Source: Gloeothece citriformis PCC 7424 (lineage in GTDB: Bacteria > Cyanobacteriota > Cyanobacteriia > Cyanobacteriales > Microcystaceae). From it: 64,000 bases of DNA. Below, piece by piece: positions 1 through 64,000 of the stretch (the stretch's first letter is position 1; the number at the start of each line of letters is the position of its first letter). Under the pieces are notes generated by a model. The model was not told the DNA's origin, did no database searches, and saw nothing but the letters and a program-made list of their open reading frames with translations. The stretch is taken from contig NC_011729.1 in assembly GCF_000021825.1 (NCBI RefSeq), positions 1,698,919-1,762,918 on the forward strand, in the 5' to 3' direction. The position numbers were made by a program, and so were the translations under genes.

Positions 1-3
1 GCG

Positions 4-1287
4 ATGCTTGCCGCTTGGCCAGTCACCCTCAAGCCTAGATTATTCTATTTCTTGATGCTGGCTATGTATGGGGGACAAATTGCGGTTTTTGCCGTGCAAG
101 ATATTCTCTTGTTTTTCTTGGTTTGGGAATTAGAGTTAATTCCGGTGTATCTGCTGTTGGCCATTTGGGGGGGTAAACGTCGCCTCTATGCCTCAACGAA
201 GTTTATTATCTATACTGCCGGCGGATCTTTGTTTATTCTCGTCGCCGGGTTAACGATGGCCTTTTATGGCGGTGATCTCACCTTTGATATGCGGGCGATC
301 GCAGCGAAAGAATACGCCCTGAATTTACAATTGTGGCTGTATGCGGCCTTCTTTATCGCCTATGCAGTTAAGTTACCCATTTTCCCTCTTCATACATGGT
401 TACCGGATGCACACGGAGAAGCGACGGCTCCGGTGCATATGTTACTGGCAGGTATCCTCTTAAAAATGGGGGGATATGCTCTCGTGCGGATGAATGCGGG
501 GATGTTACCCGATGCTCACGCGGTTTTTGCTCCCATTTTAGTGATTTTGGGGGTAGTTAATATTGTCTATGCGGCGTTAACGTCTTTTGCTCAACGAAAC
601 CTGAAACGAAAAATCGCCTATTCTTCGATTTCTCACATGGGTTTTGTCTTGATCGGACTTGCTTCGTTTACCGATATTGGTTTGAGTGGGGCTGTTTTAC
701 AGATGATTTCTCACGGACTGATCGGGGCGAGTTTATTCTTTATGGTGGGAGCTACCTACGATCGGACTCATACCCTCATGTTGGATGAGATGGGAGGCGT
801 AGGGCAAAAGATGAAGAAAATGTTTGCTATGTGGACGACTTGTTCGATGGCTTCTTTAGCGTTGCCTGGAATGAGTGGATTTGTAGCAGAATTAATGGTC
901 TTTATTGGGTTTGCCACCAGCGATGCCTATAATACGACTTTTCGGGTGATCATGGTCTTTTTAGCTGCTATTGGGGTAATTATTACTCCTATTTATCTTC
1001 TGTCGATGTTGAGAGAGATGCTTTATGGGCCGGAAAATAAAGAACTGGTTTCCCATCAGGCTTTAATTGATGCTGAACCGAGAGAAGTGTTTATTATTGC
1101 TTGTTTGTTAGTTCCCATTATCGGTATTGGATTTTATCCGAAAATTGTTACCGAAATTTATGATTCAACTACGAATAAATTGACCGCACGGTTACGGGAA
1201 TCTGTGCCTAGTTTAGTCCAACAAGCTTCTAAAACACCGATGGAAAAATTGGCACTTCGAGCGCCCATTATTCCCAGTCAGTATTAA
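4..1287 (+). CDS. ndhD: NAD(P)H-quinone oxidoreductase chain 4 (NdhD/NuoM family); N-terminus cut by window start
   Basis: Multi-TM protein with NuoM/NdhD motifs ([32 protein letters not shown]). The ORF runs from the window edge. Confidence 0.85.
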
Positions 1288-1363
1288 TTTCTTTTGGGTG
1301 GGTAACTCATACCCACCTCTTCTGTGAGTTAATGAAAGACAACGATATTTTCCATGAAGAATT

Positions 1364-2419
1364 TTAAATTGTTTTGACTTCTTCAGGTTGTAATTGACTG
1401 AGCTGAGATTTATAAAATAGTCTTCCATCTTGTCTTCCTAAATATTCTCTGGCTACTTTCTGATTAGTTTCTTCAAATTCTTTGAGAATGTCTATTCTTT
1501 CTTGTTGTGTCAACACAACCTCTTGGGTATCTTTTATAAAAATATCTAACAAACCCATAAAAACTTTGTTGGATAAGCTATTCTTGTTTAATGATAATTT
1601 TGTCACGCGACGATTCAGTCTTCTTCGGATTCGATATTCAGTTGATAGGGAAGTTAAATTTTGATTTTTATTGAGTAATAAATCATTCAAAATCATCATC
1701 AATTTAGTCGTTTCTGTCGTTGGGCTATCATTAACTAAAGAAATATTTTTAGAATAATTATTATAGGTTTTTAAGTCAATTGCTTCCATAAAATCTTCTA
1801 ACAGCCCCTTTTTAAATTGTTGTTTTTCAAAAACTCTCACTCTAATATTATCCTTGCCAAATAAATTAGCCCAAGATTCAATAAAATCGTAATAATAAAT
1901 GTAGGAAGGTTTTTTATCTATAATAAATTTATGAACGTCATGGCCATACATTCCAATTTTCACAAGCTGGTTGTATAAAGACTGAAGCAAATCATCTTGT
2001 TTTCTTATATAAACAATAATTTTTACTTCATATTTTGATAAATTTTCTTGGATTAATTTAATTCCGTCAATAGTTAACCCGCTAAAGGATTCTGCACTTA
2101 TGACCACATTTTCTCTTGAATGAGATTCAATTTCACTATGAAATCTATTCCATTCGGTTTCAAGGCTTTGTCTCCATTCTGCTTGTTTATATATTCTATT
2201 AGAAACTGGTAGATTTAATTTATGTTGTATCGCTGCGTACAATTTGTCATGATTCATTAATTTACCCGGCTCATGATTAATAGTTCCAGATACGGGATAT
2301 AAAAATCCTTGCTCTAAAAGTTCTTCTCTTTTGACTGTTAAAAAATGTTGTATGCTAGTTGTGCCTGTTTTGGGAGTCCCAATATGTAAATAAAGCTTAG
2401 TCATAACAATTTTGCTCAA
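1364..2419 (-). CDS. Sulfotransferase-family protein (Sulfotransfer_3-like)
   Basis: N-terminal HIGTPKTGTTSIQ resembles the PAPS 5'-phosphosulfate-binding loop (hIPKtGGTsl). Size is ~350 aa. Confidence 0.5.
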   Translation of the reverse strand: MSKIVMTKLYLHIGTPKTGTTSIQHFLTVKREELLEQGFLYPVSGTINHEPGKLMNHDKLYAAIQHKLNLPVSNRIYKQAEWRQSLETEWNRFHSEIESHSRENVVISAESFSGLTIDGIKLIQENLSKYEVKIIVYIRKQDDLLQSLYNQLVKIGMYGHDVHKFIIDKKPSYIYYYDFIESWANLFGKDNIRVRVFEKQQFKKGLLEDFMEAIDLKTYNNYSKNISLVNDSPTTETTKLMMILNDLLLNKNQNLTSLSTEYRIRRRLNRRVTKLSLNKNSLSNKVFMGLLDIFIKDTQEVVLTQQERIDILKEFEETNQKVAREYLGRQDGRLFYKSQLSQLQPEEVKTI

Positions 2420-2695
2420 TTATCTTCAATAAGTGGGTCAAATAATCTTTCTATAGCCACTGCTATAGCTTGGCAGAAGATAGACTATCAAAGTAGAGTA
2501 TAAAACAAATGGGAATCTTTTGTGAATTTTTTGCTGATATTATTAAGTAAATGCACATAAATTCCCAAAAAGACTCTATTAATCCAGTAAAATTAAACAA
2601 TTTATCCCTTTTATCACTCTGGACTTCACAATACAAGCTTAAGACTTGTTACAGTGGTAAGTATAAGAAATACATTTAAGTCAGGGAGATAAACA

Positions 2696-4087
2696 ATGGC
2701 CAAACTTGTTCCTATTCCTGTCAATCGTCCCTCGTGGTGGCAAATGGTACAGTGGATTAGTGACCCCCTCAGTTTTCAGCAAAAATGGGCGAAAAAATGT
2801 GGAGATATCTTTTTGATTAACCTATGGAGATATAATGATAATCTTGTCGTTGTGGGGAGTCCTCAACTGATTCAAGAGATTTTTAACAAAGATGCTACCC
2901 AATTTGATATCGGGAGAGGTAATCAGATCGTAGCCCCTTTAGTGGGACAAAATTCTTTATTTTTGATGGATGGCACTCGCCATAAACGAGAACGAAAGTT
3001 ATTGATGCCCTCCTTTCATGGGGAAAGATTACAAACTTATGCTCAACAAATTTGTGAGATAACAAAAGAAGTAGCCAGTCAATGGCAAAAAGATAAACCC
3101 TTTATTGCCCGAACTGTGATGCAGGATATTACCCTAGAGGTGATTATACAGGTAGTTTTTGGTTTGCGGGAAGGGGAAAGATATCAAAAAATTAAACCCT
3201 TATTAGCCGCGATGCTCAATATGATAGATTCTCCTTTACCTTCAAGTTTTTTATTTTTAAGGTTTTTACAAAAAGATTTAGGAGCATGGAGTCCTTGGGG
3301 AAAATTAAAGCACCGTCAACTGCAAATTAGAAAACTTTTGGAGGCAGAAATCGAAGATAGACGGACTCACAACTTTATCGGAACAGATATTCTCAGTTTG
3401 ATGATGGCTGTAAGGGATGAAAATGGTGAACCGATGAGTGATTTAGAATTAAAAGATGAACTGATGACCCTCTTATTTGCTGGTCATGAAACGACCGCTA
3501 CGATCTTAGCTTGGGCGTTTTATAAAATTCATCAATTGCCAGAAGTCAGGGACAAAATTGTCCAAGAACTGGATAGTTTAGGGGAAAAACCGAATCCGAT
3601 GGAGATAGCTAAACTGCCCTATTTAAATGCAGTTTGTCAAGAAACCTTGAGAATGTATCCGGTGATTCCCGTTCTTTTACCTCGTATTACTAAAACTCCT
3701 ATGGACATTGGAGACTATCATTTTGAGGCAGGAATGGCACTGATGCCGAGTATTTATCTGGTTCATTATCGAGAAGATCTTTATCCTCAACCTCAAGAAT
3801 TTAAACCGGAAAGATTTTTAGATCGTCAATATTCACCCTCAGAATTTATTCCGTTTGGGGGGGGGAGTCGACGGTGTTTAGGTTATGCCTTAGCTCTCCT
3901 AGAAATGAAGTTAGTCCTTGGGACAATTTTATCGAGTTATCAACTGGCTCTGGTCGATAATAAGCCTGTTAAAATACAACGTCGAGGGCTTACTCTAGCT
4001 CCGGTTGGAGGAGTTCCCCTAGTGATGAAATCTAAGCGTCAACCTAAATCCCCATCCTCTCAAAAAACTGCTAGCCTAATTCCATAA
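2696..4087 (+). CDS. Cytochrome P450
   Basis: Helix-I AGHETTA, ExxR (ETLR), and the heme-Cys loop [14 protein letters not shown]. Confidence 0.9.
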
Positions 4088-4109
4088 CAACTCAATATAA
4101 ATAATAACC

Positions 4110-5513
4110 ATGACCTCTATGACAAAAACTGTTTCTGGCTCTAAAACTCCGGGTTTTCTACAACAAATTAATTGGGCGTTTGATCCTGTAAGCTATTTAG
4201 AAACCAATCATCAAAAATATCCCGATCTCTTTTTCACCCAGGCAGCGAGTGGAAATTATCCAATCGTCTATATTAGCCATCCCCAAGGGATACAACAAAT
4301 TTTAACCAATGATAAAAAACTCTTTTTGGCTTCTTCAGAGACTAACGATATTTTTCGTCCGTTACTCGGAGATTATTCCCTAATTTTATTAGAAAAAGAG
4401 CCTCATCAACAACGACGACAGTTGTTAGCTCCTCCTTTTCATGGCGAAAGATTATACAGTTATGGTCAATCAATCTGTAGAATAACTCAAGAAGTGATGA
4501 ATCGGCTAGGGGTAGGCAATCAGTTTACTGCTCGTAAAATAACTCAAAGTATCACAATGCAAGTGATCTTAGAAGTCGTTTTTGGCATTTATGAAGGAGA
4601 AAGATATCAACAACTGAAGACACTTCTCGGAAAAATGTTAGATATTTTCAATTCGCCTGTGTCTTCTGCTTTCCTTTTATTTTCGGCACTGCAAATTAAT
4701 TTAGGCTCTTGGAGTCCTTGGGGACAATTTTTACGTCAGAGAGCAAAAATTGATGAGTTAATTTATCAAGAAATAGCAGAACGTCGAGCTAATTTTGATC
4801 CCAATGCAACCGATATTCTCTCTTTATTAATGTCAGTTCGCTATGAAGACGGACAACCCATGACTGATAAAGAATTGCGTGATGAGTTGATGACCTTACT
4901 TGTTGCTGGCCATGATACCACGGCCACGGCGATGGCTTGGGGTTTATATTGGATTCATCATTTGCCAGAAGTCAAAGAAAAACTCTTACAAGAACTGGCC
5001 ACATTAGGAAATAATCCTGATCCGATGGAGATGGTTCGCCTTCCCTATTTAAGTGCTGTTTGTAATGAAACCCTCCGTATCACTCCAGTGGCCATGTTAA
5101 CTTTTCCTCGCATTGCTCAAGAACCGGTAGAGGTGATGGGATATACTATCGAACCCGGAACAGCCGTGTTAGGATGTATGTTTTTAACTCATCAACGAGA
5201 AGATTTATATCCTAATCCTAAACAATTTAAACCGGAGCGTTTCCTCGAAAATAAATATTCTCCCTATGAATTTATTCCTTTTGGGGGTGGCGCTCGTCGT
5301 TGTGTTGGGGATGCTTTAGCTCCTTTTGAGTTAAAGTTAGTTTTAGGGACTATTATGTCTAATTATGAACTTTCTTTAGCAGATAATCGCCCAGAAAAAT
5401 TACAACGACGAGGCTTAACTTTAGGCCCGGCCAGAGGAGTCAAAATGATTTTTAACGGAAAACGTCAACAAAAATCAGTTATGAGTCAAGAGTCATTAGT
5501 TAGTAGTCATTAG
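4110..5513 (+). CDS. Cytochrome P450, tandem paralogue
   Basis: AGHDTTA, ETLR and FGGGARRCVGDALA. Same architecture as the upstream P450, starting 23 bp after it. Confidence 0.9.
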   Translation: MTSMTKTVSGSKTPGFLQQINWAFDPVSYLETNHQKYPDLFFTQAASGNYPIVYISHPQGIQQILTNDKKLFLASSETNDIFRPLLGDYSLILLEKEPHQQRRQLLAPPFHGERLYSYGQSICRITQEVMNRLGVGNQFTARKITQSITMQVILEVVFGIYEGERYQQLKTLLGKMLDIFNSPVSSAFLLFSALQINLGSWSPWGQFLRQRAKIDELIYQEIAERRANFDPNATDILSLLMSVRYEDGQPMTDKELRDELMTLLVAGHDTTATAMAWGLYWIHHLPEVKEKLLQELATLGNNPDPMEMVRLPYLSAVCNETLRITPVAMLTFPRIAQEPVEVMGYTIEPGTAVLGCMFLTHQREDLYPNPKQFKPERFLENKYSPYEFIPFGGGARRCVGDALAPFELKLVLGTIMSNYELSLADNRPEKLQRRGLTLGPARGVKMIFNGKRQQKSVMSQESLVSSH

Positions 5514-5525
5514 TAACCAAACATC

Positions 5526-5554
5526 GTAGGATGCGTCCGGTGACGCATCTCCCC
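5526..5554. repeat. Palindromic repeat family 1 (GATGCGT-N5-ACGCATC-CTACA), inverted copy
   Basis: gtaggatgcgtccggtgacgcatctcccc. One of six copies in the window. Confidence 0.7.
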
Positions 5555-5826
5555 ATAGATAAGCTGTCACGCACTTAAATTATTTATTGAAGGGTGGGAA
5601 GTGTGGGGAGTGTGGAGACGATCGGGAGTAGCTTGACGGGTTATTTCTCCTCTTGAGGATATATAGCAGCTTTGCAGGAGGCAGCTTTGCTCTCTGGCAG
5701 GAGGATAAAAGTTTACTCCCATGTTTGTTTGAGGTTTGAAAAATGTCCTAACCTCCTTGGCGTTTGCTATAAAAATTAAATGCGTCTTAGCTTAGGCTCT
5801 CCCGTACCTGTGGTGATAAGTACGGC

Positions 5827-6489
5827 TTATTTAAATAAACAAGCTAATAATTTTTCTCTCATGAATTTAAAATTGCTAAATCCATAACTTTGACGAAGAA
5901 TTAACTTAATTTTATTGTTTAATCCTTCCATTACTCCATTGCTTGTTCGATTAAGAAAATAATTACAAATATTCTGAAGATGAAGTTCTAAAGTCTCAGC
6001 CGTTTTTCCGAAAAAAACTCTGGCTAATCTTAACCATTTTTTGAGTTTTTTTAAACCTTCTTTTACCGTTCTTGTGTTTTCATATATATTTCTCAGTTCT
6101 TCTTTCAATTCATAAGCAATACTCAAACAAGGATAGCCTCTTAATAGCTCTCCTAAGTCTTTTTTTTCTTCTTCAGTTAAATTGACCTTATTCTTAAGTA
6201 ATAAATAGCGGTTTTTTAAGCCTTTTAACTTTAATTTAAGTCGCAAGTGATTTAAGGCTTTATGAACTAACTTCATGACATGAAACCTATCAATTACGAC
6301 TAGAGCATTAGGAAAAACCTCAGTAATAACTTTTTTAAATCCTCCCCACATATCGACACAAACCTCTTTAATATTTTCTCTAATTGAAATTGGAGCTTGT
6401 TTTAGGACTTCTATAATCTCTTCACTTTTATGGGAATCTATAACTTCTAATAGTGAGCCTTCATCTAGATTACTGAGTACGGTAACCAA
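5827..6489 (-). pseudogene. ISL3 transposase, C-terminal DDE part
   Basis: It continues the ISL3 fold (VIDRFHVMK…). The reading frame is displaced relative to the upstream part. Confidence 0.6.
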
Positions 6490-6527
6490 ATTGCCTTGCC
6501 CTTTTTGACGGCTAAATTCATCTAATC

Positions 6528-6977
6528 CTAATCTTTCTGGTTTTCCCCAGTCTTTTTTTTTTGTTTAGCTATTCTTTGAAAAATATTTTGTACTTGTTCA
6601 GGACTTAATTGTTCATTTTTACTGACTTGCTCTACAGTGAGTTCTTTGACTTTTTCATAAATATGCTCTTCATAACGTTTAGTATAGTTTCTTCGCCTGT
6701 CTATAAAATTTAAAATTTCAGTTGGATATTTACCGCATTGGGAGCAGATAAATTGGCGACGTGGAACTTTCAGGTAAACTCCTTGACCTAAAATTGATAA
6801 ATCTCTAACTAAAATAGGGCGGATTTGATGAAGATTATCTGTATATGTTTGGCAATGAGGACAAGAAATTCCTTCGTTTATAAAATCTAATGTTAATAGA
6901 ATAAATCCTTCTTGTTGTTGACAAGTTAATACAGTTACAAAGGGAAGATGAAGCAAGCTATCAAGGTGAAAATCCAT
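6528..6977 (-). pseudogene. ISL3 transposase, N-terminal part (zinc-finger/HTH region)
   Basis: MDFHLDSLLHLPFVTVL start and CPHC...CSQCG zinc-binding pattern typical of ISL3 transposases. It ends just before a T10 homopolymer (~6549-6558). Confidence 0.6.
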
Positions 6978-7102
6978 AGACTCTTCGGGGGTAAAACGTA
7001 GCTATCGCTACATTTTACCCCATTATGTTGCAAGACCCGTTTTTGCTTAAGCGCGGGCTAAATAATATCAATTGTTAAAAATCAAACTAAACTATAGGTT
7101 TT

Positions 7103-7127
7103 GATGCGTTGGGAACGCATCCTACAA
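7103..7127. repeat. Palindromic repeat family 1 copy
   Basis: gatgcgttgggaacgcatcctacaa. Confidence 0.7.
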
Positions 7128-7149
7128 TTTCAAATTTTACAAAATTGGG

Positions 7150-8004
7150 CTAATCTTCAATTTCTAAGGCTAATTGATAAAGGTGACGACGGGGAAGAGA
7201 GGTTAATTGGGCTAAGTGACGACTCGCTTGCGATCGCGTCATTCCTTCTTCTAAAAGATGGTGTAATTCTATCTTTAATTGCTCCGGTGATAAGGTCTGT
7301 TTTTCATCTAATATTGCTCCCTCAATAACTATAGTAAATTCCCCTTTAGGAGAATGAGTTTGATAGAAAGCGATCGCTTCTTTTAAAGTTCCTCGCCAAA
7401 GTTCCTCATGAAGTTTAGTTAATTCCCTCCCTAAAACAATTTTTCGGGAATATCCTAACCCTTCTCCTAAATTCTCTAGGGTTTGTAATAGACGGTGGGG
7501 AGCTTCATAAAAAATTAGAGTGCGAGTTTCATGGGAGAGAGAACTAAGGCGATCGCGTTTTTCTCCTTCCTTAGTCGGTAAAAACCCCTCAAAAATAAAT
7601 CTATCCGTCGGTAAACCCGAAACCGCCAAAGCAGTTATAGCAGCAGTCACCCCAGGAATAGGAATAACGGAAATATTTTCCTGTACACAAGCTTTCACCA
7701 AATCATAACCCGGATCAGAAATACCCGGCATTCCCGCATCCGTCACCAAAGCAATATTTTCGCCTCTTTTTAACCGAGAAATTAACTCTAATGACCGAGA
7801 AAAACGGTTATGGTCGTGATAACTGATCTGAGGCGTGGTAATTTGAAAATGTTGTAATAACTTCCCTGTATGACGAGTATCTTCTGCTGCGATCGCATCT
7901 ACCTTTTGTAATATTTTAACCGCCCGGAACGTCATATCCTCCAAATTTCCGATCGGCGTTCCCACAACATAAAGACACCCCTGTTTTAACTCATCTGTGT
8001 TCAT
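7150..8004 (-). CDS. rsmI: 16S rRNA (cytidine1402-2'-O)-methyltransferase RsmI
   Basis: The N-terminal LYVVGTPIGNLEDMTFRA motif and full-length tetrapyrrole-methylase fold typical of RsmI. Confidence 0.9.
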   Translation of the reverse strand: MNTDELKQGCLYVVGTPIGNLEDMTFRAVKILQKVDAIAAEDTRHTGKLLQHFQITTPQISYHDHNRFSRSLELISRLKRGENIALVTDAGMPGISDPGYDLVKACVQENISVIPIPGVTAAITALAVSGLPTDRFIFEGFLPTKEGEKRDRLSSLSHETRTLIFYEAPHRLLQTLENLGEGLGYSRKIVLGRELTKLHEELWRGTLKEAIAFYQTHSPKGEFTIVIEGAILDEKQTLSPEQLKIELHHLLEEGMTRSQASRHLAQLTSLPRRHLYQLALEIED

Positions 8005-8020
8005 CTGCGTTCATCTGCGG
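7991..8020. repeat. Tandem decamer TCATCTG(Y)G(K) x3 overlapping the rsmI start and the rsmI/pfkB divergent promoter
   Basis: tcatctgtgttcatctgcgttcatctgcgg. Its reverse complement, GTCCGCAGATGAACGCAGATG, matches the core of the 110 bp repeat. Confidence 0.6.
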
Positions 8021-8031
8021 ACTTTTTTACC

Positions 8032-8889
8032 ATGAAAGGACTTTTTATCGGTTTATCTACCCTAGATTGTATTTATCTTATCTCTAGTATTCCCTCTGGA
8101 AATCAAAAAATAGTTGCTCTCGATCAAACCATTGCGGCGGGAGGCCCGGCCACTAATGCGGCGATTACATTTAACTATTTAGGCAATCAAACTACATTAT
8201 TAAGTGTGATCGGAAACCATCCCATTAGTCAACTCATTCGCGCCCAATTAAACCATTTAATGGTAATCGATTTAGATCCCCACTTTCAAGACAGTCCTTC
8301 AGTCTCTTCTATTTTAGTCACTCAATCGACCGGAGAAAGGGCAGTTATTGCGATTAATGCCAGTAAAATACAAGCGAGTTGTCAACACATACCAGAGGAT
8401 ATTTTAGAAGGGGTTGATATCGTTTTAATTGATGGACATCAAATGAAAGTCAGTGAAGCGATCGCCCAACAGGGCAAAAATCGTCAAATTCCTGTAGTTC
8501 TGGATGGAGGCAGTTGGAAAAATGGATTAGAAACCGTTTTACCCTATGTTGATTATGCCATTTGTTCAGCTAATTTTTATCCTCCTAATTGTCAGAATCA
8601 AGAGGAAATTTTCAGTTATTTATACCAGTTTAATATTCCTTTTATTGCCATTACTCAAGGAGAAAACCCGATTATTTATGGTGAAAAAAAACAAGTCAAT
8701 AACCTTGACGTTCCGGTTATTAACCCTGTAGATACGTTAGGAGCGGGAGACATTTTTCATGGGGCATTTTGTCATTATATTTTATCCTATGATTTTCGGG
8801 ATGCCTTAGAAAAAGCCTCTCAAATTGCGGCTTATTCCTGTCAATTTTTTGGGACTAGACAATGGATGGAAAACCGTCAAAACATTTAG
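8032..8889 (+). CDS. PfkB-family carbohydrate kinase (ribokinase-like)
   Basis: Ribokinase fold with the C-terminal DTLGAGDIFHGAF anion-hole motif. Confidence 0.8.
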   Translation: MKGLFIGLSTLDCIYLISSIPSGNQKIVALDQTIAAGGPATNAAITFNYLGNQTTLLSVIGNHPISQLIRAQLNHLMVIDLDPHFQDSPSVSSILVTQSTGERAVIAINASKIQASCQHIPEDILEGVDIVLIDGHQMKVSEAIAQQGKNRQIPVVLDGGSWKNGLETVLPYVDYAICSANFYPPNCQNQEEIFSYLYQFNIPFIAITQGENPIIYGEKKQVNNLDVPVINPVDTLGAGDIFHGAFCHYILSYDFRDALEKASQIAAYSCQFFGTRQWMENRQNI

Positions 8890-8896
8890 TTACGCG

Positions 8897-8922
8897 GAGA
8901 TGCGTTGGGAACGCATCCTACA
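8897..8922. repeat. Palindromic repeat family 1 copy
   Basis: gagatgcgttgggaacgcatcctaca, sited between convergent gene ends. Confidence 0.7.
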
Positions 8923-8935
8923 TAGAGATTGTTCA

Positions 8936-9580
8936 CTATTTCCCGCCGGCGGTTAATTTTTGCAAGAAAGCACTATTATCAAAATAATGCTCTACGGTTT
9001 CAATTTTTAAATCTTCGGTCACTTTGGCAATACTTAAGCCAATAATTTCAATGGTTTCTCCGGTGGGGTTAAACTCTTTGTAAGACCCTTTAAATGTTCC
9101 CCAGTGTCGCCATTTAAAGACCACATTAGGAGGCCCTGACACCACTTCAATTAATTCCCAATGAAACCCATTCGGGAAAGCGGTATGAAACAACTGATAA
9201 GATGAATCAAAATCTTCCTTTGAAGACTGATAATGTTCGGTATCCCCCATAAATAAATTATAAGTTCCTTTTTCTGCCACATCTTGGGCGGTGTATTGTT
9301 GCCCTCCGTTGCTGCTCATGCGAAACTTATCGGTAACGACTGATAACCATTGCTGAGGGTTCGTTTTATGGGATGCTTCCATCTCGAAAGTTTTGACTAA
9401 ATTATGAGCGATCGCATTGAGAGACCCTTGTGCATGATTAAACTTTCTTTCTTTGTCCCCATGAGGCTGAATTTCGCTATAGTCGGGACGTTCACCCCCT
9501 CGCCATTGTACACCGGCATCCTCAGCTAGAACTTTTTCCCGGTCTTGTACCCATAGAGGTAATTCGTTTATATTAGTCAT
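8936..9580 (-). CDS. NTF2-like/SnoaL-like (ester cyclase-type) domain protein
   Basis: The C-terminal half resembles SnoaL-like cyclase folds. The assignment is weak. Confidence 0.35.
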   Translation of the reverse strand: MTNINELPLWVQDREKVLAEDAGVQWRGGERPDYSEIQPHGDKERKFNHAQGSLNAIAHNLVKTFEMEASHKTNPQQWLSVVTDKFRMSSNGGQQYTAQDVAEKGTYNLFMGDTEHYQSSKEDFDSSYQLFHTAFPNGFHWELIEVVSGPPNVVFKWRHWGTFKGSYKEFNPTGETIEIIGLSIAKVTEDLKIETVEHYFDNSAFLQKLTAGGK

Positions 9581-9921
9581 GGCTCAAATAGTATAGTGTC
9601 AATACTTTACCCATACCTTAACTGTATTAGATCTTTCTCAAGGTAGATCCATAATTATGTACTTATTGTTATGAACACAAGACCAACTATTTAAATTGCG
9701 CGAATCATAATCACAAATTTTTCTCCAGTTGTACTATTAGTTTTAACGAACTCTTGCAAGAGCATGAATTTTCTCAAGAGGTTGAAATTTAAGTCTCATT
9801 TTAACGCCTGTCAATAATATGAGGTAGACTAGGTTGAAGAGATCTTAGCCATAAGCTGAGAGAAATAATAAATTGATTGTTGCTTATCTTTGGAATTTTG
9901 GGTTAACCAACAAGGGTCAAC

Positions 9922-10440
9922 ATGAATATGAATCGGTGGCATTCTTTAGTCATTTCTCGTCTTGTCGTTAGTGTAGTAATCTTTTTAATAGGGTCAATGG
10001 TTTGTTTCTCTACCATGATTAAACCCGTTTGGGCACTCGATTATGCACAACGAAATTTAGTAGAAAGTGATTTTTCCGGTCAAGATTTGCGGGATGCTAA
10101 ATTTGATCATGCTAATCTCCGCAGTAGTAATTTTAGTAATGTCAATGCAGAAGGGGTGCGTTTTTTTGCGGCCAATTTGGAATCAGCTAATTTTGAAGGA
10201 GCAAATTTAAGATATGCTGATTTAGAATCTGCTCGTTTAACTAGAGTCAATTTTACTAATGCGGTGTTAGAAGGTGCTTTTGCTACCAATACTCTTTTTA
10301 AAGGGGCAATTATTGACGGGGCAGATTTTACCGATGTTTTATTACGTCCAGATACAGAACAATATTTATGTACTATTGCTAAAGGAACGAATCCAGTAAC
10401 AGGACGTAATACTAAAGATACTTTATATTGTCCAGATTAA
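9922..10440 (+). CDS. Pentapeptide-repeat protein with signal peptide (thylakoid-lumen Rfr type)
   Basis: Hydrophobic N-terminus followed by many A(D/N)LxxA pentapeptide repeats ([38 protein letters not shown]). Confidence 0.85.
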
Positions 10441-10940
10441 TATAGGGTTTCCTACTAGAAATGAGGTACACAGTTTTAAGTTTTGTGGCAGTCCGCAGGT
10501 GTTAAGTGTACCTCACTAGATTGAGAAATGCTATAGCTAAAACTAAAAATTGGTTGATGTTGTCTAAGGGATCTTTCGGCATTGTGGGGATAAATGTTCA
10601 TTGGGATACAAAATAATTCCTGGTGGGAAGGGAGCGCGGATCAAAACTTATCGTCAAATTAGCAATCAACTTCATGAAAGGAAAAATTAAAATTATTTTC
10701 CGATTCACGTCACTTTTTTGATCATCAGAGTAAAATTTTTAATTCATCAACTAGAGAATTTTTGATTGTTGCTTGAAATCCCTATTTTTAGTCGCCGAAT
10801 CTAGATTGAAAATTAATTTATGAGAAATACGGGTTTAGATGCTACCCCAAAAGAATACTTATATTTACGGTTAGCAAATGCCCCAGAATACCCCTATAAT
10901 CAATCCTATCACTGGGCGGGTTTTTCTGCGATCGGTCAAG

Positions 10941-11046
10941 TTCGTAGTAGTTGCTCTAGCCCTCAAAAAATCCCGTTCGTAGATTTGTAGGAGTTACTCT
11001 AATCTTAACAAAAGAGATGGGCTAAAGCCCAACTACAAACTTAATC
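10941..11046. repeat. Repeat family 3 (GGGCTAAAGCCC / TTCGTAGTAG core), two half copies
   Basis: The region carries ttcgtagtagttgctctagccc and gggctaaagcccaactacaaac. Compare the full copies at 40201 and 46995. Confidence 0.5.
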
Positions 11047-11064
11047 ATTTTCAAGGAGTTAATC

Positions 11065-11193
11065 ATGAATTTATCGTTATATGATGCCCAAATTCATCTT
11101 TTATTAGGTGTCATTTTCGCTTTGGTATTGTCTCCTGTATTACTTTGGTTATTTCCTAAAATTATCCGCTTTATACCAACCTCAAAACCATAA
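11065..11193 (+). CDS. Small single-TM protein (42 aa), hypothetical
   Basis: A strong AAGGAG ribosome-binding site lies ahead of the ATG. The peptide MNLSLYDAQIHLLLGVIFALVLSPVLLWLFPKIIRFIPTSKP is not in the supplied ORF track. Confidence 0.3.
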   Translation: MNLSLYDAQIHLLLGVIFALVLSPVLLWLFPKIIRFIPTSKP

Positions 11194-11383
11194 TTTTTGT
11201 TACCCCTTAATCTTGATTACAATCAAGACTTGTCATAACTGGAATGAAAAGTTAAAGAAAGTTAAAAAAAGTTAAAGAAAAAAGTCAAATTTTCATAACT
11301 AAAAATTATTATATTATTGCTAAAATTGTTTAGTTAAGTAAAAATGTATAGCTATCATAATCTCGATCTCCAAGACTTAAACT

Positions 11384-11752
11384 ATGAACCTTAAACTTCC
11401 TTTTACTTTAATGGTCATTTTAGCAACAACAGCAATGACCTTAATTCCTTCAAACGTCAAAGCCCAGTCTGTTACTGTTGCACAAGCTAATTGCGTTCAA
11501 GAACCCCAAGCCTATATTCCTCCAGAAACTTTGGCGATGATGGCTTATCGAGGGGCTTTTGAGGAGGAAGGGATTCCGGGTTATACTGTTTTTGCCACTG
11601 AATATAACTCAGGTAAAGTTACCGCAGCTAAAATTGTAGAAGCTGCCGTTAATGGCTGTGTTTTAAGTAACAAATATGGCATGGCTGAACAAAAAAATTA
11701 CATCGCAGATGTAGGACAACAGGTACAGCTTTTCCTTCAAGGAAGAAATTAA
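11384..11752 (+). CDS. Secreted hypothetical protein (signal peptide)
   Basis: N-terminal signal sequence ending near AQS. No recognisable domain. Confidence 0.5.
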   Translation: MNLKLPFTLMVILATTAMTLIPSNVKAQSVTVAQANCVQEPQAYIPPETLAMMAYRGAFEEEGIPGYTVFATEYNSGKVTAAKIVEAAVNGCVLSNKYGMAEQKNYIADVGQQVQLFLQGRN

Positions 11753-11842
11753 TTTTAATTGGACGTAATCCTTAAGCCTTTTCCCCGTTTTTTTTCTACT
11801 TAACTTAAGCTTAAAGACGGGGGAAAAATTTACTAAACCCCT

Positions 11843-12655
11843 TTAGTTTTTCCCTACAAATTCGACTAACGGTTTAAAAGTAGGGACTAACTCATCACGA
11901 CTCACCACCAAACAAGGAAACGACTGACGACCATAATCTTTACCTATTTTTAAAGGAAAAATATCTTGATTATTTAAAGGAATAAATACCCCTCCCGCAG
12001 CTTGAACAATCACCCAAACCCCCGCAATATCCCAAATTTTAGGCGTTGCTTCTACCCCACCCAAAACCGCACCATTAGCCACCAATAAAAGATTATAACT
12101 CGCCACCCCAATCATGCGAATTTTACAGGGAAAAGGACGCTTAAGAACCTCAATACTCCGGGCACAAAGATTAAATAAATGACTTTTACTCGGATCATCT
12201 AAACTGGTATGAATCGGTTCTCCATTTAAATATGCCCCCTCAGGCCCTTTTAACCCTGAATTCCCATACCAATATCCATAAAACGATTGATTTAATAAGG
12301 GTAAATAAACAAACCCAAAAACCGGCGTTCCTTGATACAACAATCCTAATGATATTCCCCAAATCGGCACACCTCTGGTAAAATTAGTTGTGCCATCGAT
12401 CGGATCGATAATCCAACACCACTCTTTATCCGGAAAAATATGGCTAGTTTCTTCTCCTAAAACTCCATGATCCTCAAATTTAGCAGCGATCGCTTTAGTA
12501 ATTTCTTCATCTGCCCAGCGATCGGCTTTTGTAACTAATGTACCATCTTCTTTTTTAGTCGCTTGTAACCTCCCAAAATCAGAGATTAATTGACTACCGA
12601 CTCGCTTTGTAATAGTAGTCGCAAACTCTAATACTTCTGTCCAAAAATTTTCCAT
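11843..12655 (-). CDS. Inositol monophosphatase-family protein (SuhB/CysQ-like)
   Basis: Metal-binding motifs GEE…WIIDPIDGT and WDIAG are present. Confidence 0.85.
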   Translation of the reverse strand: MENFWTEVLEFATTITKRVGSQLISDFGRLQATKKEDGTLVTKADRWADEEITKAIAAKFEDHGVLGEETSHIFPDKEWCWIIDPIDGTTNFTRGVPIWGISLGLLYQGTPVFGFVYLPLLNQSFYGYWYGNSGLKGPEGAYLNGEPIHTSLDDPSKSHLFNLCARSIEVLKRPFPCKIRMIGVASYNLLLVANGAVLGGVEATPKIWDIAGVWVIVQAAGGVFIPLNNQDIFPLKIGKDYGRQSFPCLVVSRDELVPTFKPLVEFVGKN

Positions 12656-12748
12656 TTTTAATACATAGCTTCAAACTGTTTCACCGTTCCCTATCTTCTC
12701 ATGCTTTGAACCGAGTCTCATCGTGAATGAGGTTGAGAAACCTTACTT

Positions 12749-14665
12749 TTAAGCCGGATGAAAATAATTATAAATTTCTTGGGCTAATTGTTCCCCAATG
12801 CCTGAAACTTCCATCAATTGATCGATCGTAGCTTGACGAATATAATCAACAGAATGAAAATGAGCTAATAATTGTTTTTGTCGCCCAAACCCTAAACCCG
12901 GAATTTCATCTAAACGCGATCGCCGACTATTCTTCATCCGTTGTTGACGATGAAAACTCACCGCAAACCGATGCGCCTCATCCCTAACCCTTCTCAATAA
13001 CTGCACCCCTGGTTGTTCAGCATCCGTCGCTAAAGGTTCAGACTCCCCAGGTAGAAAAATTTCCTCCCGTTGTTTAGCTAAACTCACAACCCGTAACTCT
13101 GACAATAAATTCATCTCCTGCAAAACCTCCACCACCGCAGACAATTGTCCTTTTCCCCCATCAATCATAATTAAATCCGGTAAATCAGACTCAGACGATA
13201 AACTCCCCTCGCCTTGTAGGAGAGGGGTTGGGAGAGAGGTTAGACTATTCCGGTTATACTTCCGAAAGCGCCGTCGGATCACTTCAGCAAGAGAAGCAAA
13301 GTCATCAGAATGACCAATTTTTACCTCTGGGTTTTTAATCTTATAATGACGATAATGTTGTTTTGCCGGAACCCCATCAATAAACACCACTTGAGACGCA
13401 ACCGCATTCGATCCTTGAATATGGGAAATATCATATCCTTCGATCCGTTTCGGTAATTCTTCTAAGTCTACAATAGCGGCTAAATCTTCCATCGCCGCTA
13501 AATTGCGATCGGCAAAACGTTGAGTTCTTTCTAACTCATACTTAGCATTGCGTTCTACCATTTCGATTAATTCCGCTTTGCTTTGCCGTTGGGGTACGAT
13601 TAGATTAACTTTTCGTCCCTTTCTCTCACTCAACCAGTCTCCTAACGTTCCCTCATCCGATAAAGGATATTGCAGCAGAATTTCGCTAGGAATTTCTACC
13701 GGATCGGCCATCCAATAATGTTCTTCTAAAACTCGTTGTAAAATAGCCCCCGGATCAGTTTGAGTGATATTATTTTCTTGGTTTTGAATATCGACAAAAA
13801 ATCCTAATCTTCCCACTAAACGACCGGCGCGAATTTGGAATAATTGAATACAGCAATGGTGTCCATCAGTAGCTAAAGCGATCGCATCTCTAGAAATGGT
13901 ATCATCCGGTAAAGCCACTTTTTGATCGCTAGTTAAGGACTCTAACGCTTTAATTTGATCTCGAATGGTAGCTGCTTTTTCAAAGTTTAATTGATTAGCC
14001 GCTTGTTCCATTTGTGAGGAAAGAGTATTAATTAATTCTCCCGTTCGTCCCTGAAAAATCATCGCCACTTGCTGAATCGTTTTATGATAGTCAGCCGGAG
14101 AAATTAATAATTGACAGACCCCCGGACACCGACCAATATCATAATTAAGACAAGGACGGTCTTTAAATAGAGGTTTAGGACGTTGACGCAAGGGAAAAAT
14201 CCGTTTAATCATTTGCAGAGTCGATCGTAATAAACGGGTATCCACATAGGGGCCATAATATCGATCTTTCTCGTTATCTAAACGGCGTTTACGGGTAATA
14301 AAAATCCTCGGATAATCTTCTGACCAAGTGATACAAACATAGGGATATTTTTTGTCATCTTTAAGCAGAACATTAAAATAAGGTTGATGCTGTTTAATTA
14401 AATTAGCTTCTAAAGCAAGTGCTTCTGCTTCCGTATCCGTAACAATAAATTCTATATCGGCCACTTGCTGAACCATTAAAGCAAGACGGGGACTCAATAC
14501 ATGAGAATTGCGAAAGTAAGACCGAACCCGCGATCGCAATTTTTTTGATTTTCCAATATAGAGAATATCCCCATTTTTATCCCGCATAAAATAAACACCG
14601 GGTTCTGGGGGAATTTCTTTGAGTCGGGTTTCTAATTTTTCTGATTCTTTAATAAGCGGTAGCAT
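12749..14665 (-). CDS. uvrC: Excinuclease ABC subunit C
   Basis: GIY-YIG N-terminus ([29 protein letters not shown]), a UvrBC region, and RNaseH-like plus HhH C-terminal domains. Confidence 0.95.
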
Positions 14666-14685
14666 AAAAAAACTTTCTTTCTTTG

Positions 14686-14720
14686 TTCGTTCGTTCGTAG
14701 TTGTTACTCTAGCCTATTTT
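14686..14720. repeat. Repeat family 3 partial copy
   Basis: gttcgttcgttcgtagttgttactctagcc. Confidence 0.4.
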
Positions 14721-14740
14721 AACTACTATATTTTTTATAT

Positions 14741-14850
14741 AATTGTCCGCAGATAAACGCAGATGGACGCAGATGGGATACTTATTACTAACATAAGTCT
14801 ACGGATGAAATGATAGGGGATTTAGTTTGATTTGTGCAAGACTGATGCAA
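14741..14850. repeat. ~110 bp repeat (family 6), copy A, in the uvrC leader / ruvB 3' region
   Basis: aattgtccgcagataaacgcagatggacgcagatgggatacttattactaacataagtctacggatgaaatg…gatttgtgcaagac. It is roughly 80 % identical to the copy at 29438-29540. Confidence 0.75.
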
Positions 14851-14861
14851 AAGTGATCAGC

Positions 14862-15962
14862 TTAATTTATTTTACGGTTGAATATATAATCATAGCCTAA
14901 ATGTTGATAGGCGGCTTCCGTTGCTATTCTGCCTCTAGAGGTTCGATTTAAATACCCAATTTGTAATAAATAAGGTTCATAAACTTCCTCAATGGTTTTG
15001 GCATCTTCTCCCGTTGCGGCAGCCACCGTTTCTAACCCGACCGGCCCCCCTCGAAACTGCTGTATAATTGTATCTAAAACTAATCTATCCGTCCAATCTA
15101 AACCCCGACTATCCACATTTAATTTATCTAACGCTTCTGCCGCTAAAGCCTCTGTAATCGATTCTATCTTTTTAACTAGGGCATAATCTCGGACTCGCTT
15201 TAATAAACGGTTAGCAATACGAGGAGTTCCCCTAGAACGTCGGGCAATTTCTAACGCCCCCTCTTCCTTAATTTTAGCATTAAGAATCTTTGCCGTTCTT
15301 AACACAACTAAACAAAGTTCATCCACCTCATAAAATCTGAGGCGTTGAATTAACCCAAAGCGATCGCGCAAAGGTGAAGTTAATGCCCCTATTTTAGTGG
15401 TTGCTCCGATTAAGGTAAAGGGAGATAAAGGAATACTGCGAATTTTGGCAGATTTACCCTTTCCGGTGGTAATATCAAGACGTTGATCTTCCATAGCCGG
15501 ATAAAGTAATTCTTCACTCATACGGTTGAGACGATGAATTTCATCAATAAAGAGGATATCCCCAGGTTTAAGATTAATCAAAAGACCGGTAATATCTCTA
15601 GGACGTTCCAAAGCCGGGGCGGCGGTAATTTTACAATTTACCCCCATCTCAGCCGCTAAAATGAGAGCCATCGTTGTTTTCCCTAATCCGGGAGGGCCAT
15701 ACAATAAAAGGTGATCTAAAGCCTCTTTTCTGACTTTAGCCGCTCCGATGGCAATTTTCAATACTTCTTTTAATTCCTTTTGCCCGATATAATCATTCAG
15801 ATTACGAGGCCGAATAGAATCTTCTGCCGCTTCGGTTTCTTCTAACCTACCCGTTTCTAGAAGTCGATGGTCTTGATGAGGCTTATTTTTTTTTTCTGAC
15901 GGGGAAATGTGAGGGGGGTGTAAGGGGGAATGAGGATCTTGAGAAGATCTTTTAATGGCCAT
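14862..15962 (-). CDS. ruvB: Holliday junction branch-migration helicase RuvB
   Basis: Walker [13 protein letters not shown], an AAA+ core and a winged-helix C-terminus. There is also a ~45 aa basic N-terminal extension. Confidence 0.95.
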
Positions 15963-16029
15963 GGTTGATTAAATACCACTTGTTTTTACTTTAAACTCAA
16001 AAAACCACACTTTAAAATTCTGTAGTGAT

Positions 16030-16809
16030 ATGTTAGCTAAACGTATTTTACCTTGTTTGGATGTTAACGCCGGTCGTGTCGTTAAAGGGGTAAATTTTGT
16101 TAATCTACAAGATGCCGGCGATCCGGTAGAATTAGCCAAAGTTTATAATGATGCTGGCGCTGATGAGTTAGTCTTTCTCGATATTACCGCGACTCATGAA
16201 GATCGAGATATTATCATTGATGTGGTTTATCGTACCGCAGAACAGGTCTTTATTCCCCTGACCGTTGGCGGTGGCATTCAATCCTTAGAAACAATTAAAA
16301 ATTTGTTAAGAGCCGGGGCGGATAAAGTGAGTATTAATTCCACCGCAGTCCGTCAACCGGATTTTATTAACCAAGCTAGCGATCGCTTTGGGAAACAGTG
16401 TATTGTCGTTGCTATTGATGCTAGACGGCGCACAGATGGCAATAATCCTGGTTGGGACGTTTATGTGCGAGGAGGACGGGAAAATACAGGACTAGATGCG
16501 GTTAATTGGGCTAAAGAAGTCGAAAAACGGGGAGCAGGAGAATTATTAATTACCAGTATGGATGGAGACGGAACTCAAGCCGGTTATGACTTAGAACTGA
16601 CTCGTACCATTGCTGAACAAGTGGAAATTCCGGTCATTGCTTCCGGTGGCGCTGGTAATTGTGAACATATTTACGAAGCATTGACTACAGGCAAGGCAGA
16701 AGCAGCTTTACTGGCATCATTGTTACATTATGGACAATTATCTATTGATGAGATTAAAAATTACCTAAAAACTCGTCAAATCCCTGTCCGCTCTTGGTCA
16801 ACCCACTGA
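16030..16809 (+). CDS. hisF: Imidazole glycerol phosphate synthase cyclase subunit
   Basis: [16 protein letters not shown] and a full-length TIM barrel. Confidence 0.95.
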
Positions 16810-16901
16810 TTATGTTAACGATATTAAGTTTTTATCTAATTCCATCGACGACCTTAAAGACTATGTATTAAAATAGAAAAAAAGTTAACATTTTTTAAAA
16901 T

Positions 16902-17084
16902 ATGTTGATACCTATTTTAATATTTGACGTTGCTTTAGTCGCATGGTCGCTTCATTTGATGGAAGCCGCCATTAAGCAGCAAGAATTTTCTTTAATGTTG
17001 GCGGGGACTTTGGTGTCTTTGGCCGCTGCTGCCATGATGGTCGTGTATTTTCTGATGAATCATTGTTTAACATACTTAATTTAA
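16902..17084 (+). CDS. Small membrane protein, hypothetical
   Basis: Two predicted TM helices. Coding status is uncertain. Confidence 0.3.
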   Translation: MLIPILIFDVALVAWSLHLMEAAIKQQEFSLMLAGTLVSLAAAAMMVVYFLMNHCLTYLI

Positions 17085-17202
17085 GCCTTTTTAGCCTTTT
17101 TATTGAACCTAGAGAGGCTTTTTTCATAAATAAAACATTTTTTTAAGATCAAACTCTTGACAAAACAAAAAAAAACAAGGCATAATAGTAAATGCGCTTT
17201 GA

Positions 17203-17275
17203 GGGGCTATAACTCAGTTGGTAGAGTGTCACAATGGCATTGTGAAAGTCAGCGGTTCGAATCCGCTTAGCTCCA
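17203..17275 (+). tRNA. tRNA-Ala (anticodon GGC)
   Basis: Cloverleaf folds by hand with acceptor GGGGCTA/TAGCTCC and the G3:U70 Ala identity pair. Anticodon loop is ATGGCAT and T-loop TTCGAAT. CCA is not encoded. Confidence 0.8.
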
Positions 17276-17291
17276 TAAAATGATCATTAAA

Positions 17292-17311
17292 CCCCGTCGT
17301 TAACGACGGGG
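17292..17311. terminator. Hairpin ccccgtcgttaacgacgggg between tRNA-Ala and the convergent minus-strand gene
   Basis: Perfect 8-bp GC-rich stem with a 4-nt loop and a moderately U-rich flank on the minus strand. Confidence 0.4.
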
Positions 17312-17320
17312 TCTCATAGT

Positions 17321-18286
17321 TTATGTTTGTTCCTCCTTTACAGGCACAAAGGTTTTAGTTTTGCGTTTATACTTCCAAGCAATGCCTTCAGGATCTTTAC
17401 TTTGACTCCACTCAGGAAAATCGGGGTCTGTTTTTCGCCTTCCCACTGTACTCGGATTAATTTCTAGACGCTTGGCTAAATCAGCCTGAATCAATTCTAG
17501 GTTATCGGTGTCTGAATGAGTTTGAGAGTTGAGAGTTGAATCTTGGGGGGGTGTCTGAGGTTCTTGTGATAAAGCCGTGTCTGTTTGGGCTTCTGTCTCT
17601 TGAGATGAGGAAGTTTCTGACGGCTGAGGTTCTTCGACTTGAGGAGATTCTTCCTTAAGTGCCGTGTCTGTTTGGGCTTCGATCTCTTGAGATGGGGAAG
17701 TTTCTGACGGCTGAGGTTCTTCGACTTGAGGAGATTCTTCCTCAACAGTTGACTCAGATAACTTTTCGTCGAGTTTTACGGGTGCTTCAGCAACTTGACT
17801 AACAGACAATTCACTGGAGTGGGGTTGAGTTGCAGATGACGTAATGATTAACCCAGGTGAAGTTAACGGTGTGATTTCTTCTTCTAAGAGAGGTTCACTA
17901 TCATCGAAAATACTGCCTAGAGAACTTGCAGTCAGGAAATAATAAACGATTCCTTTATCTTCTAACTGCTTACGTTGGGCAGCATATTCTTCAGCTTTCC
18001 TATCTAAAAACCGTTGAGCGGTTCTTCCTGTTAAGTCCGCTTTTATCGATAAATCCATTGGGGTGATACACCCCTTATTTTCTTTCACTAATTGGATGAA
18101 AAAAGGATTGATCTTCTCGCATCGCTTTAGCCATTGATAATTTTGCCATAGTTTGCCGGCAATGAGTAGCCCGATTAATCCTAAGATATAAGGCCATGCC
18201 GTCAGCAAAATAACCGTCGCAATCGCTAGAGGGATTAGGAGGACGAGAAAACCAGCCGTTTCACGATCTATTACTCTTCCGGTCAT
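17321..18286 (-). CDS. Membrane-anchored protein with acidic tandem repeats and a C-terminal HTH (excisionase/MerR-like)
   Basis: N-terminal TM segment. A ~26-aa unit (EESPQVEEPQPSETSxSQExEAQTDTAL) is repeated twice, encoded by 78-bp DNA direct repeats near 17530-17720. The C-terminus LELIQADLAKRLEINPSTVGRR is HTH-like. Confidence 0.55.
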   Translation of the reverse strand: MTGRVIDRETAGFLVLLIPLAIATVILLTAWPYILGLIGLLIAGKLWQNYQWLKRCEKINPFFIQLVKENKGCITPMDLSIKADLTGRTAQRFLDRKAEEYAAQRKQLEDKGIVYYFLTASSLGSIFDDSEPLLEEEITPLTSPGLIITSSATQPHSSELSVSQVAEAPVKLDEKLSESTVEEESPQVEEPQPSETSPSQEIEAQTDTALKEESPQVEEPQPSETSSSQETEAQTDTALSQEPQTPPQDSTLNSQTHSDTDNLELIQADLAKRLEINPSTVGRRKTDPDFPEWSQSKDPEGIAWKYKRKTKTFVPVKEEQT

Positions 18287-18373
18287 AATTAATTAATTGC
18301 CAATTAATGTTGATGGCAAATCTAGATTATCCCATGCAATTAAAGTTCATAACAACAGTTTAGTTGCTCTGGC

Positions 18374-19162
18374 TCAATTGTTTAAGTCTAGTCGTTTAAA
18401 CATTGCTTCTCTGGCTTGAAATGCCAAGGAATCATCAAGTTTTGTTAAGTTAATGGAAGTTTGATACTTTTGTTCTAAAGCTTTTTGAATTAACCAGTCA
18501 GCCATAAAAGGATTTTTGGGTAATAAAGGCCCGTGAGAATAGGTAGCGATCGCATGATGATAGAAAGCGCCTTCATAACCATCTTCCCCATTATTCCCAT
18601 AGCCTTTAATCACTTTTCCCAAGGGGGCGACTTTGCCTAAATAAGTTCGTCCCCCGTGATTTTCAAACCCAATGATTAGGGGGGCAATTCCTAACATGGT
18701 TTTTAAGTCTTCGGCGAGGGGAGAAGCCGTCACTTCAAATACTACGTTGCCAATACAACGTTTAGCCTCAATACCTGGGTGTTTACTGACAAAGTCTAGG
18801 AGTCCTAATCCTTCAATGCGTTGTCCTAAAGCCGGTTCATAGTAATGGCCTAACAATTGGGGAGAACCACAAGTAAAGACTCCAGGAGTGCCGGATTCTA
18901 TTTTATCGCGTAAAATATCCGCTTTTGCGCCTTTTAAATCCCGCATGACAATTTCCTGCTGTCGATCTTGTGCCCCTCCTCCGACAATCAGATCAACTTC
19001 TTTTAATTGAGTCGGAGAGGCTTGTTGATCTAAAGGGATGATCGTCACGGGAAGATTGCGCCATTGACACCGGCGTTGCAAACAGATAACATTTCCGCGA
19101 TCGCCGTAGGTACTCATTAAAGTTGGATATAACCAACCGATTTTAAGTTCCATTGTTTCCAT
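18374..19162 (-). CDS. gatD: GatD-like glutamine amidotransferase (CobB/CobQ-type GATase1), MurT partner
   Basis: Class-I GATase-like fold with a candidate nucleophile Cys in FTCGSPQLLG. It lies immediately downstream of murT on the same strand. Confidence 0.7.
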   Translation of the reverse strand: METMELKIGWLYPTLMSTYGDRGNVICLQRRCQWRNLPVTIIPLDQQASPTQLKEVDLIVGGGAQDRQQEIVMRDLKGAKADILRDKIESGTPGVFTCGSPQLLGHYYEPALGQRIEGLGLLDFVSKHPGIEAKRCIGNVVFEVTASPLAEDLKTMLGIAPLIIGFENHGGRTYLGKVAPLGKVIKGYGNNGEDGYEGAFYHHAIATYSHGPLLPKNPFMADWLIQKALEQKYQTSINLTKLDDSLAFQAREAMFKRLDLNN

Positions 19163-19204
19163 AATTTTTTGATCTTAACCTCATCAATTTATGTCTAAAT
19201 TTAT

Positions 19205-20542
19205 CTATAAAATTTTTCTACCCGTTAAAATTTCTCGAACTTCTAGCATCGCTGAATAGGTGGGTAAAATATGAAGGGTTTCGTCATCAGGGGTTTTATC
19301 GATAGCCAGTTGGATCGCTTTAGGTAAATCGGGTTCAATGATTAAATGTTGCTCATTGCTGATAAATTCTTGGCTATACTTTAACCGTAAAGCCATATCA
19401 TAAACCCGATCGCCACTGACAATTAATATGCCTCCCAATTGAACTAATTTTTCCGTGTCTACATCCCAAATCCAAGATACATCAGTTCCATCGGGAATGC
19501 GATCATTTAAAACCATCAAAGTAATAGAAGATTTTCCTTGAATTTTCAGGTCATGAACGGCGCGAATTGTCTCATTCATTCCCACCGGATTTTTAGATAA
19601 TAAAATGCGAATATGTTTGCCTTGAACGGTTAACTCTTCTGCCCGTCCAAAAGCCGCCTTAAAAGTCTTGATTGTGTCAAAAATAACCTCAGTTTTAACC
19701 CCAATTTCCTGGGCAACTAATCCCGCCGCTAAAGTATTATATTTGTTATAAACTCCGATGAGAATTTGAGGCCAATCTTGACTGAAAAATTCGGGTTTAC
19801 TCTTGCTAAATCCGCAACTGGGACAATGAAAATCCCCTAAATGAGATAAATAAACCCCTTGATAGTCTAAAGGATGCCCACACCTGGGACAATAAATAGA
19901 ATCAACGGCATGGGGAATCTCATCGAGATATAAATCCGGTTCAGTTAATCCAAAAAATAAAACCCGTTGAGGCAATTGTTGACCTAAATAAGAGAGAGTC
20001 GGATCATCAGCATTAACAACGATAACCGTATTCTGAGAAAGGGGAGCGATCGCAGCTTGCCAACGGTTTGAAATTAGGTCAACTTCCCCATAACGATCGA
20101 GTTGATCTCGAAATAAATTTAAGGCAACAATATAGTTAGGCTGACATTCTTTTAAGAGTAAGGGTAAAATATTTTCATCGACTTCTAAAATGGCATAATC
20201 TGTCTTCAATTGACCGATTAGATTAGCATTGCCCAATAAAGTCGTGACTAACCCATTAATTAAATTAGCACCGGTTTCATTATGAGTGATGCGCCATCCT
20301 TGACGCTCTAAAATAGTTCGTAGGAGGAGAGAGGTTGTCGTTTTTCCATTCGTTCCTACAATTAAAATAATACCCTGACTGACTTGTTCAGATAAAAGAG
20401 ATAATAAGCGAGGATGAAGACGACGGGCAATTTCACCCGGTAAAACACTCGCAGATCCTAAGCGTAACATCCGAACCAAGGCCGTAACTGTCTTAGCAAC
20501 AGCGACAGCTAACCCTAAACGAACTCGATCTAACAGTTGCAT
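19205..20542 (-). CDS. murT: MurT-like Mur-ligase-family protein (lipid II isoglutaminyl synthase subunit)
   Basis: P-loop GTNGKTTT of the Mur ligase central domain, a Cys4 ribbon (CPRCG…CPSCG), and a DUF1727-like C-terminus. Confidence 0.8.
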   Translation of the reverse strand: MQLLDRVRLGLAVAVAKTVTALVRMLRLGSASVLPGEIARRLHPRLLSLLSEQVSQGIILIVGTNGKTTTSLLLRTILERQGWRITHNETGANLINGLVTTLLGNANLIGQLKTDYAILEVDENILPLLLKECQPNYIVALNLFRDQLDRYGEVDLISNRWQAAIAPLSQNTVIVVNADDPTLSYLGQQLPQRVLFFGLTEPDLYLDEIPHAVDSIYCPRCGHPLDYQGVYLSHLGDFHCPSCGFSKSKPEFFSQDWPQILIGVYNKYNTLAAGLVAQEIGVKTEVIFDTIKTFKAAFGRAEELTVQGKHIRILLSKNPVGMNETIRAVHDLKIQGKSSITLMVLNDRIPDGTDVSWIWDVDTEKLVQLGGILIVSGDRVYDMALRLKYSQEFISNEQHLIIEPDLPKAIQLAIDKTPDDETLHILPTYSAMLEVREILTGRKIL

Positions 20543-20701
20543 TGATGGCTTGACACCTCAGAATCAGAATCTTTCTCAACTAATTTACCGCCTTTAGTCA
20601 CGAATTATTAGTCAGGGAAGTTTAAATAATTGTTCCAATCCTGTTGGTTAGTCAATATTATTCAGGACTTACGCACTCCTGGGCTAAAAAACACTATTTA
20701 T

Positions 20702-20737
20702 GGGGAGATGCGTCGGGGACGCATCCTACAATTGGGG
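20702..20737. repeat. Palindromic repeat family 1 copy
   Basis: ggggagatgcgtcggggacgcatcctacaattgggg. Confidence 0.7.
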
Positions 20738-20812
20738 TAACTGCTTAAGTCCTATCAGAAATTATCGAAAATTCTGGGTTGAAAACCTCCCCCTAGAAGG
20801 GGGACTTTTTAA

Positions 20813-21034
20813 ATGGTTGCCACAAACAATAAATCTCTATCAACACGGACTCATATTTGTTTTTGTGGCTGTACCTTGGATAGAGACGAAAACGCGGCGC
20901 GTAACATCCTACGCATCGGATTAAGTACGTCGGGGCACTGCGGAACTTGGCTACAAGATAGCCTAAACGTTTGGGGAGAGGAGTCCTCTACCTTGGTTGG
21001 TGGTAACACCAGTCTAGGCAAGACACCTCGATGA
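20813..21034 (+). pseudogene. IS200/IS605-family TnpB (OrfB) C-terminal remnant
   Basis: HICFCGCTLDRDENAARNILRIGL matches the TnpB zinc-finger and RuvC-III tail (CxxCG…DRDxNAAxNI). A stop lies immediately upstream in frame, so only the C-terminal ~40 aa remain. Confidence 0.45.
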
Positions 21035-21204
21035 ACCAAGAATCACCGCACTTCTAGGGCGGTGAGTGTCAATCATTATTCCCCAAGTCAACGAGGAAAC
21101 TACTGAACTTAACTCAAAAAAATTCAGCCCTAGAAAAACTTTAAATATAGCTCGTAATTGTAAAAGTTGCTTACAATAGGAGCAGGTCATCATCTGATGG
21201 GGCT

Positions 21205-22422
21205 TTGATGAGAATGAGTTTATCGATTAAACAAATAGGAATTTCTTTAGGATTATTAGCAGTTGGCACTGGTATAGGGGTTTTAGGAAGTCAACATTTA
21301 ATCAACCAACCAACAACAACGGCACAACAAAAGCCCCAGCAAATAGTGCCGGCAGGACTCCCTTCCTTTTCTTTACCCACGAATTCATCACAAAACGATG
21401 AAGATTTAAACTTTATTGCTAAAGCCGTAAAAAAGGTGGGGCCGGCAGTGGTGAGAATTGATGCAGCCAGAGAAGTCGCCCAACAACTGCCCGAAGGCTT
21501 TGAACATCCTTTATTTCGTCATTTCTTTGGCAATGAAGTTCCTATCCCCAAAGATCATATAGAACGGGGTACAGGCTCAGGATTTATTATAAGCTCCGAT
21601 GGAGAATTGCTCACTAATGCCCACGTCGTTCAAGGTGCAACGGCGGTAAAAGTCACCCTCAAAAATGGTCGAACTTATGAGGGACAAGTGATAGGAATAG
21701 ATGAGATGACCGATGTGGCAGTGGTTAAAATTGAGGCCACTGATTTACCTACCGTCAGTTTAGGAGAAGCACAAACGTTACAGCCTGGGGAATGGGCGAT
21801 CGCTATTGGCAATCCTTTAGGATTAGATAATACGGTAACAGTAGGTATTATTAGCGCGTTAGGGCGTACTAGCACCGAGGTGGGAGTTCCCGACAAACGG
21901 GTGAGGTTTATTCAAACCGATGCCGCTATTAACCCCGGTAATTCTGGGGGGCCGTTACTAAATTCTCAAGGGGAAGTCGTGGGAATTAATACGGCTATTC
22001 GGGCGAATGCACAAGGGTTAGGGTTTGCAATTCCCATTGAAACGGCGACTAAAGTGGCGGATCAACTATTTACCACTGGAAAAGCAGAACATCCCTATTT
22101 AGGAATTCATATGGTAACCCTTACTCCAGAAATAAGGGAACAGGTCAATAAAAGTGAAGAGTTTAAGATTAAAATTGCTCAAGATATAGGGGTGTTAGTG
22201 ATTCGGGTTGTGGATAATTCTCCAGCACAACAAGCCGGATTTCAAGCCGGGGATATTATTGAAGAAGTCGGAGGTCAACCGGTAGAAACGGCCACAGATG
22301 TACAAGAACAAGTAGAAGCCAGTACCATCGGAGAAGATTTAGAGGTAAAAATTAACCGTCAAGGAGCAACAAAAATTCTGGCAGTACGTCCGGGCGCATT
22401 TCCCGAACAATCCATGAGATAA
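21205..22422 (+). CDS. htrA: HtrA/DegP-family serine protease with PDZ domain
   Basis: Signal/TM N-terminus. Catalytic triad context includes TNAHVV and GNSGGPLLN. A C-terminal PDZ domain is present. Confidence 0.9.
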   Translation: MMRMSLSIKQIGISLGLLAVGTGIGVLGSQHLINQPTTTAQQKPQQIVPAGLPSFSLPTNSSQNDEDLNFIAKAVKKVGPAVVRIDAAREVAQQLPEGFEHPLFRHFFGNEVPIPKDHIERGTGSGFIISSDGELLTNAHVVQGATAVKVTLKNGRTYEGQVIGIDEMTDVAVVKIEATDLPTVSLGEAQTLQPGEWAIAIGNPLGLDNTVTVGIISALGRTSTEVGVPDKRVRFIQTDAAINPGNSGGPLLNSQGEVVGINTAIRANAQGLGFAIPIETATKVADQLFTTGKAEHPYLGIHMVTLTPEIREQVNKSEEFKIKIAQDIGVLVIRVVDNSPAQQAGFQAGDIIEEVGGQPVETATDVQEQVEASTIGEDLEVKINRQGATKILAVRPGAFPEQSMR

Positions 22423-22480
22423 ATATCTAAACTTTCATTTACCTATTAAAATTGGCAAAAACACATCGGATAACCAAAAA

Positions 22481-22882
22481 ATGCAGACTTATGAAAAAGA
22501 CTTTTATCAATGGACGATAGACCAAGCACAAGCTTTACGATCGCGTGATGATAGCTCTTTAGATTGGAATAATTTAACTCTTGAGATAGAATCATTGGGT
22601 AAGGAGCAACTACACGCTGTAGAAAGTTATTTAAAACAATTAATCGCCCATCAGTTTAAGCTTCAATATGTGGATGACGAGTATTGTCGTAGGGGTTGGC
22701 AAAAAGAAATTAACAACTTTCTCGATCAAATCGAAGATCGCTTAACCAATTCCATGAAACCTAAAATTGATTTAGAAAAGGTTTATCGACGGGCAAGACG
22801 GGATGTATTGATAGATTACCCGGAGCTTGAGGGGATACTTCCTGAAAAATGTCCTGACAGTCTTGATGATCTGTTGAGGTAA
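22481..22882 (+). CDS. DUF29-family protein
   Basis: N-terminal YEKDFYQWTIDQAQALRSRD is the DUF29 signature common in cyanobacteria. Confidence 0.7.
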   Translation: MQTYEKDFYQWTIDQAQALRSRDDSSLDWNNLTLEIESLGKEQLHAVESYLKQLIAHQFKLQYVDDEYCRRGWQKEINNFLDQIEDRLTNSMKPKIDLEKVYRRARRDVLIDYPELEGILPEKCPDSLDDLLR

Positions 22883-22898
22883 CTGGGGACATATCGAC

Positions 22899-23786
22899 AT
22901 GAATAGAGTGTTAATTACGGGTGCTAGTGGTTTTTTAGGCTGGAATCTTTGCCAAATTGCTCAAACGTCCTGGGAAATTTATGGAACGTATTATTCCCAT
23001 GCTATTCAATCCCCAAATGTTAATTTTTTAAAAGTTGACTTGACAGATTTTAATAATCTTAAACAACTTTTTGCTGATGTCAACCCCACTGGGGTCATTC
23101 ATCTGGCGGCTCAATCTAAACCTAATTTTTGTCAACAGTATCCTGAACCCTCTTATTTAATTAATGTAACGACTTCGTTAAATATTGCGGGTTTATGTGC
23201 GGATTATGATATTCCCTGTGTTTTTACCTCTACTGATCTAGTTTTTGATGGATTAAATCCACCTTACAAAGAAACTGATCCGGTTTCCCCTATTAGTTAT
23301 TATGGAGAACAAAAAGTTCTGGCTGAACAGGGAATGTTACAACGGTATCCTAAGACCGTAATTTGTAGAATGCCGTTAATGTTCGGCTTCCCGTCTCCTG
23401 TGGCGGATAGTTTTATTCAATCTTTTCTTACAACTCTGCAACAAGGAAAAGAGTTAAAGTTATTTATCGATGAGTGGAGAACTCCAGTCAGTGGCTCAAC
23501 GGCAGCAAAAGGACTGTTATTAGCCTTAGAAAAAGGAGAGAGAATACTCCATTTAGGGGGAAAAGAGAGGATTTCTCGTTATGAATTTGGGGGGTTAATG
23601 GCAGAGGTTTTACAACTGAAAACAGAGCTAATTAAGCCTTGTTCCCAGAAAGATGTGATTATGGCTGCTCCTCGACCGACTGATGTTTCTTTAGATAGTT
23701 CCAAGGCTTTCGCGTTAGGATATGAGCCGTTATCGCTACGGGAAGAATTGCAACAATTAAAGAGCTTGGTTGGGGAAAATATGTAG
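22899..23786 (+). CDS. NAD(P)-dependent sugar-nucleotide reductase/epimerase (SDR; RmlD-like)
   Basis: Rossmann ITGASGFLG N-terminus, ~295 aa, and a YxxxK region. Confidence 0.7.
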   Translation: MNRVLITGASGFLGWNLCQIAQTSWEIYGTYYSHAIQSPNVNFLKVDLTDFNNLKQLFADVNPTGVIHLAAQSKPNFCQQYPEPSYLINVTTSLNIAGLCADYDIPCVFTSTDLVFDGLNPPYKETDPVSPISYYGEQKVLAEQGMLQRYPKTVICRMPLMFGFPSPVADSFIQSFLTTLQQGKELKLFIDEWRTPVSGSTAAKGLLLALEKGERILHLGGKERISRYEFGGLMAEVLQLKTELIKPCSQKDVIMAAPRPTDVSLDSSKAFALGYEPLSLREELQQLKSLVGENM

Positions 23787-24001
23787 TTTTATAAATAAGA
23801 ATTAAATTAAATTAAAAAAGATTGAAGTAATTGAACTAATTTAAAATTTTTCAAAAATAGAAAGAAAAACTCTCTTAGATATTAAATAGTCATTTAGAAT
23901 AAAAGTGAATTCCAAAAAGACTAGAGAGATTCAAAGGAATCATTGTTTTTTTAAGTCTCCACACATTATTAATTATTTTGTTGCGTTGAAGCAAGGAAAG
24001 G

Positions 24002-25078
24002 TTGCTTATGAGCAATGTCATTTTAGGTCGTCGTGAATTAGATCTGGGTACTACTTGGGAAAAATTCTGTCAGTGGATAACTAGCACAGAAAATCGCATC
24101 TACATCGGATGGTTTGGCGTATTAATGATTCCTACGCTTTTTGCGGCTGCCATGTGTTTTGCGATCGCTTTTGTCTGCGCTCCCCCAGTGGATATGGACG
24201 GAATTAGAGAGCCTGTTTTGGGGTCTTTATTAAGTGGCAATAACTTCATTAGTGCGGCTGTCATTCCCACCTCCGCCGCCATCGGATTACATTATTATCC
24301 GATTTGGGATGCTGCCTCTCTAGATGAGTGGTTATACAATGGAGGGCCTTATCAATTAATTATTTTCCATTTCCTGATCGGGATTTGGTGCTATTTAGGA
24401 CGTTTATGGGAATTAAGCTATCGTTTAGGGATGCGTCCTTGGATTGCGGTGGCTTATTCTGCGCCGGTTGCTGCGGCTAGTGCGGTTTTCCTCGTGTATC
24501 CTATTGGTCAAGGGAGTTTTTCTGAAGGAATGCCTCTGGGTATCAGTGGAACATTTTACTTTATGTTAGGGTTTCAAGCTGACCACAATATTTTAATGCA
24601 CCCTCTGCATATGTTAGCAGTAGCAGGGATTTTTGGCGGTGCTTTATTGTCTTCTTTACATGGATCTTTGGTCACTTCTAGTTTAGTTCAAGAAACCACT
24701 GAAGAAGAATCCATTAACCAAGGCTATAGATTTGGTCAACAAGAAACCACCTATAATTTACTTGCCGGTCATGAGGGTTATTTAGGTCGTCTTTTAGTCC
24801 CTGGACTCGGTTTACGCAATAGTCGCTCTCTCCACTTTATCATTGCGGCTGTTCCTGTGATTGGGATTTGGTGCGCTACCTTAGCGGTAGGAACAATGGC
24901 TTTTAATCTCAACGGATTTAATTTTAATCAATCTGTTGTGGATAGTCAGGGTCATCCTATTTACACCGATGCAGATTTACTGAACCGAGCTAATTTAGGA
25001 ATTAGAGCAATGCACGCTCCTAATGCTCATCATTTTCCTTTAACTTTAGCCGGAGGAGAAGCTTTACCGATTAGTTAA
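24002..25078 (+). CDS. psbA: Photosystem II D1 homologue with altered Mn-cluster ligands (rogue/sentinel D1, rD1 type)
   Basis: Full-length D1 fold is present ([24 protein letters not shown]…NGFNFNQSV). The canonical Mn4CaO5 ligands are changed: D170 to E (GSFSEG), E189 to D (FQADHN), E333 to A (MHAPNAH) and D342 to T (PLTLA). The C-terminal extension is short. Confidence 0.85.
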
Positions 25079-25214
25079 TGATTGCTATTTCTAGTTAACA
25101 AGATTATCTGGCGTTCCCTTTTTCGGAGCGCTTTTTTTTCGCGTACTTTTGAGATCCTTAAGGTAAAAATTATATAATAGTTATTATTTCGATATTAAGC
25201 CAAACCAATAGAAG

Positions 25215-26087
25215 ATGACTTATCTTAAAGATCAATCCAGTACAACAACACAAATTTTTATTAGTTATGTGGGATCAGATATAGTTGCTGCAAAAGCAAT
25301 TGTAGAAGGGTTAAGATCCCGTAATCTTGATGTGTGGTTGGATGAATATGAACTTAAAGCTGGAGAAAATTGGGTTGATTCTATTCGTAATGCTATTTCA
25401 GCAAGTTCCTACTTTTTCCTGCTACTATCCAAAGATTCTGTAAATTCCCCTTTTATAAATACCGAATTTATTTCTATACTTAAGGAATTGCAAATCCGAA
25501 ATATTACATTAATACCAATTCTTTTAGAAAATTGTGAGATTCCGCAACCGTTAGCCGTCTATCAGTTTTTCGATATGAGAAGCGGAATAGAGGAAAATTT
25601 AGACCAATTAGCTAATACTCTTAAATCTGCCTCAAAAATTGATTTTGAAAAATTAACTCCAAAAACATTTGACCAACTCGTTATAGATCTTCTTAAAAAA
25701 CTAGGTTTTGTCAATTCTAAGCTTAATAGTCAAATTAACGAGTTAGGTATTGACGCTATCGTAGAGTTTCCACAAAAAGACCCTTTTGGCTCTGAAATCC
25801 GTGAAATTTATTTAGTTGAAACTAAGTTTTATCGCCATTCTCGTCCTGATTTGCGAGCGCTTAGACAACTTGTTGAATATACTAAAATACTTTCTGAAAT
25901 TGATCAAGCCCTTCTTATTACTAACGGACAACTTACTTCTACTGCTCATGATTGGGCAAATGATGCAACAAAAAATACTGGTATTCCAATTCGTATTATT
26001 GATGGGACAGAATTGAAGCGACTTCTGCTACAAAACACCGATTTAGTTTCTCAATACTTTACTCCTATTCTGAGTAATGCTTCATGA
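25215..26087 (+). CDS. TIR domain fused to an Mrr-type restriction-endonuclease (PD-(D/E)xK) domain
   Basis: The N-terminal ~130 aa are TIR-like (IFISYVGSD…VWLDEYELKAGENWVDSIRNAI…FFLLLSKDSVNSPFINTEF). The C-terminus matches the Mrr catalytic domain (GIDAIV…VETKFY…ALLITNGQLTSTA…IRIIDGTEL). The gene is AT-rich. Confidence 0.8.
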   Translation: MTYLKDQSSTTTQIFISYVGSDIVAAKAIVEGLRSRNLDVWLDEYELKAGENWVDSIRNAISASSYFFLLLSKDSVNSPFINTEFISILKELQIRNITLIPILLENCEIPQPLAVYQFFDMRSGIEENLDQLANTLKSASKIDFEKLTPKTFDQLVIDLLKKLGFVNSKLNSQINELGIDAIVEFPQKDPFGSEIREIYLVETKFYRHSRPDLRALRQLVEYTKILSEIDQALLITNGQLTSTAHDWANDATKNTGIPIRIIDGTELKRLLLQNTDLVSQYFTPILSNAS

Positions 26088-26623
26088 GTGAAATTATTGA
26101 TTTAATCAAGTGGCTTGATAACTGTCCTGCTGGAAAAAAAGGATGGCGCGAATTTGAAGATCTCTGTGTAGATATTCTTAAATTTCTCTTTGTTCCTCCA
26201 TTAGTTGAACCTAAAATTCAATCTCGGACATACTCTGGCATAAATCGACGAGATGCTGTATTTCCTAATCGTAATTTTGAGCAAACAAAGGGTTGGGGGT
26301 TACTTTTACGTGAATTAAATGCAAGAATGGTACTTTTTGAATTTAAAAATTATGATTTAACAGAAATAGGAAAGGAGGAAGTTATTCAAACTGATAATTA
26401 TTTAACTGAACCAATGGGGAGACTTGGAATTATGGTATGTAATAAACTTCCTAATAATACAGCCCATATTCAACGAAATACTCTCTATAGTCGCAACCGT
26501 AAAGTAATTATTTTTATGACAAAAGCTCATTTAAAAGAAATGCTTTTGATTAAAGAACGAGGGGAAGATCCTTGTGATTTAATTATTGATCTCGTTGAGG
26601 AATTTTATTTACAACATGAATGA
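26084..26623 (+). CDS. Hypothetical PD-(D/E)xK-like nuclease-fold protein, translationally coupled to the TIR-Mrr gene
   Basis: Its start overlaps the upstream stop (ATGA). Motifs RRDAVF…VLFEFKNY fit a D…ExK pattern. No family was recognised. Confidence 0.45.
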   Translation: MSEIIDLIKWLDNCPAGKKGWREFEDLCVDILKFLFVPPLVEPKIQSRTYSGINRRDAVFPNRNFEQTKGWGLLLRELNARMVLFEFKNYDLTEIGKEEVIQTDNYLTEPMGRLGIMVCNKLPNNTAHIQRNTLYSRNRKVIIFMTKAHLKEMLLIKERGEDPCDLIIDLVEEFYLQHE

Positions 26624-26680
26624 TAAAAATTTAATATAGCAATCAGGAATCAGATGTGAGAAATAGGTTTTTGAATCCCT

Positions 26681-26709
26681 GTAGAGACGTTGCATGCAAC
26701 GTCTCTACA
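26681..26709. repeat. Palindromic repeat family 5 (GTAGAGACGTTGCATGCAACGTCTCTAC)
   Basis: Perfect 28-bp palindrome. Two related copies lie at 50883-50910 and 50926-50953. Confidence 0.7.
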
Positions 26710-26837
26710 TTTATTTATAATGATGACTTCTCATAAATCATTCTTGATTGCTATAGTAACTCATTTTATACAATTTTGTTAAAAGTTTTTAAAAATACAA
26801 TTTTAAGCTACAATAAAAAAAATATATTTCTTTAAAT

Positions 26838-27293
26838 ATGTCTGAGCAATTTAAGTTTATTCTAGAGCGTTGTTCAACCAATCAACAAAAAGAGCTATTA
26901 ATTCAAATTAAATCTATTATTCTTCAAGATAGCAGAGTTAAAGAATTTCCTGAAACCCGTCACATAAAATATGGTTCAAATCAATCGAATATTTTTGCTG
27001 AAATAATTTTTTTAAAAAAGTGGGAGCATCCAAAATTATTTTTAACTTTACCTCGTGTTAATAATCAATATCAAATTACAAAAAATCGATGTAGATATGC
27101 TATAAATATTAATCCTGATGGAACTATTCCTGAAATAATATATATTTATCAAGTAAAAAAGATAAAATATGATAACAATTCTCGTCGTTTCTCTAGCCTT
27201 TTAAAAGCTTTAACAGAAAACTCGATAGATGATACAAATAATTTAGAACAACTTATAAAGTTAACTTTAGATAATAACTTAAAAAATTTGTAG
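26838..27293 (+). CDS. Hypothetical protein (AT-rich, no recognisable domain)
   Basis: 151-aa ORF with strongly AT-biased codons. Its stop codon sits inside the family-2 hairpin. Confidence 0.4.
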   Translation: MSEQFKFILERCSTNQQKELLIQIKSIILQDSRVKEFPETRHIKYGSNQSNIFAEIIFLKKWEHPKLFLTLPRVNNQYQITKNRCRYAININPDGTIPEIIYIYQVKKIKYDNNSRRFSSLLKALTENSIDDTNNLEQLIKLTLDNNLKNL

Positions 27294-27310
27294 GGTGGGC
27301 ATTGCCCACC
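27289..27310. terminator. Family-2 hairpin (GGTGGGCAtTGCCCACC) acting as a bidirectional terminator
   Basis: Perfect 8-bp GC stem exactly between the 3' ends of the 26838 ORF and thiOG. Confidence 0.5.
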
Positions 27311-27318
27311 GATATCAT

Positions 27319-29277
27319 TTATACCACCGTACCCGTCAGGGGAGAACTCGCACTCGCATAAGATTTTAAAGGCATTCTACCCGCTAAATAGGCCAGTCTT
27401 CCGGCTTGTGCCGCCATCCCCATCGCTTTCGCCATGGCCGGGGGATTTTTAGAAAGAGCGATCGCACTATTAACCAACAACGCATCAGCGCCCATTTCCA
27501 TCGCTAAAGCCGCCTCTGAGGGAGTTCCTATCCCTGCATCTACCACCACCGGAATTTTAGACTGTTCAATAATAATAGCGATATTGGCCTCGTTTTTAAT
27601 CCCTTGTCCCGAACCAATAGGCGATCCTAACGGCATCACTGTAGCACATCCGACTTCTTCTAAGCGTTTCGCTAACAGAGGATCAGCATTAATATAAGGA
27701 AGGACAGCAAACCCCTCTTTAACTAATTGTTCGGCGGCTTGTAACGTTCCGATCGGATCGGGTAATAAATATTTAGGATCGGGGATCACTTCTAACTTAA
27801 TAAAATTATTGTCTTCTTGTCCCAATAACTTCGCCATTTCTCGCCCTAACCGCGCAACCCTTATCGCATCCTCTGCGGTTTTACAGCCGGCAGTATTGGG
27901 CAACATCCAAATTTTACCCCAGTCGATCGCTTCTGCGAGTCCTTCATGGCCGGGGGCTTTCGTTTGTACCCGTCTTACCGCTACCGTCACAATTTCACAT
28001 TCACTCGCTATGACACTCTTTTGCATTGCCTCAATAGAGGGGTATTTACCCGTACCCGTCATCAAACGTGAGCGAAATTTACGCCCGGCAATGATTAAAT
28101 GATCCTCGGTTGAGGGTTCAGGAAGTTGAGGAATAGAACTAGATCCATTGACACTGGCAAATTGTAGCGGTTGAGTTCCGTTGGTATTCATAGGTGTAGA
28201 CAAGGGTTTAGAAAAAAAGCGATCGTAGCGGAAATGAGATAAAAGCGGATCGGTTTTTTGTTGCAAAATTAGATCGGCTATTAAAGAAGCAGTCACGGGT
28301 GCTAATAAAATGCCATTGCGATAATGTCCCGTTGCCAAGACTAAATTATCACAAAATCCTCTGCCTAAAATCGGTAATTCATCCGGAGTCCCCGGACGAA
28401 ACCCCCACCAGAATTCCTCTATTGGCCAATTTTCTAGGGCAGGATAGAGACGAATAGCCCGATCTAAAAGGGTTTTGATGCCGTTTGGGGTATTGCCAGA
28501 AGTCCAGTTTACCTCTTCTACTGTCGCCCCAATAATTAACCGTCCGTCTTGTCTAGGCACTAAATAAGTCCCTGGCCCATATAATACCCGTTGTAAGGGT
28601 AAGGGTTGATGGGGTTCTCTAGGCATTCTTAAGGATAACATTTGTCCTTTGACCGGACGCACCGGCAAGGGTAATAATTGATTAACCCAAGACCCACTGG
28701 CTAATACATAAGTTTGGCCTTCTATTTCTCCTCTAGAGGTTAAAATACTGCTCACTTTCCCCTGTTTTTGGGCGATCGCCTCGACAGTTACCCCCTCAAG
28801 TACATTTACGCCTAAACGTTGGGCGGCTTGATGTAACGCTTTCATCAGTTGCCGGTTGTCGACTTGTCCATCTTCGGGATACCACCAACCCCCCACCACC
28901 TCAGAACCGAGTCCGGGTTGATAATGGTTGATCCCCTCTTTATCCAACCAGGTTGCATCCCCTTGAGACTTGGGAATGTCAAAAACTGGCGCGAGGATAC
29001 CACAGGGAATATAACCTACTTCTAAAGCGCTTAAGTCTTGGAGTTTACGAACCCATTCCGGATACAACCAACGAGACTTTAAACATAAGTCTAACATTGC
29101 TCCTGGGGGGAGTTCTTCCGCGTGGGGGGCTAACATTCCGGCGGCGGCGTGACTGGCGGCTTGTTGAAAGTCTTGACTGATGACGGTTACGGTTGCGCCT
29201 CGCAGTTTGAGATCAACGGCGATCGCTAACCCGATAATTCCCCCACCAATAATAACAATTTCACTGGATGAATTCAT
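27319..29277 (-). CDS. thiOG: Bifunctional glycine oxidase ThiO / thiazole synthase ThiG
   Basis: The N-terminus is an FAD-binding Rossmann ([13 protein letters not shown]) ThiO/DAO domain of ~370 aa. The C-terminus is ThiG ([13 protein letters not shown]…). This fusion is common in cyanobacteria. Confidence 0.9.
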
Positions 29278-29437
29278 ATTTTATAACTAATAATGCTTAA
29301 TCTCTAATTATTTTTTTAATTTGAATTAAATGGAAATACTATAATGTAATATCATTATTCTTCCTCTTGAAGTTGTTTCTTAAAATTCTCTAAATCTTCT
29401 AACGGCTTTGTTATGTCTGTTTCTTAGATTTTTTGAA

Positions 29438-29540
29438 TAATTGTCCGCACCCTATAGCGGATAAACGCAGATGAAATACTTATCACTAACATAAGTCTAC
29501 AGATGAAATGTTATAAAATTTTGTCGGATTTGTGCAAGAA
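29438..29540. repeat. ~110 bp repeat (family 6), copy B, in the thiOG leader
   Basis: aattgtccgcaccctatagcggataaacgcagatgaaatacttatcactaacataagtctacagatgaaatg…ggatttgtgcaagaag. Confidence 0.75.
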
Positions 29541-29734
29541 GTTTCTTGATAGCGGTAAGTAAGTAGAGAGTGACTCTTTTTAAGCGATCGATAGCTAAAA
29601 CCTGCTGGTTGCAGCATTGCCTTCAATTCCCGAATTTTTTTAGGCACGACTTTTCAAAACTAATCTGAGTAAATCTCTAGATTTACTAGCACCTCATTCA
29701 TTTTACCTGATTTGAGAGGAGATTATAGAGAGCC

Positions 29735-30172
29735 TTACGGTAAGTATTTTTGGACGACTGTCCAACCCGTAAAAGTGACCAAGAGAAACCCAAACAGAAG
29801 TATAATATTGGTGCTAATGTGAAGCGATCGCGCCCAAGGGTGTTTAGGGCTAATTTGTGTCGCGCTAATGGCTGAGATTAAGACTAACACAACCACTGAT
29901 AATCCGGCGATGAGATGGGGGGAATGACCTAAACTCCCATAGTGACCAATCGTCCCGATTATACCAATACTGAGCAATAACAAGACTAGAAAAACCATTA
30001 TTGCGCCGATCGTATAATGTAAAGGTCTTAACCATTTAGGACGGGGTTGTTTATTTGTGCGTCGGTTGTACATCCAAATTCCGCTTATCCCTAATACAGT
30101 ATAGGCTGTTAAGGATAATCCCATTGACCAAGCGGCTATTTTCCACAACCACAAAAAAGAAGGTAAGTTCAA
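29735..30172 (-). CDS. Integral membrane protein, hypothetical (4 TM)
   Basis: Hydrophobic profile only. Confidence 0.45.
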   Translation of the reverse strand: MNLPSFLWLWKIAAWSMGLSLTAYTVLGISGIWMYNRRTNKQPRPKWLRPLHYTIGAIMVFLVLLLLSIGIIGTIGHYGSLGHSPHLIAGLSVVVLVLISAISATQISPKHPWARSLHISTNIILLFGFLLVTFTGWTVVQKYLP

Positions 30173-30285
30173 TATTGTTTCCTATTAATTCGCCTTTAGC
30201 TTTTATTGTATGGCATAGAGCAAGAGTTGAACAATAGATAATGGCTACTTAATAATAAGTAAAACAATTAAGAAGATGAAAAATA

Positions 30286-30321
30286 ATTATCCATTATCCA
30301 TTATCAATTATCCATTATCCA
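30286..30321. repeat. Heptamer array (C/A)ATTATC x5 abutting the stop codon of the downstream dehydrogenase gene
   Basis: ccattatccattatcaattatccattatccat. Confidence 0.7.
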
Positions 30322-31203
30322 TTAATTTTGATAAGCTCTAATCATAGCTTGAGTGCCTTGATTTTCTCCTTGTCCGTTGTCCATTTCGGCGACTATTTTA
30401 AATAAGCGATCGGCTAAGTCAACTCCTGGAATAATATCAGATGAGCCGTTGAGCGTTTCTTTGACTAATCGAAGATCTTTAAGGATATGTTTAATCATAA
30501 ACCCTGGATTATAATCAGAGGCAGTAATTTTAGGAGCTAAATTAGTTAATGCCCAAGATCCAGCCGCTCCGGTACTACAAACTTCTATCATTAAATTGGG
30601 ATCAATTCCTTGCTGTTTAGCCATTTCTACTGCTTCACATAACCCCACCATATAAAGAGAAACTAAAGCTTGATTACAGAGTTTAACCGCTTGTCCACTC
30701 CCCACAGAACCACATAAACGGATCGTTTTTCCCATCGCTTCTAAATAGGGTTTACACTCTTGAAAATCTGGTTCATTTCCTCCTACCATAATGGTAAGAG
30801 TGCCTTTTTGTGCCCCAATATCGCCCCCCGAAATGGGAGCATCCATAAAGCGAAGATTGTGCTGTTTTAAAGTTTCTCCAATCTTAATCGCTGCCTTGCT
30901 GCCAATGGTACTAAAATCGACGATTAAAGTATTAGGTTTAGCATAATTAATCACCCCTTGCTCTCCTAAAATTACCTCTTCCACATCGGGAACATCCCCA
31001 ACACAAGTAAAAACGAGATCGGCGGTTTCTACTGCTTCCTGAATGGAAGAAACGATAATAGCCCCGGCATTTTCAGCAATTTCTACCCCAGGACGGTTAG
31101 GGGTACGATTCCAGGCTTTGACAGAATAGCCATGACGCACTAAATTGGCTGTCATAGGAGCGCCCATGACTCCAAGTCCTAAAAAGGCTAATTGTTGACT
31201 CAT
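30322..31203 (-). CDS. NAD(P)-dependent oxidoreductase, 3-hydroxyisobutyrate dehydrogenase family (MmsB/GarR-like)
   Basis: Rossmann LAFLGLGVMGAPMTANL start and the conserved family region (GSVGSGQAVKLCNQ). Confidence 0.85.
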   Translation of the reverse strand: MSQQLAFLGLGVMGAPMTANLVRHGYSVKAWNRTPNRPGVEIAENAGAIIVSSIQEAVETADLVFTCVGDVPDVEEVILGEQGVINYAKPNTLIVDFSTIGSKAAIKIGETLKQHNLRFMDAPISGGDIGAQKGTLTIMVGGNEPDFQECKPYLEAMGKTIRLCGSVGSGQAVKLCNQALVSLYMVGLCEAVEMAKQQGIDPNLMIEVCSTGAAGSWALTNLAPKITASDYNPGFMIKHILKDLRLVKETLNGSSDIIPGVDLADRLFKIVAEMDNGQGENQGTQAMIRAYQN

Positions 31204-31237
31204 GAAAATGACTCCATCTTTTACTTTTTAGACTATT

Positions 31238-32824
31238 TTACTGCCGATTAATGCGAATCAATTCAGTCAAAATACTATCTAAACTGCCGTTGACTTGAAT
31301 GCGATCGATTTTTTCAGCAATACGTTCTAAAACCTCTAATTCTTTCAAACGCAATGCTACTGGGTTATCCTCCATCACTTTCGCTGTATTCAACATACTA
31401 CGAGTGGCGGCGGTTTCTTCCCTACGTCTGACTACGTTAGCTTGAGCCGCTTTTTCGGCTTCTACTACTTTACTCAAAATAGTCTTAATTTCCCCAGGTA
31501 AAATAATATCTTTTACCCCTACAGAATCTATCTCTATGCCATAATCTGCGGTTTTAGCGCGAATATAGTCGGCTACACTTTGATCAATTGCTCCTTTATC
31601 CTCTAATAAAGCATCTAAGGTTTTTTCCCCTACTGCCGCCCGTAAAGCAAACTGTAATTCTTTGTATAAAAACCCAGAAATATCGGATAAACCGTTTTTT
31701 GCTCTGAGGGCATTTTGAATGCGGAAACCGGCAGTTAAATTTAAGCGCAAAGGAACTTTATCTTTTGAGAGAATATCTTGACCGGATACTTCGATCGTTT
31801 GCAAACGTAAATCAATTACTTCAGTTTGAAATGAGCGTCTAAATACCCACCAAGCGTGTATTCCTGGCTCTAATTGGGTTTGATATTCTTGATTAACGTA
31901 TAATAACCCTACGTGCTGGGCTGGAACTTCTCGAATATGCAAACTATTGTGACTTAAAGATAAAACATCTTTAGAGGCGGTCACTAATTCGGCTACTAAA
32001 TTAGGCGATAATTTCCCCTCGTTACTAATGTCAATTATTTCTACTTGAACCCCTTGCCAGAATAATTTGCGACTGGTGGGCGGCAAAATAGAAATAACTT
32101 TTCCTAAATAGCGGATAATGGCTACTTGATTATTTTCTAAGTGAACGGTTTCGCAATAGGTTTGAACAAAGTCCGGATGTTTTTCAATTAAAACATCTTC
32201 TAAGGGAAAATCTGGGTTAGGAATAATACGACTAAGAGTCCGCACTGCCACGTCTCTATTAACCACCCAAAAGCCATATTCTCCCGGTTCAAGAGGTCGA
32301 ACAAAATTATTTTGGACATATAATAATCCCATTTCATACTCTGAAATTTGAAATTTTTTCAGTCCATTTAAAGCGATGCCGCGCACTTGCTCGACAAATT
32401 GAGCCGGCAATTCTAAACTTTCTTCTAAGTTGAAAAGATGGAATTCTACCTCAATAAAACCCCGCCAAAATGCCCGAAGTTGATTAGGTGGAACGCTGAT
32501 CCAGTTTTGACCGTAGCGTACTAAAGCAACTTGATTAAAAGCTGTTCTGACAATTAATAGCTTTTCATTCAGTTCGGCGGCGTGAGTAAGTAACAATAAT
32601 TCTAAATTTTCAATCTTGGCTTCTGGCTGATTAAGATCATAAGTTATAACTCGCCAATGACGACCAAAATAAGTGTAAGTTCCAGGTGATAAAATTTTCT
32701 TAAAGTCGCTACGATTGTATAAAATTCCGATTTCGTTGGGTTTAATATAGAAGGTTTTTAACATAGAAATTGTTATTGATAGTTTGGGCAACTTTACCCA
32801 CCGCAGAAGTCTAGATAAAAACAT
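31238..32824 (-). CDS. SPFH/band-7 domain protein with three tandem N-terminal modules
   Basis: C-terminal band-7 and coiled-coil region (ILPGEIKTILSKVVEAEKAAQA). The N-terminus carries three ~100-aa repeats each starting (L/I)GLLYVxNxF. Confidence 0.7.
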   Translation of the reverse strand: MFLSRLLRWVKLPKLSITISMLKTFYIKPNEIGILYNRSDFKKILSPGTYTYFGRHWRVITYDLNQPEAKIENLELLLLTHAAELNEKLLIVRTAFNQVALVRYGQNWISVPPNQLRAFWRGFIEVEFHLFNLEESLELPAQFVEQVRGIALNGLKKFQISEYEMGLLYVQNNFVRPLEPGEYGFWVVNRDVAVRTLSRIIPNPDFPLEDVLIEKHPDFVQTYCETVHLENNQVAIIRYLGKVISILPPTSRKLFWQGVQVEIIDISNEGKLSPNLVAELVTASKDVLSLSHNSLHIREVPAQHVGLLYVNQEYQTQLEPGIHAWWVFRRSFQTEVIDLRLQTIEVSGQDILSKDKVPLRLNLTAGFRIQNALRAKNGLSDISGFLYKELQFALRAAVGEKTLDALLEDKGAIDQSVADYIRAKTADYGIEIDSVGVKDIILPGEIKTILSKVVEAEKAAQANVVRRREETAATRSMLNTAKVMEDNPVALRLKELEVLERIAEKIDRIQVNGSLDSILTELIRINRQ

Positions 32825-33394
32825 AGGTTTTTTTGACAGCCAGAGAAAGACTTACATGAAGCCTGAAGCTATAGGAACTAAGCCTGCCTACGCAGGTTCA
32901 AAGCCTAAAAAATTCTGTGATTAACTACTTTTTAGGGCTAGAGTATTTAAAATGAAACCGCCCTGCTAACAAAATTACCTCTCTCTTTATACTACATATA
33001 ATACATATAATACATCTTTTTTTTGACTCTGGCAATACAGAGGTTAACAGTTCAGGTGCGGGCAAAAGTTTCTCCAAAACTGGATTAAGATGGCTGAATT
33101 CTTTGGCCAAATGACCCGAAGGCATCCGATAAAAGTCAAAAACCCTCAAATACGCCGTTCAGTTAACCATTTCCCTCAATTTCCTGAGAAAAAGGGGATT
33201 TAGAAAACGAAGGGACATACTCAAGTTAGGGAGAGTTGCTTTTGCGCTAGCTCCTTGACTGTAATAAACCATCTGCATGACAGAGTAATCAACGAAAACA
33301 CATTTAACGCGGGTTTGTCACCCATTACTAACTGTTTCTATGAGAAACGCCTTGTCCCTAACAAGGTGTCCTTACCCAGGACTTGGGGGTTTTT

Positions 33395-33470
33395 TGGTTG
33401 AAAGTATAGGATTTGAACCTATTCCCTATGGGGGATACACCCATCGCTCTACCAAATGAGCTAACTTCCG
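33395..33470 (-). tRNA. tRNA-like gene (cloverleaf with atypical anticodon loop; identity unresolved)
   Basis: Hand folding gives a D-arm GCUC/GAGC, a T-arm AUAGG-UUCAAAU-CCUAU and an encoded CCA. The acceptor has a C1·A72 mismatch and the anticodon stem has three G-C pairs, both initiator-like. The loop reads UGUAUCC, which is not canonical. Confidence 0.4.
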
Positions 33471-33471
33471 G

Positions 33472-33542
33472 AGTTTGATACAGGACTCGAACCTGCAACA
33501 ACCCGCTTTAGGCAGGTACTCTAACCCTTGAGTTAATCAAAC
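33472..33542 (-). tRNA. tRNA-like gene immediately upstream of the previous one; anticodon arm atypical (possible UAA anticodon)
   Basis: Perfect 7-bp acceptor (GUUUGAU/AUCAAAC), D-arm ACUC/GAGU and T-arm GCAGG-UUCGAGU-CCUGU. Only 21 nt lie between the D and T stems. The best fold is ACCUG-CCUAAAG-CGGGU, which places C at position 33. Confidence 0.5.
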
Positions 33543-34335
33543 AATGAAATAGTTAAAGCAACAGGGGCGGTACACGAGCATACTACAAGTAGACGTGCCA
33601 GTTGGGTATTCAGAACCCATACTACAGCTTTGTAACTTTCTGACTACTTCAGTTTTAATTTAGCACAAGAATACGAATATTGACGACCGAAAGATTACGG
33701 CTCGTATTTGTGCTTAATTCGCTCCACCGAGGCTAAAAATTCCGCACCTTTGCCAGGATTTTTCATTTCCCCAAGTTCAAAGGCTAATTGTTTGCTCATC
33801 ATTTGACTTTTGCGATCGCTCAACCGATTAAATTGTTCACTTCCCTTGCCATCGTCTCTAACAATCGTTACACTTTTTTAAATAAAATTTATCTTATGGG
33901 TTGGCCGTGGGCAAGAGCCAAAAACCTCTAATTCAGACTTAGAGTAAGGCCGACCGAATGATAAGATACAGAGAACAAAACCTTTGTCAACAGCAACCCG
34001 CTAGAAATAGAGGGTTAGGGCTAAAATCCTACGGGCGCGTTGGCAAGTGATGAAAAAATCACCCCGATGAGTCCTTAAAACTCATAACGGTTAACAGGGG
34101 AATTGCCCGAAAACCGATAAGCGATAACTTTGGTTGGCTCTCGGTTTAGAAAAAATCCTAGACGATAACTGTTAAGTTGTGTGTAGGAGAACAGTTTAGG
34201 GGATAATAGATCAAGTTTGACCTTCTCTAATTGGTTCAATTTGAATTTTAGATAAGGCGATATCTATAATCCAACATAACGTTAACAAAAAAGCGTAGCA
34301 GTAGACAGTAACAATCAATAGGAGGAGCGTAGTCA

Positions 34336-35862
34336 ATGGGACTACCTTGGTATCGAGTCCACACAGTGGTTCTGAATGACCCAGGACGTTTGATCTCTGT
34401 TCACCTGATGCACACCGCTCTGGTAGCGGGTTGGGCAGGTTCTATGGCTCTGTATGAGCTAGCACTATTTGATCCCAGCGATCCCGTTCTTAACCCGATG
34501 TGGCGACAAGGGATGTTCGTACTTCCCTTTATGGCGCGTTTGGGAGTAACTGGATCTTGGGGTGGCTGGAGCGTCACCGGTGAAACTGGTGTAAACCCTG
34601 GTTTCTGGTCTTTTGAAGGGGTTGCTGCGGCTCACATCGTTTTATCTGGGTTGTTATTCTTAGCAGCCGTTTGGCACTGGGTTTACTGGGATCTAGAACT
34701 CTTCGTTGATCCTCGTACTGGTGAACCCGCTCTTGACTTACCGAAGATGTTCGGTATTCACTTGTTCTTATCTGGTCTTCTTTGCTTTGGGTTTGGTGCT
34801 TTCCACCTGACAGGGTTATGGGGCCCAGGAATGTGGGTGTCGGATGCCTACGGGTTGACGGGTCACGTTCAACCGGTTGCCCCAGAATGGGGGCCAGCCG
34901 GGTTTAACCCCTTTAACCCCGGTGGAGTTGTGGCACACCACATTGCAGCCGGTATTGTTGGTATTATTGCTGGTCTATTCCATTTGACGGTTCGTCCCCC
35001 AGAGCGTCTCTATAAAGCTCTGAGAATGGGGAATATTGAAACCGTTCTCTCTAGCAGTATTGCTGCGGTATTCTTTGCTGCTTTTGTGGTAGCGGGAACA
35101 ATGTGGTACGGAAACGCCACCACCCCGATCGAATTATTTGGCCCTACCCGTTATCAATGGGATCAAGGCTACTTTAAGCAAGAAATTCAGCGCCGAGTAC
35201 AAACCAGTCTGGCTCAGGGAGATAGCTTGTCTGAAGCTTGGTCAAAAATTCCTGAAAAGTTAGCTTTCTATGATTATGTGGGTAACAGTCCGGCAAAAGG
35301 CGGTTTATTCCGTACTGGTGCTATGGATAGCGGAGACGGTATCGCTCAAGCTTGGCTTGGACATCCCGTATTTACCGATAAAGATGGTCGGGTATTAACC
35401 GTCCGTCGGATGCCTAACTTCTTTGAAACTTTCCCCGTTGTTTTAGCTGATGCTGAAGGGGTAATTCGCGCTGATATTCCTTTCCGTCGTGCTGAGTCTA
35501 AACTCTCTGTTGAGCAAACTGGAGTAACCGTTAGCTTCTACGGTGGTGCATTAGATGGACAAACCTTTGACAACCCTGCTGATGTTAAAGTGTTTGCTCG
35601 TAAGGCTCAATTAGGTGAACCCTTCGACTTTGACCGGGAAACCTTAAACTCTGATGGGGTATTCCGTACTTCTCCCAGAGGTTGGTTTACTTTTGGTCAT
35701 GCTTGTTTTGCCCTTCTGTTCTTCTTCGGTCATATTTGGCATGGTTCTCGTACTCTGTTCCGAGATGTATTTGCTGGTATTGATCCGGATCTTGAGGAAC
35801 AAGTTGAATTCGGTGTGTTTGCTAAAGTGGGTGACTTGAGTACCCGTAAAGAAACCGCCTAG
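34336..35862 (+). CDS. psbB: Photosystem II CP47 chlorophyll apoprotein
   Basis: [43 protein letters not shown]… is an unmistakable full-length CP47. Confidence 0.97.
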
Positions 35863-35904
35863 GGCAAATAGCATACTTCATTAATTTTGTCAACTGAAAT
35901 TTTA

Positions 35905-35938
35905 AGACGGAGGGAGTTCTATCCTTCCGTTTTTTTGT
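35905..35938 (+). terminator. Rho-independent terminator after psbB
   Basis: Stem gacggaggga…tccttccgt followed by TTTTTTTG. Confidence 0.7.
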
Positions 35939-35940
35939 GT

Positions 35941-36040
35941 TATGGCAGGAGGCAGGGGGCAGGAGGCAGGAGGCAGGGGGAAAGGCTTAAGCCGTTATTA
36001 GTTTTCTTCAAAAATGATGATTTGTGCCAGAGGTCTAATG
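35941..36040. repeat. G-rich tandem array (GCAGGRGG)n plus a conserved ~45-bp box (family 7)
   Basis: caggaggcagggggcaggaggcaggaggcaggggg … ttattagttttcttcaaaaatgatgatttgtgccagaggtctaatg. A paralogous block lies at 43730-43830. Confidence 0.65.
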
Positions 36041-36083
36041 TAAATTACTAGAAGATTAACTATAATCATCAATTAAAAGCACC

Positions 36084-36668
36084 ATGAGCAATAAAAGAAA
36101 ACTTTTAATTCAATGGTTTATCGGTAATTGGTTAACTATAGCAGTCCCTCCTGCCCTATTGTGGGGAATATTTTGGGCTTATACTTTTTTTATCGGTATT
36201 GGGTTGATAGGAATTCTTTCGGGTTTCATTCAAGCCCTAATTTTAAAAAGAATATTACCCAGAAGTTATCTATGGGCAGGAGTAACAACTGTCGCTTGGT
36301 TTGCGGGTTTGTGGCTTGGAATTTGGGGAAGTTCAGCTATCAATTTAAACTCAGAATTAGAGTTTTTTTTAATAACAGGAATTATTGCTATTGTAATCGG
36401 AGTTGCCCAAGGCTTTTTATTAATGATATTTCAGTTAAATGGGTTTAGGTGGATGATTGTAACTATCGGTGGAGTGGCTTTAGGAATGTGGATTTTTCCT
36501 TTTGTCTTAACTTCCATTAGTTTTAGTGCTGATCTCGGAATATTAGGGGCAATGGGACAATTTTTAGGGTATAGTATGAGTGCCTTAATTTATAGTATTT
36601 TGACTACAATTGCTTTAGCCAAATTTCCCTCAGAATTATTTTCTAGAAGAAAAAATACAGAGGATTAA
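36084..36668 (+). CDS. Integral membrane protein, hypothetical (~6 TM)
   Basis: Hydrophobic profile only. Confidence 0.45.
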   Translation: MSNKRKLLIQWFIGNWLTIAVPPALLWGIFWAYTFFIGIGLIGILSGFIQALILKRILPRSYLWAGVTTVAWFAGLWLGIWGSSAINLNSELEFFLITGIIAIVIGVAQGFLLMIFQLNGFRWMIVTIGGVALGMWIFPFVLTSISFSADLGILGAMGQFLGYSMSALIYSILTTIALAKFPSELFSRRKNTED

Positions 36669-36694
36669 TCTTTTATTGTTGCTCATAAGAGAGA

Positions 36695-37033
36695 TTATAT
36701 AGCCTCTAGATTAGTTTCTCCGGTTCTAATTCTCACGATTTCGGAAACTGAAGAAATAAAAATTTTCCCATCTCCAACTTCCCCAGTTTGAGCCGAATTT
36801 ACTAAAGCATCTATAATGGGACTGAGTTGATCATCATTGACGACGACTTCTACTTTAAGACGAGATTGAAAATCAACAGAATAGACTACTCCTCGATACT
36901 GTTCTTCTAACCCTTTTTGTCGTCCAAATTGCCGAAGTTCACTAATCGTCATCCCGATCACTCCTCGGCTAAGGATCGCGGTTTTTACTTCTTCTAATTT
37001 GTGAGAACGGATGATGGCTTCGATTTTTTTCAT
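36695..37033 (-). CDS. glnB: PII-family signal-transduction protein (GlnB-like, divergent T-loop)
   Basis: MKKIEAIIR…GDGKIF…RIRTGE core is present. The T-loop reads QFGRQKGLEEQYRGVVYSVDF, with V in place of the cyanobacterial S49. Confidence 0.75.
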   Translation of the reverse strand: MKKIEAIIRSHKLEEVKTAILSRGVIGMTISELRQFGRQKGLEEQYRGVVYSVDFQSRLKVEVVVNDDQLSPIIDALVNSAQTGEVGDGKIFISSVSEIVRIRTGETNLEAI

Positions 37034-37053
37034 GACTTTTATTACTTTTATTT

Positions 37054-37542
37054 TTATCGAGTCAGTTTAATTAACACTTCTTTAACTTCTGGCGGTAATT
37101 GACGCATAATTTTCCCTTTAGCTGCATCGATCGCCACTAAAGTCACTCGTCCACTGACATATAATTGTTGAGCGTCAGGAGATTGTATTTTGTAATCCCA
37201 ATTGATTTTAACTCCGGCGATTTCATCCATACGAGTTTTGACTATTCCTTCTTCTCCTAATTTTAAAGAACTATGATACCGTAAGGACAATTCTACAACC
37301 GGTAATACACATCCCATCTTAACTAAATCAGCATAATTAATTCCCATTGAGCGTAAACATTCTACTCGCGCTTCTTCCATCCAAGTAATATACGTTCCAT
37401 GCCAGACTACTCCTTCATAGTCGGTGTGATGGGGTTGCACCCGGATAGGATATTCAAACCAGTTTTCTGTAGATACTCTTAACCCGTTATCGGTTGAGAG
37501 GGCTGTTGTTGGGGGTAATTGGGGGGGTGTTTGTTCAGACAA
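37054..37542 (-). CDS. Hotdog-fold acyl-CoA thioesterase (YbgC/4HBT-like)
   Basis: Hotdog-fold pattern in the N-terminal third. It is probably co-transcribed with the PII gene, 20 bp upstream of it. Confidence 0.65.
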   Translation of the reverse strand: MSEQTPPQLPPTTALSTDNGLRVSTENWFEYPIRVQPHHTDYEGVVWHGTYITWMEEARVECLRSMGINYADLVKMGCVLPVVELSLRYHSSLKLGEEGIVKTRMDEIAGVKINWDYKIQSPDAQQLYVSGRVTLVAIDAAKGKIMRQLPPEVKEVLIKLTR

Positions 37543-37722
37543 GGTATTTCCTGATTAAGCGATCTATTTTTACCGGATTTATTTTAACTTAATCTTTTTC
37601 TCTTGAGAGAGCGATCGATAAACCAGTTAAAAATGATTTGCAGCATAAGATGAAATTATGTTTCATTAATTATAGTTAATCTGTGAGTAAACTAGAATTC
37701 CTGCTGTTACTTTGAACAAAAA

Positions 37723-38406
37723 ATGAAAAGACCTCATACTATCCTAATTTTAGCCATGACAGCCGATGGAAAAATTGCCGATCGCTCTCGCTCTGCGGCT
37801 CGGTTTGGCTCTGCTGCTGATAAAATCCATCTAGAAAAGCAAATATCTTTAGTTGACGGAGTTCTATTTGGTGCGGGAACTCTTCGCGCTTATCAGACTA
37901 GCTTACTTATTTGTAACCCTGATTTTTTGCAATGGCGACACCAACAAAATAAACCCCCTCAACCTGTCCATCTTGTCTGTTCTGCGTCAGGAAACCTTGA
38001 CCCAAATTGGCGCTTTTTTGAGCAATCTTTCCCTCGTTGGTTAGTTACCACTTCAACGGGGGCAAAGGTTTGGCAAAGTAAAAATTTTCAGGGATTTGAC
38101 AGAATTTTAAGGGGCGATGAGGAAGATAATTCTATTAATTGGTGTACCGTTTTTGAACAATTAATAAGCCTAAATATACAAACTTTAGCTATTCTTGGGG
38201 GAGGTGAATTAGTCGCCTCATTACTTGAAGATCAATTAATCGATGAATTTTATTTAACCTTATGTCCGCTCATTTTAGGGGGTAAAGATGCCCCCACTCC
38301 TGTAGAAGGGTTAGGATTTCTCTCTCAACAGGCGCAAGAGCTAGAATTATTGAGCTTTCATCAGGTAGAAGGGGAATTTTTTTTACATTATCGTCTGCAC
38401 CGTTAA
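37723..38406 (+). CDS. RibD C-terminal-domain / dihydrofolate-reductase-like reductase
   Basis: ILAMTADGKIA…LRAYQ N-terminus and a LILGGK C-terminal motif. Confidence 0.7.
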   Translation: MKRPHTILILAMTADGKIADRSRSAARFGSAADKIHLEKQISLVDGVLFGAGTLRAYQTSLLICNPDFLQWRHQQNKPPQPVHLVCSASGNLDPNWRFFEQSFPRWLVTTSTGAKVWQSKNFQGFDRILRGDEEDNSINWCTVFEQLISLNIQTLAILGGGELVASLLEDQLIDEFYLTLCPLILGGKDAPTPVEGLGFLSQQAQELELLSFHQVEGEFFLHYRLHR

Positions 38407-38454
38407 GCTAGATTGCGTTACCCTGATTAAAAATAAGTTTTAATTAAAATTCCT

Positions 38455-39645
38455 ATGTTTGGGCAAGTAAAGCCAGAATATTCTATCGCTTGGATTCAAA
38501 AAATTGCAGAAATTCCTCAATCAGAATGGGATGCTTTGGCGCAACCGTTGGCTACTCCTTTTTTGGAATGGGAATGGCTTCATAATATTGAAACTTCTGG
38601 CAGTGCTACCGCACGCACCGGTTGGCAACCCTGTCATTTAACGGTATGGCGCGATCGCCAATTAATTGGGGCTGCTCCTTTATATATTAAAGGTCACAGT
38701 TATGGAGAATTTGTTTTTGATCATCAATGGGCGGATTTATCCCATCGTTTGGGGATAGACTATTATCCTAAGTTATTGGGGATGACTCCCTTTACTCCGG
38801 CGGTGGGATATCGCTTTTTAATTGCTCCTGGGGAAGATGAGGAGGCAATTACTGAGTTAATGGTGGCCGCTATTGACCATTTTTGCGATCGCAATCATCT
38901 TTCGGGGTGTCATTTTTTATTTGTAGATCCAGATTGGCGGATGATGATGGAGGGTTTTGGCTTTAGTAGTTGGTTACATCATAGTTATATTTGGACGAAT
39001 AAAGGATTTAATAGTTTTGAGGATTATTTAGCGGTTTTTAATGCCAATCAACGCCGAAATATTAAACGGGAAAGAAAGGCAGTTACTCAAGCTGAATTAA
39101 TCGTTAAAACTTTGGTAGGGGAAGAAATTCCTCATCATTTATTCCCGTTAATTTATACCTTTTATAGTAGTACCTGTGATAAGTTTTATTGGGGGAGTAA
39201 GTATCTAACTCGGAAGTTTTTTGAACAATTATATCCGAAGTATCGCCATCGAGTTGTTTTAATGGCGGCTTATCAAAATGAAACGGATAAAAAGCCTGTC
39301 GGATTGTCTTTTTGTTTACGGAAAGGAGATAATCTGTATGGGCGATATTGGGGCTGTTTACAAGAATTTGATTGCTTACATTTTGAGGCTTGTTATTATA
39401 AACCTATCGAGTGGGCAATCGGCGAAAAAATACAAATGTTTGATCCGGGGGCAGGAGGAAGACATAAACGAAGACGAGGGTTTCCGGCTATGGCTAATCA
39501 TAGTTTACATCGTTTTTATCATCCGAAAATGGTTCAAATTCTTAAGCATTATATTGTCGAAATTAATGGGATGGAACAGCAAGAAATTGATGCTATTAAT
39601 GAGGATTTACCCTTTACTAAACGAGAAATTGAGTTTAAAATTTAG
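38455..39645 (+). CDS. COG3146-type N-acyltransferase (GNAT-like, FemAB/BioF2-like)
   Basis: ~400 aa with the conserved PFLEWEWLHNIE…GSKYL pattern of the family. Confidence 0.65.
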   Translation: MFGQVKPEYSIAWIQKIAEIPQSEWDALAQPLATPFLEWEWLHNIETSGSATARTGWQPCHLTVWRDRQLIGAAPLYIKGHSYGEFVFDHQWADLSHRLGIDYYPKLLGMTPFTPAVGYRFLIAPGEDEEAITELMVAAIDHFCDRNHLSGCHFLFVDPDWRMMMEGFGFSSWLHHSYIWTNKGFNSFEDYLAVFNANQRRNIKRERKAVTQAELIVKTLVGEEIPHHLFPLIYTFYSSTCDKFYWGSKYLTRKFFEQLYPKYRHRVVLMAAYQNETDKKPVGLSFCLRKGDNLYGRYWGCLQEFDCLHFEACYYKPIEWAIGEKIQMFDPGAGGRHKRRRGFPAMANHSLHRFYHPKMVQILKHYIVEINGMEQQEIDAINEDLPFTKREIEFKI

Positions 39646-39785
39646 GCTTAAGGAATCGGATATTAATCAAGTAATACCAATTCTCTATAACGTTGCATTT
39701 AATAGATCCCCCCAACCCCCCTTATCAAGGGGGGCTTTAAAGAAAAATAAATTGCATTATTAAGGAGAATTGGTATAACGCTATT

Positions 39786-39860
39786 TGTAGGGTGGGCATC
39801 GCCCACCTTAACTGGGGAATTAGGGCTTTTTCTTGTCTTCGTGCGTAACTCCTAAATACT
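39786..39860. repeat. Family-2 hairpin plus a ~50-bp conserved tail
   Basis: tgtagggtgggcatcgcccaccttaactggggaattagggctttttcttgtcttcgtgcgtaactcctaaatac. It is near-identical to the copy at 56932-57000. Confidence 0.75.
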
Positions 39861-40015
39861 TGCCTTTTAAGTATCTGGACATAAATAAAGTTTGCTATAT
39901 TAACTTTTGTAAATAGTAAAGTTCGCTTTACTCTGTAACGGTTTCGTCGGGATGGTGGGCGCTTGGCCTCCCTACAATATAATATGAAATCCGTTTGAAT
40001 CCTATACTTAAGAGT

Positions 40016-40062
40016 GAGGGGAGCAGGGGGAGCAGGGGAGCAGGGGGAGCAAGAGGGGAGCA
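40016..40062. repeat. G-rich tandem array (GGGGAGCAG)n
   Basis: gggagcagggggagcaggggagcagggggagcaagaggggagcag. Confidence 0.6.
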
Positions 40063-40200
40063 GTCATTATTTTAATGATGGCTAATTAGGCGGATTTCAT
40101 ATAATTATGTCCGGGTACTTACCTAGTCTCATAGTTAATTAGGTGGATAGTAATAAAGTAACAATAAAGAAATAAATTTGAGTTGCCTTCGAGCAACAAC

Positions 40201-40228
40201 TAGGGAGGGCTAAAGCCCTACTACGAAC
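40201..40228. repeat. Repeat family 3 copy
   Basis: tagggagggctaaagccctactacgaa. Confidence 0.6.
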
Positions 40229-40235
40229 TGTTTAA

Positions 40236-41729
40236 TTAAATGTTAAACTGACAAGAACGACGCTCATTTTCGATGTCCGGTTCTTGCCAAGAAAAAGAAA
40301 AATGACTAATAGAATTAATTTGAGGGGCAGCCGAGCGAATGGCTCTCATTTGCTCCTCTAAAGAGGGGCGTTTGTCATAATCTCGCCCCCATAACCCCGC
40401 CAGTGCAGGAATAATTTTAACTTGTTGGGGGGCCATCCCCGTGACTCGTTTAACCTGTTGAACAATACAGCTAGGATTTCCACAAATCCCATAAGACATG
40501 GGATGCCATTCTATTGAGGGGGGAAATTTATCCCAAGGTTGTAAGCGAGAATCAAAACCGGTTTCTCCGACAATTTGATTCCCATCGGGGAAAAATACCG
40601 CTCCGGCTACTAATCCTCGACGTTGTACCGGGGTAGTCGCCATTGTTAAAAAATTAACTACCCCTTGGGCAGCATGAGCAACGGCAAGATACCATAATTC
40701 ATATCTCAACCGTTCAAAGCGAGCGCTAGCGGTAGATTGCATTTCGTTAGGGGGAGGGGTGCGCCCTTGCCAAAGAGGAGAACCTTCTTCAGGATAAAGG
40801 TTATCAACGGCTACGATATCATTAGCGGTAATATACCCTTGAGTCACATAACGCTCAATTAACGCCCGTCCTTTATTATTTAATGCCCGATCATATAAAG
40901 CTTGTCGAGAGGCACTGCCATAAATCCATAAATCTTTTACTTGTCCGGCGGCGGATTTTGCTCCTGTCCCTCTGGGATAGCGTACATAATCAAATAATAC
41001 TCCGTCCGGTTGTCGTTTTAGGATAGCATTAACTAATTGAGCATAGTCTCGTTGGGCTTGGGGATGATAAGGGTCAATAAATCCTTGTGATTGATCGTGA
41101 ACATAAGATACACTGGTTTGTCCTGTTCCATTGCGGGCTAGTACATCCTGACGGTCTGGACGTTGAGAATAGACATAACCAAAATTGAGGGTAAATAGCC
41201 AAGCATAGATTTTTAATCCCCTTTCCCGTCCCTTTTTAATCGTTTCTGCTAATAAATCTACATTTTCAGCCCCAGGAGTTCTGACAACGGTATCCCATTC
41301 CGTCGGATTATCATTCGGAGGGAGCAACACTTGACTATCATAAAACACTTCAAGATAAACAGTATTGTAACCTTTATTAACAATCCGGTCTAAAACAGCA
41401 TCGATCGAACCCGGACGAACATCACAGGGATATAATCGTAGCCAGATAGCCTGTTCTTGTGGCCAGGTTTGGTTGCGACAGCGCTGTAATAATTCTGCGT
41501 GTTTTCTCACCAGTGCGTCATAGTCTTTTTCCGCTTCTACATTCCCTTTTAAGGCTGTTTGCAGCAAATTTTCTTTAGTTGAGGCTTCTTGGGGGGTTAA
41601 CTGGCAGTAGGCGTTAATGGCGGCTTGGCTAGGTTGAGGATACCAACATTGTCCCATGAAGCTACTACCGGTCAGCAGTCCGGCGATGAGACTGCGCCTA
41701 ACTCGATGACTTAAGGCTGTCTTGTTCAC
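40236..41729 (-). CDS. Glycoside hydrolase family-10-like (GHL10/DUF187) secreted protein
   Basis: Signal peptide. GYNTVYLEVFYDSQVLLPP…GLKIYAWL is a TIM-barrel GHL10 pattern. Confidence 0.6.
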   Translation of the reverse strand: MNKTALSHRVRRSLIAGLLTGSSFMGQCWYPQPSQAAINAYCQLTPQEASTKENLLQTALKGNVEAEKDYDALVRKHAELLQRCRNQTWPQEQAIWLRLYPCDVRPGSIDAVLDRIVNKGYNTVYLEVFYDSQVLLPPNDNPTEWDTVVRTPGAENVDLLAETIKKGRERGLKIYAWLFTLNFGYVYSQRPDRQDVLARNGTGQTSVSYVHDQSQGFIDPYHPQAQRDYAQLVNAILKRQPDGVLFDYVRYPRGTGAKSAAGQVKDLWIYGSASRQALYDRALNNKGRALIERYVTQGYITANDIVAVDNLYPEEGSPLWQGRTPPPNEMQSTASARFERLRYELWYLAVAHAAQGVVNFLTMATTPVQRRGLVAGAVFFPDGNQIVGETGFDSRLQPWDKFPPSIEWHPMSYGICGNPSCIVQQVKRVTGMAPQQVKIIPALAGLWGRDYDKRPSLEEQMRAIRSAAPQINSISHFSFSWQEPDIENERRSCQFNI

Positions 41730-42000
41730 GTTTCTCTCAAAGGGGAATCTAAAACGGCTATGCTTTCAACGATAATAACTTTTTTTTTATCTATTTTGCG
41801 GAATATATCATAGCTCATCTTGATTTGACAAGAATAATCTATCTTAAGATTTAAATAAAAATCTTTCTCAAGGATTAAATACTTTCTTTCTAATGAGGTA
41901 AGTCTTTCTTGCCCTGATTAATTAAGCTCTACTTAAACTTTAGGGTTAACGGCTTACTGTCCCTCAAAATTCGGCGATTTGGGTCATTTTAATCCCACAA

Positions 42001-42080
42001 ATTTTAGTTAAGATGGTGCGTTAAGAACGCAGCAGACAGAAAGGTTTTAGGTTAAGATGATGCTTGAGGAACGCAGCCGA
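42001..42080. repeat. Tandem degenerate hairpin repeat related to family 1
   Basis: gttaagatggtgcgttaagaacgcagcagac / gttaagatgatgcttgaggaacgcagccg. Confidence 0.4.
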
Positions 42081-43719
42081 AAAAATTATGAAATATGTAA
42101 AAAATTTGTGGTATAAAAACGCTATTATTTATTCTCTTGATGTAGAAACGTTTAAGGATTCTAATGGGGATGGAATAGGAGATTTTCCCGGTTTAACCAG
42201 TTCTTTGACTTATCTTTCGGGTTTAGGAATTGATTGTCTGTGGTTGTTGCCGTTTTATCCTTCTCCGAATTGTGATGATGGCTATGATATTACGGATTAT
42301 TATAGTGTTGACCCTCGCTTAGGAAGTTTGGGAGATTTTGTTGAGTTTATGCACCGAGCAAGGGAATTAGGAATTAGAGTAATTATAGATTTAGTGGTTA
42401 ATCATACCTCGATTCAGCATCCCTGGTTTCAAGAAGCTCGCTCAGACAAAAATTCTAATTATCGACCCTATTATGTTTGGTCAGAAAATCCCTCAGAATC
42501 TCATCCTGATTTAATCGCTTTTCCGACAGTAGAAGATAGTGTTTGGGAATATGATGAAAAAGCAGAAGCTTACTATCTCCATCACTTTTATAAACATCAG
42601 CCAGATTTAAACATAGGAAATCCGGCAGTACGAGAGGAAATTCTCAAAATTATGGGGTTTTGGTTGGAATTAGGAATAGCTGGTTTTCGCATTGATGCTG
42701 CTCCTTTTTTAATTCAAGGAACTGGATTAGAAAATGTTACCCCCGAAAAGTTACAGGGTTTTCTTCAAGAAATGCGGGAGTTTATGTTATCTCGTCGAAC
42801 AGATGCAATCCTTTTAGCTGAGGCAAATGTTGAGCCAGAAAAAATCCCGCTTTATTTTGGGAAAGGGGAGAGAATGCACCTGTTATTTAATTTTATTCTC
42901 AATCAGTATATGTTTTTGGCGTTGGCTCGGCAAGATAAAACCGTTTTGGAAGAAGGGTTAAAATTGCTGCCGGAAATTCCCTCGACTTGTCAATGGCTTA
43001 ATTTTGTGCGTCATCATGATGAGCTTACCCTTGATTTTCTCAGTGGTTCTCAACAAGAAGAAATTTTTGCCGCCTTTGCTCCCGAAGAAAATATGCAGAT
43101 TTTTGGGCGGGGTGTGCGTCGGCGACTCGCTCCGATGATGAATAACGATCGCCGTCGGATAGAATTAATTTATAGTTTGCTGTTTACGTTACCGGGGACT
43201 CCTTTACTTCGGTATGGTGCAGAGATTGGCATGGGAGACGATTTATGCTTGCATGGACGAACTAGCGTAAGAACAGCAATGCAATGGACAGATGAGTTTA
43301 ATGGGGGTTTTTCAACGGCTAACCCTGACGAGCTTACTCGACCAATTATATCAGACGATGAGTATGGATATAAAAAGGTTAACGTAGCTTTTCAAGAAAG
43401 AGATCCTTCTTCTTTACTCAACTGGTTTGAGCATTTGATTCGTACCCGTCAGCAATGTCCGGAATTTGGGCGAGGAACTTGGGAAATTTTAGAAACGGGT
43501 AAATCTTGCACCTTTGCTCATTGTTGTCATTGGGAAGGGGCAACGGTTCTTGCTATTCATAATTTTAGCGATCGCCCTTGTCATGTTAATATCCCTCTAT
43601 GTAAAGGTAAGCATTTATGGGATTTATTTGGGGATCATCAATATGAACCTTCTGATCATTCGGGAGAACTTTGTGTCAATGGTTATGGGTATCGCTGGTT
43701 TCGAGTGGATGAGAGATAA
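42064..43719 (+). CDS. GH13 alpha-amylase-family enzyme (trehalose synthase / alpha-glucosidase / amylosucrase-like)
   Basis: GH13 regions DGYDITDYYSVDP, GIRVIIDLVVNHTS, GFRIDAA and the catalytic EA…/HDEL region. Confidence 0.85.
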   Translation: MRNAAEKIMKYVKNLWYKNAIIYSLDVETFKDSNGDGIGDFPGLTSSLTYLSGLGIDCLWLLPFYPSPNCDDGYDITDYYSVDPRLGSLGDFVEFMHRARELGIRVIIDLVVNHTSIQHPWFQEARSDKNSNYRPYYVWSENPSESHPDLIAFPTVEDSVWEYDEKAEAYYLHHFYKHQPDLNIGNPAVREEILKIMGFWLELGIAGFRIDAAPFLIQGTGLENVTPEKLQGFLQEMREFMLSRRTDAILLAEANVEPEKIPLYFGKGERMHLLFNFILNQYMFLALARQDKTVLEEGLKLLPEIPSTCQWLNFVRHHDELTLDFLSGSQQEEIFAAFAPEENMQIFGRGVRRRLAPMMNNDRRRIELIYSLLFTLPGTPLLRYGAEIGMGDDLCLHGRTSVRTAMQWTDEFNGGFSTANPDELTRPIISDDEYGYKKVNVAFQERDPSSLLNWFEHLIRTRQQCPEFGRGTWEILETGKSCTFAHCCHWEGATVLAIHNFSDRPCHVNIPLCKGKHLWDLFGDHQYEPSDHSGELCVNGYGYRWFRVDER

Positions 43720-43729
43720 GACTTCTTGC

Positions 43730-43830
43730 AGAAGTGGGGAAAGGGGAAGGGGAAAATGGGAAAGGCTGAAACTTTTATTAGTTTTTTTCAAAAATTATGA
43801 TTTGTGCCAGAAGTTTAATATTTTCCTTCA
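43730..43830. repeat. G-rich array plus family-7 box, second copy
   Basis: gggaaaggggaaggggaaaatgggaaagg … ttattagtttttttcaaaaattatgatttgtgccagaagtttaat. Confidence 0.65.
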
Positions 43831-44402
43831 TAATATTGACAAGCGGTTAAACCGAGAATTGCCAAGAGCATAGCATCAGAAGAAGCCCCCACAATTGCTC
43901 CTAGTCCGGGTATAATCTCGACAACATTTAACCCTGCTTTTGCGATTCCTCCTCCAAAAGCTAACCCAAAAATCCCTAAAACTTCTCCCCGTCGGCTAGG
44001 ATTATGTAAGTCCATATTATAGGCGGAGGCAATATAATAGACCATTTCTGATTGTAATTTGGTCATCGCGGCCATTTCCAATCCTAAGAAAAAAATAGCT
44101 ATGGGTGGAATAATATTAGTAAATAACCCTATTTTGCCGGCTTCAAAACATCTCTCCAAGACAATTCTATGGGCGATTTGACGGGAGCTTTCTAGAGGAT
44201 ATTTATTTTTTAATTCGTTAACATAGGCTTGAATTTTTTCTTTATCTACTTCTCCTAAAAGAGTTAAAAACCAATCTTGTTTGAGAAATTTACTAACTTG
44301 CTTCAGATAGGGTAAATTGGCTATTGATTCAAGAGTTTGTCCGGTTTTATAGGTAGTATCATCTACAAATTTGTGAGCCTCTTTAAAATCTAAATTAATC
44401 AT
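43815..44402 (-). CDS. EcsC-family protein
   Basis: The glycine-rich C-terminal half (GIFGLAFGGGIAKAGL…IIPGLGAIVGASSD) is typical of EcsC/DUF-type membrane-associated proteins. Confidence 0.45.
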   Translation of the reverse strand: MINLDFKEAHKFVDDTTYKTGQTLESIANLPYLKQVSKFLKQDWFLTLLGEVDKEKIQAYVNELKNKYPLESSRQIAHRIVLERCFEAGKIGLFTNIIPPIAIFFLGLEMAAMTKLQSEMVYYIASAYNMDLHNPSRRGEVLGIFGLAFGGGIAKAGLNVVEIIPGLGAIVGASSDAMLLAILGLTACQYYEGKY

Positions 44403-44591
44403 AATTTAAAAAAAATAGGTCAGTAAAGTTGAGGTAGATTATCGTTTACTCTATTCTCTCATAAAATTGAGATGTATTTCTCTATAATAGGTTACATTTT
44501 TGTATTTTGTTACCTAATCCAGAGAGAGATTATTCTTACCTCGTTTTTTACTGACATCTTTACTCTAACTTATGAGATTTTACCGTTATAT

Positions 44592-45812
44592 CTATAGATT
44601 ACCATAACGATTTTCTGAGACAGTTGGGCGCTGTATGGGAGATGAGAACAACGCTTGTAAAGCAGACTGACGCTGTTTAGGTAACTCTTGAGCAAGTTCC
44701 CATAAACTCTCGTAAAAGAAGAAAGATACCCCAGCAAAGCCCTGTTTACGGGTGGTTTCCACTTGGGTTTTAATTCTATCCATCGGTACATGACGACCTT
44801 TTAATCCGGTTAAAACTCCTATCCCTACAGGTATATTTTCTTTAGCTTCTTGTAATTCGGGTTGGGATAATTCTCGATTAAAAGAGTTATTATCATGACG
44901 ATAAACTTGGATCACTAATTCATCTACAATTCTCTTTTCTTCCCAAGTCTTCCAATCTAATAAAAAGGCTTCTAAAGAGAATTTTTGAGGATTAGGAGAA
45001 ACAGAAACTAAAACTTTAGGATTAGTCTCTTTAATCGTCCGGAATAATTGAGCCATGTAATCGGTAATTTTATCAGCCCGCCATTGAATCCAGGCAGTAT
45101 CTTTAGGATTAGAGGGGGGGAGTTTTCCGCCATGTTCTTGTTGATAAAGATTAACTGTAAAGGGATCATAGCCTAACTCAGAAGGATAGCCAAAATGATC
45201 GTCAAATTGAATTCCATCCACATCATATTTACTGACAATTTCTACCACTAAATCTGTAATAAATTGCTGAACTTCGGGATGTAGAGGATTTAACCAGACT
45301 CGTTGATGGACTTTTCCTTCCCACCAAATTGTCGTTCCATCTTGACGTTGAGTTAACCATTCCGGATGGCGTTTGGCTAATTCGGAGTCTGCGGGAGCCA
45401 TAAACCCAAATTCAAACCAAGGAATTACCGCCATTCCTTTTTTATGTGCTTGTTTAATGGTTTCTTTGAGAATATCTCGTTTTTGTAATCCTTCTGCCGG
45501 ATCAAGTTCAATTCCTATGGTTCGTTTAGCGACTTGAGAAGGATAAAGAGTATAACCCCAATTCCAAACCGTAGGATAAAGAGTATTAAAGTTTAATTGA
45601 CTTAAAGTGTCTATAGCATTAGAGAGATTTTTAGGTTTAAATAAAACATCACTATCAATATTAGTTAACCAAACTCCTCGAAGTTCTGTAGAAGGATTAA
45701 GAGAATAATTGGGAGAAGGAATTAAAAGAGTGCTTATCCATAAAAGTAAGCCAAGAGCAAAGCAAATTATAATTTTAAATTGACGGCTTAAAAATCGACT
45801 CGGTTTAACCAT
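44592..45812 (-). CDS. GHL10/DUF187 glycoside-hydrolase-like lipoprotein
   Basis: Signal/TM N-terminus. RGVWLTN…GMAVIPWFEFGF…DGIQFDDHFGYP is the GHL10 TIM-barrel signature. Confidence 0.6.
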   Translation of the reverse strand: MVKPSRFLSRQFKIIICFALGLLLWISTLLIPSPNYSLNPSTELRGVWLTNIDSDVLFKPKNLSNAIDTLSQLNFNTLYPTVWNWGYTLYPSQVAKRTIGIELDPAEGLQKRDILKETIKQAHKKGMAVIPWFEFGFMAPADSELAKRHPEWLTQRQDGTTIWWEGKVHQRVWLNPLHPEVQQFITDLVVEIVSKYDVDGIQFDDHFGYPSELGYDPFTVNLYQQEHGGKLPPSNPKDTAWIQWRADKITDYMAQLFRTIKETNPKVLVSVSPNPQKFSLEAFLLDWKTWEEKRIVDELVIQVYRHDNNSFNRELSQPELQEAKENIPVGIGVLTGLKGRHVPMDRIKTQVETTRKQGFAGVSFFFYESLWELAQELPKQRQSALQALFSSPIQRPTVSENRYGNL

Positions 45813-45984
45813 AATTTAGGAATACCTAATACAAAGGATAGGGAGATGATCAAGAATGCTAAGGTTAATATTTTATAGTACCAAGTCCGGAAACTCATTA
45901 ACTTGACCATACTTATAACTCTTTAACCGGACTTGATCTTAATTCCCTTTTCCTCCTCGCAGGATGGCATTCAAAGGCTAAACT

Positions 45985-46689
45985 TTATCGAACCATTTGC
46001 CCTGAATTTGTTCCCTGACAATAACCAAGATTAGAGGAACTGACATAACCACTCATGGGTCTTTCGATAGGAACCCAACCATTATATCCTTCGTTAGCGA
46101 TATAAACGTTTTCATTTTCCTGTAACGTTCCTACTATATTTCCTTTGGGAACGGATCTAACCGCTACATTAGGCGCAAGTATCCGACGGCAATTACTCCC
46201 CGGTACAGTGGTAATATTTTCCCCTTCTTCTCTTGGCATGGGTTGCCTCGTTTGCATAGTCTGCATATTTTGAGGCGGCATGGGTTGTCTATTTTCCATA
46301 GGTTGTCTTTGAGTCGGTTGAGTTTGGGGTGAATTAATTGCCTGGGCTTGATCCTGGCTACAATAGTTTAAATAAGTAGCGTAAACATAGCCATCAATAG
46401 GATCATTAATTCTCACCCATCCCTTGTCAGTTTCGCCGATTATAGCCACATTTTCATTATCTCGTAATACTCCAATGACTATGCCGCCGGGTTGCCGTCT
46501 TACATTCAAGTTTGTATTCACATCGACTCTTCGGCAATTATTATCAGTAATTTGTGCTATTCGATAGCTATTACTATTAGGTGAGGATTGAACTTCAGCC
46601 GCATCAACAGTTTTAGGAATAATTGCTGATGCTAAAGAAAATACAACTGTAAATCCTAATAGTTGGAATTTTTGGGTATTATAATTCAT
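45985..46689 (-). CDS. Secreted protein with two bacterial SH3 (SH3b) domains and a Q/P/M-rich linker
   Basis: Signal peptide. Two modules of the form NVR.QPGG.V.G.L…NE.V.I…GWV.I….GYV…. Confidence 0.55.
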   Translation of the reverse strand: MNYNTQKFQLLGFTVVFSLASAIIPKTVDAAEVQSSPNSNSYRIAQITDNNCRRVDVNTNLNVRRQPGGIVIGVLRDNENVAIIGETDKGWVRINDPIDGYVYATYLNYCSQDQAQAINSPQTQPTQRQPMENRQPMPPQNMQTMQTRQPMPREEGENITTVPGSNCRRILAPNVAVRSVPKGNIVGTLQENENVYIANEGYNGWVPIERPMSGYVSSSNLGYCQGTNSGQMVR

Positions 46690-46994
46690 GACTTCAAGTT
46701 TTTTTTATAGAGCTTATCTCACTTTCTATCGTCCTACTAAGGTTAAAATCCTTACATCTATCTCTGGTAAAAGTTCAACTATTCCTAGAGAGATGGGTTA
46801 TAAGTAGTCGTGCTTTCATAAAGAAAGATAGTTGAGGTAGGCAACAGGCACTCCCGCAACAGAGAATAGCATTGGATGTGCAATTAATGAAAGCTTAGGT
46901 ACTTACCATTTTGCCTAATGTCTGAAGAAAGATAATACCAATTCTGAAAAATCAAACTAAGTAATTAGGCATAATTAAGTGTAAAATAGACGGG

Positions 46995-47022
46995 TTTCGT
47001 AGTAGGGCTTTAGCCCTCCCTA
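46995..47022. repeat. Repeat family 3 copy
   Basis: ttcgtagtagggctttagccctccctag. Confidence 0.6.
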
Positions 47023-47200
47023 GCCAAGGGTTAGCACAATTTTTATAGCAGGAGGCTTTTATGCAGAGGGCAGAGGGCAGGAGGTGAAAAGCTGGCTACT
47101 ATTGAATTTGATAATTTAAAAATGTCCGTTCCCTTTGCTTCGACTGCTATAATTATTTTTCTATTGTTCATTTATTTATGCCCACCTACTTATAGTTTTT

Positions 47201-47226
47201 GATGCGTCGGGGACGCATCCTACAAT
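47201..47226. repeat. Palindromic repeat family 1 copy
   Basis: gatgcgtcggggacgcatcctacaat. Confidence 0.7.
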
Positions 47227-47240
47227 TTGAGCGATTTATA

Positions 47241-47273
47241 ACTAATGACTAATGACTAATGACTAATAACTAA
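47241..47273. repeat. Heptamer array (ACTAATG)n overlapping the nnr stop codon
   Basis: actaatgactaatgactaatgactaataactaa. Confidence 0.7.
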
Positions 47274-48808
47274 AAAACCTTCCATAAATATTGAGATAAA
47301 GTAAAAGCATCTACTCCTAACTCTGTTCGTTCTTGGGCAGCTAAAATACCAGCTTGACTATGCCACCATGCCGCCGTTGCTACCGTTCTTTCCATCGCTT
47401 GTTCTGAGGTCATTTGTTGCGCTATTAACCCCCCAATTAACCCGGTTAAAACGTCCCCACTGCCTCCCCTGGCTAAAGCCGGGGTACTTTCAGGAACTAA
47501 CCAGACGCAACCATTAGGGGCAGCGATCGCCGTTCTTGCTCCTTTTAATAATACAATTGAGCCACTTTGTTGAGCGGCTTCTTGAACCGCTTTAAGGCGA
47601 TCTTGATGAGGATTTTCAATATTAGGAAATAATCGTTTAAATTCGCCGATATGAGGGGTTAATATCGTAGGGGCAGGACGTTTTAATAAAGAGGAAATGG
47701 GATCAATTTGAGCCAAATTATTTAACCCATCGGCATCTAATACTAGGGGACATTTTGCCTCTAATACGGTTTCTACGATCGATTTTGCCTCTGAGGTTAA
47801 ACCGGGGCCACAGGCAATCACACTATAGTTATCAAACTCGGAAGCGAGGGGAGGTAATTCGGCGATCGCACCGCTTGGGGTTTCCGGACAATCAATGATC
47901 AAGGCATCGGGTAAATGGTTCACCAGCATCGATTTTAAGGACTTAGGAACAGCGATCGAGAGCATTCCTACCCCGCTCCCCCTGGCCCCCAAACCGGTTA
48001 AAATAGCCCCACCAGCGTAGCGATAAGACCCACAAATGACTAAGAGATGGCCTTCTTTGTATTTATGAGTTAGAAGAGGACGAGGTAACGGCAGAAACCG
48101 TTGTGCTAGAGTTCGAGTCATTTTTTGAATCGGTGGGGGTTGACCTAAAACGGCCCAAGCATCTTTTAACGGGACACCAAAATCAATCCGTTCCACAGAC
48201 CCCAAATATTCTAAAGCTTGATCTTGAAAATAGGCAAATTTCCACAATCCTAGACATAAACTATGAGTGGCCTTAACCGCAATGCCTAACACTTCTCCGG
48301 TATCGGTATGAAGTCCAGAGGGAATATCAATACTGATCACCGGTTGACCCCATTGATTGAGTAAGTCTATATCTTCGGCAATGCTTCCGTCGAGAGGACG
48401 GGTTAACCCAAACCCAAATAACCCATCAATAAATAACTCACATTTATATAATTGTTCTAAATTTTCATAAAAAGGAATGCCTAAATTTTGGGCATATTGG
48501 CAGTGTTGGGCGGTTAAACTTTTTAATTTAGGAAAAGGACAATATAAATTAACTTGATATCCCTGTAAATGTAACTCTCTGGCAATCACGAGGGCATCTC
48601 CTCCATTATGACCCGGCCCCACTAAAACCCCAATTTTAGAAATTTGAGATAGGGGATAAAGGGATTGAATTCGGTTCGCACAGAGGATGGCAGCTTTTTC
48701 CATCAAGGCAGCGACAGGCATTGAATCAGCAAAAATCCGTTCTTCAATAGAGCGCATTTGTTCCCCATTGACAACGATCGATTCAAGGTGTTCTCGTTCT
48801 TTAACCAT
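47270..48808 (-). CDS. nnr: Bifunctional NAD(P)H-hydrate epimerase / ADP-dependent dehydratase
   Basis: YjeF-N (GPGHNGGDALV) and YjeF-C (carbohydrate-kinase-like, GSGDVLTG) domains. Confidence 0.9.
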   Translation of the reverse strand: MVKEREHLESIVVNGEQMRSIEERIFADSMPVAALMEKAAILCANRIQSLYPLSQISKIGVLVGPGHNGGDALVIARELHLQGYQVNLYCPFPKLKSLTAQHCQYAQNLGIPFYENLEQLYKCELFIDGLFGFGLTRPLDGSIAEDIDLLNQWGQPVISIDIPSGLHTDTGEVLGIAVKATHSLCLGLWKFAYFQDQALEYLGSVERIDFGVPLKDAWAVLGQPPPIQKMTRTLAQRFLPLPRPLLTHKYKEGHLLVICGSYRYAGGAILTGLGARGSGVGMLSIAVPKSLKSMLVNHLPDALIIDCPETPSGAIAELPPLASEFDNYSVIACGPGLTSEAKSIVETVLEAKCPLVLDADGLNNLAQIDPISSLLKRPAPTILTPHIGEFKRLFPNIENPHQDRLKAVQEAAQQSGSIVLLKGARTAIAAPNGCVWLVPESTPALARGGSGDVLTGLIGGLIAQQMTSEQAMERTVATAAWWHSQAGILAAQERTELGVDAFTLSQYLWKVF

Positions 48809-48830
48809 CTTACAAATAACCTTTAGATAT

Positions 48831-48863
48831 TAGTCATTAGTCGTTAGTCATGAGTCATTAGTG
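48831..48863. repeat. Heptamer array (TAGTCAT)n in the nnr 5' leader
   Basis: tagtcattagtcgttagtcatgagtcattagtg. Confidence 0.7.
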
Positions 48864-48949
48864 AAGAGTATGGGTTTTACGGTTTACTAAGGACTGTTGA
48901 CTATTGACTAATAACTAATTAATTCAAGTGAAATTGATCTGATTGATGC

Positions 48950-50155
48950 TTATGCTTCATCTAAAGCAGCAATGCCGGGTAAAACTTTCCCTTCTAGTAA
49001 TTCTAGACTAGCACCGCCACCGGTAGAAATATGACTCATTTTGTCAGCTACTCCTACTTTTTCCACTGCCGCCACCGAGTCACCACCACCAATGATAGTC
49101 GTTGCTCCCTTGCCGGTTAGAGTTTCTAGGGTATAGGCGATCGCTTCAGTTCCCTTAGCAAACTTATCGAATTCAAATACACCCATCGGGCCATTCCAAA
49201 TCACAGACTTACAATCAGCCAAAGCATCTTGAAATAGTTTAACCGAATCAGGGCCGATATCTAAACCCATCCAACCATCGGGAATTTCTTCAATTTTGAC
49301 GGTTTTATCATTGGCATTGGCATCAAAAGCGTCAGCAACTACCACATCAGTAGGAAGAAGCAATTGAACCCCTTTTTCAGAGGCTTTAGCTTCTAAAGAT
49401 TTCGCTAACTCTAGCTTATCTTCTTCGACCAAAGACTTACCGACACTTAAGCCACGTGCTTTGTAGAAGGTAAAAATCATCCCACCGCCGATCAATAGCT
49501 TATCGCATTTTTCTAGTAGAGTTTCAATGACTCCAATTTTACTAGATACTTTAGAACCGCCAATAATGGCCGCTAAAGGACGTTGAGGATTTTCGATCGC
49601 TGATTGTAGATAATTGAGTTCTTTTTCAATCAAATAACCAGCGACACTGGGGCTAAGATAGTGTGTTACCCCTTCAGTAGACGCATGGGCGCGGTGAGCC
49701 GTTCCAAAAGCGTCATTAACGTATAAGTCCGCATTAGCCGCCAATTGTTTAGAAAATTCCGGATCATTGCCTTCTTCTTCAGCATGGAAGCGAAGATTTT
49801 CTAAAAGGGCAACTTGACCATTTTCGAGTTTATTGACGGCTTCAGTTACAGAAGCCCCTACACAGTCGTCACACATGACCACATCTTGTCCGAGTAATTC
49901 AGAGAGACGTTTAGCGGTAGGGGTTAAGCGCATACTCTCAACCACTTTCCCTTTAGGACGACCAAAATGGCTACAGAGAATTACTTTAGCCCCTTTACTG
50001 ATCAAATCCTGAATGGTTGGCAGTGCCGCACGAATTCGAGTATCGTCAGTAATATTACCGGCATCATCTAAAGGAACATTAAAATCAACTCGGACTAAAA
50101 CTCGTTTGCCTTCTACATCAGCGCGAGATAAATTTGCGATCGTTTTTTTGGGCAC
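48950..50155 (-). CDS. pgk: Phosphoglycerate kinase
   Basis: RVDFNVP…, GGGDS…, and full-length PGK. Confidence 0.97.
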
Positions 50156-50324
50156 AGCCTGATGACCTCCTAATTGCTTAATTGTCTTACAAAAGATTAA
50201 ATCAGCGTAGGGTCACTTAAGACAATGGTTATTTCCGAGAGAAAATGAAAAAAGTGCTAGCATCAAACCTTGTAACGGTGAGTTGATTTTAGCGAAATCG
50301 GTGTCCTATAAGGGATAGAAACTT

Positions 50325-50738
50325 ATGTTTAAGACCGTTTTGTTTCCTATTGATCAAAGTCGAGAAACTCGTGAAGCAGCCGATACGGTTGCCAATATCG
50401 TCAAAACTTACAACAGTCGTCTCGTGTTGCTGTCGGTGGTAGAAAAAACTGCCACAGGAGAAAAACCGGCGGATGCGGGAGTTATGGGTTCAGAAGAACA
50501 AGTAGCTAAACTGCTACAAGGGGCCCAAACACTTTTTGCCCAACAAGGCATTGAAGCAGAAAGTATTGAAAGAGAAGGTCTTCCCTCTTTTACTATCTGT
50601 GATGTAGCTGATGAAATCAATGCGGATTTGATTATTATGGGCTGTCGAGGCTTAGGATTAACTGATGAAGGCGCAGAGGAAAGCGTTACCTCTCGCGTGA
50701 TTAATTTATCTCCTTGTCCGGTCTTGATTGTGCCTTAA
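50325..50738 (+). CDS. Universal stress protein (UspA family)
   Basis: ~140 aa with a G..G…G(S/T) ATP-binding C-terminal motif (IIMGCRGLGLTDEG…SVTSRV). Confidence 0.8.
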   Translation: MFKTVLFPIDQSRETREAADTVANIVKTYNSRLVLLSVVEKTATGEKPADAGVMGSEEQVAKLLQGAQTLFAQQGIEAESIEREGLPSFTICDVADEINADLIIMGCRGLGLTDEGAEESVTSRVINLSPCPVLIVP

Positions 50739-50740
50739 TT

Positions 50741-50792
50741 GAGTCATGGGTCATGGGTCATGGGTCATTAGTCATTGGTCATTAGTAAGTCG
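50741..50792. repeat. Heptamer array (GTCATGG / GTCATTA)n
   Basis: gagtcatgggtcatgggtcatgggtcattagtcattggtcattagtaagtcg. Confidence 0.7.
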
Positions 50793-50867
50793 TTAGGTAT
50801 TAATCCTTGTTCGAGAAGGATTATTAATAATTAGTCGCTGATTAGTTATGAAAATCTAATAAAATAG

Positions 50868-50986
50868 TGACTAATGACTAATGTACAGACGTTGTATGCA
50901 ACGTCTCTACGACTGCTGACTAATGTACAGACGTTGTATGCAACGTCTCTACGACTACTGACTAATGACTACTGACTAATGACTAA
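50868..50986. repeat. Composite: TGACTAA heptamers flanking two copies of the family-5 palindrome, running into the ylqF start codon
   Basis: tgactaatgactaatgTACAGACGTTGTATGCAACGTCTCTACgactgctgactaatgTACAGACGTTGTATGCAACGTCTCTACgactactgactaatgactactgactaatgactaattc. Confidence 0.75.
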
Positions 50987-51824
50987 TTCTATACAATGGT
51001 ATCCAGGCCACATCGCCAAAGCCGAAAAAGAACTCAAAGAAAATCTTAAGCGAGTAGATGTAGTTTTAGAAGTTCTCGATGCTCGTATTCCTCTAGCTTC
51101 CCATCATCCTCAAGTGGGAGAATGGATAGGGACTAAACCTCGTATCTTAGTGCTGAACCGGGTTGATATGATCCCGGCTTCGGTGCAAAATCAATGGTTA
51201 AAATGGTTTAAAAGTCAAGGAGAAACCGCCTATTTTACCAATGCTAAACAAGGTCAAGGCATACAGGCTGTTAGTAAAGCCGCCCAAGCCGTAGGGGTGG
51301 AAATGAATCGTAAAAGGGGGGAACGGGGTTTATTACCTCGTCCGGTTCGGGCGGTGGTGATTGGCTTTCCTAATGTGGGAAAATCGGCTTTAATTAATCG
51401 ATTATTAGGCCGAAAAATTGTCGCTAGTGCCCGACGTGCCGGCGTGACTCGTCAACTCCGATGGGTACGCATTTCGGATGCCATAGAATTATTAGATGCT
51501 CCTGGGGTTATTCCTTCTAAATTAGAAGATCAAAATGATGCGATAAAGTTGGCTATTTGTGAAGATATTGGGGAAGCCGCTTATGATAATCAACGCATCG
51601 CCTCTAGTTTGATAGACTTATTAGTCAAGTTAGATTTTTTTTCGGTGTTAAAATCTCGTTATGGAGTTGATCCTTTAGAAGGAACTGGGGAAGACTATGT
51701 CTATAAATTAGCTCAAACTCGTTATCAAGAGGATAAAGAAAGGGCGGCTGTACAACTTTTAAATGATTTTCGCAAAGGATTTATGGGAGCTATTCCTTTA
51801 GAATTTCCTCCGACTAATCATTAA
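50979..51824 (+). CDS. rbgA: Ribosome biogenesis GTPase A (YlqF/RbgA)
   Basis: IQWYPGHIAKAEKEL start and a circularly permuted GTPase (NRVDMIP…GFPNVGKSALIN). Confidence 0.9.
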   Translation: MTNSIQWYPGHIAKAEKELKENLKRVDVVLEVLDARIPLASHHPQVGEWIGTKPRILVLNRVDMIPASVQNQWLKWFKSQGETAYFTNAKQGQGIQAVSKAAQAVGVEMNRKRGERGLLPRPVRAVVIGFPNVGKSALINRLLGRKIVASARRAGVTRQLRWVRISDAIELLDAPGVIPSKLEDQNDAIKLAICEDIGEAAYDNQRIASSLIDLLVKLDFFSVLKSRYGVDPLEGTGEDYVYKLAQTRYQEDKERAAVQLLNDFRKGFMGAIPLEFPPTNH

Positions 51825-52648
51825 GGGTTTAATACTTCATTAAGTACCGCTTCCACTTGTTCTAATCCACATCCTCCTTCCCCTTCAGCCCAATTTAAAA
51901 ATGCCGATACTCTTTGCCCCTGAGTGGTCATAGATGGGGGTATAATTCCTCTAGGGGGTGATAAGGTAAACATGATCATTTCTAACTGTTCTAACGGAAT
52001 TCCATTAAGCCCTTTCATTAACTGCATCCGAGTTTTAAATGAATTATTTTCTGCTGATTTTTTGGCCGGTTTAGGTTGATCTTGGGCTAATCTGGCTTCC
52101 ACTGCTTCTATAATTTCTTTAAAGTCGGATTGAAGATGTAAATTAGGAGTTAGAGTATTCATATTTTTCAGCAGATTAGTCAACTGAGCAATATTATTTC
52201 TAATCTCGGTGTAGAGATTAAGATCATCAGTAATGCCTTGTAAATTAGCCAGATTTCCTTGTTTCATCGCCGATTCAAGTTCACTGATTTGTTGTTCCCA
52301 ATGTTGAATATACTTTAAACGCCCTGTCGCCTGATAAATATTAGCATCTTCCAAAACAATCGGAAAAATGCGATCGTAGAAATCGCCGTGTTTAGCAATT
52401 TCCACCAATTCAAACATACAATTTTCGGATTTGAGATAGCGATCGCTAATAATAACCAGAATACACTTACCTTGTCCGATCTGCTCCATAAATTCCTTAA
52501 TCAGCCCTTTATAGCCTAAATTCGTCTTATCTCGGATAATGGTAATTCCCTGGTTCTGAAAAGCTTGTTCGAGTTGATTAGCGATTTTTTCGCTGTCGCC
52601 TCTCCAAGCGTAGGAAATAAAAACTTGAGGTGAACTATCTGTCTCCAT
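51821..52648 (-). CDS. TIR-domain protein with a C-terminal alpha-helical (effector-associated/death-like) domain
   Basis: N-terminal TIR (VFISYAWRGDSEKIANQLEQAFQNQGITIIRD…CILVIISDRYLKSENCMFELVEI). The C-terminal ~70 aa helical module is GIPLEQLEMIMFTLSPP…VSAFLNWAE…LEQVEAVLNEVL. Confidence 0.7.
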   Translation of the reverse strand: METDSSPQVFISYAWRGDSEKIANQLEQAFQNQGITIIRDKTNLGYKGLIKEFMEQIGQGKCILVIISDRYLKSENCMFELVEIAKHGDFYDRIFPIVLEDANIYQATGRLKYIQHWEQQISELESAMKQGNLANLQGITDDLNLYTEIRNNIAQLTNLLKNMNTLTPNLHLQSDFKEIIEAVEARLAQDQPKPAKKSAENNSFKTRMQLMKGLNGIPLEQLEMIMFTLSPPRGIIPPSMTTQGQRVSAFLNWAEGEGGCGLEQVEAVLNEVLNP

Positions 52649-52980
52649 CGTTAGCTGATTAATTGAATCTATGTTTCTATTTTGCCTAGTTTTCTCGGTC
52701 TGTCAAGCAGAAGAGACATTTAAATTAGGTATATTCTCTCTTGAAAATGAGATTAGATAAAAGTAAAAAGGTTAAAAAGGTTGAAACCCTTTACATTTTT
52801 AAATATCAAACATTGACTAGATTCTAATTGTCTAAAATGGACATAGCAGACTAGAATCTCTTAAACATAGTGATTAATATCACTGCTCTTATCTGTAGTC
52901 CAGATTATCTTAATAGTAAGGACAATCCCAAAAATAAAAATAGTTTTTCACTAGATAACAATGAACTAAGGAGAACCCCT

Positions 52981-53181
52981 ATGACTCTTGAAGAACAAAC
53001 TATCTATAAAATCCGTCAACTTCCCGATAATTTAATTAAACAAGTCCATGATTTTGTGGATTATCTTATAATTGAGGAAAATCATGATGATGAACTTGTG
53101 AATTTATGGGAGCAGTTTTCGACCCCTTCAGACAATATAGAAATCGAAATTTCTGATTTTTTTCTGACTGATGAACAATAA
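52981..53181 (+). CDS. DUF2281-like antitoxin-type small protein (alternative longer ORF from 52870)
   Basis: MTLEEQTIYKIRQLPDNLIKQVHDFVDYL matches the DUF2281 antitoxin pattern. An AGGAGA ribosome-binding site lies 7 nt upstream of this ATG. Confidence 0.45.
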   Translation: MTLEEQTIYKIRQLPDNLIKQVHDFVDYLIIEENHDDELVNLWEQFSTPSDNIEIEISDFFLTDEQ

Positions 53182-53292
53182 TTACCTCTCATTAATCATA
53201 AGTACCTGGACTTCCATCTTTGTGAACTGTGAAATTAGGCAACAGGGAAGGATTGGGATCATTTTACCATTCTTCACATAGCCCTTTTTTAT

Positions 53293-53793
53293 TTATGTCC
53301 GACTACTTATTTCTCCGTTAAATTCCTGGATAATAAAGGAATAATTAGAGGCTATTTGGACAGAATAAAGAGCATCAAATCCTTCTTTGTATGAAGGAAT
53401 GATTAACTTTTTATAGGTAGACAACAATCCGGCTAAGGGAACAATTTGTTTAGCTGAACGTTGTTGATTAAGTCTTTTAGAAGCTTCTAAATTAGGGGTA
53501 AAATAGTAACCAACTATCTGAAAATTATGGGCTTTAGCGGGTAAAATATAACGTTGTCTATCTTCCAGGGTAGGATTAGTATTATCGATGACAAAACGTT
53601 GTTTAGCCTCTAAGCAAGCTTGAACGAGAATTTTTTCTCGATGTCTAGTTTTGAGCATATCTAAATTAATACGAATATGACTATTAAAAAAATATTCCCG
53701 GTAAAAAGTGGATTTACCAGACGCTTGAATTCCCATAAAAATTACAACTTCCATAATCAATATAATCAATAATGGATAATGATAGAATATCAA
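53293..53793 (-). CDS. P-loop kinase of the polynucleotide-kinase / AAA_33 type
   Basis: Walker A GIQASGKSTF and the PNK-kinase VIDNTNP motif. The real start is probably the internal Met (MEVVIFMG). Confidence 0.6.
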   Translation of the reverse strand: MIFYHYPLLIILIMEVVIFMGIQASGKSTFYREYFFNSHIRINLDMLKTRHREKILVQACLEAKQRFVIDNTNPTLEDRQRYILPAKAHNFQIVGYYFTPNLEASKRLNQQRSAKQIVPLAGLLSTYKKLIIPSYKEGFDALYSVQIASNYSFIIQEFNGEISSRT

Positions 53794-53870
53794 TAATAAA
53801 TTTTTAGCAGAAGTAAGTCAGTCATTCAAAATCAGATAAATTTATAATTTATGTACTAAAATTTATTTTA

Positions 53871-53936
53871 ATGTGATTTGGGCAAGAGGTATAATAAATC
53901 ATTATCAATTATCAATTATCAATTATCAATTATTTA
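53871..53936. repeat. Family-7-like box plus (CAATTAT)n heptamer array abutting the downstream start codon
   Basis: tgtgatttgggcaagaggtataat … caattatcaattatcaattatcaattatttaatg. Confidence 0.6.
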
Positions 53937-54530
53937 ATGATGTCTGACTCCTTAGCGCCTTGGCGTGTTGCCTTATCTCGCGCCTTACATCTCAACCGCA
54001 GTCAACCCTATTCCCGTTACTTTCAACTGGCGACGATTACCCCAGAAGGATTCCCGAAAAATCGGACAGTTGTCTTTAGAGGATATTTAGACAATACCAA
54101 TCAGATTAAAATTGTAACCGATTTACGCAGTGAAAAAGTTAACCAGATTAATTATCAACCTTGGGGAGAAATTTGCTGGTATTTTACAAAAACAAGAGAA
54201 CAATTTCGTCTATCTGGACGATTAACTTTAATCACCCCTAATTATCCCGATTCTACTTTACAAAAAGAACGACAGTTAGCTTGGCAACAATTATCTGATT
54301 CAGCGAGATTACAATTTACTTGGCCAGAACCCGGACAACTGAGAATAGAAGATAATTCGGCGTTTTCTGCGGCTTCACCTGCTCCTGAACACCCTTTAGA
54401 GCATTTTTGTTTATTATTACTCGATCCTGAAAAAGTCGATCATTTAGAATTACGAGGAAATCCTCAAAACCGATGTCAGTATTATTTAGATGAGTCTAAA
54501 AACTGGATAGCACAATCTATTAATCCATAA
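53937..54530 (+). CDS. Pyridoxamine 5'-phosphate oxidase-like FMN-binding protein
   Basis: PPOX-class split-barrel pattern (RYFQLATI…RTVVFRGY…ICWYF). Confidence 0.7.
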   Translation: MMSDSLAPWRVALSRALHLNRSQPYSRYFQLATITPEGFPKNRTVVFRGYLDNTNQIKIVTDLRSEKVNQINYQPWGEICWYFTKTREQFRLSGRLTLITPNYPDSTLQKERQLAWQQLSDSARLQFTWPEPGQLRIEDNSAFSAASPAPEHPLEHFCLLLLDPEKVDHLELRGNPQNRCQYYLDESKNWIAQSINP

Positions 54531-54658
54531 CAGAAACATCTATTTTAAAATGTTAGACAACTGGCAAAAGAAAATAAACTTAAAGTATTTTTCAGGAATG
54601 GAGAAAAAGTTATATAATACTTTATTGCTGCTTATGTATCCGTCAAGATAATCAACAA

Positions 54659-55693
54659 ATGCACAAAATCCCCGTTACTATTATTACTGGTTTTTTAGGC
54701 GCTGGTAAAACGACTCTCGTCCGCCACTTACTGCAAAATAATCAAGGTCGACGCATCGCCGTTTTAGTCAATGAATTCGGAGAAATGGGAATTGATGGGG
54801 ACTTATTACGAGGATGTCAAATCTGTGATGAAGACGAAAATCCCCAAGATAATATTGTAGAACTGACTAACGGTTGTTTGTGCTGTACGGTGCAAGAAGA
54901 ATTTTTTCCTACGATGCAGCAATTATTAGAAAGACGAGAGCAAATAGATTGTATGCTCATTGAAACCTCTGGTTTAGCGCTTCCTAAACCTTTAGTGCAA
55001 GCTTTTCGTTGGCCAGAAATTCGCAACGGTGCAACGGTGGATGGTGTGGTGACGGTGGTAGACTCTCAAGGGTTAGCGACAGGGACTATAGTAGGAGATT
55101 TAGAGGCGTTAGAAACTCAACGACAAGCTGATCCTAACCTGGAACATGAAACCCCCATCGAGGAATTATTTGAAGATCAATTAGCTTGTGCGGATCTAGT
55201 TTTATTAACGAAAACTGACTTAATTGATGAATCAACCTTAACGAGAATTAAAGCGAGATTAGAGCAACAATTAAGACCCGGTGTGAAAATTATTTCTTGT
55301 CACAACGGAGAAATTAATGCTGACATTTTGTTAGGATTTAATGCGGCGGTAGAAGATGATTTAAATAGTCGCCCCTCTCACCACGATCATGAGGAAGATC
55401 ATGACCATGATGATGATATTAACTCAGTCCAAGTCATTATTGATGAGGCAATTGATCCTAAAACTTTGATTGAAAAACTCAAAATCTTGGTGACTGAAGC
55501 GGAAATTTACCGTATAAAAGGGTTTGTTCATGTTCCTCATAAACCCATGCGGATGGTACTTCAAGGAGTCGGCGATCGCTTTGATTCTTTTTATGATCGT
55601 CTTTGGCAAGATTCGGAATTAAAACAAACTAAATTAGTCATCATTGGTCGTTCTCTCAATTCAGATAAAATAAGAGCGAGTCTGAAGAATTAA
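54659..55693 (+). CDS. COG0523-family GTPase (CobW/ZigA-like metallochaperone) with a His/Asp-rich insert
   Basis: ITGFLGAGKTTLV P-loop, a CxCC metal motif (GCLCCTV), and an SHHDHEEDHDHDDD stretch. Confidence 0.85.
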   Translation: MHKIPVTIITGFLGAGKTTLVRHLLQNNQGRRIAVLVNEFGEMGIDGDLLRGCQICDEDENPQDNIVELTNGCLCCTVQEEFFPTMQQLLERREQIDCMLIETSGLALPKPLVQAFRWPEIRNGATVDGVVTVVDSQGLATGTIVGDLEALETQRQADPNLEHETPIEELFEDQLACADLVLLTKTDLIDESTLTRIKARLEQQLRPGVKIISCHNGEINADILLGFNAAVEDDLNSRPSHHDHEEDHDHDDDINSVQVIIDEAIDPKTLIEKLKILVTEAEIYRIKGFVHVPHKPMRMVLQGVGDRFDSFYDRLWQDSELKQTKLVIIGRSLNSDKIRASLKN

Positions 55694-55875
55694 ACTTTAA
55701 TTAAATCTAATCATTATTTATTAATCTATTCTTAACTTTAGAGGTAATATTGACCTTAATTTCTTAACCGATATTACCTTTTTTGTCAAGAATGTAAATA
55801 TTTAAGATAAATCTCTTGGCTGATAAAATAGAAAAGATTAATATAGCTGAAAACCTATGATCCACAGCTAGAAAA

Positions 55876-56733
55876 ATGAAAAAATCTATTAAGGTTTTGA
55901 GAGGAATAATCTGTCTAGCGATTTGTTTTACATTAGCGAGTTGTACCTATGCTTTACCGATGAAAGCTGCTCCTTTAACCGTAATGAGTTATAACGTTGA
56001 ATCCGATGATATTAATGATACTAATCCGAGGTTAGTTGCTGAAGATATTGAAAGAATTAGAAGCAATATGCCCATTGATATTTGGGGACTTTCGGAAGTA
56101 TTAAATCAAGAGGCGGCGGACATTTTTACCGATGCTATTTCATCCCCTGATACGGAATATCGTTCTATTTTAGGCACAACCGGAGGAGCAGATCAACTGC
56201 AAATTGTTTATAATCCAGAGACGGTAAGATTAATTGATACTCAAGAATTAAGGAATTCTGGCGGAACTCGCGCCCCTTTAGTTGCTCACTTTGAATTACT
56301 GGGTAATGGTCGAGAATTTTTATTTACTGTTAATCATTTTAACCGAGGAGATGAAGACAGAAGAAATCAACAAGCTCGTTTTTTAAGAGAGTGGGGGGCA
56401 GAACAAACTTTACCGATTGTTGCGGTTGGGGATTATAATTTTGATTATGACCCTCAAACACAATCAGGTAATGAAGCTTTTGATATTTTTTTAGAGGACG
56501 ATACTTTTATTTGGATTAGACCTGAGTGTTTAGCTGATAATTCTTGTCCTCCTACAGGAACTCAATGTAACCCAACCTATAACAGTATTCTTGATTTTGT
56601 CTTTGTCTCAGAACGCGCTACTCAATGGGATAATATATCTGATATTCTCTTAATCGATGAGCCGGTTTGTGAAAAAGAAAGTAGGGGTTATTCGGATCAT
56701 CGCCCGGTTGTTGCTTCTTTTGATGTTTATTAA
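55876..56733 (+). CDS. Endonuclease/exonuclease/phosphatase (EEP) family lipoprotein
   Basis: Lipobox LASC. The C-terminal SDHRPV is the EEP catalytic His motif. Confidence 0.8.
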   Translation: MKKSIKVLRGIICLAICFTLASCTYALPMKAAPLTVMSYNVESDDINDTNPRLVAEDIERIRSNMPIDIWGLSEVLNQEAADIFTDAISSPDTEYRSILGTTGGADQLQIVYNPETVRLIDTQELRNSGGTRAPLVAHFELLGNGREFLFTVNHFNRGDEDRRNQQARFLREWGAEQTLPIVAVGDYNFDYDPQTQSGNEAFDIFLEDDTFIWIRPECLADNSCPPTGTQCNPTYNSILDFVFVSERATQWDNISDILLIDEPVCEKESRGYSDHRPVVASFDVY

Positions 56734-56931
56734 GTTAAAAATATATTCGGACTCAGTATACATTGCCTGAGTCCGGGATTTAGTATATACCAGCAGTTTT
56801 ATAAGTGTTATTTGCTGGCGTTTTTAATCTATATTTATATCTTCATCGTTCCATCGTCTCATTCCGGATTTTTAGAAAAAAATTTTTGCCGTCTCAATTG
56901 ATGGGTTTAGGACTTACGCAGTAACACTAAT

Positions 56932-57000
56932 TGTAGGGTGGGATCACCCACCTTAACCCCAGGATTAGAGCTTGTTCTTGTCTTCGTGCGTAACTCCTAG
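56932..57000. repeat. Family-2 hairpin plus conserved tail, second long copy
   Basis: tgtagggtgggatcacccaccttaaccccaggattagagcttgttcttgtcttcgtgcgtaactcctag. Confidence 0.75.
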
Positions 57001-57006
57001 GGTTGA

Positions 57007-59211
57007 TCATTGAGCAATGATCATTTGTTGGTCATCTCTAACCATAGTCTTTTGAAACTGTCCTTTAGGAGTCCATTGAATAGCGCCGTCTCGTCCTGTC
57101 CAATAGAACTTAATCCCCTGTTTCTGTAACACTCGTCGAGTTTTTGCCTCCACCCCAGAAGAAACCGCGATCGCCACTTGAGGGTTAATCATTTCTATCC
57201 ATTGAAAATCTAACCCTTTACCTGTCCACAATACCACATTACCCGACTCAATCAACTGAGTCTCAGGGGGTTTAGAAGCTTGCGTCAACCAAACCCATCT
57301 TTGATCGCCAATAGTAATCTGTAAAATAGGAGGAGTAACCTTTAAATATTCAATTTTTACCTCATTTAAAGATATTCTAGGACTAGATGACAACTGCTGG
57401 GAATTTAAAAAATGTTTAACCGGTAAATAAGTCTCAAGAGTTGAGGTTTGATGGTCAAAAGCAATGTCATAATCAACTTGATTCACACCCTGATAAGTTA
57501 AAAAAGGAAGTAAACTATATTTTTGATAATTTTCATTTCCCCCATCAATCACCAGAACTTTTCCCCGGTCTTGCACCACCAGAGAAAGATTAGGTTTAGT
57601 GTCCAAAACAGTTATCTGAATTAAACTTAAACGAGTCAAAATAATAGGAACAACCACCACCGTCACTAAAAATAAACTGATCCCTTGCCAATGTTTTTGA
57701 CACCATTGATTTAACCATATTGCCAACAAAACCCCATAAATTAACCCCATCATTCCCACCGGTAATTTACCCACCGCATAAGAACTTCCGGGTAAATGAA
57801 CGACAAAAGACGCAATAGCAATTAACATCTGAGTTGGATAATCCAAGACCCAAGCGATCGCACTCCCTCCTAAGGGAAATAATAAGGCCACACCCGCGCT
57901 GATCATCCCGCCTAAACTAATCAGCATCACCAAAGGAGCAGTGATAATATTACAAGGAATACTATAAGTGGCTACTGTACTAAAAGTGTGCATTAATAAA
58001 GGCAAAGTCCAGATAGAAGCAGCGATAGGAATAGTAATAATAAAAGTGATCAAAGGAGGTAGCCAATCTAATTTTTTTTCTAACCAAGGAGCAGTAACAA
58101 TTAAGCCAAAAGTCGATAAAAAGCTCAACTGAAACCCTAAATCCCAGATCCACATCGGGTAAAATAAGAGTAATAAAGTGGCGGTCAATAAGAGAGAACC
58201 CAACCCATTGACTTGCCGGTTTAAGACCAGTCCAATTAACCCCCCAAACCCCATTAAAACAGCCCGAATAACTGAGGGTTGTATGCCCGTTAATCCCACA
58301 TAAAAAATTAAAACTCCAACACCAATGATTAATGAATGTTGACTCGATAACCGGCGCGTTACCCTGATAATAACTCCCAATAATAAAGCCACTTGAAACC
58401 CAGAAGCGGCTAAAATATGAGCTAATCCCGCCCTGATAAAAAGGCTGTTAATCTCTTCGGGTAAATCTACTCCTTTTCGTCCTATAGAGATGGAACTGAT
58501 CAAAGAATCAACAGGACTATTTAACCAACGACCGACAGATGTAATAATCCGTTTTCTAATACGCCAAAATCCCCAAGGAGGTTGTCCTTCTGCGATGACT
58601 TTTTCTCCTTTTAATCCGGCAAAAATTCCTTGACGAGCCAAATAAGTTTTAAAATTAAAAGCCCCAGGAGTAGAAGGAGAAATCGGTTTATATAAAACTC
58701 CTTTCACGGTTAAAGGTTGCCCAAAATAGTATTTTTTATTGGGAATTTGAGGAAGAGTAATATATAATTTACCGGTTACTTTTTCTGGGGAATTAGGTTG
58801 AGTTTTAGTCAAGATTTCAACGGTATTCACTTGAAACGTTAAAGATAACCGTCCACTAGAATTAAGTCTGCTTTCTCCTAAAACTTTTCCCTCAATGAGT
58901 ACCGTTTGAGTGGGAGAATTTTTGAGTATTGTAGAGATATCATGGGGTTTAGGAGAGGGAACACGCCATTGAAAATAAACGACAGCTAAAAAGGCAACCA
59001 AAGCGGTTATGAGCCAAAATTTGCCTTTAGGTGCAGTACGCCAAACTTTAGGGACAATGATCCCTAACCCTAAACTAACACCACTAATTGCAACTGTAAC
59101 TATTCCCCACTGTAATCCCGTAGGATTAAGGTGAGAAAAATCTAATATCCCCGTAAACAATAATCCCACACAATAGGATAAACAGATTATTGTTAGGCGA
59201 TCGCGGTTCAT
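57007..59211 (-). CDS. comEC: DNA internalisation competence protein ComEC/Rec2
   Basis: Multi-TM competence domain (LAHILAASGFQVALL) and a C-terminal metallo-beta-lactamase-like region. Confidence 0.85.
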   Translation of the reverse strand: MNRDRLTIICLSYCVGLLFTGILDFSHLNPTGLQWGIVTVAISGVSLGLGIIVPKVWRTAPKGKFWLITALVAFLAVVYFQWRVPSPKPHDISTILKNSPTQTVLIEGKVLGESRLNSSGRLSLTFQVNTVEILTKTQPNSPEKVTGKLYITLPQIPNKKYYFGQPLTVKGVLYKPISPSTPGAFNFKTYLARQGIFAGLKGEKVIAEGQPPWGFWRIRKRIITSVGRWLNSPVDSLISSISIGRKGVDLPEEINSLFIRAGLAHILAASGFQVALLLGVIIRVTRRLSSQHSLIIGVGVLIFYVGLTGIQPSVIRAVLMGFGGLIGLVLNRQVNGLGSLLLTATLLLLFYPMWIWDLGFQLSFLSTFGLIVTAPWLEKKLDWLPPLITFIITIPIAASIWTLPLLMHTFSTVATYSIPCNIITAPLVMLISLGGMISAGVALLFPLGGSAIAWVLDYPTQMLIAIASFVVHLPGSSYAVGKLPVGMMGLIYGVLLAIWLNQWCQKHWQGISLFLVTVVVVPIILTRLSLIQITVLDTKPNLSLVVQDRGKVLVIDGGNENYQKYSLLPFLTYQGVNQVDYDIAFDHQTSTLETYLPVKHFLNSQQLSSSPRISLNEVKIEYLKVTPPILQITIGDQRWVWLTQASKPPETQLIESGNVVLWTGKGLDFQWIEMINPQVAIAVSSGVEAKTRRVLQKQGIKFYWTGRDGAIQWTPKGQFQKTMVRDDQQMIIAQ

Positions 59212-59321
59212 GATTTTGCTTTTTCCTTTTCATAAAGTAACCCCCTTGATATAAAGGGGGATAGGGGGATCTCAAGGGGAGACTAGAGGAGATCCTATAT
59301 AAAGTTTAATTTTACCATGAT

Positions 59322-59807
59322 TTATATTGAAAGTCCTAGTTTTAAGCCGAATATTCCATGAACTAACAGTAAAATTGCTATTGCTAGTCCTAAATAAGCA
59401 TGAATACCTCTTAAGAGTTCTTTTTGTTGACTATCAAACCCAGTGGCAGCGATCGCCCCATTACTCGCTAATAAAAAGAGTACCGCCCCGGCTGTCCAAA
59501 AATGAGGACTTTCGGTGATGGGTTTTTGCTGCATCACTAAGGAGAGTACCCCGCCGACAGAACCTAACGCTAAAAAGATGAACACCCAAGGCATTAATTG
59601 ACGGTGCATTCCTAAATTTTTCGCGCGAACCTCTGTATCCGAGGAGAGTCTTCCTCGCCATCCTGCATAGACAGCATACCCTCCCATAACTAAAATAACC
59701 GTTGCCATCATCACCGGATGTCCCCAGTGGGTAATGGGTTCAGGGATATTTAAACTGCGAAACCAAGCGGCGATCGGTTCTAGTTGTTGACTTAGATTTT
59801 CTGCCAT
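59322..59807 (-). CDS. DUF4079-family membrane protein
   Basis: Four TM helices. His-containing helices resemble cyanobacterial/plant DUF4079. Confidence 0.55.
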   Translation of the reverse strand: MAENLSQQLEPIAAWFRSLNIPEPITHWGHPVMMATVILVMGGYAVYAGWRGRLSSDTEVRAKNLGMHRQLMPWVFIFLALGSVGGVLSLVMQQKPITESPHFWTAGAVLFLLASNGAIAATGFDSQQKELLRGIHAYLGLAIAILLLVHGIFGLKLGLSI

Positions 59808-59911
59808 AACCTTAACTTTTTTATATTTCTTTAATAATTGTAATCGACCTTGACCGAGGTCTGTTACATTTTGCCGTTTGTGGGGGAATGATTAGAATAG
59901 ATGATCTATAA

Positions 59912-59962
59912 CTGTAGGGTGGGCACTGCCCACCTTTTTAGTTAACACTTAACAGTTAACAG
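59912..59962. repeat. Family-2 hairpin followed by (AACAGTT)n array
   Basis: ctgtagggtgggcactgcccacc … cacttaacagttaacagttattaag. Confidence 0.7.
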
Positions 59963-60249
59963 TTATTAAGTAGGTGGACAAAAATCATGTTATACCAATT
60001 TGCGCTCATTTAGGCTACAAATCATTTTTTTAAGTACCTAGACTTTCATCTTTGTTAAGTGTGTGAAGAGTGAACAGGCAACAGGCAATAGAGGCAACAG
60101 GGAAGACACTCCCCCCTCTCCCCACCCTCCCTTTCTTAAGATGTGATTAAAATTAATTAAACTTTCTGTAATTTAAGAGAACTTTATAAAATCCTCAGAT
60201 TTGTTTGATATTTAACTATTAAACCTTAAGTTTAAAGCCATTAAAAATC

Positions 60250-61365
60250 ATGAAAAAAAGATTAGTCATTTGCTGCGATGGGACATGGCAGGAATTGGGG
60301 AGTACCTATCCAACTAATGTTATAAAACTGGCACGGTTAGTTAAATATATTGCTGATGATACAACCCCTCAACTGGTTTTATATTTACCAGGATGTGGAA
60401 CAGAAGTTAATCCTATAGAGCGTTTAGGGGGCGGTGCATTTGGATGGGGAATTGACAAAATTATTCAAGAAGCCTATCGCTTTTTATGTATAAATTATAG
60501 CTCCGAGACTCAGGATGAAATTTACCTATTTGGTTTTAGCCGAGGAGCTTATCTTGCTCGTTCTCTGGCTGGCATGATTTATAATTGTGGGATCTTACAA
60601 CGTTCTTTAATCCTAGAAATTCCTCAAGCCTATGAATTTTATCGAAACCGAAACATTAAACCTCGTTCTAAAGAAGCTAGAGATTTCCGTAAATACAAAT
60701 CACAAAGGATTAATGGGTCATATTTTATTCCTATCAAAATGTTAGGATGTTGGGATACAGTCGGAGCATTAGGAATTCCTGAGATAGTTCCTTGGTTACC
60801 CATTGCTGACTTATGGAATCAAAGATATAATTTTCATGATTATGAACTCAGCCCAATTATTGAAAATGCTTTTCATGCAGTAGCTATTGATGAAAAACGT
60901 AAAACTTTTACCCATACTCCTATGTATAAAAATGATAACAAACCCGATCAAGTTGTTGAAGAAGTCTGGTTTGCTGGTGAGCATGGTTGTGTTGGAGGAG
61001 GCACAGAAAAACATCGAGGCTTATCAGATTTTGCGTTAGAATGGATGATCAGTAAAGCAAAAAATTTAGGCTTAGAGTTTTGTCCCACAGAAAAAGAGGA
61101 GGATATAGAATTTCAGATTCTGCCTGATGCAACCATAGATTTTGATAATAGTGTTGAGCTACTTTTTCGCTTAGGAGGAGTAGGATGGCGAGACCTAGTA
61201 GACAAAAATCGTAAAATTTCTGATGATGGTATTCAAGTAGCTCCTAAAATTCATTCTAGTGTTATAGAACGGCTAAAAGCTCGTAAAGATTATCGTCCAG
61301 AAAATTTAAAACTCTTCCTTAATTTTGCTGAATTTTTCTCTCCTAAGTCTTTAAAACAATATTAA
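60250..61365 (+). CDS. DUF2235-family alpha/beta hydrolase (Tle1-like phospholipase fold)
   Basis: LVICCDGTWQ start and a GFSRGA nucleophile-elbow motif. Confidence 0.75.
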   Translation: MKKRLVICCDGTWQELGSTYPTNVIKLARLVKYIADDTTPQLVLYLPGCGTEVNPIERLGGGAFGWGIDKIIQEAYRFLCINYSSETQDEIYLFGFSRGAYLARSLAGMIYNCGILQRSLILEIPQAYEFYRNRNIKPRSKEARDFRKYKSQRINGSYFIPIKMLGCWDTVGALGIPEIVPWLPIADLWNQRYNFHDYELSPIIENAFHAVAIDEKRKTFTHTPMYKNDNKPDQVVEEVWFAGEHGCVGGGTEKHRGLSDFALEWMISKAKNLGLEFCPTEKEEDIEFQILPDATIDFDNSVELLFRLGGVGWRDLVDKNRKISDDGIQVAPKIHSSVIERLKARKDYRPENLKLFLNFAEFFSPKSLKQY

Positions 61366-61601
61366 ACTAGATAAGCTAAGACGGATTTAATTTTATCGTT
61401 AACTGAAGAAATAATCCGTCAAGCTACTCCGTATCCCTCAATAAATAGTTTAAGTGCGTAACAGCTTAGTAGGGTATCCCCTGCCCATTACAATTTTATA
61501 TATAGCCTTTTTTTAGAGGTTTGTAGTGGGTAGGTTACCCTAATACTAATAGACTCTAAACTCTATTAATTGATTAATCACAAAGCAAGTAGAGTATAGC
61601 A

Positions 61602-62048
61602 ATGACTCAAACCAATGATCTATATTCTTTATACGAGGTTGATAATGAAAAATGGTTAGCCCAAACTCTGAAACTTTTAAAAGAAAAAAAATTAGAAAAT
61701 CTCGACTTAGATCATTTAATTGAGGAATTAGAGGCGGTGATTCGTCGAGATAAATTAACCGTTGAAAGTTTTTTAGAACAAATTATTAGACATTTACTCC
61801 TTATTCAATATTGGACAGAAGAATATGACTATAATGCTAATCATTGGCAAGCTGAAATTATGAGTTTTAGGACTCAAATTAATGAGTATTTAACTCAAAA
61901 CCTGCGAAATCATTTACAAGAAAACCAAGCAAAAGTTTATCAAAAAGCTTTAAGATATGTCAGAAAAAAAACCGGCATGATGGTTGATTTTCCCGAAGAC
62001 TGTCCTTATACTCTCGAACAATTATTAGCTCAAGATTGGTTGCCTTAA
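61602..62048 (+). CDS. DUF29-family protein, second copy
   Basis: LYSLYEVDNEKWLAQTLKLLKE N-terminus is the DUF29 pattern. A paralogue lies at 22481-22882. Confidence 0.7.
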   Translation: MTQTNDLYSLYEVDNEKWLAQTLKLLKEKKLENLDLDHLIEELEAVIRRDKLTVESFLEQIIRHLLLIQYWTEEYDYNANHWQAEIMSFRTQINEYLTQNLRNHLQENQAKVYQKALRYVRKKTGMMVDFPEDCPYTLEQLLAQDWLP

Positions 62049-62168
62049 AAAGATTAGACTTCTTGTAGAAGTAAGTCAAAAGTCAAAGGTCAAAAGTCAG
62101 AAAATTGAATGATTTCTGTACTGCGATTAATTTTAATTTTATTTATGCTCATTGGTCTATTATATAGC

Positions 62169-62196
62169 GAGATGCGTCTTTAGAACGCATCCTACA
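62169..62196. repeat. Palindromic repeat family 1 copy
   Basis: gagatgcgtctttagaacgcatcctaca. Confidence 0.7.
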
Positions 62197-62221
62197 CCAT
62201 CCTCAGAAACCCGTCTCCGAA

Positions 62222-62392
62222 TGACTAATGACATGAAGAGTGAACAGTTAACAGTGAACAGTTAACAGTTATTAGTTTTCAGTATGATAGTATTAGTTTT
62301 CCAGTTTTAAGCTATTAACATGAAAGCTTTTTCACTGTTCACTGTTTACTGTCAACTGTTAACTAAAAACAATGACTAATGACTATTTAGAG
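62222..62392. repeat. Cluster of short tandem arrays: (GACTAAT)n, (GAACAGTTAACAGT)n and (TGACTAA)n at the gdhA stop
   Basis: gactaatgacatg…gtgaacagttaacagtgaacagttaacagtt…cactgttcactgtttactgtcaactgttaact…aatgactaatgactatttag. Confidence 0.6.
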
Positions 62393-63679
62393 ATGTCCGT
62401 TAATATAATAATTTCTTGTCCCTTTGGCATCTAAAGCTTCTCCAAGACGGTTTAAAGCATGAACATAAGCAGCAGTCCGCATGGTAATATTAAATTCCTG
62501 AGCAATTGACCAAACTTTTTGCGCTTCTGTCACCATATTTTCTTTAAGTCTTTCGTGAACTTCGGTTAAAGACCAATATAATCCATTGCGGTTTTGTACC
62601 CACTCAAAATAACTGACTGTTACTCCACCTGCATTGACTAAAATATCAGGAAAAACATAAATTCCTTTTTGGTCTAAAATACGATCAGCCGCCGAATTAA
62701 TCGGCCCGTTAGCGACTTCAAAAATATATTTAGCTTTGACATTATCTGCATTTGCTTCTGTAATTTGATTTTCTAACGCCGCCGGAATTAAGACATCCAC
62801 ATCTAAACTCAATAATTCTTCATTGGTAATGAGTTGATGGTCTTCAATATTACAGACCGTATCTTGACAATACATCGCTTTAATGCCTCGATGTTCCTGT
62901 TTATAACGGCGAATACTGGGAATATCTAACCCTTTTTCGGCATAAATTCCCCCTTGGGAGTCACTCACTGCCACTACCTTATAACCGCTTCTTGAGAGTA
63001 ATTCTGCCACCACTGCGCCCGCATTGCCAAACCCTTGCACCGCAATAGTGGTATTGTCGGGAACTAGGTCAAATTTGGGTAAAATCGCTTGCATAATATA
63101 AAAAGCTCCCCTTCCCGTTGCCGTTTCTCGTCCTTGACTTCCTCCCATTGTCAAGGGTTTCCCTGTCACTACTGCTGGGGAAATTTTCCGGCTGATGATG
63201 CTATATTGATCCATCATCCAGCCCATAATCATGGGATTGGTATAGACATCTGGTGCTAAAATATCCACATCAGGGCCGATAAAATCAGCGATCGCTTCAA
63301 TATAGCCTCGACTTAACCGTTCTAATTCATGTTTCGATAACTCTTTCGGGTTGACGGTAACTCCTCCCTTTGCTCCCCCAAAGGGTAAATTTAATAAAGC
63401 ACACTTAAAGGTCATCCAAAAAGCGAGAGATTGTACCTCATCGATGTTAACATTGGGATGGTATCTAACTCCGCCTTTACCAGGGCCACGAGTATCATCG
63501 TAGCGGACTCTATACCCCTGAAAAATCTTCAGTGAACCATCATCCATCCGTACCGGAATAGAAACACTTAAACTGGCCTTGGGATATTTTAATCGTTCTA
63601 TGGCATCCTCAGAAATAGAGACATATTTTAAAGCGGTTTCTAATCGAGTGCTAGCATCGGCTAATAAGGACTTAAGCAT
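62387..63679 (-). CDS. gdhA: NADP-specific glutamate dehydrogenase
   Basis: Glu/Leu/Phe/Val dehydrogenase signature (FGGAKGGV) and a Rossmann GFGNAG. Confidence 0.9.
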   Translation of the reverse strand: MLKSLLADASTRLETALKYVSISEDAIERLKYPKASLSVSIPVRMDDGSLKIFQGYRVRYDDTRGPGKGGVRYHPNVNIDEVQSLAFWMTFKCALLNLPFGGAKGGVTVNPKELSKHELERLSRGYIEAIADFIGPDVDILAPDVYTNPMIMGWMMDQYSIISRKISPAVVTGKPLTMGGSQGRETATGRGAFYIMQAILPKFDLVPDNTTIAVQGFGNAGAVVAELLSRSGYKVVAVSDSQGGIYAEKGLDIPSIRRYKQEHRGIKAMYCQDTVCNIEDHQLITNEELLSLDVDVLIPAALENQITEANADNVKAKYIFEVANGPINSAADRILDQKGIYVFPDILVNAGGVTVSYFEWVQNRNGLYWSLTEVHERLKENMVTEAQKVWSIAQEFNITMRTAAYVHALNRLGEALDAKGTRNYYINGHL

Positions 63680-63842
63680 ATCATGTTTTCTCCTTTGAAT
63701 TCCTGAGCAAGTTTTGACTAACTTTGTTGACTTCAGGTCGATTTCCTTCTACTTTCATTAAAACACATTTTTTGTATAAATAGCTACAGTTTATTTTTGT
63801 AAAGTATGGTAATAGAATTTCCCAAAAAACCCTTTAGCTTAT

Positions 63843-64000
63843 CATGATCATAGGACTTTTAGCGGCTCTTTCAGCCTCGGCGGCGGCAGGGATGAGAATT
63901 GCGTTACCCTTGTTGATTATTGGGCTGTTGCATAGCGAGTTATGGTCTCAAGTTCCTGTGCTTTCTCGGCTTCATCCGGCGGTTTTATTAACGATTTTGA
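63843..64000 (+). CDS. Hypothetical membrane protein, 5' part (runs off the window end)
   Basis: ATG at 63843 opens a hydrophobic ORF, MIIGLLAALSASAAAGMRIALPLLIIGLL…, that continues to the window edge. Confidence 0.3.

Follow-up and report, generated by a model that had tools for sequence, protein, structure and literature searches.

A short intergenic repeat upstream of uvrC and thiOG in Gloeothece citriformis PCC 7424, probably a MITE-type element with an IS702-like end

The repeat pair and its internal modules

We analyzed a stretch of 64,000 nucleotides from Gloeothece citriformis PCC 7424 (the window) in which two intergenic spacers between minus-strand genes each carry one copy of the same short repeat:

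14728-14846, plus strand: copy A, in the 196-nt spacer from the ruvB stop codon to the uvrC start codon (both genes on the minus strand)
29426-29544, plus strand: copy B, in the spacer from the stop codon of a DUF4079 gene to the start of thiO-thiG (both genes on the minus strand)

The preliminary description had noticed two ~80% identical copies in the same orientation, and the pair is real: the repeat search of the window aligns them on the same strand with 79% identity over 115 nt without a gap (blastn E = 1.7e-23 for the pair; nhmmer E = 4.5e-34 for copy A). Its gene assignments also hold; the uvrC product is UvrC, 100% identical to the PCC 7424 protein, and the identities of RuvB, the ThiO-ThiG fusion, RsmI and PfkB are backed by Pfam. 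The placement upstream of the start codons stands; the distance of 75-170 bp given for it referred to slightly narrower limits of the element, and from the edge as drawn here the start codons lie 63 nt (uvrC) and 149 nt (thiOG) away. Each copy is ~119 bp long and contains micro-ORFs only. The 24 differences between the copies are clustered and have no 3-base periodicity, and no ORF is kept on either strand, so a coding role was rejected.

Both copies are modular, running from a degenerate left terminus through a decamer minisatellite and a nested hairpin insert of 23 nt to a right inverted repeat:

14728-14746, plus strand: left terminus of copy A, ATATTTTTTATATAATTGT, at best a degenerate counterpart of the inverted repeat
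14747-14777, plus strand: decamer minisatellite of copy A, three units, CCGCAGATAA ACGCAGATGG ACGCAGATGGG
14829-14846, plus strand: right inverted repeat of copy A, GATTTGTGCAAGACTGAT, which matches the consensus at 14/18; its outermost 5 nt are diverged or truncated
29426-29443, plus strand: left terminus of copy B, AGATTTTTTGAATAATTG, 11/18 against the inverted-repeat consensus (counted by eye)
29444-29477, plus strand: decamer region of copy B, with a small palindrome GTCCGC-ACCCTATA-GCGGAT instead of the first unit, then AAACGCAGATGAAAT
29478-29500, plus strand: nested 23-nt hairpin segment of copy B, ACTTATCACTAACATAAGTCTAC (the equivalent in copy A is 14780-14802)
29527-29544, plus strand: right inverted repeat of copy B, GATTTGTGCAAGAAGTTT, 16/18 to the consensus AGACCTCTTGCACAAATC, read from the tip inwards

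The number of decamer units is three in copy A and two both in copy B and in a further copy from the sister species G. verrucosa PCC 7822. The motif ACGCAGATG, which had been described as tandem in both copies, is tandem in copy A (14757 and 14767) and single in copy B (29465). With one mismatch allowed it has nine matches in the window against 6.4 expected, so it is not over-represented; its tandem arrangement, rather than its frequency, stands out.

The internal hairpin that had been pointed out, ACTTAT-YACTAAC-ATAAGT, was found in copy A (14780-14798) and copy B (29478-29496). In copy B the hairpin segment is bracketed by a 9-nt direct repeat, AGATGAAAT (29469-29477 and 29501-29509); the Anabaena cylindrica copy has no 23-nt segment and a single AGATGAAAC at that place. 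The G. verrucosa copy does not retain the stem. A search of the window brought up no further copy of the 23-nt segment, and when a collection of genome contigs that does not include PCC 7424 was scanned with the hairpin 20-mer, the sole match was an unrelated Flavobacteriaceae contig. Small dispersed repeats (SDR) of cyanobacteria have reportedly been described by Elhai and colleagues. With STRR and SDR loci the A/B copies share short tandem arrays and 21-27-nt hairpin-forming inserts nested in larger MITE-like repeats, and the 23-nt segment with its 9-nt flanking duplication behaves in this manner, as a putative SDR. The arrays differ in period, which is 7 in STRR and 10 in A/B.

The right terminal inverted repeat and its IS702-like relatives

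The conserved end GATTTGTGCAAGA to which the preliminary description had drawn attention is present at 14829-14841 in copy A and at 29527-29539 in copy B, and it proved to be the inner portion of a terminal inverted repeat of 18 bp, AGACCTCTTGCACAAATC, whose match in both copies falls exactly on the boundary of the repeat. The same inverted repeat is common to four further short intergenic repeats in the window:

35940-36036, plus strand: related copy C, with a GGCAGGA heptamer array, a right repeat of 17/18 and a degenerate left repeat; its left limit is given approximately
43719-43816, plus strand: related MITE D, in which inverted repeats at both ends (AGACTTCTTGCAGAAGT ... GATTTGTGCCAGAAGTTT) enclose a GGGGAAA heptamer array; it is squeezed in between the stop codons of two convergent genes
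53798-53892, plus strand: related copy E, with a degenerate left repeat AAATTTTTAGCAGAAGT and a right repeat GATTTGGGCAAGAGGTAT of 16/18, followed by AAT
62056-62127, plus strand: related copy F, with left repeat AGACTTCTTGTAGAAGT, an AAGTCAA heptamer array and a degenerate right end whose limit is uncertain

The ends at 29544, 36036, 43816 and 53892 match AGACCTCTTGCACAAATC at 15-17 of 18 positions and the end at 14846 at 14; by our own calculation, about 0.003 matches with two or fewer mismatches are expected by chance per window. The right-end module of copy B recurs at 36019, 43799 and 53875 and in IS702-like elements, and a 13-mer, GATTTGTGCMAGA, has four exact occurrences in the window, all on the plus strand, each forming the 3' boundary within one of two otherwise unrelated repeat pairs. 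A homologue of MITE D on a G. verrucosa plasmid is 99 bp long and has both inverted repeats and an AAA/AAA duplication.

The left ends are far less regular. A search of the window with the inverted-repeat consensus detected no left inverted repeat in copies A and B at five or fewer mismatches; the left repeat of copy E is decayed towards T and is similar to their left end. The left boundary of copy A nevertheless coincides with the boundaries of copy B and of the G. verrucosa copy, and GAATAATTG-CCGCAGAT in the left terminus of copy B is common to the Anabaena and Aulosira plasmid copies. Copies of the D, E and F types also carry a tandem array just within the left repeat; the type of array varies among the family members in the window (decamers, or GGGGAAA, GGCAGGA or AAGTCAA heptamers).

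Arrays and palindromes of this kind raise the possibility of a palindromic repeat of the REP/RAYT type or of a plain cyanobacterial STRR locus. The window is indeed rich in GTAG-tagged palindromes and heptamer arrays (repeat families D3, D5, D6, D10, D11, D13 and D16), and decamer arrays occur elsewhere in inverted pairs. The GTAG/CGTC-tag palindromes, however, belong to other repeats of the window (families D5, D11 and D16); copies A and B have neither tag, their unit is not a palindrome, and no RAYT gene flanked by decamer arrays was seen. Copies A and B and the array at rsmI have a period of 10 rather than 7, heptamers being present in the related copies C, D and F, and the conserved unit of 115 nt reaches far past the array. 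We consider a REP or STRR origin extremely unlikely.

Ends of the AGACCTCTTGCACAAATC type flank full-length IS702-like elements of the IS5 family with 3-bp duplications in Nostoc and Acinetobacter. The element of Nostoc sp. C057 (954 bp, AAT duplication) encodes DDE_Tnp_4, HTH_Tnp_4 and DDE_Tnp_1 domains, that of Acinetobacter is 916 bp long (AAT duplication), and a Tolypothrix PCC 7601 gene with matching ends is annotated 'IS5-like element IS702 family transposase'; the IS702-like elements match AGACCTCTTGCACAAATC at 15-16 of 18 positions. Their ends also bound a Fischerella MITE of 166 bp (AAT duplication), which when used as a query matched 42 places on 18 cyanobacterial plasmids, mostly over the inverted-repeat ends. 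On a G. verrucosa plasmid, an IS702-like element with ends AGACCTCTTGCAAAA... is interrupted and has differing 3-bp flanks; its frameshifted transposase is 56-68% identical to those of Nostoc and Tolypothrix. An IS4-family transposase located by an IS702-type end on the G. verrucosa plasmid was rejected as a parent; it belongs to another IS, which is nested there and is bounded by inverted repeats of its own.

The likeness of the Gloeothece repeats to IS702 and IS702-like elements (Tolypothrix/Calothrix PCC 7601, Nostoc and Fischerella) and to the Acinetobacter IS lies in AGACCTCTTGCA(C/A)AAAT(C/A), matched at 14-17 of 18 positions at the right ends of A-E, in insertion beside A/T-rich trinucleotides, and in a -10-like hexamer that points inward and lies about 27-35 nt away from the tip. 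In its inner portion, the repeat reads CACAAATC in the Gloeothece copies and AAAAATA in the Nostocales version. The IS702-like elements are 916-1224 bp long, whereas copies A and B, at ~119 bp, have no transposase and a decayed left repeat, and the two interiors have no detectable homology. Unbiased local alignment of copies A and B against the whole Acinetobacter, Nostoc, Tolypothrix and G. verrucosa elements was not significant (no better than shuffles); what ties the copies to IS702 is therefore the match of the end at its specific position, together with the module shared with the C/D family. Two more specific resemblances were discarded. The micro-ORFs MKYLSLT (copy B and G. verrucosa) and MGYLLLT (copy A) recall the MKY... 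start of the Acinetobacter protein, but as remnants of a transposase N-terminus they gave alignments with z <= 2.1; the left part of copies A and B resembles the sequence that immediately follows the left repeat in the G. verrucosa IS (a T-run, ATATAAT and TTGTCC) with z <= 1.4, which is not significant.

We judge it probable that copies A and B belong to a ~119-bp non-autonomous MITE-type element that is part of, or was assembled from, the IS702-like branch of the IS5 family. The preliminary description had offered a miniature transposable element as its second choice; this choice is now the favored one, the conserved end being an IS702-like terminal inverted repeat. An IS702-like DDE transposase would spread the copies in trans, with 3-bp duplications at A/T-rich trinucleotides, and the spread would be two-ended by way of the badly decayed left repeat or would act on a chimera; the 64-kb window itself contains no cognate transposase.

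Cyanobacteria are rich in MITEs (PMC11602168). With bacterial MITEs (the 166-bp Fischerella, the 98-99-bp Gloeothece D-type and the Neisseria Correia elements), copies A and B have in common a short, non-coding sequence present in several intergenic copies, an end of the IS type, a small target duplication (a candidate one, at copy B), presence or absence between relatives and possible promoters; they differ in being effectively one-ended, in carrying a decamer array and a nested insert, and in that their mobility is putative. A minisatellite within a MITE has a precedent in BrickBuilt of Porphyromonas gingivalis, which likewise has a tandem-repeat array inside the MITE (PMC4596501); the parent IS, the repeat unit and the host all differ from those of A/B, and in Gloeothece the type of array itself varies among family members. 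MITEs with hypervariable heptamer or decamer arrays just inside one end may help to explain the origin of some STRR-type arrays, and six or more of the short intergenic repeats in the 64-kb window can be given a concrete parent family, the IS702-like (IS5 family) elements.

A chimera could account for part of the same evidence. Here, a decamer-array element would have been joined to a solo IS702-type repeat from a decayed MITE, and the resulting 'dead', functionless repeat would have been copied by recombination, gene conversion or segmental duplication. Such an origin would suit the left end, which lacks a convincing inverted repeat, the lack of a target duplication at copy A, the lack of significant similarity between the interior of A/B and IS702-like elements, and the existence of the decamer array alone (at 7990-8021 in the window, on a Thiodictyon plasmid in inverted pairs and in many phage contigs). 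Against it stand three copies, in two species and at unrelated loci, that have the same left and right boundaries, which a mobile unit explains more easily; the Anabaena plasmid copy also has an identical order of modules, and copy B carries a 3-bp flanking repeat. Furthermore, the D-, E- and F-type copies also have their array at this place, so that an array beside the left end is a trait of the family, not an accident. A dead chimera is thus unlikely, and a MITE-type repeat of the ordinary sort is most likely.

Orthologous loci and the case for a shared regulator

Neither copy has a counterpart at the orthologous locus. The ruvB-uvrC region lacks copy A both in G. verrucosa PCC 7822 and in a closer metagenomic relative, and no element was found upstream of uvrC in relatives with 80% identical UvrC; copy B is absent from the syntenic DUF4079-thiOG spacer of G. 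verrucosa. Copies A and B are lineage-specific. The orthologous spacers are wholly diverged, so that no clean 'empty site' was found at them. The family members known to us are three full copies, with PCC 7424 covered within the 64-kb window, and one shortened Anabaena copy; the third full copy is located on a G. verrucosa plasmid at an unrelated locus, near an asnB-like gene, and is truncated at its right end. The flanks gave a divided answer on target-site duplication: copy B has a candidate 3-bp duplication (CTT at 29423-29425 and at 29545-29547, with the left tip set at AGAT), and copy A has none at its flanks. The duplications of the reference elements are AAT/AAT or AAA/AAA, unlike the CTT of copy B.

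The preliminary description had preferred a shared cis-regulatory leader or promoter, or a family of sRNAs, that would co-regulate uvrC, thiOG and rsmI/pfkB. Several observations lean that way. All three full copies are oriented alike with respect to the gene downstream of them (uvrC, thiOG and, on the G. verrucosa plasmid, the asnB-like gene), there are -10-like hexamers at both ends of the element, and the plus strand permits a G-U-rich consensus fold, with copy B alone reaching z = -4.2. The agreement in polarity, however, is three out of three (p = 0.25), and the fold is not consistent between copies: copy A folds no better than its shuffles (z = -0.5), the consensus fold is weak (-6.4 kcal/mol, with one compensatory pair in 28 for the three sequences), and the covariation term of +0.9 raises rather than lowers the consensus energy, so the check on structure and covariation lent the RNA no support. 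The hairpin, lost in G. verrucosa and missing in Anabaena, was likewise not retained. Rfam, at gathering and permissive thresholds, gave no match in the window, at both loci or in four phage contigs. The element is not conserved at orthologous loci even though the synteny of thiOG is kept, and the genes concerned have no functional link.

The two statements about location fared no better. That the copies are 'consistently 5' of genes' was drawn from three cases only, and the four related copies occur in tandem, convergent and divergent spacers alike; nor is it shown that the element 'prefers promoters', as related copies fill every kind of intergenic spacer. Likenesses to a DnaA box, a LexA site, a Pho-box/OmpR-type operator, a CsrA site, attC and a Tn7 end were also considered, and no defining feature of any of them fitted. 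We regard a shared regulator as very unlikely: uvrC, thiOG and rsmI/pfkB do not appear to be joined by a common leader or sRNA, which removes a false lead. On the MITE reading, the position upstream of uvrC and thiOG would reflect the tolerance of intergenic insertions, not shared regulation. Being probable mobile DNA, the shared sequence should be masked when Gloeothece/Cyanothece genomes are screened for motifs and ncRNAs.

An effect on individual genes is a separate matter. On the minus strand, the right repeat read from its tip inwards contains TTGCAC and a -10-like hexamer (TATCAT in copy A and TATAAC in copy B), and in copy A a minus-strand match of promoter type, TGCACA-17-TATCAT, was flagged; an extended -10 is visible at about the same offset in IS702-like ends. 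Judging from these motifs, the element could add a putative promoter that points at uvrC and thiOG. If such signals in the inverted repeat are active, the insertions could have rewired how this lineage expresses a gene for DNA repair and a thiamine gene. For the Correia elements of Neisseria, a comparable case is said to exist: Black et al. in 1995 reportedly found that a Correia-associated promoter transcribes gonococcal uvrB.

The decamer array at rsmI/pfkB and in phages

The third, partial and inverted copy that had been placed over the first codons of rsmI is also real, and it is made of the decamer array only:

7990-8021, minus strand: solo decamer array, GTCCGCAGATGAACGCAGATGAACACAGATGAG, in the 27-bp gap that separates the start codons of the divergent genes rsmI and pfkB, encoding the first rsmI codons

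The rsmI ATG (8002-8004) is inside the array, and the pfkB ATG is at 8032. Positions 8029-7987 align with the element at 81% identity over 43 nt (blastn E = 2.6e-6; nhmmer E = 1.7e-4).

The array is widespread beyond Gloeothece. As (CC[G/A]CAGAT[G/A]AAC)n it has 63 occurrences on 50 IMG/VR contigs, with about two expected by our own calculation, and it is also present on cyanobacterial, alphaproteobacterial and gammaproteobacterial plasmids. Most of the IMG/VR arrays have exactly three units; about two thirds begin within 25 nt of a stop codon on the same strand, one third have an inverted partner 16-74 nt downstream, and, inverted pairs apart, the arrays are co-oriented in every contig that carries several. 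In one tailed-phage contig, decamer arrays fill the intercistronic spacers of a head-tail gene module. With three units of 10 nt, ATG and TGA come to stand in each of the three reading frames of one strand, but not of the other. Searches of the literature with the decamer sequence strings gave no match.

These features could suggest that the decamer array is an independent, strand-oriented functional module, not junk, that was merely picked up by the Gloeothece MITE, a proposal that we hold to be doubtful. The array could be a new and widespread REP-like intercistronic element that acts at the RNA level (processing and stability, or translation stop and restart); or else it could be the terminus of transposons of an unrecognised family common to phages and their hosts. 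The phage-borne, cross-phylum array is the one item that may deserve separate study.

A metagenome scan with TAATTGTCCGC-N(1-11)-GATAAACGC returned seven matches, with roughly 20 expected by chance, and these were judged mostly random; two of the seven show decamer-type repeats.

The uvrC and thiOG repeat pair and its IS702-like end

The genes named in the preliminary description were recovered by Pfam (rsmI, pfkB, ruvB and the thiO-thiG fusion, thiOG) or, for uvrC, by 100% identity of its 638-aa ORF (12749-14665, −) to the PCC 7424 protein; Gloeothece citriformis PCC 7424 is the former Cyanothece sp. PCC 7424.

Genes near the repeats (Pfam)
7150-8004, −, rsmI
8032-8889, +, pfkB
14862-15962, −, ruvB
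27319-29277, −, thiO-thiG fusion
29735-30172, −, DUF4079 gene (a short motif, CAGGTAAAATGAATGAGGTG, lies shortly past its stop and is kept in PCC 7822)

The repeat pair reported upstream of uvrC (copy A) and thiOG (copy B) is real: 14727-14841 and 29425-29539 align without gaps on the same strand (115 nt, 79% identical; blastn E = 1.7e-23; family D4 in our repeat search of the window), and their 24 differences are clustered, without codon periodicity. The tandem ACGCAGATG units, the hairpin ACTTAT-YACTAAC-ATAAGT and the GATTTGTGCAAGA end lie where they had been described, and the inverted partial third version is present at 7987-8029, where it comprises just the decamer array (81% identity across 43 nt; nhmmer E = 1.7e-4); the rsmI start codon (8002-8004) is inside this array, and the divergent pfkB ATG is 27 bp off. 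Three full copies are known, that is, A, B and a copy on a G. verrucosa plasmid.

On the + strand, A and B consist of a left terminus (AGATTTTTTGAATAATTG in B, ATATTTTTTATATAATTG in A), a decamer minisatellite, a 23-nt hairpin segment, an A/T-rich spacer and a right inverted repeat. The left boundary is common to all three copies, and the left-terminus core, GAATAATTG-CCGCAGAT, is found again in Anabaena cylindrica and Aulosira plasmids. The minisatellite has three units in A, two in B and two in the G. verrucosa copy; both units of the latter read CGCCGAT in place of CGCAGAT, which looks like a concerted change. The 23-nt segment of B lies between 9-nt direct repeats (AGATGAAAT), the Anabaena copy lacks the segment and has one AGATGAAAC, and the stem is lost in the G. 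verrucosa copy; the segment looks like a small nested insertion, not a conserved structure.

When plasmids were searched with a 38-nt query representing the conserved-end module, one match was on a plasmid of G. verrucosa PCC 7822; unexpected matches fell at the ends of Acinetobacter elements that are annotated as transposases of the IS5/IS1182 family. The Acinetobacter IS (916 bp) has left repeat AGATCTCTTTCATAAATC, right repeat AGACCTCTTTCATAAATC and an AAT target duplication; cyanobacterial relatives of its transposase (about 45% identity, tblastn) lie in DNA with the same termini. The IS of Nostoc sp. C057 (954 bp; ends AGACCTCTTGCAAAAATA / AGACCTCTTGCAAAAAAG; AAT duplication) encodes a transposase with DDE_Tnp_4, HTH_Tnp_4 and DDE_Tnp_1 domains, and the same left end accompanies a Tolypothrix PCC 7601 gene annotated 'IS5-like element IS702 family transposase'. 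Both ends, together with an AAT duplication, are also present in a 166-bp MITE of Fischerella; as a query, it matched 42 places on 18 cyanobacterial plasmids, mostly on the inverted-repeat ends. An unannotated IS702-like element on a G. verrucosa plasmid (retrieved piece L020, 2506-5009) has a frameshifted transposase, 56-68% identical to those of Nostoc and Tolypothrix, and is split by a nested IS4-family IS (2596-3875) with its own 27-nt inverted repeats.

The window has four exact occurrences of GATTTGTGCMAGA, always on the + strand, and a fifth at 53875 with one mismatch; those at 36019 and 43799 mark the 3' boundary of D9 (copies C and D), a repeat pair different from D4. We scored ends in the window against the 18-nt string AGACCTCTTGCACAAATC.

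IS702-type copies, with matches of their ends to AGACCTCTTGCACAAATC
A, 14728-14846, +, right end 14/18
B, 29426-29544, +, right end 16/18
C, 35940-36036, +, right end 17/18
D, 43719-43816, +, left end 14/18, right end 15/18
E, 53798-53892, +, right end (53892) 16/18
F, 62056-62127, +, left end (62056) 13/18
Outside the window: L012 1462-1560

D and its 99-bp G. verrucosa homologue (AAA/AAA duplication) are complete two-ended MITEs. From these scores and the two-ended D, the 'conserved end' described earlier belongs to an IS702-like terminal inverted repeat and makes up its inner 13 nt. D sits exactly between the convergent stop codons of an alpha-amylase family gene and an EcsC-like gene (43717-43719 and 43815-43817), both of which overlap its tips or TAA flanks. 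Heptamer arrays lie directly inside the left repeat of C (GGCAGGA), D (GGGGAAA) and F (AAGTCAA), with the layout otherwise as in A and B; at E the array is rudimentary at most. Because C, D and F share this array position with A and B, a tandem array there is a family trait. In C and F, the array unit looks like the left repeat's own inner end (GCAGAAGT/C), as if these arrays had grown from it by slippage. All six copies point the same way, with the left repeat on the low-coordinate side of the + strand (chance about 0.03), and a replication- or strand-linked insertion bias is possible.

Leader RNA or mobile element

The preliminary description proposed a shared cis-regulatory or leader-RNA element or a small ncRNA gene family, positioned consistently 5' of genes, with a promoter-preferring MITE as the alternative. 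The six IS702-type copies have no 5' preference: A, B and C are in tandem spacers, D and F in convergent ones and E in a divergent one. At the thiOG locus of the PCC 7822 chromosome, located by exact protein matches, synteny is kept (DUF4079, then thiOG), the alignment is limited to the coding flanks, and neither a B-like sequence nor an inverted repeat is present. In PCC 7822 and a closer relative (RuvB 85% identical), an opposite-strand HemolysinCabind-repeat gene lies between ruvB and uvrC (L076 7153-8562; L078 1663-2814), with no A-like sequence at the locus, versus A in a shortened, 196-nt spacer from which the gene is gone in PCC 7424 (14666-14861); this loss may be a MITE-associated deletion. 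Upstream of uvrC, the element is also absent in relatives with 80% identical UvrC. It has no Rfam match at either threshold, and the region upstream of the thiO-thiG fusion (29278-29734) contains neither a TPP riboswitch nor another Rfam family. Single-sequence folds of the + strand are discordant (z = -0.5 for A, -4.2 for B), those of the − strand give no signal, and three sequences give only a weak consensus fold (-6.4 kcal/mol), in which the covariation term (+0.9) raises the energy and one of 28 pairs is compensatory. On this evidence, we reject the leader/sRNA interpretation.

The IS702-like terminal inverted repeat at the conserved end favors the MITE alternative: A and B are most likely non-autonomous IS5-family derivatives, and the class that suits them best is a MITE-type repeat of IS702-like (IS5 family) origin, containing a decamer minisatellite and a nested insert. 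They would be moved, or would once have been moved, in trans by a DDE transposase of the IS702-like type, which makes 3-bp duplications at A/T-rich sites. Such a repeat is nothing unusual in cyanobacteria, a MITE-rich phylum (PMC11602168).

A serious rival is a 'dead chimera', a fusion between a decamer-array element and a solo inverted repeat, copied by recombination. The left terminus of B matches the inverted repeat at 11/18 positions by our count and goes undetected at ≤5 mismatches; in A and B this terminus amounts at most to a decayed inverted repeat. CTT on either side of B would be an atypical duplication; A lacks a target duplication, and its right repeat has diverged at the outer 5 nt. 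The interior of A and B has no significant similarity to whole IS702-like elements. These features, together with the small number of full copies, keep the chimera a serious competitor of the MITE reading.

About 24-32 nt from the tip, IS702-like ends contain an inward extended -10 (TGGTATAAT, TGCTATAAT or TGGTATGAT). The right end of B has TATAAC, and that of A has TATCAT, at a closely similar offset, each preceded by the TTGCAC of the repeat; a promoter scan of A predicted TGCACA-17-TATCAT. These promoter-like signals read across the element in the direction of thiOG and uvrC, so a predicted promoter carried by the MITE-type repeat is plausible as a secondary effect; a passage of PMC11602168 cites a Neisseria precedent for a MITE-borne promoter of a uvr gene.

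Decamer arrays beyond the window and other repeats

The array pattern CCRCAGATRAACRCAGATRRR gave 63 matches on 50 IMG/VR contigs, with ~2 expected by our calculation (36 bits, roughly 1.2e11 positions). Three in-phase units are present in 39 of the 58 distinct arrays, and 20 are followed at 16-74 nt by an inverted partner; arrays of one contig share orientation, inverted pairs in L059 and L068 excepted. About two-thirds begin ≤25 nt from the stop of a same-strand ORF (at least 90 aa), a rough figure because spurious reverse-strand ORFs are common at 55-68% G+C. Two to three repeats of CC[GA]CAGAT[GA]AAC are widespread in contigs of 46-68% G+C, mostly at least 53% (L024-L073), which are viral by IMG/VR class, with phage genes checked in L043 only. 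In L043, palindromic pairs fill both spacers flanking a head-tail adaptor gene and the spacer upstream of a tape-measure gene.

Example arrays
L043 3327-3403, 6306-6399, 6976-7066
L019 1503-1650
L007 1720-1810

Similar arrays, some as inverted pairs, are found on plasmids of Thiodictyon, Skermanella, Anabaena, Aulosira and Dolichospermum. In the viral-class contigs and on proteobacterial plasmids, the array is intercistronic and co-oriented with genes, with frequent inverted pairs. As read from the sequence, three 10-nt units place ATG and TGA in each of the three frames of the array strand, and of that strand alone. Searches identified no Rfam family (four phage contigs scanned), no literature match by sequence and no transposase for this cross-phylum array, which is possibly an interesting by-product.

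The window (39% G+C) is rich in HIP1, the cyanobacterial octamer GCGATCGC (36 copies). It also has several families of REP-like palindromes with a GTAG tag (e.g., GTAGGATGCGTYCCCRACGCATC, TGTAGGGTGGGCAYTGCCCACC, GTAGAGACGTTGCATGCAACGTCTCTAC) and abundant STRR-like heptamer arrays (TAATGAC, ATTATCC/ATTATCA, AACAGTT and others).

Palindromes and heptamer arrays in the window
GTAG group 1: 7093-7130, 8889-8926, 20697-20734, 47191-47228
GTAG group 2: 27286-27310, 39783-39807, 59910-59934
GTAG group 3: 26667-26708, 50869-50952
GTAG group 4: 40200-40227 / 46996-47023
STRR-like: 5478-5516, 30283-30327, 47232-47281, 48826-48919, 50736-50802, 50952-50987, 53891-53949, 59940-59968, 60064-60091, 62234-62369 (the last an inverted pair of AACAGTK arrays facing each other)

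Two other families are dispersed, one an inverted pair (5560-5661 vs 61394-61468, 81-84%) and one a direct pair (39795-39854 vs 56940-56999, 85%, adjoining a GTAG-type palindrome). The adjacent segments 3382-4014 and 4808-5440, 1426 bp apart and 71% identical across about 550 nt, are probably tandem paralogous genes, and 17557-17730 is an 87-nt tandem duplication in perfect register (87% identity).

Follow-up and report, generated by a model that had tools for sequence, protein, structure and literature searches.

Sequence-based identification of a Group 2 (rogue/sentinel) D1 paralogue in Gloeothece citriformis PCC 7424

What kind of D1 protein lacks the acidic ligands of the water-oxidizing cluster, and why would a cyanobacterium keep a gene for it? 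The question is raised by a 64-kb stretch of DNA (64,000 nucleotides; here, the window) from Gloeothece citriformis PCC 7424, in which a first-pass annotation had read one open reading frame (ORF) as a psbA homologue of the rogue or sentinel D1 (rD1) class. As judged from its sequence, the gene is confirmed as a Group 2 (rogue/sentinel) D1 paralogue of PCC 7424, a member of a class that is already known. Below, we describe the gene and its changed residues, place it among named D1 proteins, and weigh the roles that its product may have.

RESULTS

An intact psbA paralogue starts at ATG 24008

The ORF runs uninterrupted from position 24002 to position 25078 on the forward strand. It does hold an intact, full-length D1 gene, as had been claimed, but translation begins at ATG 24008 rather than at TTG 24002, as indicated by the N termini of orthologues and a conserved GGA Shine-Dalgarno core. 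From this ATG, the psbA paralogue spans 24008 to 25078 (+) and encodes 356 amino acids followed by a stop codon, which is the length of the deposited protein; the product is identical to ACK70003.1, WP_012598947.1, and UniProt B7K9N5 of G. citriformis PCC 7424. Exact matches to four PCC 7424 proteins establish this strain as the source. The D1 protein matches the Pfam Photo_RC model (1.4e-87) and clears the NCBIfam psbA equivalog by a small margin, with 615.9 bits versus a cutoff of 596; its score with the psbD model is 153 bits. The protein is a full-length D1 homologue that is nearer to D1 than to D2, with end-to-end alignments reaching ∼1e-175 for solved D1 chains in the PDB and ∼1e-45 for D2 chains. 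It is ∼72% identical to standard D1 over its full length and is the sole member of its 90%-identity cluster. No other (canonical) psbA copies are present within the 64-kb window. We did not find the PCC 7424 sequence in the supplements of two D1 phylogeny papers, and we found no paper that cites its accession numbers.

Four Mn-cluster ligands are replaced

Residues were numbered by HMMER alignment to Thermosynechococcus elongatus PsbA3, by a MAFFT alignment of 180 sequences on plant D1 numbers, and by direct reading of the codons. All three readings agree on the ligand positions, and the HMMER alignment with D1 chains from the PDB is essentially gap free around every one of them. The complete Mn4CaO5 ligand set comprises D170, E189, H332, E333, H337, D342, and A344, and four of these seven residues are changed in the window D1: D170, the high-affinity Mn site, is E (GAA, 24524 to 24526, +); E189 is D (GAC, 24581 to 24583, +); E333 is A (GCT, 25016 to 25018, +); and D342 is T (ACT, 25043 to 25045, +). 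In the 16 standard D1 sequences that we tabulated, positions 170, 189, 333, and 342 are invariably D, E, E, and D; among 156 Group 2 sequences, E170 occurs in 138 and D189 in 85. E333A and D342T, through which two bridging carboxylates are lost, each need at least two base changes and thus are not sequencing noise. The first-pass annotation had called these four substitutions and asked for an alignment at the ligand positions; both alignments and the codons bear it out, with the canonical acidic ligands absent and H332, H337, and A344 present.

The C-terminal ligand segment, R329-A-M-H332-A333-P334-N335-A-H337-H-F-P-L-T342-L-A344 (25004 to 25051, +; from the alignments and codons), keeps H332, N335, H337, and A344, whereas R334 has become P, E329 has become R, and the processing motif LDLA reads LTLA. 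N298 and N322 are retained. The residues of charge separation are also in place: H190 comes directly after D189, and the YZ pair Y161/H190 (Y161 at 24497 to 24499), H198 as the ligand of P680, and H215 and H272 as ligands of the iron are all kept. Site-directed Synechocystis mutants with E189D, E333A, and most D342 replacements lose water oxidation or photoautotrophy, and E170 could still bind and photo-oxidize Mn2+ (PMC4408414).

Past A344, the protein carries an extension of 8 residues, GGEALPIS (25052 to 25075, +), where the usual cyanobacterial pre-D1 extension has 16. The C-terminal tail had been described as truncated; this holds for the precursor extension but not for the mature part, which is full length with A344 intact. 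By the distribution of tail lengths, 8 residues is the most frequent value in Group 2 (41/156).

The QB pocket is remodeled

A second description, that of a conserved QB and non-heme-iron region, is right for H215, H272, and H252 but not for the QB pocket (24770 to 24814, +), which is heavily altered in the alignments and codons. One residue, E (24773 to 24775), is inserted after the kept H252 and is followed by G-Y-L-G256. The pocket also shows F255L, Q261P, Y262G, S264G (24809 to 24811), F265L, and N266R, and E244T and L130 are present.

Residue hallmarks and trees place the protein in Group 2

The hallmarks of Group 2 D1 were taken from Cardona et al. 2015 (PMC4408414), and the window D1 has every residue hallmark listed there, each in a state that is common among the 156 Group 2 sequences. 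Position 333, for which the 36 Group 2 sequences in that study have A, S, or G, is A; position 342, described as L, V, or M with few N, S, or T, is T; and positions 170 and 189, described as E (few D) and mostly D, are E and D (PMC4408414). Group 2 keeps H332, N335, H337, N298, and N322, with R334 mostly P and E329 mostly Q or R (PMC4408414), and the window D1 has the same five residues together with P334 and R329. On the acceptor side, S264 is A or G, E244 is replaced, and position 130 is Q, L, or M in Group 2 (PMC4408414); here we find G264, T244, and L130. The insertion after H252, reported to occur in every Group 2 sequence and nowhere else (PMC4408414), is present with H252 and G256 kept. 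Our 156 Group 2 sequences additionally conserve P334 (150/156), H338 (116/156), and H or Y at position 181 (149/156).

The Group 1 signature consists of H252Q, W256, N298E/D, and the loss of H332 (PMC4408414). In the window D1, the corresponding residues are H252, G256, N298, and H332, and positions 127 and 128 are L and G. As the Group 1 reference, we used one full-length ChlF-like ("super-rogue") sequence, P0124, which, like the window D1, has E170 and D189 and lacks part of the Mn ligand set. This sequence contains Q127-D128, which we take to be a mark of ChlF, as well as Q252 and E298, and has neither H332 nor the insertion after 252; the window D1 shows none of these features. ChlF lies in a far-red-light gene cluster, unlike the window D1, and no far-red photosystem genes were found in the window.

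Trees were built by neighbor joining rather than maximum likelihood, with 100 to 200 bootstraps and without a G0 sequence or a D2 outgroup. The 96 standard sequences were chosen for their D/E/E/D ligand set, and the 81 extra standard sequences in the tree were retrieved by searching for homologues of a standard D1. The 96 standard (G3 plus G4) proteins split off at 100% bootstrap with the window D1 outside, and the split is kept at 97 to 100% after 16 hallmark positions and the insertion are dropped. The separation of all Group 2 sequences from the rest receives 41 to 72%. The window D1 pairs with PsbA4 of PCC 7822 at 83 to 88%, together with one metagenomic sequence. Thus, the phylogeny that had been proposed as a check, here a neighbor-joining one lacking G0, puts the protein with Group 2, next to PCC 7822 PsbA4 and not inside standard D1; this placement outside G3 and G4 and the full set of residue hallmarks uphold the assignment to the rD1/sentinel class. 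Halothece-type sequences were considered as D1INT (Sheridan et al. 2020) and rejected, as they carry the Group 2 insertion and D1INT is reported to fall between G3 and G4.

Comparison with named D1 proteins

The nearest named tree neighbor, P0010 (locus L001, G. verrucosa), is probably PsbA4 (Cyan7822_3753) of PCC 7822, given its 85% identity and the same upstream genes. It shares E170, D189, T342, A344, P334, R329, L130, G264, and L265 with the window D1 and differs in having S333, E61, Q in place of E as the inserted residue, and a 9-residue tail. The member of this class on which experiments have been done is PsbA4, the "sentinel D1" of Cyanothece/Crocosphaera subtropica ATCC 51142, to which we assign P0036 because it lacks the LDLA motif, a psbA4 feature (PMC9640542). 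P0036 is 77% identical to the window D1 and, like it, has 356 amino acids, E170, D189, A333, P334, T342, A344, an 8-residue tail, and LTLA for LDLA; no gene neighborhood is common to the 51142 rD1 locus and the window. The rD1 of Crocosphaera watsonii WH 8501 (P0058) is 78% identical, has the same donor-side pattern, and falls in the same 28-member neighbor-joining subclade, which is weakly supported (37 to 57% bootstrap). It ends exactly at A344 and has lost an iron ligand through H215Q, whereas the window D1 keeps H215 and a tail.

With standard D1 (T. elongatus PsbA3, 9m5a_A and 7yq7_A; PsbA1, 3wu2_A), the window D1 shares the five-helix fold by homology; the ligands for P680, YZ, pheophytin, and the non-heme iron; and H332, H337, and A344. 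It differs in the four acidic Mn/Ca ligands, R334P, E329R, N181Y, V185G, W317D, the remade QB pocket with its inserted residue, E244T, L130, and the short tail.

Regulatory elements and gene neighborhood

Alignment of orthologous upstream regions reveals a Shine-Dalgarno-like sequence, AAGGAAAGG (23993 to 24001, +), whose GGA core (23995 to 23997) is invariant in all six regions, and a candidate promoter element, the −10-like hexamer TAGAAT (23895 to 23900, +), ∼108 nucleotides 5′ of the ATG. The hexamer is TAGAAT or TACAAT in five of the six regions and TACAAG in the other one; a consensus promoter scan did not call it at 23895 to 23900, and no good −35 element precedes it. Starting 32 nucleotides past the stop codon, an intrinsic-terminator-like hairpin of 8 pairs with a T run behind it (25110 to 25140, +) divides psbA from a TIR gene, which has a promoter-like site of its own at 25149 to 25178.

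Directly upstream lies a gene for an RmlD-like SDR oxidoreductase (22899 to 23786, +) that scores under the rmlD equivalog cutoff. The order SDR-then-rD1 recurs in PCC 7822 and in two metagenome-assembled genomes; we treat the adjacency as context and claim no functional link. Farther upstream, a Deg protease of the HhoA/HhoB/HtrA family (21205 to 22422, +) is syntenic with the PCC 7822 rD1 locus (80% identity), where the order of Deg/HhoA-type protease, RmlD-like SDR, and rD1 is the same; a DUF29 gene sits between the protease and the SDR in PCC 7424 but not in PCC 7822. Downstream, PCC 7424 has a TIR-Mrr defense islet and ThiO-ThiG, and PCC 7822 has WecG and others. The suggestion that the islet was inserted next to rD1 is plausible in light of its GC content (30.6%, versus 38.9% for the window) and its absence from the PCC 7822 locus, although a rearrangement may also account for them.

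DISCUSSION

A probable role in PSII that does not evolve oxygen

We think it probable that PCC 7424 uses this gene as a functional rD1 copy that yields non-O2-evolving PSII, chiefly at night during N2 fixation. The copy is maintained by purifying selection, as a predicted transcription unit of its own, and the protein has all that the PSII fold and charge separation require: the five helices, H198, the pheophytin site, YZ-Y161/H190, and H215/H272. The Mn4CaO5 cluster would not be ligated, as E333A and D342T lack carboxylates, the side chain at position 189 is shorter (D for E), P takes the place of R334, and LDLA is LTLA. The acceptor side may be detuned by S264G, F265L, the insertion after H252, E244T, and L130; to go by published mutants, the effects could be slower QA-to-QB transfer, altered bicarbonate binding, and a lower pheophytin potential. 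By replacing standard D1, rD1 would give PSII without O2 evolution, and under the "sentinel" hypothesis, this inactive PSII would be kept ready while oxygen is unwanted.

The sequence itself establishes what the protein is, along with its class, its intactness, its selection, and its source; that it abolishes O2 evolution, that it is expressed in the dark, and what it does for the cell are deduced from orthologues and published mutants. The predicted loss of O2 evolution draws on E189D, E333A, and D342T, on the mutants cited above, and on orthologues: PSII with the 51142 PsbA4 (77% identical), assembled in Synechocystis, showed no O2 evolution or photoautotrophy, as summarized from Wegener et al. 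2015 in PMC4408414. The PCC 7424 gene is likewise expected to be expressed in the dark. The orthologue psbA4 (Cyan7822_3753) of PCC 7822 is dark induced at both the mRNA and protein levels (PMC4320622), and rD1 expression in the dark or in the N2-fixing phase is reported for 51142, C. watsonii, and A. variabilis (PMC4408414).

The source had also been predicted to be a diazotroph, and PCC 7424 indeed has a large nif cluster (Bandyopadhyay et al. 2011, PMC3187577). The presence of rD1 alone is not diagnostic of diazotrophy. The class is also found in nondiazotrophs (PMC9640542), and a Group 2 D1 is dark induced in vegetative cells of A. variabilis (PMC4408414); a connection with the protection of nitrogenase is thus not general. 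Further points speak against the sentinel role. Deletion of psbA4 in 51142 had mild effects: growth without nitrogen was slightly better, the PSII titer changed a little, and charge recombination was faster, and the authors of that study regard dark regulation of electron transport as independent of PsbA4 (PMC9640542). PsbA4 is also scarce relative to active PSII (PMC9640542), and E170 could still take up and photo-oxidize Mn2+ (PMC4408414).

Other readings of the locus

It is possible, but fairly unlikely, that rD1 acts mainly at the dark-to-light transition, where it would hold the D1 slot, delay PSII repair or reactivation, and lengthen the microoxic period for nitrogenase. The idea was proposed from the psbA4 deletion in 51142, in which the PSII titer was higher at the passage from D10 to L2 and growth without combined nitrogen was slightly better (PMC9640542). 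These changes are small. This reading is compatible with the night-time role proposed above and does not exclude it.

We consider it unlikely that the rD1 complex, instead of being an inert stand-in, is a specialized photo-oxidoreductase like ChlF, in which YZ/P680+ draws electrons not from water but from another donor (Mn2+, a sulfur compound, a pigment, or another small molecule, for example). The residues of charge separation and of YZ are conserved without exception, as are H332, N335, and H337, and E170, P334, H338, and H/Y181 are conserved in Group 2 at the frequencies given above; such Group 2-specific conservation near the donor site suggests that a particular site has been selected for and not simply lost. 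PsbA4 is scarce relative to active PSII, and this low stoichiometry has led others to propose an enzymatic role (PMC9640542). Group 2 psbA is often found beside genes of the sulfide and arsenite type; its neighbors in other lineages encode a rhodanese, an SQR-like protein (Pyr_redox_2), ArsR, an SBF transporter, and a fusion of PetC-Rieske and BLH, and it has been linked to sqr (PMC5061849). Yet no substrate or activity is on record, the ChlF-specific QD motif is absent, and sqr, rhodanese, and ArsR genes were looked for near rD1 in the window and none was found, nor was any other of the sulfide-type neighbors. Heterologous PsbA4-PSII was simply inactive in the summary given in PMC4408414. The proposal that the conserved YZ/P680 and the Group 2 donor pocket (E170, D189, H332, P334, N335, H337, and H338) make up a light-driven non-water oxidoreductase would thus be something of a long shot; if it were true, the SDR-rD1 adjacency and the rhodanese, SQR-like, ArsR, and PetC-Rieske neighbors would be clues to the chemistry.

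Selection and conservation data rule out a decaying, nonfunctional psbA duplicate with ligand changes due to random drift, which is highly improbable. Such a duplicate would fit the 29 positions that differ from residues invariant in standard D1 and the isolation of the window D1 in its 90%-identity cluster. However, the 356-codon ORF is intact; the same substitutions are common to 156 homologues in many cyanobacterial lineages; the Shine-Dalgarno sequence and −10-like element are conserved, and a terminator is present; and the PCC 7822 orthologue has been detected as a protein (PMC4320622). With dS at ∼1, dN/dS against that orthologue is 0.078, which indicates purifying selection. There is next to no chance that the gene encodes a standard G4 D1, a microaerobic G3 D1′, or a Group 1 chlorophyll f synthase with ligand changes produced by misalignment, and alignment and tree rule this out: 72% identity, narrow acceptance by the psbA equivalog, the database name of an ordinary q(b) protein, and A80 and A286 in common with Group 3 are outweighed by ligand positions that align essentially without gaps, the 100% split from 96 G3/G4 sequences, and the absence of QD at 127-128, Q252, W256, E/D298, H332 loss, and, in the window, a FaRLiP gene context.

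Significance

The finding has small value as a discovery: the deposition of the PCC 7424 genome had already brought the protein into GenBank as ACK70003.1. Murray (2012) reportedly defined the class, together with Cardona et al. 2015, and studies of orthologues exist for 51142 and PCC 7822. What the locus does illustrate is that standard annotation masks the difference between rD1 and standard D1: the protein narrowly clears the psbA equivalog and bears the usual name "photosystem II q(b) protein."

Gene identity and start site

The ORF at 24002-25078 on the forward strand runs without interruption, but the gene does not begin at 24002: the TTG listed there adds two extra residues, and the real start is the ATG at 24008. 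An equivalent Met begins six orthologues, a Shine-Dalgarno-like AAGGAAAGG lies at 23993-24001 (+), with a GGA core that does not vary among the upstream regions of orthologues, and the 356-aa product is identical over its full length to the deposited protein; thus, we place the start at ATG 24008. The product matches Pfam Photo_RC (1.4e-87) and the D1 chains of solved photosystem II (PSII) structures (∼1e-175, 72% identity), with D2 reaching only ∼1e-45, and its score against the NCBI psbA equivalog model (615.9 bits) narrowly exceeds the cutoff of 596. Four window proteins match exactly a run of adjoining or nearby GenBank entries from Gloeothece citriformis PCC 7424 (previously named Cyanothece sp. 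PCC 7424), which identifies the source: ACK70002 (SDR), ACK70003 (D1), ACK70004 (TIR/restriction endonuclease), and ACK70011 (CP47). The G+C content of the window, 38.9%, agrees with the published value of 38.0% for this strain. Neither a nif gene nor another psbA lies in the 64-kb window; a large nif cluster was reported in PCC 7424 by Bandyopadhyay et al. in 2011 (PMC3187577), so the prediction that the source is a diazotroph was right.

Ligand residues, QB pocket, and C-terminal tail

Residues were called from a HMMER alignment to Thermosynechococcus elongatus PsbA3 and a 180-sequence MAFFT alignment with plant D1 numbering, and codons were read directly. All three agree that the four acidic Mn-cluster ligands are substituted, as noted at first pass: D170E (GAA, 24524-24526), E189D (GAC, 24581-24583), E333A (GCT, 25016-25018), and D342T (ACT, 25043-25045), all on the forward strand. 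These positions are invariant in 16/16 tabulated standard D1 sequences. Retained in the window protein are H332, H337, and A344 on the Mn side, YZ-Y161, H190, H198, which ligates P680, and H215 and H272, which ligate the non-heme iron, and no alignment gaps lie close to the ligand, YZ, P680, or iron positions.

Two earlier descriptions needed correction. The QB/non-heme-iron region, called well conserved, is not: it does keep its iron ligands and H252, but the QB pocket has one residue (E) inserted after H252 and the substitutions F255L, Q261P, Y262G, S264G, F265L, and N266R, plus E244T. The tail, called truncated, is indeed shorter in its precursor extension (8 residues, GGEALPIS, versus the usual 16), but A344 and the mature end are intact; eight residues is the commonest length in Group 2 (41/156).

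Assignment to Group 2

Group 2 D1, called “rogue” D1 by Murray (2012) and “sentinel” D1 by Wegener et al., has a set of features listed by Cardona et al. (2015; PMC4408414). On the donor side, these proteins have E170 and mostly D189, keep H332, lose E333 (mostly to A), replace D342 with a non-ligand, often keep A344, conserve N298, N322, and N335, and change E329 to Q/R and R334 to P. They also keep H252 and G256, H252 being followed by an insertion of one residue that is unique to them, and on the acceptor side S264 becomes A/G, E244 is replaced, and position 130 is Q/L/M. Group 1 (ChlF type) is marked by Q252, W256, E/D298, and loss of H332 (PMC4408414). In the 180-sequence alignment, the window protein shows every Group 2 feature and none of these Group 1 markers, and each of its hallmark states is common among 156 collected Group 2 sequences. 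It also lacks Q127-D128, which we take to be a ChlF marker and which is present in P0124, the sole full-length Group 1-like sequence found.

In neighbor-joining (not maximum-likelihood) trees with bootstrap, which contain no Group 0 sequence and no D2 outgroup, the split of standard D1 (Groups 3 and 4) excludes the window protein with 100% support. Standard D1 was represented by 15 sequences in one tree and by 96, chosen by the presence of the standard ligand set, in the other; after removal of 16 hallmark positions and the insertion, the split retained 97% and 100% support, respectively. The nearest partner of the window protein is that of Gloeothece verrucosa PCC 7822 (83 to 88% bootstrap), and their subclade, to which the proteins of Cyanothece 51142 and Crocosphaera watsonii also belong, is weak (57%, and 37% without the hallmark columns). 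Given the corrections to the tail, QB region, and start, the first-pass observation is confirmed and its reading as a rogue/sentinel D1 (rD1) supported. The gene belongs to a class already described and lies in a reference genome already sequenced, and its close orthologues have been the subject of experiments.

Group 2 and related psbA genes in other lineages

Position 198 is S or N at L040, L045, L047, L051, L052, and L075 (loci of Synechococcus/Thermostichus hot-spring types) and in P0117, L071, and P0091 (e.g., ...MHPTSWLG... at L045), so these proteins have no histidine ligand for the P680 chlorophyll PD1. H215, which the window protein keeps, is replaced by Q (ALQGSLVTS), with loss of the non-heme-iron/QB-side histidine, in P0058 and P0053 (Crocosphaera watsonii WH 8501 type), L006, P0034, P0046, P0050, P0054, and P0055; the C. 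watsonii rD1 also stops exactly at A344, with no extension. Halothece types (L009, L019, P0052, P0092, P0103, and P0116) have the Group 2 insertion after H252 together with A80, L127, L130, and A286, retain E189, E333, D342, A344, and E329, and carry D61L and D170E. They branch between Group 2 and standard D1 by neighbor joining and are apparently not the published D1INT. At L072, L074, L076, and L080, Group 2 psbA matches are broken across two or three reading frames; these are frameshifted pseudogenes unless the assemblies of those MAGs or genomes are in error. A standard psbA sits on an 82-kb contig labeled “Proteobacteria bacterium UBA4457” (L062, DGOV01000074.1), whose bin is probably mislabeled or contaminated.

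The Group 2 psbA of Leptolyngbya, Pseudanabaena, Geitlerinema, and related genomes sits inside a recurrent cluster, whose members lie within 4 kb at L008, L010, L011, L013, L014, L020, L028, L035, L037, L039, L041, L057, L058, L060, L061, and L066. Counted by loci, these are rhodanese (13), an SBF-family transporter (9), an SQR-like Pyr_redox_2 protein (9), USP (8), a fusion of PetC anchor, Rieske, and BLH phosphatase (8), an ArsA-type ATPase (7), and ArsR (7). The link of sqr to Group 2 psbA was already reported (Grim and Dick 2016; PMC5061849); we found no mention of the PetC-Rieske-BLH fusion. At the Cyanothece 51142 locus, the region 6 to 9 kb downstream of psbA4 (L082, 17289-19998) encodes TauE, Lactamase_B, an ArsR-type regulator, and a rhodanese that carries a YgaP-like TM domain, echoing the sulfur-related genes of the other lineages. 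No rhodanese, SBF, SQR-like, ArsR, USP, ArsA, or Rieske-BLH gene lies near rD1 in the window.

Genomic neighborhood and putative expression signals

Upstream of rD1, a Deg protease of the HhoA/HhoB/HtrA family (21205-22422) and an RmlD-like SDR on the same strand as rD1 (22899-23786; 166 bits against the rmlD equivalog, under its 224-bit cutoff) share synteny with the PCC 7822 locus; in PCC 7424 an additional DUF29 gene separates the two. The SDR is followed on the same strand by rD1, after a gap of 200 to 275 bp, in PCC 7424, PCC 7822 (L001, 7654-9800), and two MAGs (L002, 1694-2566; L007, 7902-8765), and the Deg protease precedes the pair in both Gloeothece strains. We know of no functional link between the SDR and rD1.

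Relative to the PCC 7822 orthologue, dN/dS is 0.078 at a dS of ∼1. A −10-like TAGAAT lies at 23895-23900 (+); TAGAAT/TACAAT occurs in five of six orthologous upstream regions, and the sixth has TACAAG. A hairpin and T run that resemble a terminator follow psbA at 25110-25140 (+), and a separate promoter-like site, that of the downstream TIR gene, lies at 25149-25178. The rD1 gene therefore looks monocistronic and functional, judging from these signals, and its constraint, −10-like element, and terminator lead us to reject a decaying psbA duplicate.

Downstream synteny with PCC 7822 stops at the psbA terminator. The next 2.2 kb (25079-27318) has 30.6% G+C, versus 38.9% for the window and 43 to 47% for flanking genes. 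It encodes a TIR_2-Mrr_cat fusion (25215-26087) that is a singleton at 90% identity, an ORF overlapping that gene (26084-26623) and similar to the C-terminal portion of PDC-M36A, a candidate defense protein of PADLOC (1.7e-19), and a third, orphan ORF (26838-27293; 25% GC). The composition, the gene content, and the absence of this islet from the PCC 7822 locus fit the earlier proposal of an inserted defense islet, but a rearrangement is a possible alternative.

Farther away, a full-length psbB (CP47; 34336-35862; 1034 bits, equivalog model) lies ∼9 kb downstream of rD1, and glnB, encoding the P-II nitrogen regulator (36695-37033), lies 1 kb beyond psbB on the opposite strand; their closeness to rD1 is probably coincidental. 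The genes for a small GTPase (50979-51824, +) and a second TIR-domain protein (51821-52648, −) are convergent, with 3′ ends overlapping by 4 bp, and may form another defense-type pair. An ISL3-family transposase (5827-6977, −) adjoins two tandem cytochrome P450 genes (2696-5513); its division into two ORFs, zinc ribbon/HTH (6528-6977) and DDE (5827-6489), suggests that this IS copy is frameshifted or degenerate.

Proposed role

As judged from its residues, the window protein retains all ligands for assembly and charge separation, but among its Mn4CaO5 ligands two bridging carboxylates are missing and a third residue is altered. In published site-directed mutants of Synechocystis, E189D abolished water oxidation, E333A prevented cluster assembly, D342 changes except to E abolished photoautotrophy, and D170E was tolerated (PMC4408414). 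The CtpA-site motif LDLA is LTLA in the window protein; in Cyanothece 51142 PsbA4, an altered LDLA motif was read as an unprocessed C terminus (PMC9640542). Among the acceptor-side changes, S264G is of the herbicide-resistance type and slows QA-to-QB transfer, E244 loss is expected to change bicarbonate binding, and L130 gives a low-potential pheophytin (PMC4408414). When the Cyanothece 51142 Group 2 D1 was the sole D1 in Synechocystis, PSII assembled and photoautotrophy was unsupported (PMC4408414). In PCC 7822, psbA4 mRNA and protein are induced in the dark (PMC4320622); we infer that this gene encodes the 85%-identical protein found here, with which the window locus has upstream genes in common. 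The window D1 would thus assemble into PSII without oxygen evolution, and such PSII would serve when oxygen is unwanted, chiefly during night-time N2 fixation.

This role has weak points. Deletion of psbA4 in Cyanothece 51142 had mild effects, and the authors considered dark electron-transport regulation independent of PsbA4; they proposed instead that PsbA4 helps to limit PSII repair at dawn (PMC9640542). The scarcity of PsbA4 relative to active PSII also prompted the suggestion that its complexes are enzymes, not placeholders (PMC9640542), an idea already in the literature to which this window brings no advance. Against a tie to N2 fixation, non-diazotrophs too carry Group 2 D1 (PMC9640542), and it is dark induced in vegetative cells of A. 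variabilis (PMC4408414). Because of the pattern of retained and lost ligands, the published mutants, the behavior of the 51142 protein in Synechocystis, and the dark induction in PCC 7822, a PSII that would not evolve oxygen, chiefly for N2 fixation at night, is most likely the best explanation of the rD1 gene in PCC 7424.

Follow-up and report, generated by a model that had tools for sequence, protein, structure and literature searches.

A TIR protein of Gloeothece citriformis PCC 7424 with a C-terminal adaptor-type module, and a candidate NACHT partner encoded elsewhere in the genome

The TIR gene ACK70026

The region analysed here is a stretch of 64,000 nucleotides of the Gloeothece citriformis PCC 7424 genome (contig NC_011729.1, positions 1,698,919 to 1,762,918), referred to below as the window. 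The open reading frame at 51821-52648 on the reverse strand (275 amino acids plus the stop) corresponds to the deposited protein ACK70026.1, annotated as 'TIR protein' in this strain (100% identity). It is the second TIR protein of the window, as an earlier reading made from the sequence alone (the sequence-only reading) had counted; the first is encoded at 25215-26087 on the forward strand and combines TIR_2 and Mrr_cat. The same reading had described an overlap between the stop codons of the TIR gene and ylqF on opposite strands, and this overlap is present: the TAA stop of ylqF (TIGR03596, 311 bits) occupies 51822-51824, and the stop of the TIR gene is the reverse complement of 51821-51823. 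A promoter-like sequence, TTGACA-16-CAAAAT (52679-52706, reverse strand; 10 of 12 positions matching), precedes the TIR ATG by 30 nt; such sites in the region do not exceed the number expected from shuffled sequence, and the evidence for this one is weak.

The TIR domain occupies residues 7-165 approximately (52154-52630, reverse strand), and was recognised by Pfam, phmmer and Foldseek. Both Pfam models scored above their cutoffs: TIR_2, with 52.5 bits (cutoff 28) over residues 9-119; and TIR, with 27.6 bits (cutoff 21.3), which agrees with the domain assignment proposed from the sequence. The AlphaFold2 (AF2) model of the full-length protein (pLDDT 88.6) has an alpha/beta core at residues 8-98, followed by two long helices (107-130 and 133-162). 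Residues 8-152 were aligned by phmmer to the TIR domain of the plant protein RPV1, and Foldseek matched the TIR domains of RUN1, RPS4, RPPT and Roq1 at probability 1.0, with TM values of 0.63-0.73 (target-normalised). The putative catalytic glutamate, Glu80, lies in the motif S-E-N-C-M-F-E-L and is encoded by the codon gaa at 52409-52411 on the reverse strand (ttc on the forward strand). Glu80 (SENCMFELVEI) lines up with the glutamate of SRWCLDELVKI (the C-L-D-E-L motif) in RPV1 and RUN1, and is invariant across the 47-sequence homologue alignment (A5); we take its position to be that of RUN1 E100, in line with the title of PDB entry 7s2z. Because the TIR domain keeps this catalytic glutamate, ACK70026 is probably an NAD+-cleaving enzyme, predicted to be active once TIR domains are brought together.

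The TIR domain is followed by two short helices (residues 168-189; 52082-52147, reverse strand; assigned by DSSP in the full-length model) that close a conserved TIR-subfamily unit: most of the 1242 homologues of ACK70026 span approximately residues 1-185, at 60-70% identity. Residues 190-200 approximately (QDQPKPAKKSA...; 52049-52081, reverse strand) form a low-complexity linker, the sole internal low-confidence block in the full-length model (pLDDT 57). The protein ends with a four-helix adaptor module of about 75 amino acids (residues 201-275; 51824-52048, reverse strand), similar in behaviour to effector-associated domains (EADs) and lacking a Pfam model. PADLOC produced weak partial matches over the TIR core alone (bSEFIR, 33.5 bits; SAVED_TIR, 28.7; PDC-S66, 27.3), and beyond this generic core none of its system-specific anti-phage models (Thoeris, CBASS-TIR, bSEFIR and others) matched ACK70026.

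The neighbouring small ORF and kinase

Next to the TIR gene lies ACK70027, a 66-amino-acid ORF (52981-53181, forward strand) whose N-terminus is DUF2281/VapB-like below threshold, with no sign of a functional link to the TIR gene. The sequence-only reading had listed it as a DUF2281 antitoxin-like ORF with no adjacent PIN toxin. The ORF is real, shorter than listed, and indeed has no PIN/VapC toxin ORF beside it, since the convergent kinase gene ends only 111 nt past its stop, with no other ORF in between; the family assignment did not stand, as DUF2281 matched with 19.6 bits (cutoff 26.5) over only 21 residues, the precomputed Pfam field was empty, and the NCBIfam TA_VapB model scored 21.1 bits (cutoff 60). 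A 103-amino-acid version starting at GTG 52870 was rejected: ATG 52981, which is preceded by 'aggag', is where the deposited model begins and where the DUF2281-like segment begins as well.

The convergent gene, ACK70028 (53293-53754, reverse strand), encodes a stand-alone P-loop kinase of 153 amino acids similar to PNKP. Its description as a PNK-like kinase with the VIDNTNP motif was borne out by AAA_33 (45.1 bits; cutoff 27), by the kinase part of TIGR01663 (45.7 bits), and by alignment to the PNKP structures 3u7g and 1yj5 (E 5e-11), in which the Walker A motif GxxGxGKST, the catalytic Asp and VIDNTNP are aligned, the last being identical. The kinase domain resembles those of mammalian PNKP and bacterial Pnkp, but ACK70028 lacks a phosphatase or ligase domain and is solitary in PCC 7424. 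Across cyanobacteria it has over 5000 homologues, which share 64-76% identity with it.

The three genes had been read together as a conflict or stress-response mini-island, and we consider it highly improbable that they form such a functional unit. They are adjacent, their segment (GC 0.30-0.38) is AT-richer than the pgk-ylqF side (0.39-0.46), and conflict systems can include PNK-type kinases and small antitoxin-like proteins. However, the low GC also takes in the PPOX and CobW genes, housekeeping genes flank the segment, and neither tRNA genes nor bracketing repeats were found. The three genes are oriented divergently or convergently and are therefore not one operon. The TIR orthologue of the sister species G. 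verrucosa has none of these neighbours; the kinase homologues, common as they are, are found in two of three inspected loci (L011 and L012, of L010-L012) within Thg1/RNA-ligase/Pnkp operons for RNA repair, and in none of the three beside a TIR or DUF2281 gene. The small ORF has sub-threshold family matches and no toxin partner, and PADLOC matched neither it nor the kinase. As far as gene context can tell, the mini-island reading is largely refuted by this lack of conservation.

The C-terminal module, its family and its relatives

The C-terminal helical segment of about 70 amino acids noticed in the sequence was reproduced as four confident helices in the AF2 model of the module alone (14-sequence alignment; pLDDT 93.2, pTM 0.81), at positions 2-15, 19-29, 43-55 and 62-73, and the full-length model agrees. 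The predicted unit is about 72 amino acids long and shows no enzymatic features; a 13-residue Pro-rich loop stands in the models where helix 3 of a death fold would fall. The module contains an invariant Trp (W253 of ACK70026, module position 53) and a G-C-G-L turn.

The profile check proposed for this tail against EAD and Death families went against the original expectation. Pfam scans (E ≤ 10) of the tail, of the last 170 amino acids and of ten diverse module copies gave no family, including no EAD or Death; NCBIfam and PADLOC had no match to the tail; the PDB sequence-profile search with the module gave nothing significant (best E 0.38, unrelated proteins); and Foldseek with the module model against solved structures gave a best E of 1.5 and a TM of about 0.5. 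Among the EADs for which alignments could be built, hhalign returned 17.8% for EAD1, 22.0% for EAD7, 0.7% for EAD8 and 1.7% for EAD11, against 89.7% for the EAD1-EAD7 control, and the sole stretch common to the module and the EADs was an 'a..LL.WAe' helix of 16-18 columns. In P0006, EAD1 matches residues 89-174 and the module region is left without a Pfam match. The accessions of module proteins (ACK70026, WP_012598970, WP_013321399, NEQ47811, WP_013335085/4), their motifs and the name 'EAD12' are absent from the supplement of PMC8195603 and from the accessible part of that of PMC7159879 (2020).

The exhaustive representative search with the module HMM gave 920 representative clusters, 593 of them with E ≤ 1e-10; a word-indexed profile search with the tail gave 11 short proteins, and seems to miss long multi-domain targets for short queries. 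Module positions were assigned in 169 proteins: 66 N-terminal, 64 C-terminal, 44 internal and 16 stand-alone, so that 130 of the 190 occurrences are terminal. The fusion partners in 98 hosts include TIR (33), pentapeptide repeats (11), AAA_16 (8), CHAT (7), TRADD-like_N (7), EAD1 (6), NACHT (5), nSTAND1 (4), nSTAND3 (4), trypsin (3), NB-ARC (3), PNP (2) and EAD9 (2), in architectures such as module-nSTAND1/NACHT, module-NACHT, module-NB-ARC-TPR (P0245), module-PNP and X-TIR-module; the module is also fused to an ANF_receptor/periplasmic-binding-type domain. Tandem arrays of 4-7 copies occur in P0132, P0133, P0134 and P0136, and stand-alone copies adjoin unrelated genes, for example KaiC. The internal and tandem copies (up to seven), and the pentapeptide and periplasmic-binding fusions, are not predicted by a simple adaptor role.

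Copies of the module were also found in pairs. At three loci (L002, L004 and L009) adjacent genes both carry it, and the two copies of the L002 pair are 80% identical to each other and at most 55% to any other copy. The Gloeothece copies are 57-76% identical mutually, compared with 28-47% to the copies of other proteins in alignment A2. The sister species G. verrucosa has at least four copies, and tblastn of the tail against PLSDB, a collection that may lack the plasmids of PCC 7424, placed copies on G. verrucosa and Calothrix plasmids and gave no match from PCC 7424. The TIR subfamily of ACK70026 is fused elsewhere to the Pfam domains EAD1 (66.6 bits), EAD8 (73.5) and EAD11 (68.5), and to EAD7 at 30.2 bits, just under the cutoff of 32; in those species the EAD lies at the N-terminus of the TIR unit, whereas the module of ACK70026 is C-terminal.

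These features were compared with EAD1-EAD11 and bDLD1-3, described by Kaur, Burroughs, Iyer and Aravind (eLife 2020, PMC7159879; eLife 2021, PMC8195603). The operational definition of an EAD (PMC7159879, section 30) describes a small, non-enzymatic, usually all-helical and terminal domain, and the module has these properties, with a bias for the protein termini. Like the EADs, it occurs on effectors (TIR, CHAT caspase, trypsin, PNP phosphorylase, TRADD-N) and at the N-termini of STAND NTPases, a division seen both at the family level and within PCC 7424; it forms pairs in adjacent genes, and copies from adjacent genes or the same lineage (Gloeothece) are closer to one another than to other copies, the window itself holding a single copy. 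Multiple copies per genome and a concentration in cyanobacteria are further likenesses, as are its presence in proteins with EAD1, EAD8 and EAD9 and the exchange of EAD1, EAD7, EAD8 or EAD11 on the ACK70026 type of TIR. In contrast to the EADs, the module (tail, ten diverse copies and P0006 region alike) matches no named Pfam EAD model, and its partners are STAND (NACHT, nSTAND1, NB-ARC) and Roc-COR proteins, whereas for EADs the core systems published so far belong for the most part to the vWA-MoxR ternary or GAP1 GTPase types (PMC7159879; PMC8195603).

The death fold offers a second comparison (CARD, PYD, DED and DD; bacterial CARD-like domains 8SRZ, 8SS1 and 9FRR, PMC10312443). Bacterial CARD-like domains are carried by a protease and an NLR-like protein and are essential for gasdermin defence (PMC10312443), and the module likewise is found on an NLR-like NTPase and an effector. 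However, the modelled module has four helices and the Pro-rich loop instead of six helices, measures about 72 amino acids instead of 85-95, and was not linked by the Pfam and PDB profile searches to any of the Death, CARD, PYD or bDLD families; in place of a caspase-like or trypsin-like protease, the effector here is a TIR protein. The domain architectures, the terminal position and the paired copies thus support the tail as an adaptor-type module that behaves as an effector-associated domain, and this part of the original description as an EAD or death-like domain stood; the 'death-like' part is only weakly supported.

A candidate NACHT partner and the role of the tail

The genome search for other proteins with this module, suggested together with the idea of a dispersed adaptor-domain network, led to ACK71970, a NACHT NTPase of the same genome. 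Its residues 3-73 match the module (94 bits) and are 57% identical to the ACK70026 tail without gaps (E 3e-26). A NACHT domain follows at residues 181-331 (43.1 bits; cutoff 26.7). Further on, residues 455 to 708 include 6-7 hydrophobic segments, which make up a multi-pass membrane region. PCC 7424 therefore has at least two module copies, ACK70026 and ACK71970. The 64-kb window contains no second copy, the ACK71970 gene lies outside it, and the two accession numbers differ by about 1,900. Judged by their domains, ACK70026 and ACK71970 look like an unlinked sensor-effector pair, and together with the copies in the sister species they bear out the prediction of such a network.

In our view ACK70026 is reasonably likely to supply the effector side of an NLR-like (STAND NTPase) system for immunity or programmed death whose genes are unlinked, with its tail acting as a coupling adaptor of the EAD class. 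The observed part of this model comprises the domain identities, the distribution of the module, its architectures, its paired copies and the second copy carried by a NACHT protein of the genome. From these we infer NADase activity, homotypic binding, a trigger and an outcome, in the following order: the sensor side in PCC 7424 would be ACK71970, with its N-terminal module and membrane region; a trigger would drive oligomerisation of this NACHT sensor; the N-terminal modules, now clustered, would recruit ACK70026 through homotypic module-module contacts; the clustered TIR domains would hydrolyse NAD+ or produce a signalling nucleotide; and growth arrest or death would follow in the infected or damaged cell. 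Such a pair would resemble plant TNL receptors and bacterial TIR-STAND proteins: by sequence and by fold, the nearest TIR domains to that of ACK70026 are those of the plant NLR TIR NADases RPV1, RUN1, Roq1 and RPP1, the catalytic Glu is conserved, and activation is predicted to occur by NTPase-driven TIR clustering. It would differ from them in that ACK70026 and ACK71970 are separate polypeptides with genes far apart on the chromosome, presumably joined non-covalently through the module, and in that a multi-pass membrane region replaces the LRR or TPR sensor repeats in ACK71970.

Two other roles for the tail were weighed against this adaptor model. The module might instead serve more generally in regulation, self-association or ligand binding, for example as an autoinhibitory cap or as a sensor repeat, and the TIR protein would then act alone; the tandem arrays of 4-7 copies, the 44 internal positions, the fusions to pentapeptide repeats (11 of the 98 hosts) and to the ANF_receptor/periplasmic-binding domain, and the stand-alone copies beside genes as unrelated as KaiC would all suit it. 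We nevertheless think it unlikely, as the strong terminal bias and the split between effector fusions and N-terminal fusions to NTPases are predictions of the adaptor model that a sensor or autoinhibitor does not need, and the closely related adjacent pairs and the NACHT copy in the same genome are likewise expected from an adaptor. Alternatively, the tail might bind a heterotypic partner, docking the TIR protein on a STAND NTPase that lacks the module, for instance on the TPR array of an NB-ARC-TPR protein, with the operon setting the partner. The G. verrucosa orthologue (67% identical) is followed on its own strand, after 60 nt, by a gene for a 911-amino-acid NB-ARC-like/TPR protein that begins directly at the P-loop region, with no N-terminal effector or adaptor, and the TIR tail is the sole module found in that 12.8-kb locus. 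Yet ACK70026 has no NB-ARC-TPR neighbour in PCC 7424, the NB-ARC-TPR architecture elsewhere does carry an N-terminal module (P0245), and module pairs in adjacent genes are common, the L002 pair being nearly identical, so that heterotypic docking appears quite improbable.

A bolder version of the adaptor model, which we put forward only tentatively and regard as possible rather than probable, would make the whole module family (approximately 900 clusters) minimal four-helix, death-fold-like adaptors that wire unlinked genes into NLR-like circuits, the membrane NACHT protein ACK71970 recruiting and activating the soluble TIR NADase ACK70026 by homotypic contacts alone. If this homotypic wiring were true, it would constitute a bacterial counterpart of PYD/CARD-mediated inflammasome assembly on a reduced fold; and if the module were a reduced death fold, it would bear on the evolution of CARD/PYD-type adaptors.

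Computational work proposes that small adaptor domains plug interchangeable effectors into sensor NTPases in bacterial NLR-like immunity; to our knowledge, experimental tests of such bacterial adaptors are confined to the CARD-like domains of gasdermin systems. The locus adds to these proposals a large adaptor family without a model in the current Pfam library, and PCC 7424 offers a clean two-protein test case, with a TIR-module and a module-NACHT-membrane protein. Neighbourhood-based annotation of the PADLOC style would miss this system because the ACK70026 and ACK71970 genes are unlinked, and a profile of the module would allow dispersed sensor-effector pairs to be found across cyanobacteria. 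The linkage observed in G. verrucosa, where the orthologue of ACK70026 adjoins an NB-ARC-TPR gene without the module, departs from the homotypic rule.

The TIR protein and its neighbours

The TIR protein ACK70026.1 (WP_012598970.1, deposited as 'TIR protein') is encoded at 51821-52648 on the minus strand of the window, on the 5.94-Mb chromosome of Gloeothece citriformis PCC 7424, and its 275-aa ORF product is identical to the deposited protein. The TAA of its left neighbour ylqF (51822-51824; TIGR03596, 311 bits) overlaps the TIR stop (reverse complement of 51821-51823). The next two genes have deposited models shorter than the mechanical ORFs: the small ORF ACK70027 (52981-53181, plus strand, 66 aa) and the kinase ACK70028 (53293-53754, minus strand, 153 aa). 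The sequence-only reading described the locus correctly except in the strength of its DUF2281 call for the small ORF: the matches of ACK70027 to DUF2281 and VapB fall below threshold and are limited to its first ~30 residues, while the lack of a toxin partner at the locus stands; no plasmid homologues were found.

The TIR assignment was confirmed: residues 9-119 match Pfam TIR_2 (52.5 bits, cutoff 28), and among solved sequences the protein comes closest to the plant NLR TIR NADases RPV1, RUN1, Roq1 and RPP1 (RPV1: E 2e-5, alignment spanning residues 8-152). The plant SRWCLDELVKI aligns with SENCMFELVEI of ACK70026, therefore placing Glu80, which does not vary across 47 aligned sequences of the TIR subfamily, at the catalytic-glutamate position. 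The full-length AF2 model (pLDDT 88.6) comprises the TIR alpha/beta core (residues 8-98), long helices (107-130 and 133-162), short helices (168-189) and a low-confidence linker (about 190-200) followed by the tail; Foldseek matched it to the RUN1, RPS4, RPPT, Roq1 and RPP1 TIRs with probability 1.0. The TIR of ACK70026 is thus intact, catalytic Glu included, and a flexible linker follows it. PADLOC matches were weak and confined to the TIR core, so the protein falls in no catalogued defence system.

The proposal that the TIR gene, the small ORF and the kinase form a conflict or stress-response mini-island was not supported. Their divergent and convergent orientations do not make an operon, neither tRNA genes nor repeats bracket the group, and the low GC extends to the PPOX and CobW genes on its flank. 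None of the PCC 7424 neighbours accompanies the TIR-module orthologue of the sister species G. verrucosa PCC 7822. The kinase gene is solitary in PCC 7424. Its product belongs to a highly conserved cyanobacterial family of stand-alone PNKP-like kinases, with more than 5000 homologues at 64-76% identity, and aligns to the mammalian PNKP kinase domain (E 5e-11), keeping Walker A, VIDNTNP and the catalytic Asp. Two other genomes, Nostoc CENA543 and a member of the Prochloraceae, have the kinase gene overlapping a downstream Thg1/Thg1C gene by 11 nt; after the latter comes a gene for bacterial Pnkp (AAA_33 + Metallophos + PNKP_ligase) or for an RNA ligase (fetched loci L011, 4001-5201, and L012, 4001-7974), and immediately upstream of the kinase gene L011 has RlaP nucleotidyltransferase genes. 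This cluster resembles an operon for RNA 5'-end repair, and no TIR or DUF2281 neighbour of the kinase was found at the three loci inspected (L010-L012). The small ORF and the kinase are no part of the TIR-module system.

A mobile module

The whole-protein homologues of ACK70026 (n = 1242) mostly match residues 1 to ~185 only, at 60-70% identity, and bear other terminal modules in place of the tail: EAD1 (66.6 bits), EAD8 (73.5 bits), EAD11 (68.5 bits) and EAD7 (30.2 bits, just under the cutoff of 32) in Pfam. A few relatives (retrieved proteins P0002, P0003, P0005, P0011) retain the tail at the C-terminus; P0006 and P0012 carry the same ~72-aa sequence N-terminally or internally. An exhaustive search of 1.84 billion representatives with a 14-sequence profile returned 920 clusters at E<=1e-3, of which 593 reach E<=1e-10 (consensus RL.Li.tLn.Lpp.QFn.LvFaLnPP.G.iPp..ApQGdRv.ALL.WAEsPtGcGL..vq..L..il). 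In the 169 proteins retrieved, the module occurs N-terminally (66), C-terminally (64), internally (44) or as a stand-alone unit (16), and a few have tandem arrays of 4-7 copies. No Pfam model covers it in ACK70026, P0006 or ten diverse copies (E<=10). The tail is a genuine module and a mobile one.

Pfam domains in 98 module hosts include TIR_2 (33), Pentapeptide (11), AAA_16 (8), CHAT and TRADD-like_N (7 each), EAD1 (6), NACHT (5), nSTAND1 and nSTAND3 (4 each), Trypsin_2 and NB-ARC (3 each), and PNP_UDP_1 and EAD9 (2 each). The architectures seen comprise module-nSTAND1/NACHT, module-NB-ARC-TPR, module-nSTAND1-pentapeptide and module-NACHT, together with module-PNP phosphorylase, module-ANF_receptor, X-TIR-module and EAD8-NB-ARC-module. 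Effectors thus carry the module, and so do sensor NTPases at their N-termini. The module HMM, run on six-frame ORFs of the fetched loci, also revealed paired copies. At L002, the metagenomic locus of P0005 (the closest full-length homologue), an ORF with the module as its N-terminus directly follows the TIR-module gene, the two modules being 80% identical and at most 55% identical to any other of ~190. At L004 a stand-alone module protein is divergent from an LRR-Roc-COR GTPase with the module at its end, and at L009, on the G. verrucosa plasmid, two module proteins lie side by side.

Several of these loci have further features. An MMR_HSR1 GTPase gene (L002 4460-5182), which precedes the TIR-module gene by ~800 nt, echoes, in a different orientation, the ylqF adjacency of PCC 7424, which may be coincidence or a synteny remnant. 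The L004 stand-alone protein (3640-4023) belongs to a type (P0123-P0127, 127-133 aa) with a conserved N-terminal segment, coiled-coil-like by eye (MNSPALEIWQKKLxFLQQQEAIxADP...KIAEL), before the C-terminal module; the GTPase bears its module C-terminally, and another protein of this type adjoins kaiC. The plasmid pair (NC_014534; L009 5297-6304 and 3602-5161) lies near an FGS (formylglycine-generating-enzyme) family protein, a GIY-YIG nuclease, a thermonuclease and several transposases; FGS domains typify the published cyanobacterial conflict systems.

The operational criteria for effector-associated domains (EADs) in section 30 of PMC7159879 describe small, non-enzymatic, terminal domains, with copies on a core component and on effectors, whose closest relatives are adjacent or same-lineage copies; all three properties are seen in the module family. 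The tail had also been called death-like. It functions like a death-fold adaptor and bears some resemblance to one, but membership of the death-fold superfamily is not established, because the module model has four helices and the death fold six. Foldseek with the module gave nothing significant (best E 1.5, TM 0.48-0.56), pyrin domains topping the non-significant list; a PDB profile search was empty; Pfam Death, CARD and EAD models did not match the tail or ten diverse copies (E<=10); and hhalign against EAD1, EAD7, EAD8 and EAD11 reached at most 22%, compared with 89.7% for the EAD1-EAD7 control.

A candidate partner and a proposed mechanism

The 64-kb window holds a single copy of the module and no STAND NTPase. 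The module of P0147 is among the closest to the ACK70026 tail, and its 90% cluster includes ACK71970.1 (P0402; 778 aa, 'putative signal transduction protein with Nacht domain'), encoded on the same PCC 7424 chromosome. ACK71970 carries the module at residues 3-73 (94 bits), 57% identical to the ACK70026 tail in an ungapped 69-residue alignment (E 3e-26) and sharing with it the heptapeptide GIIPPSM; NACHT at residues 181-331 (43.1 bits, cutoff 26.7; Walker A GEPGSGKT); and 6-7 strongly hydrophobic, predicted transmembrane segments at residues 455-708. It is a membrane-embedded STAND NTPase in which the predicted segments stand where LRR, TPR or WD40 sensor repeats are usual. The two accession numbers are ~1,900 apart, so the genes are probably distant on the chromosome. 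PCC 7424 thus has at least two module copies, and G. verrucosa at least four (two on the chromosome, the TIR-module orthologue and a 94-aa protein, and two plasmid-encoded, of 180 and 87 aa); ACK71970 and these copies therefore support the suggested dispersed adaptor-domain network.

The TIR protein and the NACHT-membrane protein of one genome share an adaptor-type module. We infer that the activated NACHT sensor would oligomerise and cluster its N-terminal modules, which would recruit the TIR protein by module-module contacts; the clustered TIR domains would consume NAD+ or produce a signal nucleotide, with growth arrest or death as the outcome. The closest tested precedent is gasdermin defence, in which bacterial CARD-like domains couple an NLR-like protein to a protease (PMC10312443). 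It is also possible that the tail docks heterotypically, on a partner lacking the module, because in G. verrucosa 60 nt separate the orthologue from a downstream NB-ARC-TPR gene without the module. That gene (L001 6888-9623, chromosomal) encodes a 911-aa NB-ARC-like/TPR STAND protein that starts at its P-loop region, without an N-terminal effector or adaptor, and the pair looks like a 'split TNL' outside the homotypic-module rule. Tandem arrays and internal copies are likewise not predicted by a simple one-to-one adaptor role; the arrays might act as multivalent hubs. P0132 (810 aa, Nodosilinea), P0133 (1583 aa), P0134 and P0136 have 4-7 tandem copies each, and P0132 has no other Pfam domain.

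EAD-coupled effectors in cyanobacteria are an already published concept; as far as can be told, this adaptor family and the PCC 7424 sensor-effector pair are new. The family was not found in the parts consulted of the supplements of PMC7159879 and PMC8195603, and it may be listed under some label in the remaining source data.

Other features of the window

The other TIR protein of the window (25215-26087, plus strand, 290 aa) combines TIR_2 (87.4 bits) with Mrr_cat (60.2 bits), a restriction-endonuclease fold, and lacks the adaptor module. Immediately upstream of its gene is that of a photosynthetic reaction-centre protein (Photo_RC, PsbA/PsbD type), and an overlapping 179-aa ORF (26084-26623) without Pfam match follows it. 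Short tandem heptamers resembling cyanobacterial STRR-type repeats occur upstream of ylqF (50740-50990; TGGGTCA and TGACTAA types) and upstream of the PPOX-type flavoprotein gene (53895-53935; ATTATCA, 5-6 copies); the former region also contains a 42-nt tandem duplication with a palindrome (ACAGACGTTGTATGCAACGTCT). Two possible effector-like enzymes are encoded among housekeeping genes, both on the plus strand: a T6SS Tle1-like phospholipase catalytic domain (60250-61365, 280 bits) and an Exo_endo_phos (EEP) family protein with a lipoprotein-signal-like N-terminus (55876-56733; ...FTLASC).
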